A stretch of DNA of 59,051 bases, filler included. It is 2 parts of 2 records of this genome, joined end to end, with 100 filler letters (N's around TTAATTAATTAA, not from the genome) between each part and the next. Parts side by side here need not be neighbours in the genome. Positions count along the whole stretch, not along the records: positions 1 to 31,321 come from SRR20825006_2532; 1 more part is not named here. One strand, written 5' to 3'. Of the stretch, positions 1 through 59,051 are shown piece by piece. Every line of letters begins with the position of its first letter. The first letter of the stretch is position 1. The position numbers and the translations under genes were made by a program. Below the pieces are notes generated by a model, which was not told the DNA's origin, made no database searches, and saw nothing but the letters and a program-made list of their open reading frames with translations.

Positions 1-50
1 TATCTTCAGGATGACGGTGAGCGTTGTTTATTTTATTAAACCTGCCCACC

Positions 51-848
51 CTACACCACTTTACTGTTTTTAAGAATCTTATTGAGCAATCTTGGAGAGA
101 TTCTTTTTAGGATGAGGGCGAAGCGCTCTTTTAAACCAGAAATAATAATCTCCTCTTTTCGGGCATAGATTCTATTCCAAACTCGCTGTACCATTTCATC
201 GGCATCCATAGCAGATTTGTGTAAGTCTCCCATTTTTCCAAAAGAAGTTCCATCTCCAGTGAGTGCATTTTTGGTGATATTGGTTTTTATGGGACCTGGA
301 CAAAGTAGCGTAACGGCAATATTATGTTCGTACATTTCTTGGCGGAGCGAATCGAAAAACCCTTGTACTGCGTGTTTACTTGCCGCATAACCCGTTCTGT
401 ATTTCGTTCCCATTTTGCCAGCAACACTGCTCGTTACAATGATGTGGCCGCTTTTCTGAGCAATCATATGTGGCAAAAGTGCCCGCGTTAAACCAGCCGA
501 GCCAAAGAAATTCACTTCCATTAAAGAGCGGATGGTCTCCAATTTTGTTTCTTCTAACAATGAGCGCTGGCTTACACCGCCATTATTTACCAGTACATCT
601 ACAGTTCCAAATAATGCAATGGCTTGTTCAACTTTAGCAGGAAAAGAATCGGAGTCAGTTAAATCTAGAGGCAGGATTTTGATACGCGGAGAATCAACTT
701 CAATCTTGTCTTTTACCTCCTGTAATGCCTCCGCTCTTCTTGAAGATAAAATGAGGTTTGCACCATCTTTAAAGTATGCTTTTGCAAGTGCCTCCCCAAT
801 CCCTGAAGACGCCCCTGTTATCCAAATTACTTTCTCTTTATACTGCAT
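51..848 (-). CDS. Short-chain dehydrogenase/reductase (DHRS7-like SDR)
   Basis: TGASSGIG Rossmann motif, NNGG, catalytic YAASK. Confidence 0.92.
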   Translation of the reverse strand: MQYKEKVIWITGASSGIGEALAKAYFKDGANLILSSRRAEALQEVKDKIEVDSPRIKILPLDLTDSDSFPAKVEQAIALFGTVDVLVNNGGVSQRSLLEETKLETIRSLMEVNFFGSAGLTRALLPHMIAQKSGHIIVTSSVAGKMGTKYRTGYAASKHAVQGFFDSLRQEMYEHNIAVTLLCPGPIKTNITKNALTGDGTSFGKMGDLHKSAMDADEMVQRVWNRIYARKEEIIISGLKERFALILKRISPRLLNKILKNSKVV

Positions 849-951
849 TTTATTAATTACTTTAAATTTGTAGAAATAATCGCTGTTCTATTACACTTCC
901 AAGTTCATTCTTCTTACTTTCCGCTACAATCTAAATCAAATTTACAACGCT

Positions 952-1650
952 TTGACCACCAATAACACTATACTTTTAGTTGAAGACGAAATAGAATCTG
1001 GCGAAATGCTTTCGAATTTCCTAGAGTTGAACGATTTTGAGGTTTTTTGGGCAAAAGACGGCAAAGAGGCGATGCAGTTGATTGAAGAGCATGCCAATGT
1101 TATAGACCTTGCCATCTTAGATATTATGGTACCTTATTTTGATGGAAGAGAGATTTGCAAACATATTAGAGAGCACCCCGTAATAAATGAAATTCCTGTA
1201 TTATTTTTAACTGCTCGCGATGAAGAAGTGGACGAGATTGAAGGCCTTAGTTTAGGTGCTGATGACTACATAAAAAAACCTGCTAGCCTAAACTTGATTA
1301 AGGCTCATGTTCAAACCAAGTTGCGCAGAGTAAGTCCGGAAAAAACGCATTGGTTGCAATACGACCATGTTTATCTAGATATCGACTCAAAACAGATGTT
1401 CATCAACGAAGAGTTGATTGACCTAACACATACCGAGTACATCATTGCAGAACTATTCTTTCAACATCCAAAAATTGTTTATTCTCGCCAAGATATTTTA
1501 GTTCACATTACAGACGAAGAAAAGTACATCTTTGATAGAACAGTGGATGTGCACATTAAAAACCTTCGCCTTAAAATGAAAGACGAAGGGAAACTTATCA
1601 AAACATATCGTGGCGTGGGTTACGGTTTTAATAGACTATATCTCCGCTAA
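952..1650 (+). CDS. OmpR/PhoB-family response regulator
   Basis: Receiver (LLVED, LDIMVP, FLTA, ADDYIKKP) plus winged-helix end (RTVDVHIKNLR, YRGVGY); TTG start. Confidence 0.92.
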   Translation: MTTNNTILLVEDEIESGEMLSNFLELNDFEVFWAKDGKEAMQLIEEHANVIDLAILDIMVPYFDGREICKHIREHPVINEIPVLFLTARDEEVDEIEGLSLGADDYIKKPASLNLIKAHVQTKLRRVSPEKTHWLQYDHVYLDIDSKQMFINEELIDLTHTEYIIAELFFQHPKIVYSRQDILVHITDEEKYIFDRTVDVHIKNLRLKMKDEGKLIKTYRGVGYGFNRLYLR

Positions 1651-3047
1651 TGAAAATTCATGCAAAACTAGCCTGGACTTATAACATACTCCTTATCATC
1701 GGTGTAATTACGATTAGTTCGTACGCAATTTTAAGTATCCGCGCATTTTTGCTGAAAGAGGGTATCGCACAATTCGAAAATGATTCTTATGCTCTAAAAC
1801 TTGCCGTTTCAAATTTTAAAGGCGATGGTTCTTTTATAGACAATATAGAAGCTGAAGCTAATTATTCAGGCTACGAATTAGCCGTATATGATCAAGATGG
1901 ACTCCGAATTGCAGCTTTCCCCGACACCTTAGTTTTTGATACTGAACCTTTTTTAAACATTCAGACTCGCCAGAAAATTAAACTTTCGGCACAAGCTCCG
2001 CTACTTGTAAATGATGAAGGGTCTGCCAAACTGATTGCTTATATAAACCTACCCGCCTTAGAAAATCCAGCCCGTTTTCTTCGAATTAGCCAGTACAAAG
2101 AAACGTATTACGCGTCTATAGCAAGTATTAGACATATCATTTATGCAGGAATGCTTTTCTCAATAGGAGCTGTTTTAATTGTAAGCTTTATCTTTGCGAG
2201 ATATATGTCGAAGCCTATTTTACAGCTTAATGAAGCTGCACTTGATATTGCAGATGGAAATTTAGACCGCGAGATAAATGTAAATCGAAAAGATGAATTT
2301 GGCACGCTGGCTGACTCCTTAAATAAGATGGCGGGAAACCTAAAAGCTGATAATGAGAAGCTTAAAATTTTAAATGAAAAACAGAATCAGTTTTTTGCTG
2401 ATATTACCCACGAAGTTCGCAATCCATTGCATGCCATTTCTGGTGCATTGGAAATGATAGAGTTGCCAAATCTAGCCCCTGAGAAAAAAAGCCAATATAT
2501 GGTTGTTGCTCAAAAGCAGATTCAACGAGTTGTACGCCTATTTGAGGATATTAAAAGCTTACAGCGTTACGATTTTGACGAAAGTTTTATCAATAAAAAA
2601 GCATTTAATGTTTCTGATGTGATTGAAGAGGCAATTGGTGTTAACGAGCCTTTCGCACAAGAAAAAGATATAAATCTTGGCCTCGAAAATACCGGTACAT
2701 GTAAAGTACTTGCCGATCCAGACAAGATGGAGCAGGTGTTGGATAATTTAATTTCAAACGCAATTAAATACACCAACAAAGGCAGCATCAGAGTTTCTTG
2801 TGTGGAAGAAGAACATGAAGTTTTAGTTTCTGTTTCTGATACTGGAATTGGGATAAGTGATGAGCATCTGGGGCGTTTATTCGATCGTTTCTACCGCACA
2901 GATAAAGCCCGATCACGTGACAAAGGAGGAACTGGCTTGGGGTTAGCTGTTGTAAAGAGTATACTTAACGCACACAATTCCGAAATACATGTAACCAGCA
3001 CCCCTGGTGTAGGTAGCAATTTCTATTTTAGACTCGAAAAAGCTTAG
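1650..3047 (+). CDS. Sensor histidine kinase (2 TM, HAMP, HisKA, HATPase)
   Basis: H-box DITHEVRNPL, N-box NLISNAIKY, DTGIG, GGTGLGL; TAATG overlap with the regulator. Confidence 0.93.
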   Translation: MKIHAKLAWTYNILLIIGVITISSYAILSIRAFLLKEGIAQFENDSYALKLAVSNFKGDGSFIDNIEAEANYSGYELAVYDQDGLRIAAFPDTLVFDTEPFLNIQTRQKIKLSAQAPLLVNDEGSAKLIAYINLPALENPARFLRISQYKETYYASIASIRHIIYAGMLFSIGAVLIVSFIFARYMSKPILQLNEAALDIADGNLDREINVNRKDEFGTLADSLNKMAGNLKADNEKLKILNEKQNQFFADITHEVRNPLHAISGALEMIELPNLAPEKKSQYMVVAQKQIQRVVRLFEDIKSLQRYDFDESFINKKAFNVSDVIEEAIGVNEPFAQEKDINLGLENTGTCKVLADPDKMEQVLDNLISNAIKYTNKGSIRVSCVEEEHEVLVSVSDTGIGISDEHLGRLFDRFYRTDKARSRDKGGTGLGLAVVKSILNAHNSEIHVTSTPGVGSNFYFRLEKA

Positions 3048-3661
3048 TTGTTTAAGTATTTATAAGCAAGAGCTGCTAATGCCGCACCAGAAAAGGGAGC
3101 AATGGTGTATAGCGGTATCGAGTAGTAGGAACCCCCACTAAACATATAGTCGAACAATGCAGATCCGATTGAAAGAGCCGGGTTAAAAACTGCACCTGAA
3201 ATTGGAAGGCCTAAAAATGTAATTCCTGTTAGGGTAAGCCCAATAATAAAACCATACATTTTATTTCCAGACAATGCTTTTGAACTAGATACTGTAATAG
3301 CTACTAAAACTAAGACCAAGGTAAATAAAACCTCAGATATTGCTTGTTGATATAGACTTGTGTTGCCAGGAGCCTCAACAAAAAACACAACAGTTGATAT
3401 ATAGAGTAACACGATGCTTGCCAAAAATGCACCTACAATCTGGCTCAACATATAAGACAGCGCTTTCTTGAGTTTTATCTTTTTTAGAATAAAGAAAGCA
3501 AAAGTAATTCCTGGATTGTAGTGGGCACCAGATATATGCGCACCAATGTAAATCATTGCGGCATACATTAACCCAATAGATAAAGGTTCTCCAGATATTC
3601 CAAAAGCCAAGACAACAAAAAAAGTGCCTATGCCTTCCATTACATTCTCGCGCATACCCAT
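3044..3661 (-). CDS. Aquaporin/MIP-family channel
   Basis: ISGAHYNPG and SGAVFNPA boxes; six hydrophobic segments. Confidence 0.88.
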   Translation of the reverse strand: MGMRENVMEGIGTFFVVLAFGISGEPLSIGLMYAAMIYIGAHISGAHYNPGITFAFFILKKIKLKKALSYMLSQIVGAFLASIVLLYISTVVFFVEAPGNTSLYQQAISEVLFTLVLVLVAITVSSSKALSGNKMYGFIIGLTLTGITFLGLPISGAVFNPALSIGSALFDYMFSGGSYYSIPLYTIAPFSGAALAALAYKYLNN

Positions 3662-3822
3662 ATTTTAATAATACATGTCCTTCTATATTGAAGCTAGTAA
3701 GCTAATTGACGGCTTCTGTAATTGCAAACTAATCTAGTCTTTTATTCCACTCTTTTTGTAAAAAGAAAAGAACAATATCTATTCTGAGAAGCAAAGATTC
3801 TAATATTCCCTTATTTTAAAGG

Positions 3823-4134
3823 ATGGAAATTATTCAGAAGCTGAAAGAAAGATGGGGTATTGAAAGTACCCTACAAGTATTTATAATTTTAATCGTTTTT
3901 TCTTGTACTGGCTTTACTGCTTTGTATGCTAGAAAACTCGTTTTTCATCTCTTAGGGGTTCCTCCTGAAATGCCTTTTTGGCAACGAGCTCTTATTTGGA
4001 TAGTTACTATTCTCCCGCTCTACAATGTTATGCTCTATATTTACGGAACTATATTTGGCCAAAGGGTATTTTTTACAAACTTCCTTAAAAAAACAATGGG
4101 CCGTCTAATTCCCAAAAGATTTCATAAAGACTAA
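3823..4134 (+). CDS. Small membrane protein (DUF6787-like)
   Basis: KLKERWGI..Q.FIILIVF..TG and FGQ..FF motifs recalled for this Bacteroidota family. Confidence 0.7.
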   Translation: MEIIQKLKERWGIESTLQVFIILIVFSCTGFTALYARKLVFHLLGVPPEMPFWQRALIWIVTILPLYNVMLYIYGTIFGQRVFFTNFLKKTMGRLIPKRFHKD

Positions 4135-4484
4135 CTATTTTTAAGTTGCGCTTTATCTTTGGCAGGAAGTTTTTCGACTACCAGATCGTACGAGTGTTTA
4201 ATAAGCTCTAAAATCAAACCGTCCACAAGGCTTCCAATTACCGCCACAGTATTCCAGTGCTTTTTATTCATGTGGTAGCCTGGTATAATCTCTTCGTATT
4301 CTTCGCGTAGCTCTATTGCTCTAATTGGATCACACTTCAGATTAATGCTCTCAAATTTATCTACATCAGTTAGGGCAAACATCTTTCCGAGCACCTTAAA
4401 AACAAGAGCAGTTTCGTTAAAAGGGAAATCTTCTGCGACACCCGGTAATGCCAAACAATAATCACGATAGCTTTCTATATCCAT
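4131..4484 (-). CDS. MmcQ/YjbR-family DNA-binding protein
   Basis: FPF...LVFKV.GKMFAL, NLKCDP, PGYHMNKKHWNTV. Confidence 0.9.
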   Translation of the reverse strand: MDIESYRDYCLALPGVAEDFPFNETALVFKVLGKMFALTDVDKFESINLKCDPIRAIELREEYEEIIPGYHMNKKHWNTVAVIGSLVDGLILELIKHSYDLVVEKLPAKDKAQLKNS

Positions 4485-4528
4485 AAGAACAGGTTAGTGA
4501 GTTGATGCCATAAAGTATGATATTTCAT

Positions 4529-5329
4529 CTAATCGCGCATATAGCTTGTTGAAATAATAAGAGGGCATTGAATTTTTGGATGAGGAATAACACTCACTGG
4601 GTAATCGAATGCATGAGTTATGATGTCTTCTTTGAATACTTCTAATGGAGTTCCGTGTATTACTGTTTTCCCTTCTTTTAAAATATGCACATAATCTGCG
4701 TATTGGGCAGCAAGGTTCAAATCATGAATGACAATCATAACCGCTATGTTCTTCTTACAAAGCTGTTGTAGAATGTGCATCATCTCGTGTTGATGAGCAA
4801 CATCCAAACTCGCCAACGGCTCATCTAATAACAAATACGCTGGTTTATCACTTTCTATTCTATCCCAGATTTGAGCTAAAGCTCTGGCAAAATGAACTCG
4901 CTGTTTCTCCCCACCTGACAAAGTAGTATAAGCTTGATTTATCAGACTCAAACCATCAACCATTTCTAAGCATTTCAATATTATTGCTTCATCTTTTGTT
5001 GACGTGATAAAACTAGATGATAAAGACCGACCTAAATTCACAACTTCCCTCGCCGTAAAAGAAAATTCCAATGAGCTTTTTTGGCTCACAACGGCTCTTT
5101 TTGTGGCAAGATGTTTTAAATCAATTTCACTGATTTCTTCACCTTCAAATCGCACTATTCCTTTTTGGTAAGCTATATCTCCACAAATACATTTTAATAC
5201 GGAGGATTTCCCAGCGCCATTTTTTCCGATAATAGCAGTCAACTTCCCTAGTTCAAGATTGAAACTCACTTCATCTAGAATCTTTTTTCCGTTCGTTAAA
5301 CTGACCGATATATTTTCAACAGCGATCAT
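4529..5329 (-). CDS. hmuV: Haem ABC transporter ATP-binding subunit
   Basis: Walker A GKNGAGKS, LSGGEKQRVHFARALAQ, LLLDEP, HDLNLAAQYAD; operon context. Confidence 0.9.
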   Translation of the reverse strand: MIAVENISVSLTNGKKILDEVSFNLELGKLTAIIGKNGAGKSSVLKCICGDIAYQKGIVRFEGEEISEIDLKHLATKRAVVSQKSSLEFSFTAREVVNLGRSLSSSFITSTKDEAIILKCLEMVDGLSLINQAYTTLSGGEKQRVHFARALAQIWDRIESDKPAYLLLDEPLASLDVAHQHEMMHILQQLCKKNIAVMIVIHDLNLAAQYADYVHILKEGKTVIHGTPLEVFKEDIITHAFDYPVSVIPHPKIQCPLIISTSYMRD

Positions 5330-6387
5330 AGATAGTTTGAAAGTGATTTATTCCTGATTAATAGCCACAAGAAAAAAGGTGCGCCAATGGTGGAGGTAAC
5401 AATGCCAATGGGTAGTTCAGCGGGAATAACTACCATCCTCGCAAAAAGATCGGAAGCTAATAACAACAAAGCTCCTAGAAGAATTGAGTTCGGGATAAGA
5501 AATCGATGGTCTGGCCCGATAATTAATCGGAGTAAATGAGGTACAACTAAGCCCACAAATCCGATAATTCCACTTACGGCTACGGCAGCTCCAATACCAA
5601 GTGCTGAAAGAAATATGATAACTTTCTTCACCCGTTCAGTATTAATACCGAGGTATTTCGCTTCGTTTTCTCCCAACAGCATTACGTTCATCTGTTTAGA
5701 AAAGAAAGGCAATCCAATACAGCTAATAATTAAGAAGGGAGCCGATTTATAAACGACTTCCCAAGTCGCTCCACTTATGCTTCCGAGAGTCCAAAAGGTT
5801 AAGTCTCTAATCTGATTATCATCAGCATTAAATATTAGATAGCCAATTCCTGCAGCTGCAAGTGCGTTTATTGCAATTCCTGCCAGTAGCATAGTTGTAA
5901 CGCTGGTTTTCCCAGAGCTACTCGAAATTAAGTAGACAAGGTATGTAGCTCCTAATCCGCCCGCAAAAGCCGCCAGAGGAAGAAGCACACCTGTGTTCAT
6001 CCCAAGAATAATAACGGCTGCCGCAGCCAACGCAGCGCCACTAGAAACGCCAATCAAAGTTGGGTCGGCTAGAGGATTTCTGAAAAGACCTTGCAACGCT
6101 GCACCTGATACTGCTAATGTTGCACCAATTAGAATCGCGATGATAACCCTAGGAAGTCTAATACTAAGCACTATTGCTTGATATTGTGCAAGTTCTCCAT
6201 CTTCAAAAGAGATAAATCCTAGCTTATTTGCTAAGATTCGTATTACCTCAGAGCTACTAATCGAAACTGGACCAATCCCAACAGCCATTATAGAAAACGC
6301 TATCAAACCGATTAGTAGAACTAAGAAGGTGAGATATGGTTTTCTATATGCTTTATGCTGACGGAATTTTTGCTTTACCAAACTCAA
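5326..6387 (-). CDS. hmuU: Haem ABC transporter permease (FecCD family)
   Basis: IRLPR, QGLFRNPLADP, GENEAKYLG, GFVGLVVPH, ELPIG. Confidence 0.9.
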   Translation of the reverse strand: MSLVKQKFRQHKAYRKPYLTFLVLLIGLIAFSIMAVGIGPVSISSSEVIRILANKLGFISFEDGELAQYQAIVLSIRLPRVIIAILIGATLAVSGAALQGLFRNPLADPTLIGVSSGAALAAAAVIILGMNTGVLLPLAAFAGGLGATYLVYLISSSSGKTSVTTMLLAGIAINALAAAGIGYLIFNADDNQIRDLTFWTLGSISGATWEVVYKSAPFLIISCIGLPFFSKQMNVMLLGENEAKYLGINTERVKKVIIFLSALGIGAAVAVSGIIGFVGLVVPHLLRLIIGPDHRFLIPNSILLGALLLLASDLFARMVVIPAELPIGIVTSTIGAPFFLWLLIRNKSLSNYL

Positions 6388-6398
6388 TTAGCTCGTAT

Positions 6399-7286
6399 TT
6401 ATAAAGTAACTGTAGGGTGAATTTTCTGAATGAGCTCGATAATAGCAGCACCAAAACGCGGACCAAAGCCTAACAAGTAATTTCCGTCCATCCCGATTAC
6501 GTTATTATTAACAACAGCTTTGGTGAGATTAACAGCTGGTGTTTTCTCAATTCCGGCACGGATTTCATCCAAACGAGAATGCATCACTAAAATGTAATCA
6601 GGGTTTGCTGCTACAATTGCTTCGTTCGATATGGTTTTGTAGCCATCAAAATCGGTTACCGCATTCTGGCCACCGGCTAATTCAATCATTACGCTAGCGC
6701 TTGAATTTGCACCGGCAACCATAAAAGTACTTTCGCCACGTACTGAAAGAACAAATAAAATTTTTGGGGCTGAGTTTAGCGTTTTTCGTAAGCTATCAGC
6801 TAGATGATATTCCAGTTCATTTTTTTGGATTATGACCTCGCCTTCTTGCTCTTTACCAATTGCCTTAGCGATGTTTCTTACTTTAGCAATCATTCCCTCT
6901 AACGATTCATTTTCTTCTACTAGAAGGACATCTGTACCAGCACTTCGTATTTGGTCTATTACGGATTTTGGGTTTGCATCATCGCTGGAAATTATTAGGG
7001 ATGATCCTAAAGAGATTAGACCTTCAGAAGTCAAATTCCTTAAATAAGGAACTCTTGGCAACCTAAACACTGCACTAGGAAATGTACTCGACTCATCTGT
7101 GGCAATTACTCGATCGCCAGCTCCTAAAGCGTACACCGTTTCAGTTACGGAGCCACCAAGCGTAATTATTCTTGAAGAATTTTCGATATTTACTATTACT
7201 CCATCAGAACTCTGTATTGAGTTCTGCGCTGATAAACTAGCAGAACTAACCCCAAGGATTAGCAAGCCTAACTTTATATATCTCAT
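6399..7286 (-). CDS. hmuT: Haem ABC transporter substrate-binding protein
   Basis: Signal peptide; GGSVTETVYALG; haem-ligand Tyr motif PYLRNLTSEG; LLGFGPR. Confidence 0.88.
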   Translation of the reverse strand: MRYIKLGLLILGVSSASLSAQNSIQSSDGVIVNIENSSRIITLGGSVTETVYALGAGDRVIATDESSTFPSAVFRLPRVPYLRNLTSEGLISLGSSLIISSDDANPKSVIDQIRSAGTDVLLVEENESLEGMIAKVRNIAKAIGKEQEGEVIIQKNELEYHLADSLRKTLNSAPKILFVLSVRGESTFMVAGANSSASVMIELAGGQNAVTDFDGYKTISNEAIVAANPDYILVMHSRLDEIRAGIEKTPAVNLTKAVVNNNVIGMDGNYLLGFGPRFGAAIIELIQKIHPTVTL

Positions 7287-8326
7287 GCTAATTGCGACTC
7301 TTCTTCAAGTGTTGCAACTAAACTCTTCCAACTTTCTAGTTCAGGAATACCTGGTTTGCGAGCCCCAAAAAAGGTAGCAATGTCTTTGTGATCTTTATCA
7401 AAAATCTCGACTGATGTCACAATTCCATCTTCCGTTGGCTTACGTACAATCCACGTATCAACGATATGGTCTGCTTGTAGATGCAGGTTAAATTCTGGAT
7501 CTAAAACATTTAGCCAGTTATCCATTTTTTTGATATTTGAAACTACTCCTGAATGGATCTGAATAACCGCTTTACTTCCAACAAACACCATAATTGGCAC
7601 TTCTTGTTCGGCAGCACGATTTAGCATTGTTTCGGTAACAGAATTTTCAACTTTTTGAGTAAAAGTGCCTTCAGCAATTGCTAAGGCTTGAGTGCGCTCT
7701 AGTTTGTACTTGCGCAATAATGGGTAAAAGTCGTGCGTGTCTTTAAGTTTTCCCCAATCCGTAAGAAAAGCTTCTTTGTCTACGTCTGGATTAAGGTCGT
7801 ACTCTTTAGGAGCTTCAGCTTCTTTAACTATAAGCTCTGCTTCTTGATCAGCATTCTTAAAAGTTTCAACCAATTCATTGTACTGAGACAAATTCTCTTC
7901 TTTTAGTACATAGATTTTATGTGCTGCAACTCCGAATGTGTCGAAAAATTGAATACTGTGAAGCACTCCCTTAGCACTTTGCACAGGAACGGCAAACGCA
8001 GAGCCAAAACGGCCTGGGAAAATTCTAAGATCGATATTAGGATCGAGTACTAAACCTACATGTGGGTTAAAGCTGATATTATGATACTCACCTTTTCTCT
8101 CGTGAACTACCGATTCGTTTCTTGTAAGCGCCATTACGTAACCAAGAGACTCTATTGCTATAAAGATACCTGGCCAATCTTCGTTCAATCGAGTAACGTC
8201 GTCTTGGGTAGCTAATAATTCTACTTCAGAAACACCTAGTTTATCAGCAGCATTTTTGATTCGCAATTTTGGTTCTTCTTCTTTGAGTTTTGACCAAGCT
8301 TTTTTGAGAGCTTCTTTTGAGTTCAT
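7283..8326 (-). CDS. hemS: Haem degradation/trafficking protein (HemS/HmuS/ChuS family)
   Basis: ALTRNESVVHERKG, IDLRIF, KDTHDF (haem His), IQIHSG, FNLHL, FFGARKPGIPE. Confidence 0.92.
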   Translation of the reverse strand: MNSKEALKKAWSKLKEEEPKLRIKNAADKLGVSEVELLATQDDVTRLNEDWPGIFIAIESLGYVMALTRNESVVHERKGEYHNISFNPHVGLVLDPNIDLRIFPGRFGSAFAVPVQSAKGVLHSIQFFDTFGVAAHKIYVLKEENLSQYNELVETFKNADQEAELIVKEAEAPKEYDLNPDVDKEAFLTDWGKLKDTHDFYPLLRKYKLERTQALAIAEGTFTQKVENSVTETMLNRAAEQEVPIMVFVGSKAVIQIHSGVVSNIKKMDNWLNVLDPEFNLHLQADHIVDTWIVRKPTEDGIVTSVEIFDKDHKDIATFFGARKPGIPELESWKSLVATLEEESQLA

Positions 8327-8347
8327 GAGTTGAGAAATAGTTTATGT

Positions 8348-8370
8348 TAATTTAGACCAATTCTAAATTA
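8348..8370. promoter_or_regulatory. Perfect 9-5-9 palindromic operator, probable iron-responsive (Fur-type) box upstream of hemS
   Basis: TAATTTAGA-CCAAT-TCTAAATTA, ~22 nt upstream of the hemS ATG; matches a second site at 11823-11847. Confidence 0.7.
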
Positions 8371-8383
8371 GAACTTTTCTCAT

Positions 8384-8415
8384 AAAAAAACCCACTTTTT
8401 TACGGTGGGTTTTTA
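8384..8415 (-). terminator. Rho-independent terminator after hmuY
   Basis: Minus strand AAAAACCCAC-CGTAAAAAA-GTGGGTTTTTTT, ~20 nt after the hmuY stop. Confidence 0.75.
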
Positions 8416-8435
8416 TCACATTTTTAAACTCAATT

Positions 8436-9503
8436 TTAATTAAAGAATCGTGATCCGTCAGCTTGGATAGCAAACTCGATAGTATAATATCTATCAGTTG
8501 GACGAATAAAGTTTGCGAAGTCTTCACTTGAAGTATCGGGATTACCTTTGTAATAGCTAATAATTCTAACTTTAGCATATTTTTCATCAGCAGTTTTAAC
8601 AACTATCGTTTTTCCTTCGATTGGCAAGATAGCATGCTTAGGTCCTGAAGCCGCTTCACCAGTGTAATTGTACCATTTCTCTGCTAAAGTAGCTGTATAA
8701 CCACTCACAGGAGCTTCATCTACTAATTCAAATTCGATGTTCAACAACTGAACTCCACCATCATTACCGCTATTAGCAATAATAGTAGTCGCATTGAATC
8801 CTAAGTCCCACTGAGAAGAAAGAGAATCTGCTACCGTTTCACCAGTTTCAAAATCGAAAAAAGTGTAGCTGTCAATATGGAATAACTCAACAGTTTCTTC
8901 TGTTTGAAGCGTGTAGTTGAACGTGAAATATCCGCTAGCAGGTCTGGTGGCTAAGTTAGCAAACTCATCAGTTGAAGTATCTGGATTGCCTTTGTAGTAG
9001 CTTAATATTTCGATTTTCGCGTAATTCCCTTCTGAAGTCTTTACAATAAGTGTAGTATTCTCTTTTGGAAGAATAGCGTGCTTAGGACCTGTTGGAGCTT
9101 CGCCAGTGTAATTGTACCAACTTGTATTTGTATCACTAAAGCCAGTTGTAGGAGCTTCGGTTACTGATGCGTAAGCTTCTTCTATAAGTTGAATTCCACC
9201 CCCGTTTTCACTGTTTGCAACTAATGTTGAGCCATCAAATGCAATATCCCAATCTGCAGAAAGAGAGTCAGAGATTGTATTACCAATATCTAGATTGTAG
9301 AAAGTAAACTTCCCTGCTTCACCTGGATGATCTTGAACATCATCGGCTAAACCGCCAGTTAATGTGTTAACGTTTGCGGGAATATCTTCTGCCAATTGAG
9401 CCGTTGTTGGTGTTGTATCGTCTCCACCACTTGATTTACAAGCACCGAAGCCTAGTATTAAAACAGAAGCTAGTACCAGTAATTTTGTGTATTTGTTGTC
9501 CAT
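8436..9503 (-). CDS. hmuY: HmuY-family haemophore-like lipoprotein with two tandem HmuY domains
   Basis: Lipobox LGFGA-C; two repeats each with WDI/LxF, WYNY, HxILP, IVKT..G/EKYAK..I.SYY; directly downstream of a TonB receptor. Confidence 0.8.
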   Translation of the reverse strand: MDNKYTKLLVLASVLILGFGACKSSGGDDTTPTTAQLAEDIPANVNTLTGGLADDVQDHPGEAGKFTFYNLDIGNTISDSLSADWDIAFDGSTLVANSENGGGIQLIEEAYASVTEAPTTGFSDTNTSWYNYTGEAPTGPKHAILPKENTTLIVKTSEGNYAKIEILSYYKGNPDTSTDEFANLATRPASGYFTFNYTLQTEETVELFHIDSYTFFDFETGETVADSLSSQWDLGFNATTIIANSGNDGGVQLLNIEFELVDEAPVSGYTATLAEKWYNYTGEAASGPKHAILPIEGKTIVVKTADEKYAKVRIISYYKGNPDTSSEDFANFIRPTDRYYTIEFAIQADGSRFFN

Positions 9504-9517
9504 TTGATCTATGTATT

Positions 9518-11806
9518 TTAGTATATCTTGATGTTAAGTTGAGTATAAAAAGTGATTCCTGGATTGGATGGGAGAAATTGGGAATCTTGATAATTCATGA
9601 TGTTGTCAATACCTAAAAGTAGCTTGAATCGGTTTGAAAATGTTTTAGCGATCGAGGTATTTACGATGGTATAGGCATCGGTATATTCTCCGTCATCAAT
9701 TCTGTTATTTACATTTATATCTGCGAAGCCATACTTCCCTCTGTATTGCATTCTTAGACTTGCATCCAGCCCTAAAGACTCAAGTGTGTAGAAAATTTTA
9801 AGATTACTGGTGTGTTTAGATCGATTAAATAACGGCACGTATTCCTTTTTAGTAATCGATACTACCTCACCATCCTGCACGTCATCCATTTGTGTGGTAA
9901 CTTCGCGTTGAGCGTCTAAATACTGATACCCTAGAGCTACTCTTAGACCTTTAACCAAGCTTGGCTTAAAACGAATTTCCGTCTCTAATCCCTGTGTATA
10001 AATCTTATTCAGGTTGAAATATGAAAAAATTGATTGCCCGTTTGTCTTTGTGGCTATTCGCTGTGTTTCAATAAGATCTCTAACATCATTTCTAAAAAGG
10101 TTCAAACGGAGTTGAACCTCGTCAGTTGGAAATAAATCCAAACCAGCGTTATAGGAAAAAGAATGCTCTGCTTTTATATCTTCAATTTGTTGAGGCGTAA
10201 AGTAAAGCTCTGCTATTTGGCCATTTTCTTGAAAAGTCTGTATTCCATCAGCCACTGTAGAAGAACCAAATACACTATATCCTGCTAATGGATTCGTAAA
10301 GTTTAGAAAGAGTTGTCTGAAATCTGGAGCTTTGAATCCACCGCCAATAGAAGCTCTTACATGAACATATTTATTGGGCTTGAACATGCTTGAAAGCTTT
10401 GGGCTTAACTGAGACTTATACTCGCTATGCATATCAAACCTAAAGCCACCGGTTATCGAAAATTTATCCGAAGGGCTCCACTCATGCTGGCCAAAAGCAA
10501 AGTAACTATCAAAGTTCGGAACTGATGCATAAATCTCGGAGTTCAACCCTTCACGATTTATTCCAGTACCAACTACGGTAGTTTGTTCTGGGCTCCAAAA
10601 CGTAGAACTTTTTACTTCTAACTTATTAAGGGTTTGATCAAAGGAATCATTGAAGTAAACCTCCCCAGATTCTGAGAAATTTAAATTGCTCTCATTCTTG
10701 AAACGACTAACAAACGATGTAATCTCAAAGTATTGTTTACTTCCGAAGTACAGCTTTAATTCTGGCGTTAGGCTATAATCTATTTGATAGTCATCCCCAT
10801 CCAACATTTTATTAGATCCAGAAACGGATATTTCATCTTTGTAAGATTGACTTTCTTTGTAGTACCGACCACTAATTCCAAGCGAAACTGTTTTTGCAAG
10901 GCGGTAATCTACTCCACTCGAAAGGGTATAATTTTGAAACGATGGGATGGTAGGAGCTAGCGTATTTTTGTTTAAATCATAACCTTCTGAGCCATTCACA
11001 TTTCCAAACAATCGCCCACTTAGTTTATCCGACCTAAATGACATGTTTGAAGACGCATCGTACGATTCATTCGAACCGTATCTTCCCGTTGTATTCCAAC
11101 TAAAAGGATCTCTACCTTTTTCGGTAATAATATTAATTACACCGGCAAGCGCATCACTGCCCCAGAGCGCCGATGACGGTCCTTTGACGATCTCTATCTG
11201 CTTAACATCCCCTACAGCCAGTCGGTCTAAATTTAGCGTTCCAGCCGTACGACCAATAACAGGTTGATTGTCGATAAGAATAAGTGTGTATTCTGGATCA
11301 AAACCTTGTATTTGAATACCCGTTCCATGATCTGAAACTATGTTTAGACCAACTTGCTCATTCAGTACGTCACTGAGCCTCAAGCTTCCCGAACTCTCAA
11401 TCTCGTTTTTACCTATAACAGTGATGGGAACACTTACATCTTCTAAATCTTTTTGTGTTCGAGAAGCAGTTATAACTACTGGCCTCTCTTCATACACTTT
11501 CTCCTCTAATTGGATAGCAAGAGTTACATTCTCTCCTGTTTTTAATGCCATATCTTGGTTGTATTCTGAATAACCAATTCTAGTAATTTTTAGAGTGTAT
11601 GTACCTTTTGCAATGGCTGTTAAAGAAAAATTACCCTTTTCGTCGGTTAATGCCCATTTCGATTCTGACAGATACACCTGAGCTTGGCTAATAGCTACAC
11701 CTTTCTCAGATGTTACTCGCCCTTTTACAGTTGCGGATTGAGCAAATGCAGAAATAGAAAACCCCCACAAAATACTTCCTAAAAGAAAGTGCTTGATATA
11801 TCTCAC
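9518..11806 (-). CDS. TonB-dependent haem receptor (HmuR-like) with N-terminal carboxypeptidase-regulatory-like domain
   Basis: Signal peptide, VVITASRT TonB-box region, plug IEIVKGPSSALWGSDALAGVINIIT, GFKAPDF, aromatic C-terminus; haem-locus context; GTG start. Confidence 0.88.
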   Translation of the reverse strand: MRYIKHFLLGSILWGFSISAFAQSATVKGRVTSEKGVAISQAQVYLSESKWALTDEKGNFSLTAIAKGTYTLKITRIGYSEYNQDMALKTGENVTLAIQLEEKVYEERPVVITASRTQKDLEDVSVPITVIGKNEIESSGSLRLSDVLNEQVGLNIVSDHGTGIQIQGFDPEYTLILIDNQPVIGRTAGTLNLDRLAVGDVKQIEIVKGPSSALWGSDALAGVINIITEKGRDPFSWNTTGRYGSNESYDASSNMSFRSDKLSGRLFGNVNGSEGYDLNKNTLAPTIPSFQNYTLSSGVDYRLAKTVSLGISGRYYKESQSYKDEISVSGSNKMLDGDDYQIDYSLTPELKLYFGSKQYFEITSFVSRFKNESNLNFSESGEVYFNDSFDQTLNKLEVKSSTFWSPEQTTVVGTGINREGLNSEIYASVPNFDSYFAFGQHEWSPSDKFSITGGFRFDMHSEYKSQLSPKLSSMFKPNKYVHVRASIGGGFKAPDFRQLFLNFTNPLAGYSVFGSSTVADGIQTFQENGQIAELYFTPQQIEDIKAEHSFSYNAGLDLFPTDEVQLRLNLFRNDVRDLIETQRIATKTNGQSIFSYFNLNKIYTQGLETEIRFKPSLVKGLRVALGYQYLDAQREVTTQMDDVQDGEVVSITKKEYVPLFNRSKHTSNLKIFYTLESLGLDASLRMQYRGKYGFADINVNNRIDDGEYTDAYTIVNTSIAKTFSNRFKLLLGIDNIMNYQDSQFLPSNPGITFYTQLNIKIY

Positions 11807-11822
11807 GTAGATTTTTTGTGAC

Positions 11823-11847
11823 TTTATTTAGAACCAGTCCAAATAAA
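11823..11847. promoter_or_regulatory. 10-5-10 palindromic operator (1 mismatch), probable Fur-type box upstream of the TonB receptor
   Basis: TTTATTTAGA-ACCAG-TCCAAATAAA, ~17 nt upstream of the start; same motif as 8348-8370. Confidence 0.7.
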
Positions 11848-12089
11848 CGAGAGAAATGTGAAGATTATGTGAAGAGCAGATAAAAACGTGCCTTTCAGTA
11901 TTCATAGACAACATAGCGTCTTCATATTACTAATGAGATAAATTTTAGAGCTAAAAAATTTTGGAAGAGGAGGAAGTTTTAAACAAAGAAAAAGGATTTA
12001 TCCGAATGTCTACATACCCGAGAATCTTCGACCGTTGAGTAGAGTATTCATGTACACTGGAAAATAGTTTTGAATAGTTTGTGATGCGT

Positions 12090-13658
12090 TTACCGCTTTT
12101 TCAGCAGAATCCCTGGGCGTGCACCTGTAAATTCGCCTTCTTGCTGCACTATTTCCCCATTTATAACAACATAGTCAAAGCCGGTGGCATACTGGTGTGG
12201 CTCTTCATAAACCGCCTTATCCACAATATGACTCGGGTTAAAAACCAATACATCTGCGGCAAAACCAGGCTTCAATATTCCTCTGGGGGCAAACTCTAGG
12301 GCATCAGAATCTCCTCGTGCTCGGTCAAGCCCAAGTAGTTCTGCTGTTTGTCCCGTCATCTTGTAAATAGCTTCCTCCAACGATAAAACTCCTTCTTCTT
12401 CCACAAATTGACGAATAATGCGTGCAAAAGAGCCGTACCCGCGAGGATGCTCCATGGTTGGCGATCCATCAGACGAAACTATCACGTTTTCGTCCATCAA
12501 AAACTGTCGCATTACATCTATATTCATCACAAAATAGGCTCCACTTGCTGAACTCGGTGGAAGATGATCGATGAGTACATCTTCGAAGGGTTTTTCCATT
12601 TCTTCTGAGATTTGGGCAAGGGTTTTTCCTGTCCATGGCGCCGTTCCAATTAGTGTTGCCGATGGTCCATTTCTACGTTGCACCCGATCACGTAAATATT
12701 GAGCTAATTCGGGTCGGCGTGTTTGCACAACTTCCTGAAAATCATTCGGCGGTAGCGCCCAATCGGGGTATAGAATTCCGATTCCAGTATAACTTGCTGC
12801 GTAAGGATATACATCAGCCGTAATGGAAACGCCTGCTGCACGGGCACTATCCATTACTGTAATAACCCGGTCGGCTACAGTAACTTCATTTCCGAAGACT
12901 ACTTTAATATGCGACACGTGCACACGAGCATTTCCGTCGTGCCCCATTTGTATTAATTCGCGAATTGAATTAGAAACCTGATCTTCGTCTTCATTACGTA
13001 TGTGGCTCAAAATCAAACCATCGTACTGCGAAACTACCTCGCTAACAACGGCTAACTCTTCACGATTTGCAAAAATGCCCGGAATATATTCAATACCTGT
13101 TGATACCCCAAAAGAGCCATCACGCAACTGTGTGTCTATAATGTGAGCCAAACTATCAAGTTGTGTATTATCTGGATTACGCTGAAGCCCGATGCCAGAA
13201 TATCGGCGGGCAGTTCCGTGCCCAACTGTATGAGCAATATTTACACCCGGACTTGCCTTTTGAACTTTTTCCATCCATTCGGGAAGATTGGCAATTCCTG
13301 GGCTCGCCCCGTCGAGACCTAAGAAAATTGTGGTTACGCCCATAGACCAAAAATTTCTAAAAGAGGGATCTACTTCGGCGTTGCCATGAGAATGTGGATC
13401 AATAAAACCCGGTGCAACTACTCTTCCTTTTGCATCAATTGATTCTTCTGCGTGAAACGCGGACAAATCTAACGAGCCTACATACACAATAAATCCGTCG
13501 TTTATCAGCACGCCTCCTTGATAAGCCTCCCCACCCGTTCCATCTACAATCTGAGCATTTTCAATCTTTACATCATAGGTAATATCCACTGGAGGAAGTG
13601 TTTCCTGCGAACATCCCAATACTAAAATCAACCAAAAACATACTAAAACACGCATCAT
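12090..13658 (-). CDS. N-acyl-D-amino-acid deacylase family amidohydrolase, lipoprotein
   Basis: Lipobox LVLG-C; PGFIDPHSH, SHIRNE, SHIK, DVYPY, SSDG..HPRGYGSF. Confidence 0.85.
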   Translation of the reverse strand: MMRVLVCFWLILVLGCSQETLPPVDITYDVKIENAQIVDGTGGEAYQGGVLINDGFIVYVGSLDLSAFHAEESIDAKGRVVAPGFIDPHSHGNAEVDPSFRNFWSMGVTTIFLGLDGASPGIANLPEWMEKVQKASPGVNIAHTVGHGTARRYSGIGLQRNPDNTQLDSLAHIIDTQLRDGSFGVSTGIEYIPGIFANREELAVVSEVVSQYDGLILSHIRNEDEDQVSNSIRELIQMGHDGNARVHVSHIKVVFGNEVTVADRVITVMDSARAAGVSITADVYPYAASYTGIGILYPDWALPPNDFQEVVQTRRPELAQYLRDRVQRRNGPSATLIGTAPWTGKTLAQISEEMEKPFEDVLIDHLPPSSASGAYFVMNIDVMRQFLMDENVIVSSDGSPTMEHPRGYGSFARIIRQFVEEEGVLSLEEAIYKMTGQTAELLGLDRARGDSDALEFAPRGILKPGFAADVLVFNPSHIVDKAVYEEPHQYATGFDYVVINGEIVQQEGEFTGARPGILLKKR

Positions 13659-13853
13659 CTTAACATTACTTATTATGAATCTTTCATTTGTGCAGATAGG
13701 TGAGATAACCCGCGATTAATACCTACGTCCACATAATCTTCATGGGCATATAAATACACAAACGATGTTAAAATAATTTCCGCTCAAACTCAAAACTACC
13801 TTCTCTACAGTTTTGTTGAAACAAACGCCAAGATAATAAGACAAACAATGCCT

Positions 13854-14135
13854 CTATTTTTCAATCTCAACACCTTTCCAAAAGGCGACATAATTTTTGA
13901 TTTGTGATGCTTTTTCCTTTGGTTCTGGATAATACCAAACAGCATTTTGATTAGTTTCGCCATCTACTTCTAGGGAATAATAACTTGCGGTTCCTTTCCA
14001 TGGGCAAACCGATTGATGGTTACTATCTTTAAAAAACTCTTTCTGTATAGAATCTTCCGGAAAGTAATGGTTTCCTTCAACTAATTCGGTGTGTTCACTT
14101 TCGGCGATTACTTTGCCATTCCAAACTGCTTTCAT
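13854..14135 (-). CDS. DUF427 family protein
   Basis: VEGNHYFP, CPWKGTASYY, AVWYYPEPK, VAFW. Confidence 0.9.
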   Translation of the reverse strand: MKAVWNGKVIAESEHTELVEGNHYFPEDSIQKEFFKDSNHQSVCPWKGTASYYSLEVDGETNQNAVWYYPEPKEKASQIKNYVAFWKGVEIEK

Positions 14136-14170
14136 ACTAAGCTCATTTTTTGATTAATAACTTAGTAGTA

Positions 14171-14554
14171 TTAATCTTTTTTAGAGGGAATACATTCCTT
14201 TGCTAGAAAAAGCCAACCTAGTATAAATGCTACGCCACCAAGTGGAGTTATAGCCCCGAGCCAAGTAATGTTTGTCAATGCCAAGGTATACAGGCTGAAT
14301 GAAAAGAATAGTATTCCAACAAAGAATAAAATCCCTGACCATTTTAGGAACGAGCTTTTTTTATCGCGAGCCACAAGCCCCACTAAAACGATAGCTATTG
14401 CGTGATAAAAGTGATATTGAGCTGCGGTTTCCCAATTCCCTAACCGTTCTGGGCTTACCATATCTTTAACTGCATGTGCTCCAAAAGCGCCGAATGCAAC
14501 AGCCAATGCAGCCATGATAGCACCAACTGCAATGAGTTTATTTGATCTTTCCAT
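14171..14554 (-). CDS. DUF423 (YgdD/TMEM256) membrane protein
   Basis: GAFGAH, YHFYHA, FSFSLY, GAITPLGG. Confidence 0.9.
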   Translation of the reverse strand: MERSNKLIAVGAIMAALAVAFGAFGAHAVKDMVSPERLGNWETAAQYHFYHAIAIVLVGLVARDKKSSFLKWSGILFFVGILFFSFSLYTLALTNITWLGAITPLGGVAFILGWLFLAKECIPSKKD

Positions 14555-15210
14555 TATGCTTTAAAATCAATCTTTCGGTGAGAGCCATCACAAAATGGTT
14601 TGTTTTCAGAAGCTCCACATCTACAATAGCTCATCTTTTTGGCGGTTTCTATAGAGTTTTCAGAACCTACAACTTCATAATTTCCATTCACAAGAAAAGC
14701 GCCATTTGCTACAAGCTTTACAGTCAACTCGCCATCTAACTCTTCCGTTGGCTCTAGTTCTAAACGCTCTGGATTGTATAAACTATTCGCTTTAAAATCA
14801 GCTTCAATGTGCGAATTATCACAGAAAGGTTTATTGGATGAAGCTCCACAACGGCAAAGCGCCATTCGTGTATCTCGCATTATTTCTTCATCATCACCAT
14901 TTGTAAGAACAATATTGCCATTTAAATAAATAGGGCCATCTTCGGTGATTACTAGTTTATTTACAGGCGGAATTGCTTCAACATCTTCTACTTTTTTCAA
15001 CTGATAATGGAGCGCACCTGTAGGGCATTTTTCGATTACAGCTTTCAATTGCTCTATATCTTGAGCTCCATCTGGATTAATCCAAGGCTTTTTAGTGATA
15101 TCAAAAACCTCTGGTAAACCATGCACACATTCTTTGGCATGAATGCAACGCTTGAGGTCCCAGCTTACTTTAATTTCGTCGTTCTCGTAGGTGAATTTCT
15201 TTGATTCCAT
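14554..15210 (-). CDS. Fe-S protein: YjdI-like 4Fe-4S domain plus two CDGSH domains
   Basis: CIHAKEC...KPWINPD...CPTGAL; CRCGASSNKPFCDNSH; CRCGASENKPFCDGSH. Confidence 0.88.
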   Translation of the reverse strand: MESKKFTYENDEIKVSWDLKRCIHAKECVHGLPEVFDITKKPWINPDGAQDIEQLKAVIEKCPTGALHYQLKKVEDVEAIPPVNKLVITEDGPIYLNGNIVLTNGDDEEIMRDTRMALCRCGASSNKPFCDNSHIEADFKANSLYNPERLELEPTEELDGELTVKLVANGAFLVNGNYEVVGSENSIETAKKMSYCRCGASENKPFCDGSHRKIDFKA

Positions 15211-15214
15211 AATT

Positions 15215-16087
15215 CTAAAATTTTACAGTGAAACTAACAAAAGGAACCATAGCACCAACTCCATCCCCAACTATAAAACCTAAATCTGCAGCAATGGTTT
15301 GGCCGATAAATCTACCGCCAAGCACGCCAATAGGAATCAAGTCGCCTTCACCACTAGGAAATACAAAGTTCTCAGATAATAGAGCAAATTTCTCAGAAAC
15401 TCGAAATTGAGCGCCTATGATAGTCATCAAATCACTTGCTCCATCCTCTGTAATTCCAAGACCTAATCCAGCCGTAAGATCGAGTCGATTCCAAGAATAG
15501 GTAGTGGCTCCAAAAATAGTAGAGAACCCAATATCAGCATCAAATCCAGAGAAATAGCTCGCCGTTCCAGAAACCGAAAGATTTTCACTAACATTTGTAC
15601 CTATTTTTACGCTTCCAGAAAGTAACTGCTCACTAAAATCTAAGCCTGGAACCATACTAAAATTACTTGATAGGGTTATATTTTTTGTAACACCATACGA
15701 AAGCGTTGAAATGAAAATATAGGTGTTTTGATAATATCCTGACCCAGCTTCCGACATCCTACCACTTTGGGTTATAAATAATTTGTTAGCAGCTGGGTTT
15801 TTATACCACCTTGTAGTTGGGTCATTATCATCTACTAATTCTACAGATTTAATTCTATCATATTTAAAATTAAAAACTCCATCTTTAGTCTTAACACCAG
15901 CAGATAAATCGTCTACAGCTTCTACAAAACCCGAAAATGTATTTCCATTCGTAAGGGTTACGAATACTTCTTGCCCATTTTCTTTAGCCTCCATAAAAAC
16001 AGCTTTAAATTTAGAAACCTGAGCCATTGTTACCGATGAACCCAACAACAATACAACTGCTGATAGATATAAAATTTTAAATTTCAT
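15215..16087 (-). CDS. Exported hypothetical protein (small N-terminal domain plus probable beta-barrel)
   Basis: Signal peptide; amphipathic strands; C-terminal Phe. Confidence 0.6.
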   Translation of the reverse strand: MKFKILYLSAVVLLLGSSVTMAQVSKFKAVFMEAKENGQEVFVTLTNGNTFSGFVEAVDDLSAGVKTKDGVFNFKYDRIKSVELVDDNDPTTRWYKNPAANKLFITQSGRMSEAGSGYYQNTYIFISTLSYGVTKNITLSSNFSMVPGLDFSEQLLSGSVKIGTNVSENLSVSGTASYFSGFDADIGFSTIFGATTYSWNRLDLTAGLGLGITEDGASDLMTIIGAQFRVSEKFALLSENFVFPSGEGDLIPIGVLGGRFIGQTIAADLGFIVGDGVGAMVPFVSFTVKF

Positions 16088-16194
16088 GGTGGAATAATTT
16101 TTCTGGAAAGGGAATTTATAATAGAAAACGATGAGCCTAAAGCAAAGAACTAATATTTAGAAACTTTCGAGTTTCAAAAATTGAAATCTCAATT

Positions 16195-16668
16195 TTAATC
16201 CATGTTATCCATCCTTAACCACTTAGCGTAGGTTTCGTCGTCCCACATACTTTGGATGTAAGCAATTACCGCTTCTTTTTCTTCGTCATTAAGTATTCCT
16301 TTAAATGCTGGCATCGTTCCGCCAAGAGGAATACCCCCATTATCGATGGTTTCTAAAAGTACAAACTTAGGGTGATGCCAAGTATGCGCGGTTCCATTTA
16401 AAGGTGGTGCCGGAAAATTCCCCGCATCGTCGGGCCTTTTCCAATTTTCAACTATTCCCTGACCTAAGTTACCATGACATACAGCACAATTTGTAGCAAA
16501 CACTTGTTTTCCCACTTCAAACTGTTGTTCGGTAAACCATCTGTTTTCTTTGAAGGAAATAGATTCTGAGCTGACTGACTTCTTTTTTGCTTCTTTATTA
16601 CAGCTAGTAAATGAAACTCCTATTAAAGCGAAAATAAATAGTTTTAGTACTTTTTTTCTATGTGTCAT
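16195..16668 (-). CDS. Monohaem c-type cytochrome lipoprotein
   Basis: CAVCH, APPLNGTAHTWHH, distal Met in GTMPAF; lipobox FTS-C; likely start MTHRKK at 16668 rather than 16716. Confidence 0.85.
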   Translation of the reverse strand: MTHRKKVLKLFIFALIGVSFTSCNKEAKKKSVSSESISFKENRWFTEQQFEVGKQVFATNCAVCHGNLGQGIVENWKRPDDAGNFPAPPLNGTAHTWHHPKFVLLETIDNGGIPLGGTMPAFKGILNDEEKEAVIAYIQSMWDDETYAKWLRMDNMD

Positions 16669-17116
16669 TATTATACTTGATAAAGGGTATTTGATGATTT
16701 TCTGCAAGATAAACACTCAGAACGGGTAAAAAAGTAATCTGAAGAATCGGCGCCAACCCAATATTGTAATTAAATACATAGAGAGTAAGCATACTCGTAT
16801 CATAGGTCCAAAGCTCCAAGTATAATGCCATCCATTCAAGAAAGATACTGGCTCCAAAACTTAGTGCTAGTAATAATAGGTATTTTATCACTGTTTTTTG
16901 AAGTAGACCTGTTGATTTAATCAATTTCTTCAATCCTTGCCAAAGGCCTAGCACAATTAGTATATCTCCAAAAACCGCCCCCCACATCCAAAGAGTTGCT
17001 TTCAAAAATCCCCAACTCCACATCTCATAAAAAAACAGACATTGAGTAAATTCCCAAATTGTGTTTAATAGAAATGCCCAAAAAATTACTCTGGCCATTT
17101 TATTTTTTCCCATCAT
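16658..17116 (-). CDS. Hypothetical 4-TM membrane protein of the copper cluster
   Basis: LN.IWEF.Q, GD, EW.AL...W.Y..M, GL.PILQ motifs; co-oriented in the operon. Confidence 0.65.
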   Translation of the reverse strand: MMGKNKMARVIFWAFLLNTIWEFTQCLFFYEMWSWGFLKATLWMWGAVFGDILIVLGLWQGLKKLIKSTGLLQKTVIKYLLLLALSFGASIFLEWMALYLELWTYDTSMLTLYVFNYNIGLAPILQITFLPVLSVYLAENHQIPFIKYNNDT

Positions 17117-17134
17117 CCTGTATAAGAAGATAAA

Positions 17135-17617
17135 TTAGTTTCTCATAGCTCTGGATGAGCCATGATTCTGCATAATCTTCCAACCTGTTTCCGTTTTTTT
17201 GAGTACAGAGGTAGCCACCGCTTGTCTTTCTATGGTTCTACTCTCATCTCCTCCGGTCACGATCTTATAATTATACGTCTCGAAAGCCACCGCGACATTC
17301 CCTTCTATTTGTACATCCACCATGTAGTCACTAAAAGAGAATTCCTTAAACTGCCCTAACTCAGGTCCAATATGGTGATCTAGGTATTTCTTATAGGTCC
17401 CTTCATGGCTCCCATTCTCAAAAATTGCTGAGTTTTCAGTAAAAAGCTTTTCTGTGCCGGATACATCCAAAGCTTCAAGGGCGTTCTTGTAAGCCTTCAG
17501 CACTTTCTTTACTGCTACTGTTTCTTCGGAAGAAATCATTTCTTTATGATCATTATGCTGAGCATATATCAATCCAGAAGGTGATAATAAAAGAAATATT
17601 AATATAATTTTTTTCAT
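17135..17617 (-). CDS. Exported NTF2/SnoaL-like (DUF4440/YybH-like) protein
   Basis: Signal peptide; FENG...Y.DHHIGPEL; T.VLKK...GWKI...H.S. Confidence 0.75.
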   Translation of the reverse strand: MKKIILIFLLLSPSGLIYAQHNDHKEMISSEETVAVKKVLKAYKNALEALDVSGTEKLFTENSAIFENGSHEGTYKKYLDHHIGPELGQFKEFSFSDYMVDVQIEGNVAVAFETYNYKIVTGGDESRTIERQAVATSVLKKTETGWKIMQNHGSSRAMRN

Positions 17618-17660
17618 AATCGTGTAGACTCTTTATTGGTTTATAGACTTGAATTTAACT

Positions 17661-18794
17661 TTACAGCTTGGTCATGCTCATTTTCTCTAAAACTACGGTC
17701 CCACTCCCATTAATTTTCAACCCTACTCCACCTGCTTTAGGAGCATCACTATGTCCGTGAACTATCATTTTTTTATCCACATAACCTCTAAAATGAGTTC
17801 CATTTCCTACAACCCGAACAAACATAGGCTTTGAAACATCTGTAGTTCCTTCTTCAAATATTTCTTCCTTTCCTTTTAACATTCGGCCTTGCTTAACAGC
17901 ACCATTTGAAGAAATTGATACAAAGTCGAAGTTAAGCTCGTCTTGCACATTGTTTGTCAGCATCACTATTCCATTAAGTGTTGAAATGTCTATATAATAA
18001 TCTACTTGAACCATTTTATAGGATTCGTGCCCTACAAAAAAGCCATTTAAATTACTTCCACTCAAAATTAGTGCATAACTGCCTTTGGTAGTTTTCACTG
18101 CTTCGGCATTTACTTCTTCTAAACTTCCTGTTAACCAATGGAAATTTTTCTTCAAATCCGAAATGGCATTTTTATCTATGTTCCATTCCCAGTTTCCGTT
18201 ATCTACCACTTTAAAAGCGGTAGCTCTTCCTATTGAAACATCATCATGACTTTCTTCTGGTTCTGCATGTTCACCTTCATCTTCACCAGGCTCATCGTGA
18301 TCTGTTTCATGATCGGGCTGTGCCGGATTATCTAAGTTAACAGCCTGAACTCCTACTCCATGCTGATAAACCATCTGTCCTCCTCTATCACTCGTTTGAA
18401 ATAATAGAAAAGCCCCAACGAATGAAAGCAAGGTTAACCCAACTCTTATTATTTTTAGCTCAGATTTATTCCAAAAATACACTCCAATCCTCAAGAGGGC
18501 ATATAATCCCATAAACCAAACAGTGTACTCAGCCCAGTCTGCATGAGCCGTTAATAAGTTTTGAGTTTCAGCTTCAATAAAGACACTATCTGCAGCTTCC
18601 TTTCCTGAGAAATAAGTTCCCACTGCTACAATTCCTGATAGCCCATATAATATTAAATTCTTCTTTTCGTCCCACCAATCTTTAGGGAGAACATAGCCTG
18701 CCACATCCATAAGAATAGCGAGCATAAACAGTGCTATTGGGAAGTGGACGATCATGGGATGTAAGTTTGGTGCCCATTCTGGTATAAATTCCAT
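17661..18794 (-). CDS. DUF2231 membrane domain + His/acidic linker + beta-sandwich domain
   Basis: HPMIVHFPIAL, conserved His (TAH), GGQMVYQHGVGV; linker DHETDHDEPGEDEGEHAEPEESHDD. Confidence 0.72.
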   Translation of the reverse strand: MEFIPEWAPNLHPMIVHFPIALFMLAILMDVAGYVLPKDWWDEKKNLILYGLSGIVAVGTYFSGKEAADSVFIEAETQNLLTAHADWAEYTVWFMGLYALLRIGVYFWNKSELKIIRVGLTLLSFVGAFLLFQTSDRGGQMVYQHGVGVQAVNLDNPAQPDHETDHDEPGEDEGEHAEPEESHDDVSIGRATAFKVVDNGNWEWNIDKNAISDLKKNFHWLTGSLEEVNAEAVKTTKGSYALILSGSNLNGFFVGHESYKMVQVDYYIDISTLNGIVMLTNNVQDELNFDFVSISSNGAVKQGRMLKGKEEIFEEGTTDVSKPMFVRVVGNGTHFRGYVDKKMIVHGHSDAPKAGGVGLKINGSGTVVLEKMSMTKL

Positions 18795-18816
18795 CGTGTC
18801 TCTTATTTAATTATGG

Positions 18817-20838
18817 TTATCGTTCTATTTTTAGTAATCGCGCATTCACAGCAACAACTACTGTACTTATCGACATCAAACCTGCACCAACAGCTGGATT
18901 AAGAATGATTCCAAACGAAAATAGTACGCCTGCAGCTAAAGGAATTGCGACAACGTTATAGCCTGTAGCCCAGAATAAATTTTGCACCATTTTCTTATAG
19001 GTCGCTTTGGCTAGTGAAATAAGTGCCACAACATCTTTAGGATTACTTTGTGTAAGAATGATGTCTCCAGTTTCTACCGCTACATCAGAGCCCGTTCCGA
19101 TGGCAATTCCAACGTCGGCTTGAGCTAAAGCTGGTGCGTCATTCACGCCATCGCCTGTCATCGCTACTTTTAGCCCTCGTTTCTGAACTTCCCTCACTTT
19201 ATCAGCCTTTTCATTCGGTAATACTTCTGCAAAAAACTCATCTAAACCAAGCTCTTTAGCAACATAGGCAGCGGTTTGTTTATTATCTCCAGTAAGCATA
19301 ATACACTCAATACCCATTTCGTGAAGTTGTTTTATTGCCACTTTGGAATCTTCCCTAATGGTATCTCCCAAGGCTATTGCTCCGTGTAGTTTGTCATCTA
19401 TTATTACAAATACTACCGTCTTTCCTTGCTCCGAAAGTTGTTGATATTGATTGTCTGGTAATTCAATATCATTCTCTCGGAGGTAACCAGGGCTTACTAC
19501 TTTCACCGAAAGTCCTTCTATAGTTCCTTCAATACCTTTTCCGGTGATAGAATTGAAATCATTTACTTCAAATAATGAATCTGCTGAATTAACAATTCCC
19601 TGAGCAATGGGATGCTCGGAGTTTTGTTCTAGTGAAGCTGTGATTTTTAATAATCTGTCTTTGTCATATTCATCAGTAAAATTCAAAACCTCCGTAACTT
19701 CAAAAACACCTTTTGTAAGCGTTCCTGTTTTGTCAAATATTACGGCGCCAATATTCCTAGCTTCTTCAAAAGCTGGTCTATTACGGATTAGAAATCCATT
19801 CTGTGCTGCGAGGTTTGTAGAAACCGCCACTACTAAAGGAACGGCTAACCCAAGTGCATGCGGACAAGTAATTACCATTACAGTTACAGTACGCTCTAGC
19901 GCAAAGACAAAATCTTGAGTGGTAAAGAATGTCCACACAAAAAAAGTAATCGCCCCTGCACCAAGTGCAATGATTGTAAGCCAAAAGGCTGCTCTATTCG
20001 CTAAATCTTGGGTTTTGGATTTACTGTCTTGAGCTTGTTGCACCAAGTTTATGACTTGCGACAGAAAAGAGTCTTTCCCTGTTTTATCAATTTCTATTGT
20101 TAATGAGCCCTCACCATTTACGGCGCCCCCAAGAACCTCATCGCCATCACTTTTTGAAACAGGTTTTGCTTCGCCCGTCATTAGAGATTCGTTCACTGCG
20201 CTTTTCCCTTTAACTACAAATCCATCCGCTGGAATTTTTTCACCGGGTTTAATAAGTACTCGATCTCCAACCTTCAACTCTTCTAGAGCTATGTCTTTGG
20301 TTGTGCCATCTTCCTGAACCAAATGTGCTTCTGAAGGCATCAATTTTGCTAGTTCTTCCAAAGCTTTTGAAGCACTCATTACGGATTTCATTTCGATATA
20401 ATGCCCGATAAGCATAATATCGACCAGCGTAACTAGCTCCCAGAAAAATATTTTCCCTTCCACCGCAAAAACGACCAACATACTGTATGCATACGCTGTT
20501 GTAATAGCGATAGCAATGAGCGTCATCATTCCTGGTTGCTTGTTTTTTAATTCATCTGCAAGCCCCTTAAGAAACGGCCATCCTCCATAGAAGAATACCA
20601 GACTTGAAAGAACTGCTGAAACATAAATATCACCCGTAAAAGACCAACTCTCTCTTAACCCAAGAAAATCCTGAATCATAGGTGAAAGTGCTATTATAGG
20701 AATACTTAAAGCTAAGGAAATCCAAAAGCGCTTTAAGAAATCCTGAGCCATGTGTGCATGATGATTACTATGATCTACATGCTTTTTATCATGGCCAGAG
20801 TGCCCATTTTCGTGATCGTGGTGATGTTCATGTTCCAT
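18817..20838 (-). CDS. copB: Copper-translocating P1B-3 ATPase
   Basis: His-rich N-terminus, TGE, CPHALGL, DKTGTLT, SEHP, GDGVNDAP, YN and MSxST motifs. Confidence 0.93.
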   Translation of the reverse strand: MEHEHHHDHENGHSGHDKKHVDHSNHHAHMAQDFLKRFWISLALSIPIIALSPMIQDFLGLRESWSFTGDIYVSAVLSSLVFFYGGWPFLKGLADELKNKQPGMMTLIAIAITTAYAYSMLVVFAVEGKIFFWELVTLVDIMLIGHYIEMKSVMSASKALEELAKLMPSEAHLVQEDGTTKDIALEELKVGDRVLIKPGEKIPADGFVVKGKSAVNESLMTGEAKPVSKSDGDEVLGGAVNGEGSLTIEIDKTGKDSFLSQVINLVQQAQDSKSKTQDLANRAAFWLTIIALGAGAITFFVWTFFTTQDFVFALERTVTVMVITCPHALGLAVPLVVAVSTNLAAQNGFLIRNRPAFEEARNIGAVIFDKTGTLTKGVFEVTEVLNFTDEYDKDRLLKITASLEQNSEHPIAQGIVNSADSLFEVNDFNSITGKGIEGTIEGLSVKVVSPGYLRENDIELPDNQYQQLSEQGKTVVFVIIDDKLHGAIALGDTIREDSKVAIKQLHEMGIECIMLTGDNKQTAAYVAKELGLDEFFAEVLPNEKADKVREVQKRGLKVAMTGDGVNDAPALAQADVGIAIGTGSDVAVETGDIILTQSNPKDVVALISLAKATYKKMVQNLFWATGYNVVAIPLAAGVLFSFGIILNPAVGAGLMSISTVVVAVNARLLKIER

Positions 20839-20845
20839 AATTCAA

Positions 20846-21364
20846 TCAATTTATAGTTTTAACTGTTGCTCCGCATTTGTGCATTTTCTTACCGAAATAG
20901 GGGTTTCTAATTTCTTCTTTATCACTCATCCATTTAGCGCCTTTACCATCGTTCGCCATTGGACAAAACTGTACAAATAGAGCACTTTTATTGTAGCCCT
21001 GATTTTCAACAGCTTTCAACAGTTCCGTAGTAATTCCTTCTAAAGAACCTCTAAGCTCCCCAATGTTCTTAGCGGAAGATGCTTTTTCTACTGCCATAAG
21101 CATTGTGGAGTGATGAATCTCATGCATTTTTTGATGCTCTTTATGTTCATTCATTTCATTATTAGACCTCACTTCTTTCGTAAAGTTCGAAATGTGATTT
21201 TGAGCTACTTCAAAATTATCGGCAACCAAAGCATCTTTTGCTGCTAGGTATTCAGTTATCAGCGTAGATAAATGGTCATTATGAGCGTGCTCTTTATTCT
21301 CTTGAGCCTGAATAGTAACGGCACTTAGAAATAGTGCTAGTAGTGTAAATATGTACGGTTTCAT
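20846..21364 (-). CDS. Exported DUF3347 metal-binding protein
   Basis: Signal peptide; YL..KDALV; CPMA....GA.W.S....I.NPYFG..M..CG; His-rich. Confidence 0.85.
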   Translation of the reverse strand: MKPYIFTLLALFLSAVTIQAQENKEHAHNDHLSTLITEYLAAKDALVADNFEVAQNHISNFTKEVRSNNEMNEHKEHQKMHEIHHSTMLMAVEKASSAKNIGELRGSLEGITTELLKAVENQGYNKSALFVQFCPMANDGKGAKWMSDKEEIRNPYFGKKMHKCGATVKTIN

Positions 21365-21383
21365 TATATAATTGATTTATAAA

Positions 21384-23207
21384 TTATGATTCGATTTTTA
21401 AAATTGTTTCGCCACAGTTATTCATTTTATCTCCGAAGTATGGATTGGCAATTTCTTCGGTATCACTTAACCAATAGCCGCCTTTCCCGCCGTCTGTCAT
21501 TGGGCAAAACTGCTGATAAACCACTCCATTAATGCCAAAAATTTTAACACTTTCTATAAGCTTTTCTGATAACGAGAGGAATACTGTTCTTTGCTTATCA
21601 ATATTCTTTTCGGCGGCTATCGCAGCTGAGTAGTTATTTAAACTTCCTAATTGCCCCATCCATTGGATGTGTAAATCCCCTTGTACTAAACTCATATCTA
21701 CCGCAGTGAGTTTAGTATTTATTAGCTTCGCCGCCCGCATTGCAGCTTCGGGATTGGTTTGATTGAGTGCATCTTTAAGTTCCAAATATTCGTCAACTAC
21801 TCCGGTTAACTGTTGTTTAAATTCTACAGGAACAGATTCCGCGTCCAACTTCCTAGTATTTCCCTTTTCCTTGGATGTAGATTTAGAAACCACGTCAGCT
21901 TTCATTTCGTCAGTCATGATATGACCTTCATGCCCCGTTCTATTTGCTCCCGTGCCTGGGGTTCTGTTCATCATGCTAAGCTTGTCGGCAAGTTGGGCAG
22001 CACTGTCAATTTTAAAGGTTCCATGTTTCACTACGGTTTCACCGGCTTCTAATCCATCTAATATTTCATAGTAATCGCCGATTCTTTTACCTAGCGTAAC
22101 TTCTCTGGCTTTAAAAGTGGGTTTATCATTTCCCTTCTCTTCTACATAAACGATGGAACGAGTTCCCGTCCACATAACAGCTGACTTTGGAATAAGTAGC
22201 CCCGGAGTAGAGCTTTTATTACCTCGAACTATTCCTTCTGCTAACATTCCTGGTTTCAGATTAAGGTCTTTATTTTGAATGTTCGTTCTAATTTTCACCG
22301 TTCTGGACGAGTTATTAAGAATGGGATCTATAAAATCGATTTTTGAAGTAAAAGTGCGACTAGGTAATGATGGAATCGTAAACGTAATTTCATCTCCTTT
22401 GGAAATACTCCCTAGATCTGACTCATACGCATCAAATTGCACCCAAATAGAGCTAAGTTCGCTTATCTCGTACATCAAATCACCACGTACTAGATGATCA
22501 CCAACCGAAACGAACCTTTTCAAAACATATCCACTCTTATGTGCATGGATATCAATATTAGAATCAGGAGTTCCGTTTGCTAAAATCTCATCAATTTGAG
22601 CTGGTGGAATTTTCCAATTCATCAGTTTCTTTCTTGCCGCTTGATATAACATGGGGTTACTATCTTTAGCCGCGTAGGCTTCAAAAAGTTCCTTTTGAGC
22701 GGTATATAACTCTGGCGAGTACACCCGAGCCACTTTTGCTCCTTTGGTTATATAATCTCCAGTAAAATTAACATATAGCTGCTCCACTCTACCATGAAAA
22801 TGCGCCGGAATCTGTGCAATTTCACGTTCATCAATTACTACTTTTCCTGGTAAGCGCACTTCGATTGGCGCACTGCTAATACGAACTTCTGTGGTTTCAA
22901 TTTCGGCTAGTTTTAAAGCCGCAAACGACATTGTAATTGCATCTGGATCTTCATTCTCAGAATTATTGTCGTTTACAGGAATGAGATTCATTCCACAAAT
23001 CGGGCAATTTCCTGGCTCATTTTGGCGAACCGATGGATGCATACTACAACTGTATACGAGATTTCCTTCCTCGTCGGTATGCGTTTCCGTTAAGTGCTCA
23101 TCTATGCTTTGCGTGGCTGGTGCTGAGTTTCCAAAGAAAATCGCTCCCAACGTAATGCCAACGAGCCCAATAACTAAATAAATGGAGTATGTTTTTAACT
23201 TTTTCAT
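21384..23207 (-). CDS. cusB: CusB-type RND periplasmic adaptor with N-terminal heavy-metal-binding domain and C-terminal DUF3347
   Basis: YSCSMHP...PGNCPICGMNL; YSPEL; LKPGM; C-terminal CPM...WLS...NPYFG..M..CG. Confidence 0.88.
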   Translation of the reverse strand: MKKLKTYSIYLVIGLVGITLGAIFFGNSAPATQSIDEHLTETHTDEEGNLVYSCSMHPSVRQNEPGNCPICGMNLIPVNDNNSENEDPDAITMSFAALKLAEIETTEVRISSAPIEVRLPGKVVIDEREIAQIPAHFHGRVEQLYVNFTGDYITKGAKVARVYSPELYTAQKELFEAYAAKDSNPMLYQAARKKLMNWKIPPAQIDEILANGTPDSNIDIHAHKSGYVLKRFVSVGDHLVRGDLMYEISELSSIWVQFDAYESDLGSISKGDEITFTIPSLPSRTFTSKIDFIDPILNNSSRTVKIRTNIQNKDLNLKPGMLAEGIVRGNKSSTPGLLIPKSAVMWTGTRSIVYVEEKGNDKPTFKAREVTLGKRIGDYYEILDGLEAGETVVKHGTFKIDSAAQLADKLSMMNRTPGTGANRTGHEGHIMTDEMKADVVSKSTSKEKGNTRKLDAESVPVEFKQQLTGVVDEYLELKDALNQTNPEAAMRAAKLINTKLTAVDMSLVQGDLHIQWMGQLGSLNNYSAAIAAEKNIDKQRTVFLSLSEKLIESVKIFGINGVVYQQFCPMTDGGKGGYWLSDTEEIANPYFGDKMNNCGETILKIES

Positions 23208-23218
23208 AGGTAGATGGT

Positions 23219-24619
23219 TTAGTAATTAATTTCGTTTGGTGAGATGCTGTTTACACCATTTAGATACTGGATATAGCTCATTGCTCTAAATTCATCCGCT
23301 TTGGCTTGATCTCGCTTCAGCTGGTAGTCGAGTAATTTGCGCTGCAATCGTAATATTTCTTCGAACCCAGCATTACTTGTTGAATAGGCATCTGTCAAAA
23401 TTCGGATAGCCTGCTCAATGCGTTGAATCTGTTTCTCATTGTATAATTCAAATCTGCGTTGGGCATCTTTCACATCTCGTTGAGCAGTTAAAAAACTGGT
23501 TTCAAGTTGGTTTTCTAACGCTGTTATATCTTGTTGAACAGAACTCAAATTCAGCTTTGCTTGGCGCACATTGGCGTTGTATTTATTTCTGAAGAGAGGG
23601 ATTCTAAAACTCGCCCGTGCTATTAATGCGTCTTTTCCATTATTCGCTAACCCAACAACATCGGTTCGTTTCCCTGTGGCGATGTAATCAAAGCCGATTC
23701 CAAATCCTGGCTTACCTTCTTTTGCCGCCAGATCAACAGCATTGCTAGAAGCTTCTTTTGTATATCGAAGTTTAGATAAGCTTGGATTCTGAGCTAGCCG
23801 ACTAACTTCAAGGTCTACCGAATTTTCTGAATTATTTAATTCTGATGGTGTTGCTACTTTGTCGTTCGGCTCCATATTTCTCAACTCATTAAACTCTTGA
23901 ATTAAAAGGCTTTTGTTATCCTGAAGGAGAGCAAGTGTTGTTTTCAAATCTTCTTGCTCAATTTGTGCTCTCAGAACATCTACTTGGGAAGTAAGTCCAT
24001 TCTCGTATTGCTGAAGACTCAGTTCAAGCAATGTGTTTATGATGGAAAGATTCCCTTTTACGCTTTCAATATTTCGATCTATCACATACAACTCTCCCCA
24101 AAGTTCTTCCATTTGGTAAAAAAGTCGATTTCTACGTTCCTGAAATTGTTCGAATCTTGCTTTAGCTTCTGCTGTTGAAATAGCGCGATTGTCTGCTAAA
24201 GACCCAAACCAAGGAAACATCTGAGTAACCGAAATCCGAGCTTTTTGTGGCCCCAGACGTGTTTCGATAGGGCTGATGAAATACGCAAAAGCCACTTCTG
24301 GATCTGGTAGTGTTCCTGTTAGCGAACGCTCTTCCAATGCCGAACGATAGTTTAGAAATAAAGCATATAACTCTGGATTATTCTGAGCTGCTTCTTGCTG
24401 ATAGTTTTGAAGGCTTTGGCCGTTTAAATTTGAGATTGAAACCAAGCTCATTAACATAACCAAGCATATAGCTAAAAACCTATTCCTCGGAAGGAAATTT
24501 GCTTTTTTAGCCAACTGATAAGTCTCCCCTTGAGGGGAGATGATTGAATCGGTAGTTCCCGATTTGATCTGAGGGGTGTCGTCCATTCTGTTTTCCATAT
24601 GTTGAAATATTCGTCTCAT
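23219..24619 (-). CDS. TolC/CusC-family outer-membrane efflux protein
   Basis: LPDP, ETRLGPQ, QMFPWFG, IPLF; likely start at 24619 by ATGA overlap with the cusA stop (exact start uncertain). Confidence 0.85.
   Translation of the reverse strand: MRRIFQHMENRMDDTPQIKSGTTDSIISPQGETYQLAKKANFLPRNRFLAICLVMLMSLVSISNLNGQSLQNYQQEAAQNNPELYALFLNYRSALEERSLTGTLPDPEVAFAYFISPIETRLGPQKARISVTQMFPWFGSLADNRAISTAEAKARFEQFQERRNRLFYQMEELWGELYVIDRNIESVKGNLSIINTLLELSLQQYENGLTSQVDVLRAQIEQEDLKTTLALLQDNKSLLIQEFNELRNMEPNDKVATPSELNNSENSVDLEVSRLAQNPSLSKLRYTKEASSNAVDLAAKEGKPGFGIGFDYIATGKRTDVVGLANNGKDALIARASFRIPLFRNKYNANVRQAKLNLSSVQQDITALENQLETSFLTAQRDVKDAQRRFELYNEKQIQRIEQAIRILTDAYSTSNAGFEEILRLQRKLLDYQLKRDQAKADEFRAMSYIQYLNGVNSISPNEINY
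24521..24580. repeat. GC-rich double-hairpin REP-like element in the 5' end of the TolC gene
   Basis: TCTCCCCT-TG-AGGGGAGA perfect inverted repeat, AATCGG/CCGATT stem and GAGGGGTGT end in otherwise AT-rich DNA; only one copy in this window. Confidence 0.5.
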
Positions 24620-27600
24620 TTCAAGCTCCTTTTCAATTGAAATTCTTTCCAAATAGCGTATAAAACGGGCACTACAAACAAGGTTACAATCTGCAACATC
24701 ATCCCCCCAATACTTGGAATAGCCATCGGAACCATAATATCAGAGCCTCGCCCTGTAGAGGTTAAAATTGGAATTAGTGCAAGAATGGTTGTGGCGGTTG
24801 TCATCAGAGTTGGGCGAATACGGCGTGTACTCGCTTCAATAACTGTGGCTCTGATTTCTTCTTTTGTTGTGGGTTTTACTTTCTCAAAAAGCTGATCGAG
24901 ATACGTAGCCATTACCACGCCACCATCCGAAGCAATTCCAAAGAGTGCAATAAAGCCGACCCAAACAGCCACGCTTAAATTCACGGTTCCCATTTGGAAT
25001 AAATCTCTCAAGTTCTGCCCGAAAAGATCGATGTTTAAGAACCACGGTTGTCCGTATAACCAGAGCAATAGAAAGCCGCCTGCCCAAGCCACAAAAATGC
25101 TCGTGAATATCATTCCTGTAGTGGCCGCCGATTTGAACTGGAAATACATAATCAAGAAGATGGCGAAAAGGGCGATGGGCAAAATGATGCCTAATCGTTT
25201 CTCGGCGCGAACTTGATTCTCGTAGTTTCCAGCAAATTTAAAACTAACCCCAGCTGGAACTGTCAACTGACCATTTTCGATGTATTCTGAAATAAGATTT
25301 TGAGCATTTTCTACAACTTCTACTTCCGCAAATCCATCTAGCTTGTCAAAAATAACGAAGCCGATAAGAAAGGTATCTTCACTTTTAATTGCTTGTGGCC
25401 CTTGTCTATACTCGATGCTTGCCAATTGCTCTAGCGGAATTTGCGCTCCCTGTTTTGTGGGAATGAGCATTCGCGCTATTGCTTCGGGACTATCTCGTAA
25501 TTCTCTTGCATAGCGAACTCGAATCGGATAACGCTCTCTTCCTTCCACAGAAGTTGATACTCGTTTTCCTCCAATTCCAACGGTTACAAATTGTTGGGCG
25601 TCCAGTACAGAAAGTCCGTATCTGGCTAATTTTTCTCTATCCCAGTTAATTTCTAGATAGGGCTTTCCCACTATTCGATCCGCGAAAATAGAAGGAGTAT
25701 TAACTCCGCGAACATCTTTCAAAACTTCCTCAAGTTGGAGCCCAAATTTTTCAATCGTTTCTAAGCTGGAGCCTTTAACTTTAATTCCCATTGGCGCCCG
25801 CATTCCCGATTGAAGCATCACTAATCGTGTTTGAATAGGCTGCAGTTTTGGAGCAGATGTTGTGCCTAAAAGCTTAGATGCGGCCACAATTTCATTCCAG
25901 ATATCATCGGGAGAATGGATGTGATCTCGCCATTGGCGGAAATACTCTCCTTTTGCATCCGGTATGAGATTTTCGTTTTCATCACGAACAAAATTTTCGT
26001 CGTCATCAACCTTAAAGCGAACTCTTCGTCCGTTTTCATCGGTTTTGTATTCTGATTTGTAGATAACCACATTCTCGAACATGGAAATTGGAGCGGGGTC
26101 GAGTGCGGATTCCGTTCGTCCCATTTTACCAACTACGGTTTCTACTTCGGGGATGGAAGCCACAGACATGTCAATTTTCTGCATCACGTCTTTAGCTTCT
26201 TCTATTCCTGCATGAGGCATCGTTGTTGGCATCAGCAAAAATGCGCCTTCATCTAAAGCAGGCATAAACTCTTTCCCTAAACCTGGAAAAGTATGTGATG
26301 TGGCGCTCCAAACACTGGTTGTTTTAATATCCCAACCAACACTTTCAAAGCTTCTTTCCACAAAACCGAACACTCTCGAAAAACCTAGCCAAATAACTAT
26401 TCCGAATAAAACCAGAAACGATGGAATAGATAGAAACGCAATTTTATGATCTAGACACCAAGATATGAGATTATGGTAATAGCGAATAACCAACCAAAAC
26501 ATAGCTAAGATGCTCCCAATCAGAATTATTACGAAAAACAGATTCCAGATTAGCGCAACACTTGGTCCAAGTGGCAACCAGTATTGCGTAAGTAACCAAG
26601 TAACTATTATTACGCTGAGTAGGTTGTTATAAAAGGACGTTTTTTGAATCTGCTTATGTTGGAAGAAAACGGGTGCACCATTAATTATTCCAAAACCGAG
26701 TAATGCTAGCCCGGCCCAAACAGGTCCAACAAATAAAACAACGATTCCCGCCAGAACTAGTAAAGCATTCCAGATTAACTTCACAATTCGGTTGCTGATT
26801 TTTATTGAAAATACCCAATGTGCAAAAGGTGGAATTAGCGTTATTGAAATGATAATGGAAGCTATGAGCGCGAATGTTTTAGTGTAAGCAAGCGGCTTAA
26901 AAAGTTTACCTTCGGCAGCAATCATGGTAAATACTGGCAAGAAACTTACAATAGTTGTAGAAACGGCTGTAATTACTGCTGATGCAACTTCCGTTGTGGC
27001 GTTGTAAATAACTTCTAGTAGTGAATCGCCTTCAGCTTTTTCTTCCATATGCCTGAGCATATTTTCCGAAAGGATTACCCCCATATCCACAATAGTTCCT
27101 ATAGCGATGGCTATCCCCGAAAGCGCTACAATATTGGCGTCAACTCCAGCATATTTCATCGCGATGAATGTCATGAGTACCGCTACTGGTAACATTCCTG
27201 CAATCAGAAACGACGTTCTTAGATTCATTACCATCACTACAATCACAATAATGGTAATCAGGATTTCGAGCGTCAGTGCTTCTTCTAGTGTACCTAGTGT
27301 TTCGGCAATCAATTCTGAGCGATCATAAAACGGTACAATCGTAACTTTTGAAGTGCTTCCGTTTGCCAATTTTTTAGAAGGCAATCCTGTTGAAAGCTCA
27401 GCGATTTTCTCTTTAATGTTGTTTATCACTTCTTGTGGATTTGCGCCTTGCCTTGCCACCACCACTGCGCCTACCGCATCTGCGCCGGCTTTATCTAGAG
27501 CTCCGCGCCGCATTGCAGGTCCCATGCTTACAAAAGCCACATCTTTAATTCTGATGGGCACATTATTCACCACTTTTACTACGGCTTCTTCTAAATCTTC

Positions 27601-28374
27601 GGTGCTTTTTATATATCCCAATCCACGAACTAAATATTCGGCGTTGTTTAGTTCTATGGTTCTTGCCCCAACTTCGGCATTGCTTTCTCTAACAGCTTGG
27701 TATACTTCGTTTAGGCTAATTCCATACACTTGAAGCGTTGTGGGATTCACATCAACTTGGTATTCTTTTACGTAGCCACCAATAGGTGCAACTTCAGCAA
27801 CTCCGCTGGCTCCAGAAAGAGCGTAGCCCACATAAAAATCTTGGATGCTTCGTAATTCTTGAAGATCCCATCCGCCTGCAGGTTTTCCTTCTTCATTTCG
27901 CCCTTCTAAGGTGTACCAAAAAACTTGCCCAAGTGCGGTGGCATCAGGACCTAGTGCTGGTTGAACATCACTAGGAAGCGTTCCAGCGGGCAACGAATTT
28001 AGCTTTTCGAGAATGCGTGAGCGACTCCAATAAAATTCTACGCCTTCTTCAAAAATCACAAAGATGCTCGAAACGCCTAACATCGAAGTGCTACGAATGG
28101 TTTTAACGCCTGGAACTGTGAGAAGTTGAGTTGTTAATGGATAGGTAATTTGATCTTCCACATCTTGTGGAGATTGCCCAGTCCATTCGGTGTATACAAT
28201 TTGCTGATTCTCTCCCAAATCGGGAATTGCATCAACAGGTACAGGGTCGTTTGGGATGAAACTTAGATTCCAAGCAAACGGTGAGGTCGCTATTCCCCAA
28301 AAAACGAGTGCTAAAAGTAGTAATAGAGCAACTAGCTTGTTCTCTAAAAAGAAGCGAATAATTTTATTAAGCAT
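24616..28374 (-). CDS. cusA: CusA-type Cu(I)/Ag(I) heavy-metal efflux RND permease
   Basis: DAIPDLGENQ, GPDATALG, AIAIGTIVD; Met triad equivalents LLMPT, PISMFE, RLVMLQ; RIRPTLMT. Confidence 0.92.
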   Translation of the reverse strand: MLNKIIRFFLENKLVALLLLLALVFWGIATSPFAWNLSFIPNDPVPVDAIPDLGENQQIVYTEWTGQSPQDVEDQITYPLTTQLLTVPGVKTIRSTSMLGVSSIFVIFEEGVEFYWSRSRILEKLNSLPAGTLPSDVQPALGPDATALGQVFWYTLEGRNEEGKPAGGWDLQELRSIQDFYVGYALSGASGVAEVAPIGGYVKEYQVDVNPTTLQVYGISLNEVYQAVRESNAEVGARTIELNNAEYLVRGLGYIKSTEDLEEAVVKVVNNVPIRIKDVAFVSMGPAMRRGALDKAGADAVGAVVVARQGANPQEVINNIKEKIAELSTGLPSKKLANGSTSKVTIVPFYDRSELIAETLGTLEEALTLEILITIIVIVVMVMNLRTSFLIAGMLPVAVLMTFIAMKYAGVDANIVALSGIAIAIGTIVDMGVILSENMLRHMEEKAEGDSLLEVIYNATTEVASAVITAVSTTIVSFLPVFTMIAAEGKLFKPLAYTKTFALIASIIISITLIPPFAHWVFSIKISNRIVKLIWNALLVLAGIVVLFVGPVWAGLALLGFGIINGAPVFFQHKQIQKTSFYNNLLSVIIVTWLLTQYWLPLGPSVALIWNLFFVIILIGSILAMFWLVIRYYHNLISWCLDHKIAFLSIPSFLVLFGIVIWLGFSRVFGFVERSFESVGWDIKTTSVWSATSHTFPGLGKEFMPALDEGAFLLMPTTMPHAGIEEAKDVMQKIDMSVASIPEVETVVGKMGRTESALDPAPISMFENVVIYKSEYKTDENGRRVRFKVDDDENFVRDENENLIPDAKGEYFRQWRDHIHSPDDIWNEIVAASKLLGTTSAPKLQPIQTRLVMLQSGMRAPMGIKVKGSSLETIEKFGLQLEEVLKDVRGVNTPSIFADRIVGKPYLEINWDREKLARYGLSVLDAQQFVTVGIGGKRVSTSVEGRERYPIRVRYARELRDSPEAIARMLIPTKQGAQIPLEQLASIEYRQGPQAIKSEDTFLIGFVIFDKLDGFAEVEVVENAQNLISEYIENGQLTVPAGVSFKFAGNYENQVRAEKRLGIILPIALFAIFLIMYFQFKSAATTGMIFTSIFVAWAGGFLLLWLYGQPWFLNIDLFGQNLRDLFQMGTVNLSVAVWVGFIALFGIASDGGVVMATYLDQLFEKVKPTTKEEIRATVIEASTRRIRPTLMTTATTILALIPILTSTGRGSDIMVPMAIPSIGGMMLQIVTLFVVPVLYAIWKEFQLKRSLK

Positions 28375-28385
28375 GATTTACTGAG

Positions 28386-28506
28386 TTAGAAATACTTCGA
28401 TGAACTGCTCGCACAGTTTGATTTATTCTAAAGTTTGGACCGCTAACCCAACTGCGGATTTCTCCCGCTAGGATTGGTTCAAACCGATAAATTCGAAGTG
28501 TTCTAA
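28386..28506 (-). ncRNA. Candidate structured cis-regulatory RNA between the leader ORF and cusA
   Basis: Closing stem UUAGAA.ACUUCGA/UCGAAGU..UUCUAA; long arm capped GGGA-GAAA-UCC; short arm AACUGU-GCGA-GCAGUU; G-U wobbles and GNRA loops only on the mRNA strand; folded by eye. Confidence 0.55.
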
Positions 28507-28949
28507 ATCAAGAAAGAAGAGTTCGCCAGAAAGAGTAGTGGAGGCGAATAGGAATTGGAGAGGTGGATTGGAATTGGCTTTTCTGAAACCGAAGATACGT
28601 TTTCGTCTACGCTTAAAATCGCAAACAACACCTGAACTGGACTAATTTTTACCGTTGAAGGAACTGGTATCGTGGCTGGTGCTGTTGCCCTAATTATACA
28701 ACAATCGGTAAGAAACACACAATCGTCAGAATTTGAAGGCATGCCTTCATGGCTAGTAGTCATCGGACAATCATCATCCATCATAGAATCATGATTCATA
28801 GCACTAGATGGCATTGTACCCATCTCCATCATTTGCTCGCATAATTCCATGGGATTTGCAGAAAGCCCCATAGAAGGCAAGATGCCAATAAGAAAACTAA
28901 AACCGAGTACGGCCGATAGTATCTGAGATATGTTTCGTAATTTTTTCAC
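28503..28949 (-). CDS. Exported Met/Cys/His-rich leader protein (HYC_CC_PP / DUF2946 / CutF-like)
   Basis: Hydrophobic N-terminus; ~10 Met, 5 Cys (incl. CC) and 2 His in the central region; C-terminal YSPP...SSFLI; first gene of the copper operon. Confidence 0.65.
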   Translation of the reverse strand: MKKLRNISQILSAVLGFSFLIGILPSMGLSANPMELCEQMMEMGTMPSSAMNHDSMMDDDCPMTTSHEGMPSNSDDCVFLTDCCIIRATAPATIPVPSTVKISPVQVLFAILSVDENVSSVSEKPIPIHLSNSYSPPLLFLANSSFLI

Positions 28950-29251
28950 ACCAAAAAGTAATCAATTAGCTGACCAACATAAATACAATATTATTTACCA
29001 CCTCTTTTTGACATACCTTACATAATCTTATTTCATTCGATAATCGCCATTTAATCTACTGGGAAGTGCTTTTCATGAAATTGGACTGAAATTCCAGCAC
29101 AAAGAAATCACCTTTTTATATAACAATTAGTCAGAATTGTATAAGTAGAAACCACGACATTTAGGGATATTCTACCTGCCTTTTAAAAGCTCCGATGTGT
29201 TATAAGAGCTTAGAGTTCAAACAAACAAACCAATCAAAAACTGATTTTTTA

Positions 29252-29713
29252 ATGAAATATTTTGAACTAAAAATTCCACCAGTAGTGGTATCTCTTATTT
29301 TTTTAGGATTGATTTGGGTTGTTAACCAATGGCCTTTTATTGAAGGGTTACGATTCAAGACAGAAACTGGAATCGTTATTATCATGCTCGTTATTGGAGC
29401 TTTGGTTGGAATTCTGGGAGTAGTTGAATTCAGACGGAAATCGACCACTGTAAATCCTCACAAACCTAATAACACTTCCGCTCTTGTGACATCAGGTATT
29501 TATACTTTCTCGCGAAATCCCATGTATTTTGCCCTACTCATTGTTTTAGGTGCGGCCGCTTTTAAATGGGGAAGTTTATTCGGTTTTCTCATTCTTCCAT
29601 TATTCGTTTACTACATGAATCAATTTCAGATTAAACCCGAAGAAGCTGTATTAGAACAAATATTCGGCGAAGAATTTTTAGAATATAAAGAAGAAGTCCG
29701 ACGGTGGGCTTGA
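29252..29713 (+). CDS. Isoprenylcysteine carboxyl methyltransferase (ICMT/PEMT) family membrane protein
   Basis: TTVNP, LVTSGIY..SRNPMY, QIKPEE..L...FGEE...Y...VRRW; start MKYFELKIPP preferred over 29195. Confidence 0.85.
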   Translation: MKYFELKIPPVVVSLIFLGLIWVVNQWPFIEGLRFKTETGIVIIMLVIGALVGILGVVEFRRKSTTVNPHKPNNTSALVTSGIYTFSRNPMYFALLIVLGAAAFKWGSLFGFLILPLFVYYMNQFQIKPEEAVLEQIFGEEFLEYKEEVRRWA

Positions 29714-29751
29714 GTTTGTTTTAGAAATTGTCAGGTAATTTTACAGTCAGC

Positions 29752-29775
29752 AAAGCTCTCAAAATGAGCTTTTTT
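29752..29775 (+). terminator. Probable intrinsic terminator after the ICMT gene
   Basis: AAAGCTC-TCAAAAT-GAGCTTT followed by a T run. Confidence 0.5.
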
Positions 29776-29782
29776 CTAAAAC

Positions 29783-30886
29783 CTAATTCACTATACTATT
29801 CGTTTCAACGCTATAAATGATATTTCTATAACCATCTAGAATAAATACCCAATCTTCATTAGCGGAAAACTTATGGAAATTAATTTTATCTCCTTCTAAA
29901 TTTTTAAAACTAGCTTTCCGCGTCTCCTCTTTACCGCTTAGATCAATTACATAAAGCTCAGTTTCTAAACTTACAAGCAATTTTCCATGTACTAAGAACA
30001 TATCCCTTACGATATTCTTAACCCCACCACTTTCATTTTCAGGTTTCTTTTCAAGAGGAACGTTAAAGTCTTTAATTTTTTGATTAGGAAGTAAATTAAT
30101 GACATTCTTTGTACGATTTAACTCTAAAAAAACTAGTGGTAAGCCTTTATAAGCAAAAACCAAGTCTTCCCTTTTATTTCCAATAGCATATACAACATCG
30201 TTATATGTGATGGGCTGATATCCCATTGGAATTATCCTCTTTACCAACCCTTTCTTAAACTCACCGAATGAATTCCATTCTATTAATGTATATTCTTCAT
30301 GGTTTTGGGTAGGCCAGATATAACTATTATCAGTTAATACATCCATATAAACAGACACAGTAGATATGGGCAAGTTGGCAGAACAAACTCTGTCTATTTC
30401 TTTACTTTTGCTATTTAGAACTAACATGCATGCTTGTCCTGAGTCTAAAATATATGCTAAAGAATCCTTCTCCACAGAAAAAAACATCGAACTCGGCCGA
30501 ATAACTTCCTGTGGACCTTTTCCGTTTTCTACTACAACTCTCTGATTCCCTACTTTTTCATTTATTCCTATTTCTATAATTCTACCCATTAGTGGGTCAG
30601 CTACCCACAACGAATTCTTATCAAACTGCTTCATATATCCTAAACGGACAATCAATCCATTTGAATCTGTTTTACTATTGTACAATTCATTAATGGTTAG
30701 CGTCTCTTCCGATATTTCTGCCCAATCATCAATACCATAGTATGTGTATGAGCCGAAGTCAGGAATCTTGTCATTGTATTCCTCATTTTTTGAAGTACAA
30801 CTGAGGCTTATAACCATGATAATAGCTGAAAGAATTAGAGCTTCTTTTTTTACTCTTCGATATGCAACATATAAGTTCATCAACAA
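29783..30886 (-). CDS. Probable 6-bladed beta-propeller (TolB-like) lipoprotein
   Basis: Lipobox ISLS-C; LWVAD, GKGPQEVIRP, YILD blade motifs; start uncertain. Confidence 0.65.
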   Translation of the reverse strand: MLMNLYVAYRRVKKEALILSAIIMVISLSCTSKNEEYNDKIPDFGSYTYYGIDDWAEISEETLTINELYNSKTDSNGLIVRLGYMKQFDKNSLWVADPLMGRIIEIGINEKVGNQRVVVENGKGPQEVIRPSSMFFSVEKDSLAYILDSGQACMLVLNSKSKEIDRVCSANLPISTVSVYMDVLTDNSYIWPTQNHEEYTLIEWNSFGEFKKGLVKRIIPMGYQPITYNDVVYAIGNKREDLVFAYKGLPLVFLELNRTKNVINLLPNQKIKDFNVPLEKKPENESGGVKNIVRDMFLVHGKLLVSLETELYVIDLSGKEETRKASFKNLEGDKINFHKFSANEDWVFILDGYRNIIYSVETNSIVN

Positions 30887-30944
30887 CTCACTTTTAATCT
30901 GTTCTTTTGAAATTCACTTCTGAATCCTGATAAGTGAAATTGTA

Positions 30945-31128
30945 TTATCTAATTTTTAGAAAATGGAAATCCCCGCTTAATGCAAATTGTTCATAGAGTG
31001 CATTTTCCTGTAGCTGAATAGTTGTATCAATTACGAAACGTGTTATATCTAAATCACCGTGCTCTTGAGCAACTATTCTGGTAGGAGATAGTAATATCGT
31101 ACAAATAATTATCGCCAAAAGTTTCATA
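30945..31128 (-). pseudogene. Truncated exported-protein remnant (probable beta-propeller paralog N-terminus)
   Basis: Signal peptide MKLLAIIICTILLSPTRIVA then DTTIQLQE and an early stop; lies between two propeller-like genes. Confidence 0.4.
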
Positions 31129-31191
31129 TGGCTAGTACGCTTAACAATTACTCTACTAAACATACTGGGATTTTGATATTCCATTCTACAC

Positions 31192-31321
31192 CTATTTCAC
31201 AATCTCATACACACCAATTCGGAAATTATCGGGGTCATCATCTTCTAACAAATAGAGTCTGTTGTCGTCATCCATTCCTAACGGTAAAAAAGGAAGCCGA
31301 ATCTCACCAACAAATTCTTCT
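31192..31321 (-). CDS. C-terminal 42 aa of a probable beta-propeller protein, cut by the contig end
   Basis: Manual translation EEFVGEIRLPFLPLGMDDDNRLYLLEDDDPDNFRIGVYEIVK*; not in the ORF track. Confidence 0.55.
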
Positions 31322-31421
31322 NNNNNNNNNNNNNNNNNNNNNNNNNNNNNNNNNNNNNNNNNNNNTTAATTAATTAANNNNNNNNNNNNNNNNNNNNNNN
31401 NNNNNNNNNNNNNNNNNNNNN
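31322..31421. other. Artificial contig linker (44 N + TTAATTAATTAA + 44 N)
   Basis: Exactly 100 nt with a six-frame stop cassette; abrupt GC and taxon change across it. Confidence 0.97.
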
Positions 31422-31451
31422 GATGTGCTCTACCAACTGAGCTAAAGCGGC
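31422..31451 (-). tRNA. 5' fragment (30 nt) of a tRNA, most likely tRNA-Thr(CGT), truncated at the contig end
   Basis: GCCGCTTTAGCTCAGTTGGTAGAGCACATC = acceptor 5' strand, D-arm and start of the anticodon stem; anticodon missing, so isotype is by recall of alphaproteobacterial Thr(CGT). Confidence 0.8.
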
Positions 31452-31495
31452 GTCCTGAACGGGAACGCGGCGGCGCGGGGCCGCTACAGGCGGGC

Positions 31496-31524
31496 TGTAT
31501 ACCGGATGGCCGGGGTGTGGGCAA
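31496..31524 (-). promoter_or_regulatory. Sigma70-type promoter of the tRNA
   Basis: TTGCCC-N17-TATACA followed by GC-rich discriminator GCCCGCC. Confidence 0.6.
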
Positions 31525-31620
31525 GCGTTTTTTGGCGTGAGCCGCGCCCGCAAAAGCCGCCAGGAAGCTGCCCCAAAGCCGCACCGAAAGGGCTGAATTC
31601 AGCGCTTCATGACTGTCCAA

Positions 31621-33006
31621 CTAATCCCGTGCGTGGGTGTCCCGGCCCATGGGCTCAGTATCGCTCCCGCTGCTGGCGAGAAGCGAGATTGTCTGCTCCG
31701 CCGTATAGCTTTTGCGCGGGCCCGCGTGGCCGGTGCGGGCGTGCCAGTCAACCGTGTCAAACCCCCCGCAGTTGGGGCAAAGCGGCGACCATGCGTGCGG
31801 TGTGTGCCCGCAAGGCTCACAAAGCCAGCCTTCGCCCTCTTCGGCGTGGTTGAGCGCGCTCTCGATCGGGTCAGGGTTTTCACCCAAAGCATGGGCAAGG
31901 GCCAGGCGGTATTGCCACGCGGCGCGGGTGGGCGCGATCTTGATGAGCTTCTCCAGCACCGGTTTGGCGGCGTCATATTGGCGGGCGTCCATCAGCGCGT
32001 CGGTCAGCAGCAGCATGGACTGGCTATCATCCGGCTTGCGGGCGGTGAGCGTGCTCACGCGTTTGAGCCAGTCTGTCGCGCTTTCAGCCGCGTCCAGCTC
32101 CTTGAACACACGGGCAAGGGTTGGGTGCGGGTGGGTGGCCCAGGCATCCTCAATCAGCTTGGTGGCGCGCTTCTTGTTGCCCGATGCCATCTCAAGCTTC
32201 ACGAGCGCGGCGGTGGCGGGCGCAAAATCCGGCCGGAGGGAGAGCACCCGCTTGAAGCCTTTTTTAGCAGTCGCGGCATCGCCCTTCAGGTTGGCTTCCG
32301 TGGCTTCCGCGAACGCAAGCGCACCGCGGTGTTTCTTAACGCGGCTATCGTTCATCAGTTTTTCTTTGGCCACTTTATCAAGCGCCGTGGTTGCCTCCGC
32401 CCAGTTGCCCGCAGCAACCTCAAGCGAGAACAGGGTTTTCAAAACCCACGGGCTTTTGCGGTTTTCCTGAAACGCGGTGCGGGCAAGGTGCAGGGCTTCG
32501 CTTTCCCGGCCCAGCCGCTGGGCTTCGCCCACAAGGCCGCGCAGGCCAAGGAAACGACCGTCGTCTGAGGCTTCAAGCGCCTGATAGCGTTTGGCGGCGC
32601 GTGCGTAATCCCCCGCGCGGGAGGCCGCTTCAGCGGCAATGAGATGCACCATGGGCTGGGGCGGCAGCAGTACTTCCGCCTGTTCCACCAGCTTGGCGGC
32701 GAGCTTATGATCCCCCGCCGAGAGCGCGACCAGCGACTGGTTGAGCATTTTAAGCCCGCGGCCCTGACGTTTGATCACCGAATTGCTGCCAAAAAACGGC
32801 ATATCGCGCTTGAGCCAGCCATATAACCATATAGTGAGCGCCGCGAACGCCATCAGCGTGGCGGCAAGGCCGGTGAGGGCGGCAAAACTGGTGTAAAAGC
32901 GCATGCCCTGAAAGTCGATCGTGACATTGCCGGGGTGGTCAGCAAGCCACGCCGCTGCGGCCGCCACAGCCAAAATGCCTACAAACAGCAGCAAAAGCCT
33001 TGTCAC
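31621..33006 (-). CDS. hemY: Alphaproteobacterial HemY-N/TPR membrane protein with C-terminal Cys4 ribbon
   Basis: WLADHPG after TM1; TPR-like helices; AW..HPHP; W.CEPCG...WSPLCPNCGGFD; synteny. Confidence 0.85.
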   Translation of the reverse strand: MTRLLLLFVGILAVAAAAAWLADHPGNVTIDFQGMRFYTSFAALTGLAATLMAFAALTIWLYGWLKRDMPFFGSNSVIKRQGRGLKMLNQSLVALSAGDHKLAAKLVEQAEVLLPPQPMVHLIAAEAASRAGDYARAAKRYQALEASDDGRFLGLRGLVGEAQRLGRESEALHLARTAFQENRKSPWVLKTLFSLEVAAGNWAEATTALDKVAKEKLMNDSRVKKHRGALAFAEATEANLKGDAATAKKGFKRVLSLRPDFAPATAALVKLEMASGNKKRATKLIEDAWATHPHPTLARVFKELDAAESATDWLKRVSTLTARKPDDSQSMLLLTDALMDARQYDAAKPVLEKLIKIAPTRAAWQYRLALAHALGENPDPIESALNHAEEGEGWLCEPCGHTPHAWSPLCPNCGGFDTVDWHARTGHAGPRKSYTAEQTISLLASSGSDTEPMGRDTHARD

Positions 33007-34268
33007 GCGCCATTTCCTTCTGCTTCTGGCGTCGCCACACCCGCGTCCCGCATTGGCCCCACATCCGCCACACCTGCGATAAGGTTATCAAACGCCGTAA
33101 GCGTCTCGGCGTGGGTTTTGGCAGCATGGCGCCAGGGCTCGCTCGCGCTTAGTGCCGGGCCCTCAAGGCCTTCCAGAATCTCCACGGCACCCGCTATATT
33201 GCGGGCCGCCAGCGCGCGTTCAGCTTTGAGGAGCGCAGCATCCAGCCCGGTGGCGCCAGCATCCGTGCGGCGCACGGTGAAAAGTTTGGTCAGGAAATTA
33301 CCGTCTGCCTTCTCGGTCGCCTTGAGGGCGGCTGAGGCCATGGCGTCAAAGTCGCTCATCAGTTGGGTATAGGGCGCAATGCCCGCACCCGCGCGCTCCA
33401 GCGTTACCAAGTCCGCGCCAATGCGTTGCTGGTCCAGCGCCGGGAGGGTGGCAAAATCGCTTCTAAGCGCCTCAAGCCCACTGCCGAACGGTTGGCCCGC
33501 GATGGCCCTGTCTTTGAGCCGCCCAAGCGATAACACCAGCCGCCCGCGGGGGTTAGCCTCCAGCGCGCCAGCTTCTACCGCTTTCATCGCGCCCTCAAGC
33601 GCCTGCAACCGGGTTTTGAGATGCGAGCTTTCAGCCCGCGCGAGCGAAAGCGCACCGCTCAGTTCCGCAACCCTCGGGTCATCTGTGGTGCTGATGTCGG
33701 AGAGCCGAGTGATATCCCCCTGCAACCGAGCGATATCGGCCTGAAGGGAGGCGATTTCTTCCGGTGTCATGGCGGCTGTACTAGCGCTTAAACCTGTTTC
33801 AGCGCCGCTGGCCGCCACTTGCGCGATATCTGACCGGAGCTGCGCACGCGCATCATCCGCCACCTTCAGCGCCGCTTCATGCTGGGCCAGCATCTCCTGA
33901 TGGCGCTTGAGGCCTTCCGTTAGGGTTTCAAGGCCTTCCTGTAGCGCCGACGTGTCTGTCACCTGTGTGCCCGGCGGCACCGGTGGTTCCGTCTTGAGGC
34001 CAAGGTAGGTGAGGCCCGGGTCAAAGGTTGGCGCAACATAAACACCCGATATAAAAGCACCAAGGCCAAGGGCCGTTAGCCAGCCAGCCTTTGCGCCAAA
34101 GGACATGCCCGCCTTTTTTTGTGTTGGCGCAGCGCTCGTGGGTTCATGCTCGGCAATCACTTCCGCATCAATAAACTCAGGCTCCGGTGTGCCGGTTTCC
34201 GGCGCACCAGTTCCCTGTGTTCTGTCGGTTTCCTGATCGGATGATGTGTCTTTGGGCTCTGTGACCAC
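33003..34268 (-). CDS. COG4223 / mitofilin-domain protein (alphaproteobacterial Mic60 homologue)
   Basis: Acidic N-tail, single TM, long coiled coil, G.PF..L, LFTVRR, AE.AL...GA...L...W; position between hemD and hemY. Confidence 0.78.
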   Translation of the reverse strand: MVTEPKDTSSDQETDRTQGTGAPETGTPEPEFIDAEVIAEHEPTSAAPTQKKAGMSFGAKAGWLTALGLGAFISGVYVAPTFDPGLTYLGLKTEPPVPPGTQVTDTSALQEGLETLTEGLKRHQEMLAQHEAALKVADDARAQLRSDIAQVAASGAETGLSASTAAMTPEEIASLQADIARLQGDITRLSDISTTDDPRVAELSGALSLARAESSHLKTRLQALEGAMKAVEAGALEANPRGRLVLSLGRLKDRAIAGQPFGSGLEALRSDFATLPALDQQRIGADLVTLERAGAGIAPYTQLMSDFDAMASAALKATEKADGNFLTKLFTVRRTDAGATGLDAALLKAERALAARNIAGAVEILEGLEGPALSASEPWRHAAKTHAETLTAFDNLIAGVADVGPMRDAGVATPEAEGNGA

Positions 34269-34304
34269 AGATAGCTCCCTTGATCCTGATGACAGTACCC
34301 AGCT

Positions 34305-35000
34305 TTAATCAAGCAGGGAAAACAGCGCCTTTTCGGTCGGAATAATGGCATAACGCACGGAACGCCACGGGCCGATCAGATTTTCCGCTACCCGCGTTGA
34401 AAGGCAGGTCGCGTCCATCTTGTTCAACCAGTCCGAGCGGCCATATTCCGCCGTCGCTTCTTCAAAGATGGTGGCGGTGCGCGGTGAATAAAAGAGCGCG
34501 GTATCAATTTCGCCTTCTTCCATGGCTTCCTGCACCCCGGCGGAGAAGCTGCGCACCGGGCGGGCCTGATAGGTCACGGTGTAATCAGCGTCGATACCCT
34601 CGCCGCGAAGCACGTCCGCGATGTTATAAGAGATATTGGTGCCGCCCAGATGGGTGTATTTGCGCTTTTCGCTAACGCCGCACTCCAGCAGGATCGGCAC
34701 CATTTGCCGCGCAGTGCCGGGCCCGACGGTGATGTTGGTAAAGCCAAGTGCGCGGGCCTCAGCGGCGGTTTGTTCGCCCACGGCAAAAATCGGGCGGCTC
34801 TTGTTGCCAATATTGGCGAGGCCTAGCCGCGCACCATTTTTGCTGGTGACAATCAAACTGCGGTCTTCTGACGGGATCTCAAACGAGACCGGATCGATCT
34901 GGATCATCGGCGCGATGATCACCGTATGGCCCTTCGCCTCGAGCTTTTCTGCCGTTGGCCCGGCTTCGTCAATCGGTCTTGTGACAAGTACGGTGCTCAT
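34305..35000 (-). CDS. hemD: Uroporphyrinogen-III synthase
   Basis: VLVTRP, VTSKNG, FAVGEQTA, FYSPRTA; overlaps the hemC stop. Confidence 0.88.
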   Translation of the reverse strand: MSTVLVTRPIDEAGPTAEKLEAKGHTVIIAPMIQIDPVSFEIPSEDRSLIVTSKNGARLGLANIGNKSRPIFAVGEQTAAEARALGFTNITVGPGTARQMVPILLECGVSEKRKYTHLGGTNISYNIADVLRGEGIDADYTVTYQARPVRSFSAGVQEAMEEGEIDTALFYSPRTATIFEEATAEYGRSDWLNKMDATCLSTRVAENLIGPWRSVRYAIIPTEKALFSLLD

Positions 35001-35956
35001 TCGATCTCCGCTTCAATTGCACTCGCGAGGTCTTTAAAAAACGCTTCGCCCGCATCCCCCCGGATCGCGGTCCCCATATCCTGCCCGAGAGCGCGGGCTG
35101 CATCAAGCTCTGGCTCGCATGTGCCTGATTTCTCAAACAAGGTGCGACCATCAAGCGAAAGCAGCATGGCCCGCATGGAAAGCACGCCATCCTTCAGTTC
35201 CGCGTAGGCCGCGATGGGGGTACGGCAAGAACCGTCAAGCGCGGCAAGGAAGGACCGTTCCGCCGTTACCGCCAGCGCCGTTTTGCTGCAATGGAACGGG
35301 GCGAGGCGCGAGGCCATCACTTCATCCGTGCTTCTGATTTCAACCGTCACAGCCCCTTGCGCAGGCGCCGGCAGGAAATCATCAAGCGGTAAAACTTCCG
35401 TGGCCGCGTCGCTCATATCAAGCCGGTTGAGACCCGCGAGCGCCAGGAAAGTGGCGGCTGCCTCACCGTCCCGCAGTTTCCTCAGCCGGGTTTGCACATT
35501 GCCGCGGAAAGTCACCACCTTGAGGTCAGGCCTGAGGCGGAGCGCCATCGCCCGCCGCCTGAGCGACGCAGTGCCGAGGTTCGCGCCCTGTGGCAACTCG
35601 GCAAATGAGCCATGGTGGGCGCTGATAAACACATCACGCGCATCCTCACGCGGCAGGAAGGCGTTGAGCTCAAGCCCATCCGGCAATTTGGTCGGCATGT
35701 CTTTTGATGAGTGCACCGCGCAGTCAATGCTGCCGTCCAGTAGCTGGTCTTCAATTTCCTTGGTGAAAAGGCCCTTGCCGCCCGCGTTCATCAAATGCCG
35801 GTCAAGAATACGGTCACCGGTGGTTTTGATCACCACAATCTCGATATCGCTACCCTTGAGATCACCATGTGCCGCCAGCAGCCGCTCTTTCACGTCGTTT
35901 GCCTGCGCAAGCGCGAGCGGGCTGCCCCTTGTACCAATTTTAATGCTTTGTTGCAC
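34997..35956 (-). CDS. hemC: Hydroxymethylbilane synthase
   Basis: IGTRGSPLALAQA, GGKGLFTKE, VHSSKDMP, RGNVQTRL, LDGSCRTPI; GTG start after GAGGG. Confidence 0.96.
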   Translation of the reverse strand: MQQSIKIGTRGSPLALAQANDVKERLLAAHGDLKGSDIEIVVIKTTGDRILDRHLMNAGGKGLFTKEIEDQLLDGSIDCAVHSSKDMPTKLPDGLELNAFLPREDARDVFISAHHGSFAELPQGANLGTASLRRRAMALRLRPDLKVVTFRGNVQTRLRKLRDGEAAATFLALAGLNRLDMSDAATEVLPLDDFLPAPAQGAVTVEIRSTDEVMASRLAPFHCSKTALAVTAERSFLAALDGSCRTPIAAYAELKDGVLSMRAMLLSLDGRTLFEKSGTCEPELDAARALGQDMGTAIRGDAGEAFFKDLASAIEAEIE

Positions 35957-36077
35957 GAAACCCTCTCTCAGTGGTATCGGACGCGGCATATGGGTGCCGC
36001 TTCTCTTTGATGCTCTTCAAGATATGGCTTATAGAGCGTAAGAGCGTGTCGCCCAAGCCCCAAACACAGGAATTCGC

Positions 36078-37199
36078 ATGACCCAAACCCCAAGTCATAA
36101 TGCCAAGGCGCTGGCCCGCCCGGTTGTGCTGGGGATTGAGACAAGCTGTGACGAGACCGCCGCGGCCATTGTTACGGCCGATAAAACTGTGTTGGCGCAC
36201 CGCGTGCTCTCACAAATTGACGACCATGCAGAGTTTGGTGGTGTGGTGCCCGAAATTGCGGCCCGGCAGCATATCTCACACCTTGACCACCTGCTGGCGA
36301 CCCTGATGGAGGACGCCGGTATCGGTTTTGATGATCTGGACGCCATTGCTGCCACCACAGGGCCCGGCCTTGTGGGCGGTTTGATGGTGGGTGTGATGAC
36401 AGCGAAGGCGATTGCACAAGCCACCGGCAAACCGTTTGTTTCGGTCAACCACCTTGAAGGGCACGCGCTGACCGTGCGGCTCGCAGACGACGTGCCGTTC
36501 CCCTATCTGTTACTGCTGGTATCCGGCGGGCATTGCCAGATCCTGTCTGTCACCGGGGTGGGCGACTATACCCGGCTTGGCACCACCATTGATGACGCCG
36601 CAGGCGAAGCGTTCGACAAAACCGCCAAGCTTTTGGGCCTTGGCTACCCCGGTGGCCCCGCCGTTGAAGCTGCCGCGCGGGAGGGCGACGCCAAGCGCTT
36701 CACCCTGCCCAAGCCCATGGTTGGGAAACCCGGCTGTGATTTTTCTTTCTCTGGCCTCAAGACAGCGGTGCGCCGGTTGGCAGAAGACTGCGTGGCGAAT
36801 GAGGGTGTGCTGACCCACAAAGACCGTGCTGATATCTGCGCCGCTTTCCAGAAAACACTGGCAGCCTGCCTTGTTGATCGGCTGACACGTGCCATCGCCC
36901 TTTTCCGCGTAGAAGCGGGGTCGAGCGAACTCCCCTTTGTTGTTGCGGGCGGTGTGGCGGCAAACAGTTACCTGCGCAGTGAGCTGGAAACCCTTGCGAA
37001 CCGGGAAAACCTCAAGTTTTTCGCGCCGCCCATGGCCTTGTGCACAGACAATGGTGCCATGATCGCCTGGGCTGGGTTGGAGCGTTTTATGATAGACCCC
37101 ACCATCAACGACATGGACGTTTCTGTCCGCCCACGCTGGCCGCTGGATGGTGACGCCAAACCTATGGTGGGCAAAGGAAAAAAGGGCGCAAAAGCATAA
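36078..37199 (+). CDS. tsaD: tRNA N6-threonylcarbamoyladenosine transferase
   Basis: [49 protein letters not shown]. Confidence 0.96.
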
Positions 37200-37263
37200 G
37201 CACCCTTGCCCGCGCGGTCCGTTGCGGGCAATCTAGAACAAGAATTCAGGCAGGAGAGCAAGC

Positions 37264-38256
37264 GTGCAGAAAATTGGTGTTTTAGGTGCAGGTGCGTGGG
37301 GTACGGCGCTCGCCGCTGCGGCAGCCGCCGCCGGTCGCGACACGGTACTGTGGGCGCGTGAGGCTGAGGTTGTCGACGCCATCACCAAAACCCATGAAAA
37401 TACACCTTTCCTGCCGGGTGTAACGCTCGACCCAAAACTGAAAGCAACCGGCGCGCTTGAAGATTTGGCTGACCGGGATGCTATTTTGCTGGTGTCGCCC
37501 GCGCAGCACCTGCGCGCGATGGTGCGCGAGTTGAAGGCCCATGTGCCAGACGGTGTACCGCTTGTGATCTGCTCCAAAGGCATCGAAGTCGCCACAGGTA
37601 AACTGCTCAGCGAGGCTGTTACGGAAGAAGCACCCAGGAACCCGGTTGCTGTGCTTTCCGGCCCCACCTTCGCGATTGAAGTGGCACGCGGCCTGCCGTG
37701 TGCCCTTACGCTCGCGACAGAGGATAAAACTGTCGGCATGAGACTTGTTGAAGCGCTCGGCCGCCCGACCTTCCGCCCGTATTATAACTCGGATATTATT
37801 GGTGCCCAGATTGGTGGCGCGGTCAAGAATGTGCTGGCGATCGCGACCGGTATTTCAGCCGGGCTTGGGGTCGGCGAAAACGCACGCGCGGCCGTGATCA
37901 CCCGTGGCCTTGCCGAGATTATGCGCTTTGGCAAGCTCTATGGTGCACGGGAAGAGACGCTGATGGGCCTTTCCGGCCTTGGTGACCTGATCCTGACCTG
38001 TTCGAGCACCCAGTCCCGCAACATGTCGCTCGGGAAAGCGATTGGTGAAGGCCAGACGCTTGAAGAGATCATGGCTGGTCGTCGTTCCGTTGCGGAAGGC
38101 GCACATACGGTTGAAATCGTCTATAAAATCGCGGCGGAGAAGAAGCTCGACATGCCGATCACCACAGCCGTGTACCGTATTTTGAAAGAAGGCAAGGATG
38201 TGCGCCGCGTAATGGACGATTTGATGGCGCGCCCCTTCACAAGTGAAAACAACTGA
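37264..38256 (+). CDS. gpsA: NAD(P)H-dependent glycerol-3-phosphate dehydrogenase
   Basis: GAGAWGTALA, SKGIE, SGPTFA, KNVLAIA, GLGDLILTC..SRN. Confidence 0.96.
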   Translation: MQKIGVLGAGAWGTALAAAAAAAGRDTVLWAREAEVVDAITKTHENTPFLPGVTLDPKLKATGALEDLADRDAILLVSPAQHLRAMVRELKAHVPDGVPLVICSKGIEVATGKLLSEAVTEEAPRNPVAVLSGPTFAIEVARGLPCALTLATEDKTVGMRLVEALGRPTFRPYYNSDIIGAQIGGAVKNVLAIATGISAGLGVGENARAAVITRGLAEIMRFGKLYGAREETLMGLSGLGDLILTCSSTQSRNMSLGKAIGEGQTLEEIMAGRRSVAEGAHTVEIVYKIAAEKKLDMPITTAVYRILKEGKDVRRVMDDLMARPFTSENN

Positions 38257-38272
38257 CCAAGAGGAGACAGCC

Positions 38273-38575
38273 ATGCTGTTCGTTATTCTGGCGAAAGACA
38301 AACCGGGTAGCCTTGAAGTGCGCATGGCCAACAGGGAAGCGCATCTCAAATATCTGAGCGGCGCAGGCGACAGGGTGAAAGCGGCTGGCCCTCTTCTCGA
38401 CGGGGCAGACGAGCCCAAACCCATTGGCAGCATGATTGTGATTGATGCAGCATCCGAAGGGGCTGTGCGCCTTTTCGCGGACAATGATCCATACGCAACC
38501 GCCGGGCTTTTTGAGGGTGTTGAGATTCAGCACTGGCTTGGCGTGCTGGGCGATTGGGTGCCCAAGAAGGCTTAA
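38273..38575 (+). CDS. yciI: YciI family protein
   Basis: DKPG...R...REAHL, AGPLL, GSM, DPY; ATG after GAGGAG. Confidence 0.9.
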   Translation: MLFVILAKDKPGSLEVRMANREAHLKYLSGAGDRVKAAGPLLDGADEPKPIGSMIVIDAASEGAVRLFADNDPYATAGLFEGVEIQHWLGVLGDWVPKKA

Positions 38576-38597
38576 CCAGAACGGACCGGAGGCAGGC

Positions 38598-39005
38598 ATG
38601 GCATATTGGCTGGTGAAATCGGAACCGGAAGACTGGTCGTGGCAGGATCAGCTTGGTGTGGACAAGGAACCCTGGACTGGGGTCAGGAACCATCAGGCAC
38701 AGAAAAACATGCGCGCCATGAAGAAAGGCGATGAGGTGTTTTTCTACCATTCCGGCAAAGCACGGGAGATTGTTGGCCTGTGCATTGTTGCCGTGGGGCC
38801 TTATGACGACCCATCCGACGAGAAAGGCCGTTTTTGCCTTGTGGACCTGAAAGCCGTGAAGCCGATGCCCAAACCCGTAAGCCTTGCGGATATCAAAGCT
38901 GACGAGCGCCTGCATCACTTGGCGCTTGTGCGCCAGTCGCGGCTTTCGGTTTCTGAGATTGATGCTGAGAGCTGGAAGCTGATCTGTGCAAAAGGTGGCC
39001 TTTAG
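38598..39005 (+). CDS. EVE domain protein
   Basis: YWLVKSEP, WTGVRNHQA, GDEVFFYHS, SRLSV; ATG after GGAGG. Confidence 0.92.
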   Translation: MAYWLVKSEPEDWSWQDQLGVDKEPWTGVRNHQAQKNMRAMKKGDEVFFYHSGKAREIVGLCIVAVGPYDDPSDEKGRFCLVDLKAVKPMPKPVSLADIKADERLHHLALVRQSRLSVSEIDAESWKLICAKGGL

Positions 39006-39020
39006 GCCAAGCGGTCCCTT

Positions 39021-39401
39021 ATGCCCAAACCTTCACCCCTTGAGCTTGAAGATGTGCCTGCAGGCCCACCTGCTGGCACACTGCTGACCCACCTTGACGG
39101 ACTGCCCATCCATGGCGGCAAAGAACTGGTGTTCAGAGACGGTACGCTTGTGCTCAGGCTTTTGGTGCAACGCCTGGGCGACAGTGCCGTAGTGTATGAA
39201 AACCGCTGCCCGCACGCGGGCACACCGCTCAATATGTTTGATGACAAGTTCCTTGATATCACGGGCAAACGGCTGTTGTGCCGCACCCACGGGGCACTTT
39301 TTGATATTGAAGATGGGAAATGTCTTCGCGGGCCCTGCAAGGGCGATCATCTGAGAGCTGTTGCAGTTGAGATCAGGGACGGCGCGATCTACAGCTTATA
39401 G
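39021..39401 (+). CDS. Rieske [2Fe-2S] ferredoxin
   Basis: NRCPHAG and CRTHGALF...G.C..GPC. Confidence 0.9.
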   Translation: MPKPSPLELEDVPAGPPAGTLLTHLDGLPIHGGKELVFRDGTLVLRLLVQRLGDSAVVYENRCPHAGTPLNMFDDKFLDITGKRLLCRTHGALFDIEDGKCLRGPCKGDHLRAVAVEIRDGAIYSL

Positions 39402-39417
39402 AGGCTCACCGATGGGT

Positions 39418-40098
39418 TTAGATCATTACCGTGCCTGCGCGGCGCTGCTGTGTGGATGACGGTTTGCGGGCGTTACCAGGCAACTCTACAGAAACCGCAC
39501 GCCAATAACTCTGGTAGCCATCTTCGTGGATCACGGATTTCAGCACCATTGAAAGCTCGGGGTCATAATAGACCGTGTTGGTCTTGCGTTTGGCTTCATT
39601 ACCTTTTCTATATTCAGTAATAATATCAACCACAAAAACCTTCCGGTCTCCGCTCGAGAGCGGGATGGTTTTTTCGCCAATCACATGGATATTGGTCCAG
39701 AAATCAATCGCCGTGCCGCGGTTGATATTTTTGGTGTTGCCGCTGAAGCTAACCTCTTTGCCTACCTTGAGGGGGAACAATTGCTCGAGCGTGGTATAGT
39801 CAAAATCTGCTTCATACTGGTAGCCGAACTCAATACCGCTGACGTTATAGAGCCCACGATAATAGTTGTGCACAACCACACGTTCGTCGTTCCAGAAATA
39901 TTCGGTGGTGACAAGCTTGTCGGCGATTTTGGTGACTTCGGCAAAAAGCTCCTGCCCATGGCGCTGGATCACCGCTCTGGTGCCTACAATTGCACTCGGC
40001 GTAGCAGGAGCGCGCGCAACGGGGTCGCACGCGGCAAGAAATACCAATGTAAAAGCCACACAAAGGCGCGTTACCATAGGCACGCGTTTGTCTCCCAA
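39418..40098 (-). CDS. Hypothetical lipoprotein
   Basis: Lipobox FLAA-C; beta-rich body with YYDPEL..VLK; start uncertain. Confidence 0.6.
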   Translation of the reverse strand: MGDKRVPMVTRLCVAFTLVFLAACDPVARAPATPSAIVGTRAVIQRHGQELFAEVTKIADKLVTTEYFWNDERVVVHNYYRGLYNVSGIEFGYQYEADFDYTTLEQLFPLKVGKEVSFSGNTKNINRGTAIDFWTNIHVIGEKTIPLSSGDRKVFVVDIITEYRKGNEAKRKTNTVYYDPELSMVLKSVIHEDGYQSYWRAVSVELPGNARKPSSTQQRRAGTVMI

Positions 40099-40140
40099 TC
40101 TATCCTCATGCCCGTCATATCACCCATTCTTATAAGTGGG

Positions 40141-40170
40141 AAGAGCCGTGCTTGATAAGGCACGGCTCTT
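40141..40170. terminator. Strong hairpin after the TPR gene (possible terminator)
   Basis: AAGAGCCGTGC-N8-GCACGGCTCTT; weak U-tract on the minus strand. Confidence 0.5.
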
Positions 40171-40191
40171 TCTCTGTTAGGGCGTCAGCTT

Positions 40192-40710
40192 CTAGATCGG
40201 CCTTGCATCCTGCGGCTTGCCATCACGGCTACCGGATCGGCGGCCATCGGCCAGATCTATATTGTGCTGAATAATCATTGATTTAGGCGCGAACCGCAGG
40301 CCCTCTTTATACTGCTCGTAGGCGCGGTCAAAGTCCCCCGTCTCAAGGTAGATATTGCCCCGGTTGTTATAGAAGCGCCAGTTATTGGGAACAATGCGAA
40401 TAGCAGCATCGCAATGCTTCATCGCGTTTTCCCATTCCTCGTCCATGATATAGGTCACACAAAGACCGTTGTGCACACGGGCAGCCTGCATCGTGGTGAG
40501 ATCGTTGTTAAGCGTGCGCAGGTAGATTTTTCTCGCACCTGCGCTATCACCGGTCAGGATCAGACCATGAGCGCGCTCCAGACTGGTTGAGGCCCGCATC
40601 AGGACCTCAAATTTCATTGCACTTTCAGAAGTCGGCTTGTCTGCGTTTGCCACTGACGTAAAACCCAGCGCACACGCCGCAATAAGGACAGGACGAATTA
40701 ATTTATACAT
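40192..40710 (-). CDS. Exported tetratricopeptide-repeat protein
   Basis: Signal peptide; TPR motifs HNGLCV..., FYNNRGNIY..GDFDRA; ATG after GGAGG. Confidence 0.8.
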   Translation of the reverse strand: MYKLIRPVLIAACALGFTSVANADKPTSESAMKFEVLMRASTSLERAHGLILTGDSAGARKIYLRTLNNDLTTMQAARVHNGLCVTYIMDEEWENAMKHCDAAIRIVPNNWRFYNNRGNIYLETGDFDRAYEQYKEGLRFAPKSMIIQHNIDLADGRRSGSRDGKPQDARPI

Positions 40711-40858
40711 AAGGACCTCCACTTCACTGCTCCCCGCACTTCCTCGCCCCACGCAAGCATCATGATAGCACTATTTCCCCGTTCGTGCATCTGGCTCATA
40801 CTTGTGGCGCTGTGGATCGCACAACGGTTACACTATAACTATCCGGGTTGTGAGGCAA

Positions 40859-41380
40859 CTAAGCGTTGGTTTGGTCCCGGGGCCGCAAAAACTGTTTCAG
40901 TATGCCTGTGGACGGCGTGATGTCTGCAAGTGTGGTGTCTGGCAGCTCGATATCGGAAAACGTTCCCGTCGGGTATTTATAATCGAGTGCCGTCATGAGC
41001 TCCGCGTCGCCTGTGTAAACAAGATGCCGTGCAACATAGTGAAAGCCGGGGTTATGGCCCACCAGCAACGCGCGGTGAAATGCGCCCGCATCAGAGCGCA
41101 CAATGTCTAGGATAGCCTGCACGCTCGCACCGTATAACGCAGGCTCAAACTGGACCGGCCAGGCCAGCTCACCAGCCTGCATGACCAGGTCAAGCGTCTC
41201 ACGCGCCCTTAGCGCTGTTGAACAGAGCACAATCTCTGGTGCCACACCTTGGCGGGCAAGGGCACGTCCTATGTTTGCGGCGGCTTTTACACCGCGCGGG
41301 CTTAAGGGGCGATCATGATCCGAGACGCTCATATCTTCCCAATCAGACTTCGCATGTCGCAACAAATAAAGGTTTGCCAA
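40859..41380 (-). CDS. sixA: Phosphohistidine phosphatase
   Basis: LLRHAKS, DHDRPL, STA.RARET, VGHNPG. Confidence 0.88.
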   Translation of the reverse strand: MANLYLLRHAKSDWEDMSVSDHDRPLSPRGVKAAANIGRALARQGVAPEIVLCSTALRARETLDLVMQAGELAWPVQFEPALYGASVQAILDIVRSDAGAFHRALLVGHNPGFHYVARHLVYTGDAELMTALDYKYPTGTFSDIELPDTTLADITPSTGILKQFLRPRDQTNA

Positions 41381-41441
41381 TGCCCAACTCCTGTCCCACT
41401 GTTCGCGCCCACCATGCCACCTTCAGTGACGGAGCCATATC

Positions 41442-42059
41442 ATGATGACAGATTTTTTGATCGACGGCACGGGTGAAAAAGGAACCTTTTTGTTTGCGCA
41501 TGGCGCGGGCGCGGGCATGGAAAGCGATTTCATGGTGGCCTTTGCCACCGGCCTTGCAAAGCGGGGCTTTAGGGTAGCACGGTTTGAGTTTCCCTATATG
41601 GTCACCCGCCGACAGGACGGGAAAAAGCGTCCGCCAGACCGCGCGCCAAAACTTCTGGAAGCGTTCCGTATCGCAATCTCTGAGGTGCCCGGCACGGGTA
41701 AACTAATTATTGGTGGCAAGTCCATGGGGGGCCGCATCGCCAGTATGCTGGCTGCAGAAACACCAGACATTTGCGATGGTCTCTTGTGCCTTGGGTACCC
41801 GTTCCATCCGCCCGGAAAGCCCGAGAAGCTGCGAACCGAGCATCTGCCCGCCATTATCGCACCCACTTTGGTCATACAAGGGGAGCGCGACCCCTTTGGA
41901 GGCCGCGCTCTTGTTGATGATTTATCCCTGCCTTCAACCTTTCAGGTGCACTGGGCACCGGATGGTAATCATGACCTGAGCCCAAGGAAAGCATCTGGCC
42001 ATACGGCAGAAGACAACTGGAATGCAGCGATGGATACCGCCGCCGCCTATTTCAGCTAA
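41442..42059 (+). CDS. Alpha/beta hydrolase (KANSL3/Tex30-like)
   Basis: AHGAGA, GGKSMGGR nucleophile elbow, GYPFHPPG, QGERDPFG, DGNH. Confidence 0.88.
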   Translation: MMTDFLIDGTGEKGTFLFAHGAGAGMESDFMVAFATGLAKRGFRVARFEFPYMVTRRQDGKKRPPDRAPKLLEAFRIAISEVPGTGKLIIGGKSMGGRIASMLAAETPDICDGLLCLGYPFHPPGKPEKLRTEHLPAIIAPTLVIQGERDPFGGRALVDDLSLPSTFQVHWAPDGNHDLSPRKASGHTAEDNWNAAMDTAAAYFS

Positions 42060-42063
42060 CCGG

Positions 42064-42903
42064 CTATTTAGCCACTTTCATAAACTTGAGCGTCATGCGG
42101 TCACTTTCACCGATGGCTTCATATTTTTCCTTGTCCGTTTCACCAAGCGCGAGGCGTGGTGGCAGTGTCCAGACACCTTGCGGATAATTCGCTTCATCCT
42201 TCGGGTTGGCGTTCATTTCGGACGCGTCTACAAGCTTGAAGCCGTGTGCCTCGATGGCCGCAACCAGCTCGCTTTGTTTCCAGCGGCCTTTGCCCGCCGC
42301 TGCCAGACGGTCACCATCAAAGTCTTCACCAATGCGGTGCTGCACAACACCTATAACACCGCCCGGTTTCAACATGGACCACGCCTGGTCAAAACCCCGG
42401 TCGAAAAAGTCACGCCGCAACCAGTTATGAAGGGCACGTACGATGATGATGGCATCAAGGCTTTCAGCCTCCACGGGCAGGCCTTCCTGCGCCGGTATCC
42501 ATGTGGCGACAGCGTTTGGACCAAACACATCGCGCTGGGCCTCGAACTTCTCCGGGTATGCTTTCAGGTTGGCGGAATAGTTTGCATATTCCTTATATTC
42601 TTCCGGGTGGTGCTCAAGGCCAACATAGCGGCCTTCGTCCTTGAGAAGAGGCCCAAGGATGCGGCTATACCAGCCACCGCCAGGGTTCACTTCCGCGACC
42701 GTCATGTCAGGCGTAACGCCGAGAAAGCGCAGAAGCTCTTCCGGATGACGTGCCGTATCGCGCGCGGCTTCACCTTCCATACGGGCGCTGTTCTCATGAA
42801 CGGCTTTCCAGATTGCATCTTTTTCGTGCCCGTCAGATAGCGCCGCTACCGACAGGCTCATCGCTGCTGCTGCACCCGCAGCCCATTTCATCATCTGTTT
42901 CAT
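42064..42903 (-). CDS. Exported predicted class I SAM-dependent methyltransferase (COG4798-like)
   Basis: Signal peptide; RD.ARHP, VAEVNPGGGWY, LHNW, LKPGG, NANPKD, VWTLPP, IGESDRMTLKF. Confidence 0.85.
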   Translation of the reverse strand: MKQMMKWAAGAAAAMSLSVAALSDGHEKDAIWKAVHENSARMEGEAARDTARHPEELLRFLGVTPDMTVAEVNPGGGWYSRILGPLLKDEGRYVGLEHHPEEYKEYANYSANLKAYPEKFEAQRDVFGPNAVATWIPAQEGLPVEAESLDAIIIVRALHNWLRRDFFDRGFDQAWSMLKPGGVIGVVQHRIGEDFDGDRLAAAGKGRWKQSELVAAIEAHGFKLVDASEMNANPKDEANYPQGVWTLPPRLALGETDKEKYEAIGESDRMTLKFMKVAK

Positions 42904-42936
42904 CAGGTCTCTCCCTTATCCCTCATAATACCGTTT

Positions 42937-43617
42937 CTACCGCTGCAGCATCTGCTGTGCGGCTTTGACAAACTTCTCACTCGCATCCTTCTGGCCCAGG
43001 TCTGGCCGTGGCGGTTTATTCAAACCCGCCTTCACTGCATCTCGTTCACCAATTTTATCAAGCCATGCTTTCAGCGCATCAAGACCATCAAGCTCCACCC
43101 CCGCCCAGGCATGGGCACGCACCCAACACCAGTTGGCAATGTCCGCAATGCTGTATTCATCCCCTGCTAGATATGGGCTGTTTTGGAGTCGCTTATCGAG
43201 CACACCATAGAGCCTGCGTGTTTCGTTCTGATACCGTTCAATCACCGCAGGAATTTTCTCCGGAAAGTACCGGTAAAACACATTGGCCTGACCCTGCATC
43301 GGCCCCACACCCCCCATCTGAAACATCAGCCACTGCATGACAACCGAACGGCCTTTGACATCACTTGGCAGCAGCTTGCCATATTTTTCCGCCAGATAAA
43401 CCATGATTGCACCTGATTCGAACACGGCAAAATCGTCGTTTTCGTGATCCACAATAGCGGGGATGCGTCCGTTCGGGTTGATCGTCAGATACCCGTCTTT
43501 CTTCTGATCACCGTCGCTTAAGCTCAAAACCTTGAGTTCATAGAGCACGCCCAGTTCCTCAAGCAGGATTGAGGCTTTGTAGCCGTTTGGTGTCGCAGCC
43601 GTATAGAGCGTGATCAT
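42937..43617 (-). CDS. Glutathione S-transferase, YfcG/YghU (Nu) class
   Basis: [38 protein letters not shown]. Confidence 0.9.
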
Positions 43618-43846
43618 AGTCGAGCATCCCTGAGTTTAAGAAAAAGCTTAAGCCGAGCATAAGATAGCGGGAATGTGTGCGAGTTAAAGCTCACGCCCGA
43701 TAACATTTCTGGCATCAATAACCGCCCCGAAGCCCTCATGAAACGCTACCGAACCGCCCTAGATGCCGTAACGTATAAGGACAATCTATACTTTCATCTT
43801 ATTTGCGATATAGTTGAGTGTCGGCGTGGAAATAATAAGAGCTTTT

Positions 43847-46144
43847 ATGACCAAGCGTACCTGGCGATCCATACTGCCCCCGCTCATACTTGCAGTTCTC
43901 ATCGCGGCTTTTGCGGTATGGCAGGAAAACAACCTAACCAACGTTCTTCAGGATCAGGTTCAGGGCGCGCTTGAGAATACTCTGAACGAAAGCCAAACGG
44001 CGGCGCATACCTGGCATAAAACTCATACAGCGCATATCTCATCGATTTCCCAGAACATAGAGATCCTCGAAGCGACCGAGTCGCTTTTGACGATCGAGGG
44101 CACCGAAGCGCTCCTGCAGGCGTCCGCCCTTGCTGATCTTCGTGCACATGTTTCACGCATCCTGACCAACTATGGCTATCTCGGATTTTTTGTCATTACC
44201 CCGGACGGCACCAGCATCGCTTCCATGCGGGACAGCAATGTGGGTGACACCAACCTGATCGCCGTTCACGCACCGGAGGTGTTTGCGACCGCCGTGAACG
44301 GTACACCGACCATCACGCCGCCGCTGCAAACCGATGTTCCTGTGGTTGGGGCCAGCGGTGTGGTCTCCAGGGCTGCGCCCACCATGTTCTCCCTTGCGCC
44401 TATTCGTAACCGGCAGGGCGATGTGATTGCCGTGTTCACGCTACGCATGAACCCCTTAAGTGAATTTTCGCCGATTTTTGAACGTGGTCAGACCGGCCAG
44501 ACCGGTGAAACTTATGCCTTTGATAAAACAGGCACCATGCTGAGCGAAAGCCGCGCTTTGGACAGGCTCAGGTTTCTGGGGCTTCTAGGGCCTAACGAGA
44601 CCAGCACACTGAATATACTGGTGCGGGACCCTGGATTTAATGCGTTTGACGGATCAAGTGAGGTCAATATGGCGGCCAAACCACCAACACTGATGGCAGC
44701 CAGCGCGATTAAAGGGGATAAGGGCACCAGCCTGACGCCCTACAGAAACTATTATGGCCAGAATGTTATTGGCACCTGGGTTTGGGACAGTGAGCTCGGC
44801 TTTGGGATCGCCACCGAGATGGCGAGCATGGAAGCCTACGGGGTGCTGGAGACAAGCGTCGCTACCATGCGGTCTTTTGCGGCCTGCACCATTTTGCTGA
44901 TCCTGCTTCTTTCCTATGTGCAGCATCGGAACCGCCGCACGCGGCACGCACAAGAGCTTGAGGTTCTTAAAGCGCTTGATCAGGCGGAACAGGCCAATCA
45001 GGCCAAGATGATCTTTCTGTCCTCAATGAGCCATGAACTGCGGACGCCCCTCAACGCAGTTATCGGCTTTTCACAATTGCTGCTGGACGAAAAGAGCGTA
45101 CAGGCAAACGCTGAGCACAAAGAACAAATCAGTCATATATTGACGAGCGGTGAGCATCTGCTTGCCCTTGTGGACGAAGTGCTTGAGTTCGCCAAGCTCG
45201 ACCTTGGGGCGCTGTCTTTCAATTATGGCCGGACCCACATGGGCGAGATTGTGAACGCTTCGATCAAGATGGTGGACGCTCTGGCACGGGACCGCCATGT
45301 AACAATCGACTACCAGGGCACAGCTTTTGAGGAGCTTCCTCTGATATGGACAGACGTCACGAGGCTGCGGCAAGTGCTTCTCAACCTGCTGTCAAATGCG
45401 GTGAAATATAACCACCGGGGAGGCACAGTCACGGTGAGAGTTGCCCTTGAAGCCAAATATGTGCTTTTCAGCGTTGTGGACAGCGGGCGTGGTATCGCGG
45501 AGGAGGATATGGACAAGCTGTGGGAGCCCTTCACCCGCCTTGGTGCGGAGCAAAGCGACGTGGAAGGCTCGGGCATCGGGCTCGCCTTTTCACGCAAGAT
45601 CGTTGAAGCGCTTGATGGTGAAATCGGGGTCGAAAGCACGGTCGGGGCTGGTAGCCGCTTCTGGTTCCGCCTGCCTCTGCATGTCTCAACAGACACGCCA
45701 GCAAAAATGCCCACCCGTAGTGGCGGAGCATATACCACCCCCATAGGCCTCAAAAACATCAAGATCCTGTGCATTGAGGATATTGAGCTGAACCAGGAGA
45801 TCGTTCGCCGCATGCTTCTGAAAGCAGGCATTACCCAGCTCTATTTTGCAGGTGACGGACAGTCAGCGCTCGAAAAACTGCAGCATGACACCTTTGGTGT
45901 GATTCTCCTTGATATCAACCTGCCGGATATGGACGGTTTTGAGTTCAACCGACGCAAAACCAGCCTTGGCCTGGCAAAGGAAACCCCGGTGATCGCACTG
46001 ACAGCAAGCACCTCGCCTGAAACCCAGCAAATGGCACGGGAGGCCGGCATCAATGGTTTTGTGGGTAAACCAATCAAGTATGACATGCTGATTGATGCCA
46101 TATCCGCCCAGGTAGACCCTGAACAAAAGCCCATGCAGCACTAG
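43847..46144 (+). CDS. Hybrid sensor histidine kinase (periplasmic Cache-like sensor, HisKA, HATPase, receiver)
   Basis: Two TMs, [24 protein letters not shown], receiver [11 protein letters not shown]...KP; start may be 43814. Confidence 0.9.
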
Positions 46145-46153
46145 TTGATAGAA

Positions 46154-46175
46154 AAAGGGCGCTCAAGCGCCCTTT
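46154..46175. terminator. Bidirectional intrinsic terminator between convergent HK and acs
   Basis: AAAGGGCGC-TCAA-GCGCCCTTT. Confidence 0.75.
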
Positions 46176-46193
46176 AAACTCACCTTAAGCCAG

Positions 46194-48131
46194 CTAGCGA
46201 TTCAGCCTGTTCTCAATGAGATCGTCCACCACGCCTGGATCTGCAAGGGTCGATGTATCCCCCAGATTGCTGAAGTCATTGCCCGCAATCTTACGTAGAA
46301 TACGTCGCATGATCTTGCCTGAGCGCGTTTTCGGCAGAGCCGGCGCAAACTGGATATGATCAGGCGTTGCCACCGGGCCAATTTCCTTGCGCACAAAAGC
46401 AACCAACTCATTGCGCAGCTCGTCACTCGGCACCGTATCTTCAGGGGGTGTCACATAGGCGTAAATGCCTTGCCCCTTGATGTCATGTGGGAAACCAACA
46501 ACAGCTGCCTCAGATACCCCTGTATGCGCCACAAGGGCCGATTCGATTTCGGCCGTACCGATCCGGTGCCCCGACACATTGATCACGTCATCAACCCGGC
46601 CGGTTATCCAATAATAGCCATCGTCGTCCCGCCGGCAGCCATCACCGGTAAAATAGAGGCCTTTATAGGTTGAAAAATAGGTTTGGATGAACCTTTTATG
46701 GTCGCCATAAATCGTCCGAGCCTGCCCCGGCCAACTGTCCTTGATCACCAGATTGCCGGACGTGGCACCGTCAAGAAATCCCCCTGCCTGGTCCACAAGC
46801 GCGGGCTGCACACCAAAAAATGGACGGGTTGCTGAGCCCGGTTTCATGGCGGTTGCGCCCGGCAGTGGCGAAATCATGATACCGCCGGTTTCTGTCTGCC
46901 ACCATGTATCAACAACCGGGCAGCGCTCATCGCCCACCACGCGGTGATACCATAACCAGGCTTCGGGATTAATGGGTTCGCCTACACTACCGAGTAAGCG
47001 AATGGAGGAACGGTCATGTTTTTTCACATGATCGTCGCCAAGGCGCTGAAGCGCCCGGATCGCCGTCGGTGCTGTATAAAAAATGTTGACCTTGTGCTTG
47101 TCACAGACCTGCCAGAAGCGTCCGGCGTCCGGGTAAGTCGGCACACCCTCAAAAACAAGCGTCGTCGCGCCATTTGCGAGCGGCCCATAGACGATATAGC
47201 TGTGGCCAGTGACCCAGCCCACATCTGCCGTGCACCAGTAAATCTCGCCCCTTTTATAATCAAACGCATATTCATGGGTCATTGATGCCCACACCATATA
47301 CCCGCCTGTGGTATGGAGTACCCCTTTGGGAGAGCCGGTTGAGCCGCTGGTATAGAGAATGAAGAGCGGATCTTCCGCCTTCATTTCCTCCGGCGCACAG
47401 TCGCTGGAAACATCTGCCACAGCCTCATGGTACCAAATGTCGCGCCCTTCAACCCAGCCAGTATCAGTGCCCGTGCGACGCACCACCACAACGCTCGTAA
47501 CATCGGGGCACTTCTCAAGCGCCGCATCAACATTCACCTTAAGCGGTATCTTTTTTGTGCCGCGCAAACCTTCGTCTGCGGTGATCACAAGGGTTGACGC
47601 ACAGTCCAGTATACGGCCCGCCAGTGCATCCGGCGAGAAACCACCAAACACGACAGAATGCACTGCGCCAATGCGCGCACACGCCAGCATGGCGTAGACG
47701 GCCTCAGGGATCATCGGCATATAGATGGTGACACGGTCACCCTTCCTGGCGCCGCGTGCCTTCAGCACATTCGCAAAACGGCAAACTTCACGGTGAAGCT
47801 CAGCATAGGTGATGTGCTTATGGTCCGCCGGGTCGTCACCTTCCCAAATGATGGCCACATCATCCGCGCGCTCAGGCAAGTGCCGGTCGATACAGTTGAC
47901 CGACGCATTGAGTGTGCCGTCCTCAAACCAGCGAATAGAAACATCATCCTCAAAACTTGTGTTTTTGATTCTGGTGTAGGGAGTGATCCAATCGATGCGC
48001 TTACCTTCTTCACGCCAGAAACCTTCCGGGTCGACAAGCGAACGCTCGTACATCTCCTGGTATTTTTCATTGGTGCAGTGGGTGCCTTCAAGTGCCGTTT
48101 GCGGCACCGGAAACGTTAAATCTTCGCTCAT
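46194..48131 (-). CDS. acs: Acetyl-CoA synthetase
   Basis: [42 protein letters not shown] after GGAGGG. Confidence 0.96.
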
Positions 48132-48260
48132 GACCTTTACTCCCTCCAATTAACTGAGCCAGTTAACCGAGGGGATCATGACGGCAGATGGCAATCGTTG
48201 CAAGTTCTACTATGGCAACGATGTCATTTTCGTGATTCTACTGTGAGGTCAGGCGCCTGA

Positions 48261-49256
48261 TTACCAGTCGGACATCATCGACGGGCCGCCAGATTTTTTG
48301 TTACACACAATCCGCCACAGCTTGAGATCGCCGGTTTCCAGCATCTTTTTGCGGCGGGTCCAGAACTCGGCTTCGCGCATCAGTGTCTGGATCATCATGG
48401 TGCCGTCGTCGCGTTTCGCAAGCGCAGCGGCCACTTCATCGGCACCGGCCCATGCTTTGTTGATCATATCCACATATTGCATGCTGATATCTTCAGATAC
48501 ACGCACTTGCAGGCGGTTTTTCTTGAGCATCTCTACCAGATCATCCGACAGCACCGGATAAGGATGATGCCGTTCGCCAACAACCCACTCCTTGTAACGA
48601 TCTTTACCGACCACAGAATCGCTCGAGATCACATATTCGGTCAGCAAGAACAAGCCACCCGGCTTGAGCTTGTCTTCGATCTTCGCAATCATCGAATTTT
48701 TGTCTTCGATGGTGTAGAGCGCCTCTTTGGAAAGGGCACGGTCATACTTGCGGTCGAAACCATCAAATTCTTCAGGGTTATATTGCTCAAGCTGCGCTTT
48801 TTTCTCGAGCCCGGACATTTTCGAGAGCTTGCGCCCCTTGTCCACCAGCATCTGCGATTCTTCAAAGCCGGTGATCCAGACACCAAAACGGTCCACCAGA
48901 ACGCGCGCGGGGCCGCCAAGGCCTGCGCCAATCTGCAGCATGGACATTTCAGGGCTGAGCGCCAGAAGCTTGGAAAGGGATACGATATAATCCGGGCCGC
49001 CAGGACCACAGAAGCCCTTGCCCCAGATATATTGGGCAATATCAACAGTAGCCGTGTCCCACGGGTCAAGATTTTCCGCAGACACAGCTTTAGGCGGCGC
49101 GATGTCAGCTTTCGCTGGTGCCTTCGCTTCGTCTTCCGGTTGACGACTACTTATACGCTTTTTGATATCTTCCGTATCATAGCCTTCCCACCAGGCCTTC
49201 AAGCGCAATTTCAGCGGTACGTCTGCACCTTTTTTTGGTTTCTGCTTAGCAGCCAA
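48261..49256 (-). CDS. Class I SAM-dependent methyltransferase (phosphoethanolamine/sarcosine N-methyltransferase-like)
   Basis: IWGKGF..PGG, LQIGAGLGG, LKPGG.F; TTG start. Confidence 0.7.
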   Translation of the reverse strand: MAAKQKPKKGADVPLKLRLKAWWEGYDTEDIKKRISSRQPEDEAKAPAKADIAPPKAVSAENLDPWDTATVDIAQYIWGKGFCGPGGPDYIVSLSKLLALSPEMSMLQIGAGLGGPARVLVDRFGVWITGFEESQMLVDKGRKLSKMSGLEKKAQLEQYNPEEFDGFDRKYDRALSKEALYTIEDKNSMIAKIEDKLKPGGLFLLTEYVISSDSVVGKDRYKEWVVGERHHPYPVLSDDLVEMLKKNRLQVRVSEDISMQYVDMINKAWAGADEVAAALAKRDDGTMMIQTLMREAEFWTRRKKMLETGDLKLWRIVCNKKSGGPSMMSDW

Positions 49257-49386
49257 TGTTCACACCCACGCAATGAAAACAGGACAACGCCCCATCGTGC
49301 CCTGCTTCTTCTCTCTTAGATATGAAAACCGATCAGGAACATTTTGCAAGCATGATCGATTAAAATTTTAGTAAAATTGGCTCATA

Positions 49387-51786
49387 TCAGCCTCGAAGTG
49401 TGGCTCCGACCGCCTTTTCAGCCGCCGCACACACCTTGGCCCCGATGGCTTCAATGTCCTTGTCAGCAAAGGTTTCACCCTTTGGCTCAAGTAGAACCGA
49501 CACGGCTACAGAGCGCTGATCTTCCGGCACACCCTTGCCTTCATAAAGATCAAAGATCTGCACATCAGTGATATGCACCTTATCAGCCCCCTTGATTGCA
49601 CGGATCAGATCTCCTGCTTTTGCATCCCTGGAGATGAGAAAGGCAAAATCCCGCTCCACCGCCTGAAGGTTGGAAACCTCCAGCGCGCCTTTCGCAGCAC
49701 CCGACTTGCGCCCAGAAGGCACATTATCAAGGAACACTTCAAAACCAACCACAGGGCCGTCCACATCCAGCGCCTTGAGGATACGCGGGTGCAACTCGCC
49801 AAAGCTTGCCAGAATATTCTTGGGGCCAAGGCGCAGTGTGCCCGAGCGACCTGGATGATAATAATCCGGCGCTTCGTCAAAAGCCTGTAGGTTGGCCACA
49901 GGCGCACCCACAGCTTCAAGCGCTGTCAGGGCATCACGCTTGGCGTCAAACACACTTACCTTCCGGCTCTGCTTTTCCCAGTGCCGTGGCGTTGCATCAC
50001 CTGACCGAATACCGGTTGCGGTCAGAAGCTGGCCTTTTTCCGTGTCATTGCGGTAAATACCGCCCACTTCAAAAAGCGCGATGCTTGAGGCACCCCGGTC
50101 AGCGTTGCGACCCGCCGCAGAAATCAGGTTCGCGAGGATCGTGGGGCGCATGCAGTCCAGCTCGCTTGAGATCGGGTTATCAACCACAAGCGTCTCGTCA
50201 CCACCACCAAACAACACCGCGTCCTCACGCTTCATAAACGACCAGGTAACAGCCTCACACATGCCAGCCGCCGCAAGCCCGCGTTTTGCAGCGCGGCTTT
50301 GTTTCTGGCGTGGGCTTAGCGTGGTGCCCGCCTTATGGTTGGTGGCCGGGAGCTGCACGCTCGGGATATTGTCGTACCCGTGAATACGCAGCACTTCTTC
50401 AACAATATCGGCTTCGCCTTCCACATCCACACGCCATGAAGGCACATGCACCGTGTAGGGGTCGTCTCCCACAACGGTGAAACCAAGTTTTGCGAGAATG
50501 GCAAGGCTGGTTTCCGCGCGCAGATCAACACCACCCAGTGTTTTCACCCGCTCGGAACGGAACGGCACAGTGCGGTCCCATGTCGGCACAGCGCCCGCTT
50601 CAAACGGTTCGCTTGTCTCCCCACCACAAAGGTCGAGAATCAGGCTGGTCGCAATCTCAACGCCCTGACGGACAAACTGGCTATCCACGCCGCGCTCAAA
50701 ACGGTAGCGCGCATCGGTGTTGATACCGTGTGTGCGGCCCGTCATCGCGGTTGAGATAGGGTCAAACAGCGCAGCCTCAAGCACAAGGTCCGTAGTGTTT
50801 TCATCACAGCCTGTGTCTTCGCCGCCAATCACACCACCAAAACCGAGTACGGCTTTATCATCCGCAATCACAGTCTCACCGCCATTGCAGGTGTGGGTTT
50901 TGCCGTCAAGCGCGAGGAAGCTTTCGCCTTTTTCTGCCAGACGAGCCTTCAGATTTCCGTTGAGTTTCGTCGCGTCATACACATGAAGCGGGCGCCCAAG
51001 GTCATAAGAAACATAATTGGTAATATCAACGAGCGCCGAGATAGGGCGCAGGCCAATCGCCTTAAGGCGGTCCTGCATCCATTTGGGACTCGGGCCGTTT
51101 TTCACGCCCTTGAAACGACGGCCCACAAAATGCGGGCACGCAGCCTCTTGACCCGCGGGCAGGTCGATAGAGACCGAAATATCGCTTTTAAACGAGCCCT
51201 GTACCTTCTCGTCAGACGGGTGCTTGAGCGTACCAACGCCTGCCGCCGCAAGGTCACGCGCTACACCGTAAACTCCCAGGCAGTCCTGCCGGTTAGGTGT
51301 GATGGCGATATCAATCACGGGTTCATCAAGCTTCGCATACTCAACAAAAGACATACCCACAGGAGCGTCCTCCGCAAGCTCAATAATGCCGTCATGGTCA
51401 TCACCAAGCTCAAGCTCACGATATGAACACATCATACCGGACGATTCGACGCCGCGGATCTTTGCTTTCTTGAGCGTGACATCAAGCCCGGGCACATAGT
51501 CGCCCGGCTGCCCCAGCACAACTTTAATGCCGGTGCGCGCGTTGGGTGCGCCGCAAACGATCTGCATCTCGGTCTTGCCGTCCGATACCTTGCAAACCTT
51601 CAGCTTGTCAGCATCCGGGTGTTTTTCAGCCGAGACAACCTGCGCGATGGTGAAAGGTGCCAGCGCGTCAGCCGGGTTTTCAACACCCTCAACCTCAAGG
51701 CCGATAGCATTCAGTTTCGCGAGGATTTCCTCAAGGCTTGCGTCTGTATCCAGATAGTCCTTGAGCCAGCTTAGGGTGAATTTCAT
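49387..51786 (-). CDS. pheT: Phenylalanyl-tRNA synthetase beta subunit
   Basis: [42 protein letters not shown] overlap with pheS. Confidence 0.97.
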
Positions 51787-52862
51787 CGGCTGAGCCCTCC
51801 AGCGATCGTCGGCAAGTCCAGTGCCCGGAAACCATAGTGTTTGAGCCACCTGAGGTCGCTGTCGAACACAGCACGCAGGTCATTGATGCCGTATTTCAGC
51901 ATAGCAAGACGGTCGATGCCCACACCAAAAGCAAAACCCTGATAAACGTTCGGATCAAGGTTACAGGCGGTCAGCACTTTGGGGTGAACCATGCCGGAGC
52001 CGAGAATCTCAAGCCAGTCGTTACCATCACCAATCTTGAGCGTGCCACCTTCAAAGCTGCACTGCACATCCACTTCCATTGAAGGTTCGGTGAACGGGAA
52101 ATAGCTGGGCCTGAGGCGAAGCGTTACCGCATCCACCTCAAAAAACGCTTTGAGGAAAGCCTCAAGCGTGCCCTTGAGGTGGCCAAGGTGTGTATCACGG
52201 TCGATCACAAGGCCTTCAAGCTGGTGGAACATGGGTGTGTGTGTCGCGTCCCAGTCAGAACGGTACGTCCGGCCCGGCGCGATAATGCGAATGGGCGGCT
52301 CTTTCGAAAGCATTGTCCGTACCTGCACGGGGCTTGTGTGCGTGCGCAGCACCTTGCGCTCCCCGTTCGCGTCAGGCTTCAGGTAGAAGGTGTCATGGTC
52401 CTGACGGGCAGGGTGTTCTTCGGGGATGTTGAGTGCGGTGAAGTTATGAAAATCATTTTCGATATCCGGCCCTTCTGCAACATCAAACCCGAGGCCTGCA
52501 AAAATCTCTGCTATTTCGTCCATCACTTGGCTGATCGGGTGAATGCTGCCCATGGGGTGATTGGACACCGGCAGGGTGATATCCACCTTCTCGGATTTGA
52601 GGCGTGCTTCAAGAGCAGCTTCTTCCAGCACCTCTTTGGCTTTGGCAATCTCGTTTGCCACATCGGTCTTCAGGCCATTGAGCGCCGGGCCCATTTCCTT
52701 GCGCTCTTCAGGGCTCATGCGGCCGAGGCCTTTCATCAGCTCTGAAACACTGCCTTTTTTGCCAAGTGCGCCAACACGAATGTCTTCAAGGGCGGCGAGA
52801 TCGCCTGCGGCCTTGATGCGCGCTGTGATGTCCTCTCTGAGGGCTGAGATTTGTTCCTGCAT
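51783..52862 (-). CDS. pheS: Phenylalanyl-tRNA synthetase alpha subunit
   Basis: [43 protein letters not shown]. Confidence 0.97.
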
Positions 52863-52955
52863 GTCTCTTCCGCTTTGGGATGATCAGATCGAAATATTCT
52901 AAGTAGGTGTTATCTGCGCCGACGAATATGTCGAGGGAATAAGCACGGCGCAAAT

Positions 52956-52986
52956 AAAAAGGGGCCTCGCCAACGGCCAGGCCCCC
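52956..52986 (-). terminator. Intrinsic terminator after rplT
   Basis: Minus strand GGGGCCT-GGCCGTTGGCG-AGGCCCC-TTTTT. Confidence 0.75.
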
Positions 52987-53024
52987 AATTATTTTGTGGT
53001 CGCGATGTAGTCGCGAAACCAGCC

Positions 53025-53384
53025 TTACTTGGCGAGGGCGGCCTTAGCCTGTTCCACAAGCGCTTCAAATGCAGCTGGTTCAGTGATCGCGAGGTCGCTC
53101 AGCACTTTACGGTCAAGCTCAACACCAGCGAGCTTGAGGCCGTGCATGAACTGGCCATATTGCAGACCGAGAGCGCGTGAACCGGCGTTGATACGCTGGA
53201 TCCACAGAGCGCGGAACGTGCGCTTGCGTGCTTTACGGTCGCGGTATGCGTACTGGCCAGCTTTTTCAACAGCCTGGCGAGCAACCTTGATTGTGTTTTT
53301 ACGACGGCCCCGATAGCCTTTGGCTTGCTCGAGAACCTTTTTGTGACGGGCGTGTGATGTTAGTCCGCGCGTGACACGTGCCAT
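53025..53384 (-). CDS. rplT: 50S ribosomal protein L20
   Basis: [36 protein letters not shown]. Confidence 0.98.
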
Positions 53385-53421
53385 GGTATTTTCTCCTTAA
53401 CCTTGAAGACCTAAACGGGGC

Positions 53422-53622
53422 TTAGCCGCCGTAAGGCATAAACTTCTTAACGATGTTAGCGTCACAATCTGCAAGGATAGTGGTGCCACGCAGGTTACGG
53501 ATTTGCTTGTTGGTACGCTTGATCATACCGTGCTGTTTACCAGCCTGGTTTGCACGTACTTTACCAGAAGCGGTCAAGCTGAAGCGCTTTTTCACGCTCG
53601 ATTTCGTTTTCATCTTGGGCAT
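53422..53622 (-). CDS. rpmI: 50S ribosomal protein L35
   Basis: [23 protein letters not shown] after GAGG. Confidence 0.96.
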
Positions 53623-53708
53623 TTTGTCCTCACTTATTACTTGCAAGTTCGACTTTTCTGAACCGGCGCGGCAGCCCTAAAATAGCCGGACGGTTCGATG
53701 AAGTGGGG

Positions 53709-53737
53709 TGTATAACGCCGGAAGCCGCCGTTTGCAA
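53709..53737 (-). promoter_or_regulatory. Sigma70 promoter of rpmI-rplT
   Basis: TTGCAA-N17-TATACA, same architecture as the tRNA promoter. Confidence 0.6.
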
Positions 53738-53779
53738 GCAGATTCGAGGGCTTATCTGACGCCGGATATTGCATGAAAG

Positions 53780-54709
53780 ATGGCCTCGTGGGAAACTGCC
53801 CGCATGAGATCATATTTGCATAGCGCACTCAAGCGCCAAACCCCTGTCGCCCTTAGGATTTTTGCTGTCTTTCTGCTGCTTGTAGGGACCGGATTACCTT
53901 CCGCGACTGCGGCTCCTGCCCTGTGGCGCATGGCAGACAGCGATACCGAGGTTTATATTTTTGGCACGCTGCATGTCCTCAGCACAGAAACCAACTGGCT
54001 GACGACAGAAACCAAAGCAGCCTTTGATGGTGCAGACGGCCTGATCGTGGAGCTGGACGGTGACCAGATATCCCGCGCTGGCCCCTTGTTTACCGAGGCC
54101 GGACGTCTGCCAGACAGCCAAAGTCTGCGGTCGCTTGTTGGCAACGGTGTCTATAATGACGTAGAGCGCCTGTGCAGGAAGCTGAACGTGCCCACAGGCA
54201 CTTTCGAGAAAACACGACCATGGTTTGCGGGCATGTCGCTGGCGGTTATTGGCCTCGTGAAAGCGGGCTATGACCCGGCAAGCGGGGCAGACAAATATTT
54301 CATCGCACAAGCAGAAACGGCGAATAAGCCGATTTACGGCCTTGAGGTGGCAGAGCAACAGGTGGCGCTTTTTTCCACCCTCTCGCTGGCACAGGAAAAG
54401 GCTCTGCTGGTTGATACACTCAGGCAAAATGCCGAGCTGGATGTCTATTACGCGCAGATGCAAGGCGCCTGGCTTTATGGCAACACAGAGATGCTGGACC
54501 AGATTATCAACGATTCGCTCTCGCTAGCCCCCGGCCTTGAAGAGCATCTGCTGACAAATCGCAACCGGGACTGGGCGGCCAAGCTCGCCCAGGTCCTTGA
54601 CCGACCCGGACGCTATTTTATGGCCGTTGGTGCCGGGCACCTTGTTGGCGAAAATTCCGTGATCGACCTGCTGCAGAAAAACGGCGCTGTCATCACGCGG
54701 GTTCAGTAA
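53780..54709 (+). CDS. TraB/GumN (TIKI-like) family protein
   Basis: Signal peptide, PALW, FGTLH, RPW, GLE..EQ, RNRDW, AVGAGHL; start uncertain. Confidence 0.88.
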   Translation: MASWETARMRSYLHSALKRQTPVALRIFAVFLLLVGTGLPSATAAPALWRMADSDTEVYIFGTLHVLSTETNWLTTETKAAFDGADGLIVELDGDQISRAGPLFTEAGRLPDSQSLRSLVGNGVYNDVERLCRKLNVPTGTFEKTRPWFAGMSLAVIGLVKAGYDPASGADKYFIAQAETANKPIYGLEVAEQQVALFSTLSLAQEKALLVDTLRQNAELDVYYAQMQGAWLYGNTEMLDQIINDSLSLAPGLEEHLLTNRNRDWAAKLAQVLDRPGRYFMAVGAGHLVGENSVIDLLQKNGAVITRVQ

Positions 54710-54725
54710 ATAAGGGGAAAAGTTC

Positions 54726-55121
54726 ATGGCTGGATACTCTGGTACGCCGCTAATCAAGAAATTGGGGATCAAAGACGGCCATAGAATACAGACGGTCCAT
54801 GCGCCTGCGCACTACAGCAACCTTCTAGGGGAGTTGCCGGTTGGTGTTGTTGAGGTAACGACAAACAGTGACTTTATCCACGCGTTCTATATTGAACGGA
54901 CTGACTTTGAGCGTGACCTGGAAAACCTGATAGCCGCCATCAAACGTGACGGCATGATCTGGATATCATGGCCGAAAAAGGCTTCAAAAGTCCCAACCAG
55001 CATGACCGAAGATGTGGTACGTGAGGTAGCCCTTCCCATCGGGCTTGTGGATATCAAGGTCTGCGCTGTGGATGAGGTCTGGTCCGGGCTCAAGCTCGTA
55101 ATCAGAAAAGAGCTACGCTAA
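54726..55121 (+). CDS. DUF3052 family protein
   Basis: GYSGTPL.KKLGIK, WISWPKKAS, GLVDIKVCAVDE.WSGLK. Confidence 0.8.
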   Translation: MAGYSGTPLIKKLGIKDGHRIQTVHAPAHYSNLLGELPVGVVEVTTNSDFIHAFYIERTDFERDLENLIAAIKRDGMIWISWPKKASKVPTSMTEDVVREVALPIGLVDIKVCAVDEVWSGLKLVIRKELR

Positions 55122-56155
55122 AGGCGCTCGATTATCGCTTGGTGGTCCGGCAACAAGCGATCGAGAATTTGAACCGCCTCCGCTCTTTTCATCACAGCCG
55201 CGCCAACCTTTGTTGGATAGCAGCTATAATCATCGCCAAATAGTGGAGTCGGTAGATGGGGGAAATACCGTGCGCGCAGCGCTTCGTTGCTCGCGTCAAA
55301 CCGCTTCACAAAAGCCTCGGCATCCGACCGGGCGGGCAGAATGCCGGTTCCCCCCATCTCGCGTTCCAAAACCTCCAAGAGCAAAGCCCTCTTATCACTA
55401 TCCATAGAGAACGGTGTATTGCCGAGCGTATTCAAGAAGAGCAGAAGCCGCTGCGCATCGAGGTTGAGCGAAGCGTTCACCCTCGATGCGCGAGGCCACG
55501 TTCCTGCCACGGGTAACTTGATTGCCGATGTAAAATCGTCAAGCAGGTCCTTACCCTCAAATTCGTCAGCACCAAAAAGACGAACATCAATAGCGTCCTG
55601 CCCAAACACTGAAGCGTAAAGCTTCGCCACCCTGAAGTGGTTATATCTGTGGGATTGCTCGTCCGCGCCTAGATCAGGCGAGGGTACCTCAAAACCCAAT
55701 CGAAGCGCTGTGGAGAAATGGCTCACCGCCACATGATCCTGCCGACGTACGTAAAATATAATGCGAATGGTGCGAGCGAAGCACCCTAGCAGGTCAGCCA
55801 AGCGCCTCACCGACGCCTCCGTCACCACTTCAGACTGACAATGCTCGCTTGATAGTACAAGCGCATGCATTGGCGCCTTAACTGCCTCAATCTCCGCTTT
55901 AAGGCGCGCCGCAATCTTTTCCTGCCGCGCGTTCAGCTTGCTTGCATCGGTTATCCCTACGCCCGTGAGAAATGCCGCATTGGCAAAATCTTGCTGCGCA
56001 TAAACCGCGAGCCGAACGTGGCTTAGCTCACCTGGCGCGCGAGGGATAAAATAGCCATTTTTCTTGAATGCCGCACGGTTGTCCGCAAGGAACTTCTGAA
56101 TAGTCGTGGACCCGGTTTTTTCTCCGCCGAGGTGCAGGTAGCAGGTATCAAACAT
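55118..56155 (-). CDS. Sulfotransferase-like protein
   Basis: HLGGEKTGSTTIQ (5'-PSB-like), LSSE, YVRRQD...S (3'-PB-like), N.SL. Confidence 0.6.
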   Translation of the reverse strand: MFDTCYLHLGGEKTGSTTIQKFLADNRAAFKKNGYFIPRAPGELSHVRLAVYAQQDFANAAFLTGVGITDASKLNARQEKIAARLKAEIEAVKAPMHALVLSSEHCQSEVVTEASVRRLADLLGCFARTIRIIFYVRRQDHVAVSHFSTALRLGFEVPSPDLGADEQSHRYNHFRVAKLYASVFGQDAIDVRLFGADEFEGKDLLDDFTSAIKLPVAGTWPRASRVNASLNLDAQRLLLFLNTLGNTPFSMDSDKRALLLEVLEREMGGTGILPARSDAEAFVKRFDASNEALRARYFPHLPTPLFGDDYSCYPTKVGAAVMKRAEAVQILDRLLPDHQAIIERL

Positions 56156-56189
56156 CGGCCGCCTTTCCTGGGTTTAGGCTTTTAGGGGT

Positions 56190-56918
56190 CTAGACGTTCA
56201 GGCTTTCCGCAATCGCGGTTGCTGCCGCTGCCGGGTCTTCGGCTTGTGTGATAGGGCGACCGATCACGAGGATATCTGCCCCTGCGGTAACCGCATCCTG
56301 AGGGGTCATCACCCGTTTCTGGTCACCCACAGCCGCGCCAGCGGGTCGAATGCCGGGCACAATCAGCTTGAAACCCGGGTTTGTGGCGGCACGCGCCAAG
56401 GTGATCTCTTTGGGGCTGCAGACAAGGCCATCAATACCGCAGTCTTGCGCGAGTGCGGCCAGGCGCGCCACCTGATCCGGTATCGCGTCACCAACACCAA
56501 TTGCGTTCAGGTCACTGCCATCAAGGCTCGTCAGCACGCTGACGCCAATCACCCACGGCCTGGTATGGCCATGACGTTCGGCTTCCTCGCGCGCCGCATC
56601 AGCAGCACGGCGCACCATCTCCGGCCCACCCTGAGTGTGGATAGTGAAAAGCTTCGGGCCAAGAGGCGCCACAGCGCGGATCGCACCGGCAACTGTATTG
56701 GGGATATCGTGAAACTTCAGGTCCAGGAAGATGGGTAAGCCCTCTTCCGCCACCCGTTTGTATCCGTCTGCGCCATTTGCACAGTAAAACTCAAGCCCGA
56801 GCTTGATGCCACCAACAGTTCCCTTAAGCGCGCACGCAAGCTTTGCAGCAGCCGCCACATCAACCGTATCAAGGGCACAATAAATTCGCTCTTTTGGGTG
56901 AGAGGATGTGGGCTGCAT
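56190..56918 (-). CDS. pyrF: Orotidine-5'-phosphate decarboxylase
   Basis: ALD, KLGLE, FLDLKFHDIPNTV, VLTS, VPGIRP, DQKR, VIGRPIT; ATG after AAGGA. Confidence 0.96.
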   Translation of the reverse strand: MQPTSSHPKERIYCALDTVDVAAAAKLACALKGTVGGIKLGLEFYCANGADGYKRVAEEGLPIFLDLKFHDIPNTVAGAIRAVAPLGPKLFTIHTQGGPEMVRRAADAAREEAERHGHTRPWVIGVSVLTSLDGSDLNAIGVGDAIPDQVARLAALAQDCGIDGLVCSPKEITLARAATNPGFKLIVPGIRPAGAAVGDQKRVMTPQDAVTAGADILVIGRPITQAEDPAAAATAIAESLNV

Positions 56919-57006
56919 GCGGGCGTCCTTCGTTCTGAATAGGGTGGTATTCTGTATAGGGTAGTTTCTTGGCGCTGAACCATTGCCTAGCAGCAATTAG
57001 CGCTCT

Positions 57007-57381
57007 TTAGCCCTGTTTGGCCCGGTTTGGCAAGGCTTCGGTCGCAGCCCGCACGTTAGAGTGCGCCTCGTCCGCGTGGGATTTGTGGGCGTCCTCCGAA
57101 AGGGCAGAAACCTGATCCTCCAGATAACCGGCGCGGCGCTCGGCCTGCCGCCTTGCGGCAAAGCCCTTCAGCCGGAGCCACCCTGTTACACCAGCGGCAA
57201 CAAGAAGCCCGATAAAAATGCCAAGGAAGAGAATGCCGTAAACCGGCAGCTCTAGTGAGAAACCAAAGGGTTCGAACGTGAGCGGGAGCCAAGCACGGTT
57301 ATTGATGGAAAAAAGGACAAGACCCGCCGCCAGCAAAAGCCAGAAAAGACGGCGAATCATCAACATGAGCGACTTTGCCAT
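57007..57381 (-). CDS. lapA: LapA-domain (DUF1049) membrane protein
   Basis: FSINNR, two TMs, C-terminal coiled coil; ihfB-lapA-pyrF synteny. Confidence 0.75.
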   Translation of the reverse strand: MAKSLMLMIRRLFWLLLAAGLVLFSINNRAWLPLTFEPFGFSLELPVYGILFLGIFIGLLVAAGVTGWLRLKGFAARRQAERRAGYLEDQVSALSEDAHKSHADEAHSNVRAATEALPNRAKQG

Positions 57382-57444
57382 GACACTCTCTCAAAAATTA
57401 CTGATGCGCAATGGCAGCGAGTTGGGCAGAGATGCCCAGCTTGC

Positions 57445-57723
57445 TTATTTGTTCAGGCGCTCTCGCAAGTCTTTACCGGTTTTAAAGTAAGGCACGCGTT
57501 TTTCAGCAACCTCAACCTTCTCACCGGTGCGCGGATTGCGCCCGACCCGAGCAGGCCGTTCTTTCACAGAAAAAGCACCAAAACCGCGGAGTTCAACCCG
57601 ATCTCCTCGTGAGAGTGCTGCGGTAATTTCATCAAAAATCTTCGAAACAATACGTTCAACATCCCGGTAATACAGGTGGGGATTGGCTTCAGAAATTTTT
57701 GCAATCAACTCGGACTTTATCAT
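57445..57723 (-). CDS. ihfB: Integration host factor beta
   Basis: [39 protein letters not shown]. Confidence 0.96.
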
Positions 57724-57915
57724 CGATGTCCTCCCCTCGGGGCAATTTTGTCAGCATCACTCTAAACGAAGCTACCCGTGTCCAGAAAGCCAAGCGTGCC
57801 ACCTGATCTCGCCCACGTCAAGATAAGCCTTTCAAAGGAAAGGGCTTTTAACAGAAGTTTTATCAAAGCTAAGGGAAAGACATGGCCGTGGTGTGTCATT
57901 TTCATGCAGAAAAGC

Positions 57916-57946
57916 AAAAAGGCCGCCCCAATTTGGGACGGCCTTT
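57916..57946 (-). terminator. Intrinsic terminator after rpsA
   Basis: Minus strand AAAGGCCGTCCCA-AAT-TGGGGCGGCCTTTTT. Confidence 0.8.
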
Positions 57947-57971
57947 CGCATCTCTAACCTGCTGGTGCAGA

Positions 57972-59051
57972 TTATTTGTCTTCTTTGGCTTTCTCGAGAG
58001 CTGCACCAAGAATATCGCCGAGGCTTGCGCCCGAATCGGCGGAGCCATACTGCTCAACAGCGGCTTTTTCTTCTGCAACTTCAAGCGCCTTGATGGACAG
58101 GTTAAGCTTGCGGCTACCTTTGTCCATGCCGGTTACCATTGCGTCAACCTTGTCGCCTTCAGCGAAACGCTCTGGGCGCTGGTCACCACGGTCACGGGCG
58201 AGGTCCGAGCGGCGGATAAAGGCTGTAACACCGGTGTCGCCAACTTCAACTTCGATGCCGTTCTCGTTCACGACCTTAACAACACAGGTCACTTGCTCGC
58301 CACGCTTCTTCGCAGACACGTTGGTGAAAGGATCGCCAGCCAACTGCTTGATGCCGAGGCTGATACGCTCTTTCTTGGTGTCGACGTCGAGGACAACAGC
58401 TTTGACCATGTCGCCTTTTTTGTACTCCTGGATCGCATCTTCGCCGGAACGTTCCCAATCGAGATCGGACAGGTGAACCATGCCGTCCACATCGCCGTCG
58501 AGGCCGATAAACAGGCCAAATTCGGTGATGTTTTTGACTTCGCCTTCGATCTCTGTGTTCTGTGGGAACTTGGAAGCAAAGGCTTCCCACGGGTTCTCAC
58601 CACACTGCTTGAGGCCGAGAGAAATACGACGCTTGGCTGGATCAACTTCCAGAACCATCACGTCAACTTCCTGGCTGGTGGAAACGATCTTGCCAGGGTG
58701 TACGTTTTTCTTAACCCAGCTCATCTCGGATACGTGCACGAGGCCTTCAACGCCGCTCTCGAGCTCAACAAACGCGCCGTAATCGGTGATGTTTGTTACG
58801 GTGCCGGAGAATTTCGCGCTGACAGGATATTTCGCTTCGATACCGTCCCATGGATCAGCAGCAAGCTGCTTCATGCCAAGGCTGATACGCTGTGTTTCTG
58901 GGTTGATGCGAACAACCTGTACCTTCACGGTCTCACCGATGGCGAGAACTTCAGATGGGTGGTTCACACGGCGCCAACTGATGTCTGTCACGTGCAGGAG
59001 GCCGTCGATGCCGCCAAGGTCAACGAACGCACCGTAATCGGTGATGTTCTT
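57972..59051 (-). CDS. rpsA: 30S ribosomal protein S1 (5' part beyond the window)
   Basis: Repeated S1 domains (NITDYGAFV, GLVHVSEMSW, RISLGLKQ), SGASLGDIL; frame open to the window edge. Confidence 0.97.
   Translation of the reverse strand, partial: KNITDYGAFVDLGGIDGLLHVTDISWRRVNHPSEVLAIGETVKVQVVRINPETQRISLGMKQLAADPWDGIEAKYPVSAKFSGTVTNITDYGAFVELESGVEGLVHVSEMSWVKKNVHPGKIVSTSQEVDVMVLEVDPAKRRISLGLKQCGENPWEAFASKFPQNTEIEGEVKNITEFGLFIGLDGDVDGMVHLSDLDWERSGEDAIQEYKKGDMVKAVVLDVDTKKERISLGIKQLAGDPFTNVSAKKRGEQVTCVVKVVNENGIEVEVGDTGVTAFIRRSDLARDRGDQRPERFAEGDKVDAMVTGMDKGSRKLNLSIKALEVAEEKAAVEQYGSADSGASLGDILGAALEKAKEDK

Follow-up and report, generated by a model that had tools for sequence, protein, structure and literature searches.

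A helix between the stop codon of a Cys-rich leader gene and the start of cusA in Balneolales as a candidate long-range translational switch

Copper-sensing leaders and the cus locus

In the SecM-secA, MifM-yidC2, VemP-secDF and TnaC-tnaA systems, the ribosome is held up close to the end of the leader by the nascent peptide that it makes, and a downstream helix is opened as a result. These peptides sense secretion activity or tryptophan and the helices concerned are local; TnaC pauses at the stop codon, with its key residue 12 positions back. The first three of these systems are named in the discussion of a study of CutF of Rhodobacter capsulatus, a leader protein that is exported, has the motif CxxxC as well as a C-terminal PPP and acts only in cis (PMC9973294; bioRxiv 10.1101/2025.02.05.636593). 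According to the main text of that study, 5,334 CutF-like proteins were collected by rule, 40% of them from Bacteroidota after normalising and often encoded before OEP, ACR_tran or HlyD_D23 genes, and removal of the cutF-stem-loop region also made the cutOG mRNA less stable (PMC9973294). Its authors stated that the melting of a stem-loop by a stalled ribosome should be confined to short intergenic regions, and they reported that copL, too, acts in cis only (PMC9973294). A second described system is CruR (BP2923)-bfrG of Bordetella pertussis, in which a DUF2946 leader is followed by an intergenic region of 162 bp, control works through Rho and copper relieves the stalling (PMC9426467). Distances of this length were considered by the authors to be incompatible with translational coupling, and DUF2946 proteins were described as having CXXC and RAPP motifs at a fixed spacing of 45 residues (PMC9426467).

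The window analysed here (the whole stretch of DNA, 59,051 nucleotides with filler) consists of two unrelated contigs that are joined by an artificial linker at positions 31322-31421 (an N-run, TTAATTAATTAA and a second N-run). The left contig has a GC content of about 0.39, is Balneola-like, carries the cus locus and is 87-96% identical to a contig of genome G302, while the right contig has a GC content of about 0.55 and is 100% identical to genome G001; the assembly probably stems from a mixed bin or a mixed culture. Since G001 matches the right-hand contig only, searches among its relatives were uninformative for the cus locus and gave chance matches (best E 0.049, 14-35 nt) or none (0/301 and 0/45).

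The leader gene (28503-28949, minus strand) encodes 148 aa from a GTG start to a UAG stop at 28505-28503. It is separated by a spacer of 128 nt from a gene for a cusA-like RND pump (24616-28374, minus strand; AUG at 28374-28372; Pfam ACR_tran E 2.6e-171), 3' of which lie an OEP gene (23219-24652, minus strand; Pfam OEP 7.2e-36) and then a cusB-like gene (21384-23207, minus strand; HlyD_D23 2e-64). The order of the operon is cusA, OEP, cusB, and the CusB-like protein has HMBD and DUF3347 domains. The CusA-like protein is 1252 aa long and the ACR_tran model matches four stretches of it; typical CusA proteins have about 1045 aa. A gene for a PEMT/ICMT-type methyltransferase is divergent from the leader (29195-29713, plus strand), and beside it stands an ORF of 367 aa that has no Pfam match (29783-30886, minus strand).

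A metatranscriptome contig (X13, 636 nt, 22 differences) ran from the leader through the spacer into cusA, of which it had the first 63 nt; a further two metatranscriptome contigs spanned the leader and the spacer. The RNA libraries are assembled contigs only, in which starts, ends and levels are not readable and gaps in cover are meaningless. Contigs of the X13 type favour one leader-spacer-cusA transcript, and this support is weak because DNA may occur in metatranscriptome libraries. Scans for sigma-70 promoters and for terminators (a G+C-rich hairpin followed by a U-tract) gave no promoter-like or terminator-like site in the spacer (28375-28502), and the Bacteroidota-type promoter word TAnnTTTG was present in 5 of 71 orthologous spacers, which is about the level of chance.

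Comparison of the locus with cutF-cutO showed that, in both cases, a small protein with a Cys motif and a C-terminal Pro motif, exported in the case of CutF and probably so here, is encoded just upstream, and that a helix in the mRNA lies over the start region of a copper-detoxifying gene; CutF acts in cis, and melting by a ribosome would be the corresponding step here. As with CutF and CutO, the Balneolales leader family also precedes multicopper oxidases. The window leader agrees with the rules for CutF-like proteins given in the main text of PMC9973294 in its length (148 aa, with a limit of <150 aa), in the position of its PP (P136-P137) and in its context, which is an ACR_tran (CusA-type) gene 128 nt away, then OEP and then HlyD_D23 with HMBD. 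A CutF-type helix that covers the downstream start and lies within the reach of the leader ribosome was found in silico only.

Several features differ from CutF. The pairing is long-range, includes the stop codon and closes a loop of 90-375 nt, whereas that of CutF is a local hairpin; the target is an RND pump; the Cys motif is CC or CxC and not CxxxC; there is no evident Shine-Dalgarno sequence; the protein does not reach the Pfam threshold for DUF2946; and an invariant tail follows the PP, which stands 12-13 residues from the end. The main text of PMC9973294, supplement aside, has no description of a helix that takes in a stop codon and, with a long loop between its strands, adjoins the following start. 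With CruR the locus shares an upstream ORF, a fixed spacing between a Cys and a Pro motif and a long intergenic region, the nascent chain being the copper sensor in the CruR case, while CruR differs by its Rho-dependent termination and by CXXC and RAPP motifs 45 residues apart (PMC9426467). CopL (Xanthomonas, Stenotrophomonas) and CzcI (Cupriavidus) are also small metal-binding proteins encoded 5' of copper or metal resistance genes, and no RNA structure is described for them in the main text of PMC9973294.

The stop-to-start helix in the window and in orthologous spacers

The minimum free energy (MFE) fold of the sense strand of the spacer reached -37.2 kcal/mol (z -3.46), and none of 200 dinucleotide shuffles folded as well. 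The initial annotation had described a three-way junction made of helices P1, P2 and P3, and all three are present in this fold, which also passed the shuffled control that had been proposed for it. The 5' strand of P1 (UUGA-U-UUAGAA-C-ACUUCGA, 28493-28511, minus strand) comprises the last two codons of the leader, the UAG and the next 10 bases, so that the stop codon (28505-28503) lies inside the helix as had been claimed. Its 3' strand (UCGAAGU-AU-UUCUAA-C-UCAG, 28381-28400, minus strand) ends 6 nt before the cusA AUG and not 12 nt as first described, and the helix as first drawn was also too short at its other end, since it begins 6 nt 5' of the stop with the UUGA of the Leu-Ile codons. The duplex has 17 bp and -16.0 kcal/mol, and it covers positions -6 to about -26 of cusA.

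P2 (28421-28492, minus strand) is a long imperfect hairpin in which AUUUAU/AUAAAU, GUUUG/CAAAC and ACC/GGU are followed by an inner stem and a tip. The hairpin itself is in the MFE fold, while the innermost stem of the annotation, GCGGGA/UCCGC, sets 6 nt against 5 nt, and the consensus uses a loop of 5 nt. P3 (AACUGU-GCGA-GCAGUU, 28403-28418, minus strand) is a short hairpin. In agreement with the annotation, the terminator scan of 28375-28502 found no terminator-like site, and the spacer had no Rfam match at E values up to 10; the four matches that the Rfam scan of the window gave at E up to 10 were all outside the spacer, and none was near its gathering score.

We then searched for orthologous loci. 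With the leader protein as the query, 5 loci were obtained from genome records; metagenomes added 3, of which one is a duplicate. The leader profile found a full-length relative in 25 of the 61 relatives of genome G303, and a wider profile found full-length relatives in 145 of the 283 genomes of its order. From these Balneolales, 113 loci were taken, 97 of which had a CusA N-terminus downstream, and 92 of the 113 had the succession of leader, 90-375 nt spacer and cusA under a strict test for the C-terminal motif of the leader; four of the five CusA loci that failed the strict test passed a looser one. The 16 loci without cusA downstream comprised 13 in which the same leader stands before another gene and 3 without the motif. 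Seven of these 13 were examined, and the leader preceded a multicopper oxidase in five (L096, L100, L103, L114 and L050) and an outer-membrane factor (OEP) gene in two (L054 and L126). Leaders at loci without cusA have the same tail and a UAG stop (TAA in L126) and are followed by spacers of 55-339 nt; the stop-to-start helix was clear in L096, L103, L106, L114, L116 and L120 but not in L123, L127 and L126. Many Balneolales genomes have several copies of the leader, with three matches each in G400 and G404 and two in about 30 genomes, and these multiple copies suggest that there is one leader per copper or metal operon. In L088 the position aligned to the cusA start is ATA instead of ATG, which means that the start is elsewhere, that there is a sequencing error or that the start is broken.

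The conservation of P1 was tested on 72 distinct spacers, for each of which we took the best duplex that the region of the leader stop forms with the last 45 nt of the spacer. The duplex had a median of 15 bp (range 10-24 bp) and of -14.0 kcal/mol, usually began 5 nt before the stop, and paired the stop codon fully in 56 of the 72 spacers and not fully in 16. Its 3' strand ended 0-12 nt before the AUG in 64 spacers and more than 12 nt before it in 8. When whole spacers were folded, the MFE structure paired the stop codon with a partner at most 30 nt from the AUG in 56 of 71. Dinucleotide shuffles reached the energy of the cognate duplex in 473 of 7200 cases, and the median z against shuffles was just -2.2, with 31 of 72 spacers above -2.

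The sequences that follow the UAG in the helix are diverse (GAACACUUCGA, GGGAUAACUA, GGGAUUGGU, GAAAUAAAU, GCGAU, GUCGUUAG and others), and P1 covaries, as the initial annotation had proposed to check. The mean energy over 46 sequence classes was -14.0 for cognate strands and -9.3 for non-cognate strands, a difference reached by 0 of 10000 permutations, although such counts overstate independence because the spacer sequences are related. Pairs fixed in register were canonical in 60.2% of cases, as compared with 26.7-50.9% when the partners were slid, and 0 of 1000 reshuffles of the partners gave a value as high. The two register-fixed positions after the stop were canonical in 89% and 83% of the spacers, with 6 and 4 types of pairs, respectively. 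Covariation with the partner base was also seen at the middle position of the last codon (U-A 16, A-U 13), where it tracks the exchange of Ile and Asn at the end of the protein.

These results bear on whether P1 could be a chance complementarity or part of a dispersed palindromic repeat without function. The two strands of the window spacer fold equally well, as a palindrome would, but the spacer is single-copy (G302 and G303 each have it once in full length), a search of these two genomes for a REP-like or MITE-like repeat gave other matches of just 22-23 nt (E>=0.036), and the covariation extends over about 46 classes with no permutation in 10000 as good as the observed pairing. This explanation is hardly credible.

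The annotation had also held that the wobbles and the GNRA loops work only on the coding strand. In the window, the antisense strand gave -37.3 kcal/mol (z -3.96), i.e. it folds as well as the sense strand, and the strand is therefore undecidable from the window sequence alone. Across the orthologues, the z score of the sense strand was lower than that of the antisense strand in 55 of 71 spacers (sense median -3.65), as in L025 and L033 (-3.45 and -5.77 for the sense strand vs -1.60 and -1.65 for the antisense strand), and 83 of the 1063 P1 pairs were G-U pairs. Because of these wobble pairs and of the lower sense z scores, we assign the RNA to the sense strand.

The effect of the leader end on the start region was predicted by masking it in the fold. 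The mean predicted unpaired probability at positions -20 to +3 of cusA increased from 0.44 to 0.69 when the leader end was masked, and it increased in 69 of the 72 spacers; the effect predicted in the window itself was small (0.47 to 0.58). No Shine-Dalgarno sequence was evident 5' of the cusA AUG in the window, and relatives in this lineage rely on an open, A-rich leader with little or no Shine-Dalgarno pairing.

The length of the spacers (90-375 nt) recalls the attenuation of transcription by CruR, in which a DUF2946 leader with a 162-bp intergenic region uses Rho (PMC9426467), and the position of the leader ribosome could likewise decide on Rho-dependent or pause-dependent termination within the spacer, P1 and the inner hairpins merely giving the RNA its shape. 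The location of the 3' strand, 0-12 nt from the start in 64 of 72 spacers, fits a control of initiation and not a termination site. The spacer has no terminator-like site, and it is heavily paired, with the median sense z score given above. Heavily paired RNA is poor ground for the loading of Rho. We consider attenuation of this type to be unlikely.

The other possibility suggested by P1 alone is that a helix of 10-24 bp is a target of a double-strand RNase, or protects by its fold, and thereby splits off the cusA mRNA or makes it more stable. The loss of cutOG mRNA stability when the cutF-stem-loop region is removed (PMC9973294) agrees with such a role. It does not account for the stop codon in one strand and the abutment of the other strand on the start, nor for the conserved tail and the motif spacings of the leader, and the RNA contigs cross the spacer unbroken, which argues weakly against cleavage; a processing or stability element is quite improbable.

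The interior of the spacer behaved differently from P1. A covariance model of the junction (R1) matched 8 of 64 sources, all from the window clade or its sister clade. Within this near clade (alignment A5), 91.0% of the cells were paired, as compared with 26.5-50.7% when the partners were slid, and three pairs changed on both sides, a number reached by 21 of 500 shuffles; by eye, a shift of register of P2 in L025 and L033 masks more compensatory changes. The P3 stem is kept in the near clade, with a change of U-G to C-G in L025 and L033, while its loop is GCGA, GUGA, GCCU or ACCC. The tip of P2 reads GAGAAAU in the window, and relatives have GAAAAUU or GAUAAUA there. The GNRA tetraloops of the initial annotation are thus not conserved, the P2 tip being different even in relatives with 92-96% identity of the leader, and the three-way junction, which is indeed present in the window fold, is confined to the near clade. 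A second clade-specific inner element was seen in L044, L048, L051 and L059 (spacers of 160-207 nt), in which a G+C-rich hairpin of the CUCGGGC-AUUC-GCCGCGAG type is kept about 35 nt before the 3' strand of P1.

A compact three-way junction with two GNRA-type loops, whose P2 is preserved by compensatory changes between the window clade and L025/L033, could in principle be a riboswitch that binds a metal or another ligand. Neither the sequence, the architecture nor the length of the interior is conserved (90-375 nt, with the junction model limited to its own clade), the GNRA loops change among close relatives and there is no Rfam match. A riboswitch is very unlikely, and the metal-responsive RNA element that the annotation had offered as one of its options is disfavoured, since P2, P3 and the GNRA loops are unconserved outside the near clade. 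The three-way junction and the GNRA loops are a local decoration; the conserved core of the spacer, to judge from the aligned sequences, is one long helix that links the leader stop to the cusA start.

The leader protein

The annotation had spoken of a leader and had not recognised its type. The product is not a short leader peptide but a probably exported protein of 148 aa, rich in Cys, Met and His, of the CutF/CopL type. Its N-terminus is rich in K/R and then hydrophobic (KKLR, about 17 hydrophobic residues and SMGLSA-NP) and resembles a signal peptide by eye; a stretch rich in Met, His and Asp, the Cys pair at residues 83-84 and the C-terminal tail YSPPLLFLANSSFLI follow. The codons of Cys83-Cys84 (28698-28703, minus strand), a candidate metal-binding site, correspond to invariant columns in alignment A4, and the pair is CC in the window leader and CxC in most relatives. 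The codons of the tail, from Y134 to I148 (28506-28550, minus strand), place the PP 13 and 12 residues from the end.

The consensus of the tail is Y-S-P-P-P-[IL]-F-L-x-N-x-S-F-L-[IN]. Among 71 distinct loci, all had N(-6) and F(-3), while L(-8) was present in 70 and P(-12) in 69, whereas the choice between synonymous codons was free at most positions of the tail, e.g. CCT 25, CCA 18, CCG 16 and CCC 10 for P(-12). The invariance of N(-6) and F(-3) with free synonymous codons shows that the peptide itself is under selection. Both motifs were found in 61 of 72 sampled members, while 6 were without the PP and 5 without the Cys motif. In all 61 members with both motifs, the first Pro was 12-13 residues from the C-terminus, and in 55 of them the last Cys and the first Pro were separated by 49-55 residues.

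At E<=0.001, a set of 1.84 billion proteins yielded 156 representative clusters of the family. The named cluster records are of a 'hypothetical protein', mostly from Balneola or Balneolaceae, and have no Pfam domain on record; a search of the protein atlas with the leader returned unnamed clusters only, and a full-text literature search gave no mention of 'HYC_CC_PP'. The window leader had no Pfam or NCBIfam match. Among the 72 members, the best-scoring named families were CopL_fam (13/72, best E 1.2e-5) and CzcI (4/72); these matches are weak but recur across the family.

DUF2946 (PF11162) matched 4 of the 72 members at E<=0.1 (best 4.6e-4). It matched 0 of 16 leaders at E<=0.01 and one of the 16 at E 0.036, and it was above the cut-off in 0 of 5 genomes, with one sub-threshold match (15.2 bits) on the leader ORF of G331. 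The motifs also depart from those given for DUF2946 in PMC9426467, since CC or CxC and SPP(P) at the distance of 49-55 residues stand in the place of CXXC and RAPP at 45, in an otherwise like layout. We also examined 30 canonical DUF2946 loci, taken from the phylum to which G001 belongs. Seventeen of them had spacers of 35 nt or longer, and a stop-to-start duplex beyond that of shuffles was found in 2 of the 17; the stops were TGA in 16, TAA in 10 and TAG in 3 of the 29 loci that gave an entry. This test is crude because the ORFs and the starts were guessed in GC-rich DNA, and it only hints that DUF2946 loci do not in general have the stop-to-start helix. The leader of the cus locus resembles the nascent-chain copper sensors CutF, CruR and CopL, and the sensing of the metal probably sits in the leader protein.

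The leader stop codon and the opening of the helix

UAG ended the leader in 89 of 93 loci; counted over distinct spacers, its share was 68 of 72, as against 6 of the 24 long ORFs on the same contig. The rare UGA and UAA stops had matching partners in P1, and the pairing is therefore kept when the stop codon changes; pairing alone leaves the preference for UAG unexplained. Ribosome footprints place a ribosome that is stalled at the PP, 12-13 codons before the stop, too far away to touch P1. If there is a pause, its place would have to be termination itself or one of roughly the last five codons. By analogy with TnaC, whose key residue has the same place as P(-12) in the Balneolales leader, the fixed length of the tail and the preference for UAG suggest that the ribosome pauses at termination or close to it.

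We put at about 0.6 the probability that the spacer is the mRNA part of a translational switch of the CutF type that works over a long distance, in which a ribosome at the end of the leader would melt P1 and expose the cusA start. In the free mRNA, P1 would pair the last two codons of the leader, the UAG and the next 10-12 bases with a stretch that ends about 6 nt before the AUG, thus looping out the remainder of the spacer (P2 and P3 in the window) and covering the region to which the 30S subunit binds. A ribosome on the last leader codons, or one waiting at the stop, would unwind the whole 5' strand of P1 and leave the cusA start free, and a longer dwell of this ribosome would lead to more translation of cusA. 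The dwell may be set by the conserved tail of 15 residues in the exit tunnel and by metal on the Cys motif at a fixed distance behind it. The fold, its conservation and covariation, the leader family with its fixed motif spacings and the operon context are results of the analysis; the block to initiation by P1, the pausing of the ribosome and the control of this pausing by copper are inferred. The ribosome-opened switch was the interpretation named first in the initial annotation; the comparative evidence (covariation of P1 and the predicted effect of masking in 69 of 72 spacers) favours it and supports it in part, and it is probably right. Its functional core is the stop-to-start helix together with the CutF-like leader. 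What simple unmasking of the start leaves unexplained is the retention of a spacer of at least 90 nt.

The retention of the spacer while its interior varies freely would be more easily understood if P1 served to juxtapose the stop and the AUG, so that a ribosome or its 30S subunit terminating at the leader stop restarts at cusA across the looped-out RNA. The stop lies inside P1, with the AUG 0-12 nt beyond the other strand in 64 of 72 spacers, and the excess of UAG over the long ORFs of the contig also agrees with a role of termination. However, a ribosome must melt P1 in order to reach the stop, and the closeness of the two codons is then lost. Sequence does not distinguish such a hand-over from unmasking, and we know of no long-range termination-reinitiation of this kind in bacteria; it is rather unlikely.

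A related, speculative mechanism starts from a pause at termination and not at the prolines. The invariant tail of 12-13 residues (PP..FL.N.SFL[IN]) would fill the exit tunnel just at the moment at which the A site is occupied by the UAG, and the pause would owe its specificity for release factor 1 to the near-universal use of this stop. Beyond masking the start, P1 would keep the AUG of cusA at the base of the helix, and a ribosome leaving the stop might be handed over to it. Such a passage of the ribosome over the 90-375 nt of looped-out spacer would be the bacterial equivalent of ribosome shunting, which we mention as an unlikely possibility.

Under the switch that is opened by unmasking, the Balneolales loci would bear on a group of nascent-chain copper sensors, the CutF/CruR type, that was described only in 2022-2025. 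They suggest a way round the limit to short spacers, in that one strand of the helix is placed on the stop and the other beside the start and the interior is looped out. If this is true, the reach of control of the CutF type extends to spacers of hundreds of bases, and the loci define an unannotated family of leaders (156 representative clusters without a Pfam domain, in 145 of 283 genomes of the order). They would then also be a clean system for testing the pausing of leader ribosomes, with the natural covariation of P1, the fixed tail of the peptide and the near-fixed UAG.

Follow-up and report, generated by a model that had tools for sequence, protein, structure and literature searches.

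The question raised by this locus is what a short open reading frame placed directly before a copper efflux operon does for the genes behind it. The window, by which we mean the whole 59,051-nucleotide stretch of DNA analysed, consists of a Balneola contig of about 39% GC and an unrelated one of about 55% GC, with two N runs (31322-31421) between them. The left contig is assigned to Balneola because the N-terminus of its cusA product shares 99% identity with its counterpart in a Balneola sp. MAG; the nearest-genome match (G001) appears to belong to the right-hand part. As far as the consulted portions of the works compared here extend (PMC9973294, PMC9426467, PMC12992588), copper-sensing leaders have been tested only in Proteobacteria. 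Comparative sequence analysis and folding models indicate that the open reading frame, hereafter the leader, is real and conserved and likely acts in cis, and we lean, by a modest margin over even, towards reading it as a nascent-chain copper sensor that would hold the ribosome on its last codons by a copper-dependent arrest at or near termination.

The leader and its operon

Translation of 28503-28949 on the minus strand gives, letter for letter, the protein quoted in the first-pass annotation of this DNA, with 148 residues, a GTG start and a TAG stop. The signal-like segment described there can be read in residues 1-31 (a basic KKLR, a hydrophobic core and L-S-A at 29-31), and the Met-rich segment is equally evident, residues 32-84 containing 10 Met, 5 Cys, 11 Asp/Glu and no Lys or Arg. 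The term "Pro-rich spacer" was too strong: proline is present but modest, at 6 of 49 residues. Two adjacent prolines, P136-P137 of 148, are separated from the stop by 11 residues, as the annotation had it. The parts of the leader are as follows.

28503..28949, minus strand: leader open reading frame, likely on a leaderless mRNA (homologues in 188 of 283 Balneolales genomes by a search with the 69-row alignment; RNA contigs end at 28947 and 28953)
28857..28949, minus strand: predicted Sec signal peptide, residues 1-31 (sequence reading, homologues, AF2 helix at 5-28)
28740..28850, minus strand: Met-rich acidic loop, residues 34-70, carrying the conserved Cys37 and Cys61; its length and composition vary
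28698..28721, minus strand: Cys cluster C77-x5-C83-C84 (C-x5-CxC in the family), a candidate Cu(I) site
28551..28697, minus strand: spacer or "ruler", conserved in length and not in sequence (mean top-residue frequency 0.25)
28503..28550, minus strand: C-terminal tail YSPPLLFLANSSFLI-TAG, a register-fixed motif and candidate arrest element at or near termination

Among 69 homologues, the -1 column of the signal peptide is Ala in 48 and the -3 column is Leu in 38. AF2, run with the alignment, returned neither strands nor a domain for the leader protein (pTM 0.26), a model too poor for a fold search. Pfam and NCBIfam profile searches with the protein gave no match at E up to 1, and named members of the family are annotated "hypothetical protein".

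The leader is, as had been claimed, the first gene of a copper operon: 128 nt separate it from the cusA ATG, and the gene on its other side is transcribed divergently.

24616..28374, minus strand: cusA/czcA-family heavy-metal RND transporter, 1252 aa (TIGR00914, 771 bits, cut-off 701)
23219..24652, minus strand: outer membrane efflux protein, CusC/TolC-like (PF02321)
21384..23207, minus strand: CusB-like adaptor with HMBD and DUF3347 (profile matches)
20846..21364, minus strand: DUF3347 protein (profile match)
18817..20838, minus strand: copper-translocating P1B ATPase (TIGR01511, 635 bits, cut-off 397)
16195..18794, minus strand: DUF2231, SnoaL-like, unnamed membrane protein and cytochrome c genes, co-directional

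The genes at 16195..18794 probably belong to the same operon, judging from the short gaps. Elsewhere on the contig, translations suggest a heme-uptake-like cluster at 4529-11806 (minus strand), whose products we take to be a TonB receptor, an HmuY-like lipoprotein, a HemS-like protein and an ABC transporter. At 14554-15210 (minus strand) there is a small protein with two CRCG..S.NKPFCD..H repeats, which presumably resemble CDGSH iron-sulfur domains.

Conservation of the leader

Relatives of cusA were found in 213 of the 283 Balneolales genomes searched, and 110 of the listed Balneolales cusA loci together with the window formed a synteny sample of 111 loci. A sequence pattern detects a leader before cusA in 106 of these. 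The five misses comprise two loci that plainly have a leader, one contig end, one frameshifted tail and one leader that ends a residue early. A leader stands before cusA in 108 of 110 informative Balneolales loci. In L180 (G118) the leader tail is frameshifted and the cusA frame is open for only 655 aa, which may reflect a decaying operon or an assembly error. The family amounts to 303 clusters at 50% identity in a large sequence library. Twenty further leader matches, chosen because they were absent from the cusA list, precede multicopper oxidases (10), outer membrane efflux proteins (3), cusA (3) or a contig end (4); the five oxidases scanned match TIGR01480 at E up to 2e-121, below the cut-off of that model. 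These oxidase neighbours point to a copper function and parallel the CutF-CutO and CopL-CopA arrangements.

Within the protein, C83 is invariant (69 of 69), and C37, L141, F146 and L147 are conserved at 90% or more; the cysteine columns C37, C61 and C77 stand at 97%, 81% and 80%. The last Cys pair is of the CxC type in 59 of 80 members and of the CC type in 4. The first-pass annotation had made methionine the defining feature of the sensor, and this part of its reading is not sustained. Met columns in the loop are 3-54% conserved, with only one above 50%, and the 61 residues ending at the last Cys hold a family median of 4 Met (0-12), against 11 in the window protein. Met and His together make up a median of 19% of the C37-C83 loop, whose length is loose (43.1±7.1, range 19-64), and the window protein lies at the Met-rich end of the family. 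On sequence comparison, the Met cluster is an accessory, variable Met/His loop and not a conserved sensor.

What is held constant is the distance from the cysteines to the end. The last Cys lies 61-67 aa before the stop in 78 of 80 dereplicated members; this interval measures 64.0±1.5 aa, compared with 82.4±8.0 from the start to the last Cys (n=77). The tail of the Balneolales leaders, PP[LI][FYW]Lx[NY]xxFL[IN]-TAG, keeps a fixed register with the stop: Leu is found at -8 in 103 of 106 leaders, Phe at -3 in 100, Leu at -2 in 104, and Pro at -12 and -11 in 94 and 86. The stop itself is TAG in 92 of 106 leaders, as against 19 of 74 background ORFs, although the loci are related to one another and such counts overstate their independence. 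Part of the conservation of the tail, in the last codon and the stop, is driven by the RNA. The SPP that the annotation proposed as a terminal arrest motif is not supported either: it stands 11 codons upstream of the stop, PP is missing from 11 of 106 leaders, and in the window leader the prolines occupy -13/-12, leaving Leu at -11, where the family has its second conserved Pro.

Promoter and start of the leader transcript

28955..28960, minus strand: predicted Bacteroidota-type -7 element (TAnnnT), from which transcription would start at the GTG

In 43 of 46 GTG-start homologues the first base of TAnnnT falls between -13 and -11, and in 37 of them exactly at -12; among 48 other operon-first ORFs, 8 have it in this range, as do 2 of 80 cusA starts. 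Leaders of the HYC_CC_PP type, a Bacteroidota family compared below, show the element at leaderless spacing in only 11 of 43. No sigma-70 consensus was found upstream of the leader on its own strand and close to its start. A metatranscriptome contig covers 28312-28947. Another contig, whose source run is RNA by guess only, stops at 28953 with an adapter-like loose end, which we take to match the template-switch oligo. With a single mismatch, whose position is our own reading, the adapter junction would fall just before the GTG. RNA contigs of this kind cannot show expression level or a single transcript, and missing RNA cover upstream of 28953 is no evidence alone. According to the parts of the sources consulted, the Bacteroidota -7 element has T-12, A-11 and T-7 relative to +1, and most transcripts carry leaders (PMC6847099), while strand invasion can generate such adapter junctions (PMC3853366); another junction of the same run resembles a strand-invasion product. 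Promoter spacing and one adapter-ended RNA contig make it likely that the leader mRNA is leaderless.

A predicted RNA helix over the cusA start

28375..28502, minus strand: structured intergenic region, 128 nt, with no Rfam family and no intrinsic terminator
28493..28510, minus strand: 5' arm of the predicted clamp, comprising the last codons, the stop and 10 nt after it (folding, covariation)
28382..28400, minus strand: 3' arm of the predicted clamp, 8-26 nt before the cusA ATG (folding)

The leader had also been said to overlap a structured RNA, and its last two codons and TAG do lie in the basal helix of a predicted structure (z = -3.17) that none of 200 shuffles equalled in stability. The pair probabilities of this helix, which we call the clamp, are 0.87-1.0 throughout -5 to +3, the mismatched -2 aside. 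The Rfam scan returned just two chance matches, a search for an intrinsic terminator in the leader-cusA gap found none, and no Shine-Dalgarno motif is evident before cusA.

Several comparisons across loci bear on the clamp. The codon for Leu-2 ends in G in 75 of 80 leaders. The duplex between stop arm and start arm is worth -13.4 kcal/mol for cognate arms and -8.7 for swapped arms, and the cognate duplex beats at least 95 of 100 shuffles in 52 of 79 loci, with the cognate arm being the best partner in just 6 of 79 rows. Downstream of the stop, bases +3, +4 and +5 are paired in 69, 72 and 64% of cases, against 38, 46 and 46% for swapped arms, with up to six pair types; of the 51 short-gap loci, this test covers the 36 in which the last codon and stop provided an anchor, the test bases being excluded from the anchoring. 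The Asn/Ile swap of the last codon is mirrored on the opposite arm (A-U in 14, U-A in 11, unpaired in 8; n=33). The named 9-bp helix reaches 82.7% pairing in a structure-blind alignment, compared with 15-47% for slid controls and with 7 of 500 shuffles reaching it. Its covariation is modest (34 of 500 shuffles), and changes on both sides occur in just 2 pairs. No consensus structure emerged from RNAalifold on a gap-rich MAFFT alignment of 38 leader-cusA gaps.

The clamp is not uniform across the family. Where the gap exceeds 200 nt (28 loci), there is mostly no ribosome-dependent opening (median drop 0.4 kcal/mol, 7 of 28), and a clear opening is predicted in only 5 of 10 oxidase loci. One long-gap subgroup (L150, L192, L194, L198, L200, L218 and L223; gaps of 300-380 nt) has the tail PPLWLxYDTFL[MN], a hairpin directly 3' of the stop and shared internal hairpins, with no evident stop-codon clamp; most of its members carry purine-rich, Shine-Dalgarno-like runs near the cusA ATG. 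On balance, we are fairly confident that the leader is coupled in cis to cusA through the clamp.

Where a ribosome would open the clamp

The effect of a ribosome on this structure was modelled by removing the RNA beneath it (P site plus 12 nt, an assumed footprint) and computing the cost of opening -15 to +13 of cusA. In the 51 loci with gaps of at most 200 nt, the median cost is 8.3 kcal/mol for the free RNA, 8.0 with the ribosome at Pro-11, 8.2 at -6, 4.9 at -4 and 3.2-3.6 at -3 to -1. The window behaves likewise, at 7.2 kcal/mol when free, 5.7 at Pro-11 and 1.4-3.2 on the last three codons. In these folding models, the helix would be opened only by a ribosome on the last four codons and not by one at PP, so a pause at SPP alone could not switch cusA on. 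HYC_CC_PP-type leaders agree: a drop of at least 2 kcal/mol is predicted at the last codon in 36 of 45 loci and at -14 or -11 in 6 of 45, the set being the 45 of 69 loci that remain after 24 without such a leader, with one row that is not a true leader.

A further indication comes from 21 Bacteroidaceae loci, of which 11 have leaders with RAPP, 4 have leaders without it, 3 have another gene and 3 have no leader. In the 11 RAPP leaders, the P-site Pro lies 72-77 residues after the Cys pair and is followed by 3-13 residues, and the four family-mates that lack RAPP reach their C-terminus 73-78 residues beyond the Cys pair. In the consulted part of PMC12992588, RAPP arrests with its third residue in the P site. 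RAPP thus stands where the other members end, which supports an arrest at the terminus. That source also describes RAPP-type copper leaders as missing from Bacteroidota; we observed RAPP-ending leaders of the HYC_CC_PP type in L043, L064/L250, L079 and L251-L260, all Bacteroidaceae.

The strongest competitor, which we regard as possible but rather unlikely, is a gate at the prolines with the polarity of CruR: ribosomes would come to a default pause at PP, still 11 codons away from the clamp, leaving cusA off, and copper would release them to melt the helix in passing. Balneolales leaders measure 52.0±1.5 from Cys to PP and those of the HYC_CC_PP type 53.4±1.5, whereas the distances from Cys to stop are 64 and 70.4; the Cys-to-PP distance is thus the more constant between families and the nearer to the 45 of CruR and CutF, which favours PP as the functional pause. 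The folding model also suits a default pause, as a ribosome at PP leaves the clamp closed, and a Pro at -13 (48 of 106 leaders) produces PPP in many relatives. Stalling in CruR is moreover relieved by copper, according to the part of PMC9426467 consulted. On the other hand, the best-conserved residues follow PP and those before it are only weakly conserved. Arrest peptides act through residues that are already in the tunnel. PP is lacking in the 11 Balneolales leaders mentioned above and in the HYC-type leader L268, the RAPP variants place the arrest at the position of the C-terminus and not at the upstream Pro, and the PP-to-stop distance is free of indels, a constancy that a gate at the prolines would not need. 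We therefore prefer arrest at the end of the leader: the caveat in the first-pass annotation that the arrest point may be at termination has become the better-supported reading, on the evidence of the opening models, the HYC_CC_PP-type leaders and the RAPP variants.

Transcriptional regulators near the locus

The operon had been called regulator-less. This describes the window correctly, as no AraC match lies within it (the contig ends at 31321), but it is specific to the strain, since all five nearest genomes have, 1-1.6 kb upstream and on the far side of the divergent methyltransferase, an AraC regulator that bears a CxxC near its N-terminus. Synteny with four of the five breaks at 29723-29724, and a contig from another run spans 27800-30200 in the arrangement of the window, which identifies the AraC difference as strain variation. 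Past 29724, the near-identical L226-L228 and L032 have, with gene names taken from translations, an AraC (N-terminal CxxC), a P-type ATPase, a second AraC, a CopA-like ATPase and SCO/PCuAC-like genes. From 29724 the window carries a TolB-like propeller gene in their place, the metal island being replaced or moved. A two-component system at 952-3047 was considered as the operon regulator and rejected: it scores below the heavy-metal cut-offs, with the PhoB and WalK models on top.

It is improbable, in our judgement, that the leader merely licenses cusA by melting the clamp regardless of metal while copper control is transcriptional, through AraC (N-terminal CxxC) or MerR. The AraC genes of the nearest genomes would suit this explanation, and among the 89 loci scanned (of 101 extracted) the nearest upstream ORF is AraC in 10, MerR in 1 and LuxR in 1; however, 77 give no regulator match. 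A TGTGYAW...TTTT motif lies at exactly -56 of the leader GTG in 19 of 80 loci (L121, L127, L141, L192 and others) and is a candidate activator or UP site, but it is not clearly present in the window and none of the 19 motif loci is among the 10 adjacent to AraC. Coupling that ignores metal also leaves the invariant Cys at a fixed distance from the stop unexplained. As AraC or MerR stands beside a minority of loci, some control may be transcriptional; such input is possible, yet it is not a constant part of the locus.

A proposed mechanism

Under the preferred reading, arrest at the end of the leader, the promoter would start the mRNA at the GTG and the signal peptide would bring the chain into Sec during synthesis. 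The family comparison shows the Cys cluster at a constant distance of 64 residues from the stop, which would place it in the periplasm by the time the last codons are read. The last codons, TAG and the next bases are predicted, with covariation support, to form the helix that hides -8 to -26 of cusA. Without copper, by analogy with CutF, termination would be quick, the helix would re-form and the product would be degraded. Cu(I) bound to the cysteines, with help from the Met/His loop, would remove the pulling force; the PP...FL[IN] tail would then arrest the ribosome at or just before termination, and the helix would stay melted, allowing translation of cusA and the genes coupled to it. The folding models make it likely that cusA is translated only while a ribosome dwells at the leader end, and it is probably copper that would hold it there.

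The view that the leader had been understood correctly as an exported Cys upstream ORF of the CutF/CruR kind, likely acting in cis on copper genes, is supported by synteny, the fixed Cys-to-end ruler, the absence of a predicted fold and the RNA clamp, while its Met-sensor component falls away. Least probable of all, and by some distance doubtful, is a stable periplasmic Met/Cys copper chaperone or buffer in a CusF/SilE-like role, placed first in the operon for stoichiometry only: the signal peptide and the Met- and His-rich loop would fit it, and CutF was initially conjectured to be a chaperone (PMC9426467, discussion, consulted in part), but there is no predicted AF2 fold, the spacer is conserved in length and not in sequence, and the synonymous-codon and stop bias and the compensatory pairing with the start of the next gene would serve no chaperone role.

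More tentatively, and at slightly less than even confidence, sequence patterns and folding models allow the proposal of a distinct class of arrest peptide with the form PP-x-aromatic-L-x-N-x-x-FL[IN]-stop and no RAPP or required PPP. In this class, copper-bound periplasmic Cys 64 residues away would block termination on a leaderless mRNA whose stop codon is the latch of the helix. If true, it would provide Balneolota/Bacteroidota with copper sensing without CueR or CusRS adjoining the operon, and the Bacteroidota would be using a different arrest motif that acts at termination. In the consulted part of PMC9426467, CruR works without its signal peptide, and periplasmic sensing is thus not assured. 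The comparative data nevertheless name residues, bases and ribosome positions, and they would assign a role to a family that has no annotation and, by extension, to HYC_CC_PP.

Comparison with known leader families

The mechanisms of CutF and CruR are the two that have been tested, as far as the consulted parts of the sources go (PMC9426467; bioRxiv 10.1101/2025.02.05.636593). CutF-like proteins are defined by rules, with Bacteroidota as their second largest group and CusA and OEP among the neighbours, so that Bacteroidota CutF-like proteins before cusA are already predicted in print, on the portion of PMC9973294 available to us. Apart from the SignalP step, the window protein falls within these rules (list D of PMC9973294): it has 148 aa, where the limit is 150 (53 of 69 homologues comply), its PP lies at P136-P137 of 148, within the last 15 residues (62 of 69), and cusA is 128 nt away. 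By eye, its putative signal peptide shows an n/h/c pattern with a conserved L-x-A. Balneolota members may be in the protein list of that paper already; six Balneolota names gave no matches in three of its small supplements (8,054 characters), which apparently lack a protein list.

From the consulted parts of PMC9973294 and bioRxiv 10.1101/2025.02.05.636593, CutF of Rhodobacter capsulatus resembles the leader in its small size, its Cys motif and PP in the last 15 residues, and probably in its Sec-type signal, and CutF and its relatives likewise stand first before copper detoxification genes (cusA, OEP, multicopper oxidase) with a downstream stem, predicted in the case of the leader, hiding the next start. 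Unlike CutF, the leader has C-x5-CxC or CC in place of CxxxC, 11 residues after PP and a Cys-to-end distance of 64 instead of about 45. Again in contrast to CutF as described there, its predicted helix takes in the final codons and stop of the leader itself, its mRNA probably lacks a 5' leader and cusA has no evident Shine-Dalgarno.

CruR (Bp2923 of Bordetella pertussis) shares with the leader a conserved Cys motif set at a constant interval from a proline motif, poor structure and a place at the head of copper operons, according to the part of PMC9426467 consulted. Its arrest at RAPP has been shown (PMC12992588, consulted in part). The suggested kinship with DUF2946/CruR (PF11162) found no support in HMM searches, with no match for the window protein and 1 of 69 members at E=0.036. 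The CruR arrangement of CxxC and a C-terminal RAPP 45 residues apart is absent, RAPP or RGPP occurring in 0 of 69 homologues and CxxC in 4 of 69. The leader further differs in preceding efflux or oxidase genes and not uptake genes, and in an output that appears translational, through the predicted clamp, rather than based on Rho-dependent termination.

The window protein equally fails to match HYC_CC_PP (NF047658, cut-off 28 bits), to which 1 of 69 members gives a match at E=0.0034; it has CC and PP, but H[YF]C is absent from all 69. The two families are nevertheless remotely related by profile-profile comparison (hhalign P=95.9, E=5.9e-9, 126 columns). HYC_CC_PP leaders of Bacteroidota stand in the equivalent place ahead of the same cusA clade (of 17 leaders tested, 15 pass the cut-off), share Y-x-PP and [ST]FLI-stop and have a similar predicted clamp, and the Balneolales leaders differ from them in PP at -12/-11 instead of -17/-16, in the strong preference for TAG and in lacking H[YF]C. 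We found no literature on HYC_CC_PP by name. Searches outside subscription journals found none on the leader family, on a stop-codon clamp before cusA or on terminal arrest there; for CutF-like proteins, cusA and leaders, only PMC9973294 was directly relevant, and for Balneola, copper and cusA, the portions of the literature seen appear to be diversity surveys only.

CopL (NF033807, cut-off 40 bits) does not match the window protein, the best homologue scoring 27.2 bits, and 8 and 3 of the 69 members give weak matches to CopL and CzcI (NF045614), respectively. CopL and CzcI are similar as Met/His/Cys-rich exported leaders before copper oxidase or RND genes. An arrest of the kind proposed, in which the stop codon would occupy the A site, recalls TnaC and PepNL (PMC11890864; TnaC per PMC9973294; both consulted in part). 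These are short, cytoplasmic and responsive to tryptophan, whereas the ligand of the leader would be sensed 64 residues away across the membrane. The principle of an exported Cys leader with a stall and a stem is already published, and what we describe is a variant, in sequence and mechanism, of the CutF/CopL/CruR kind.
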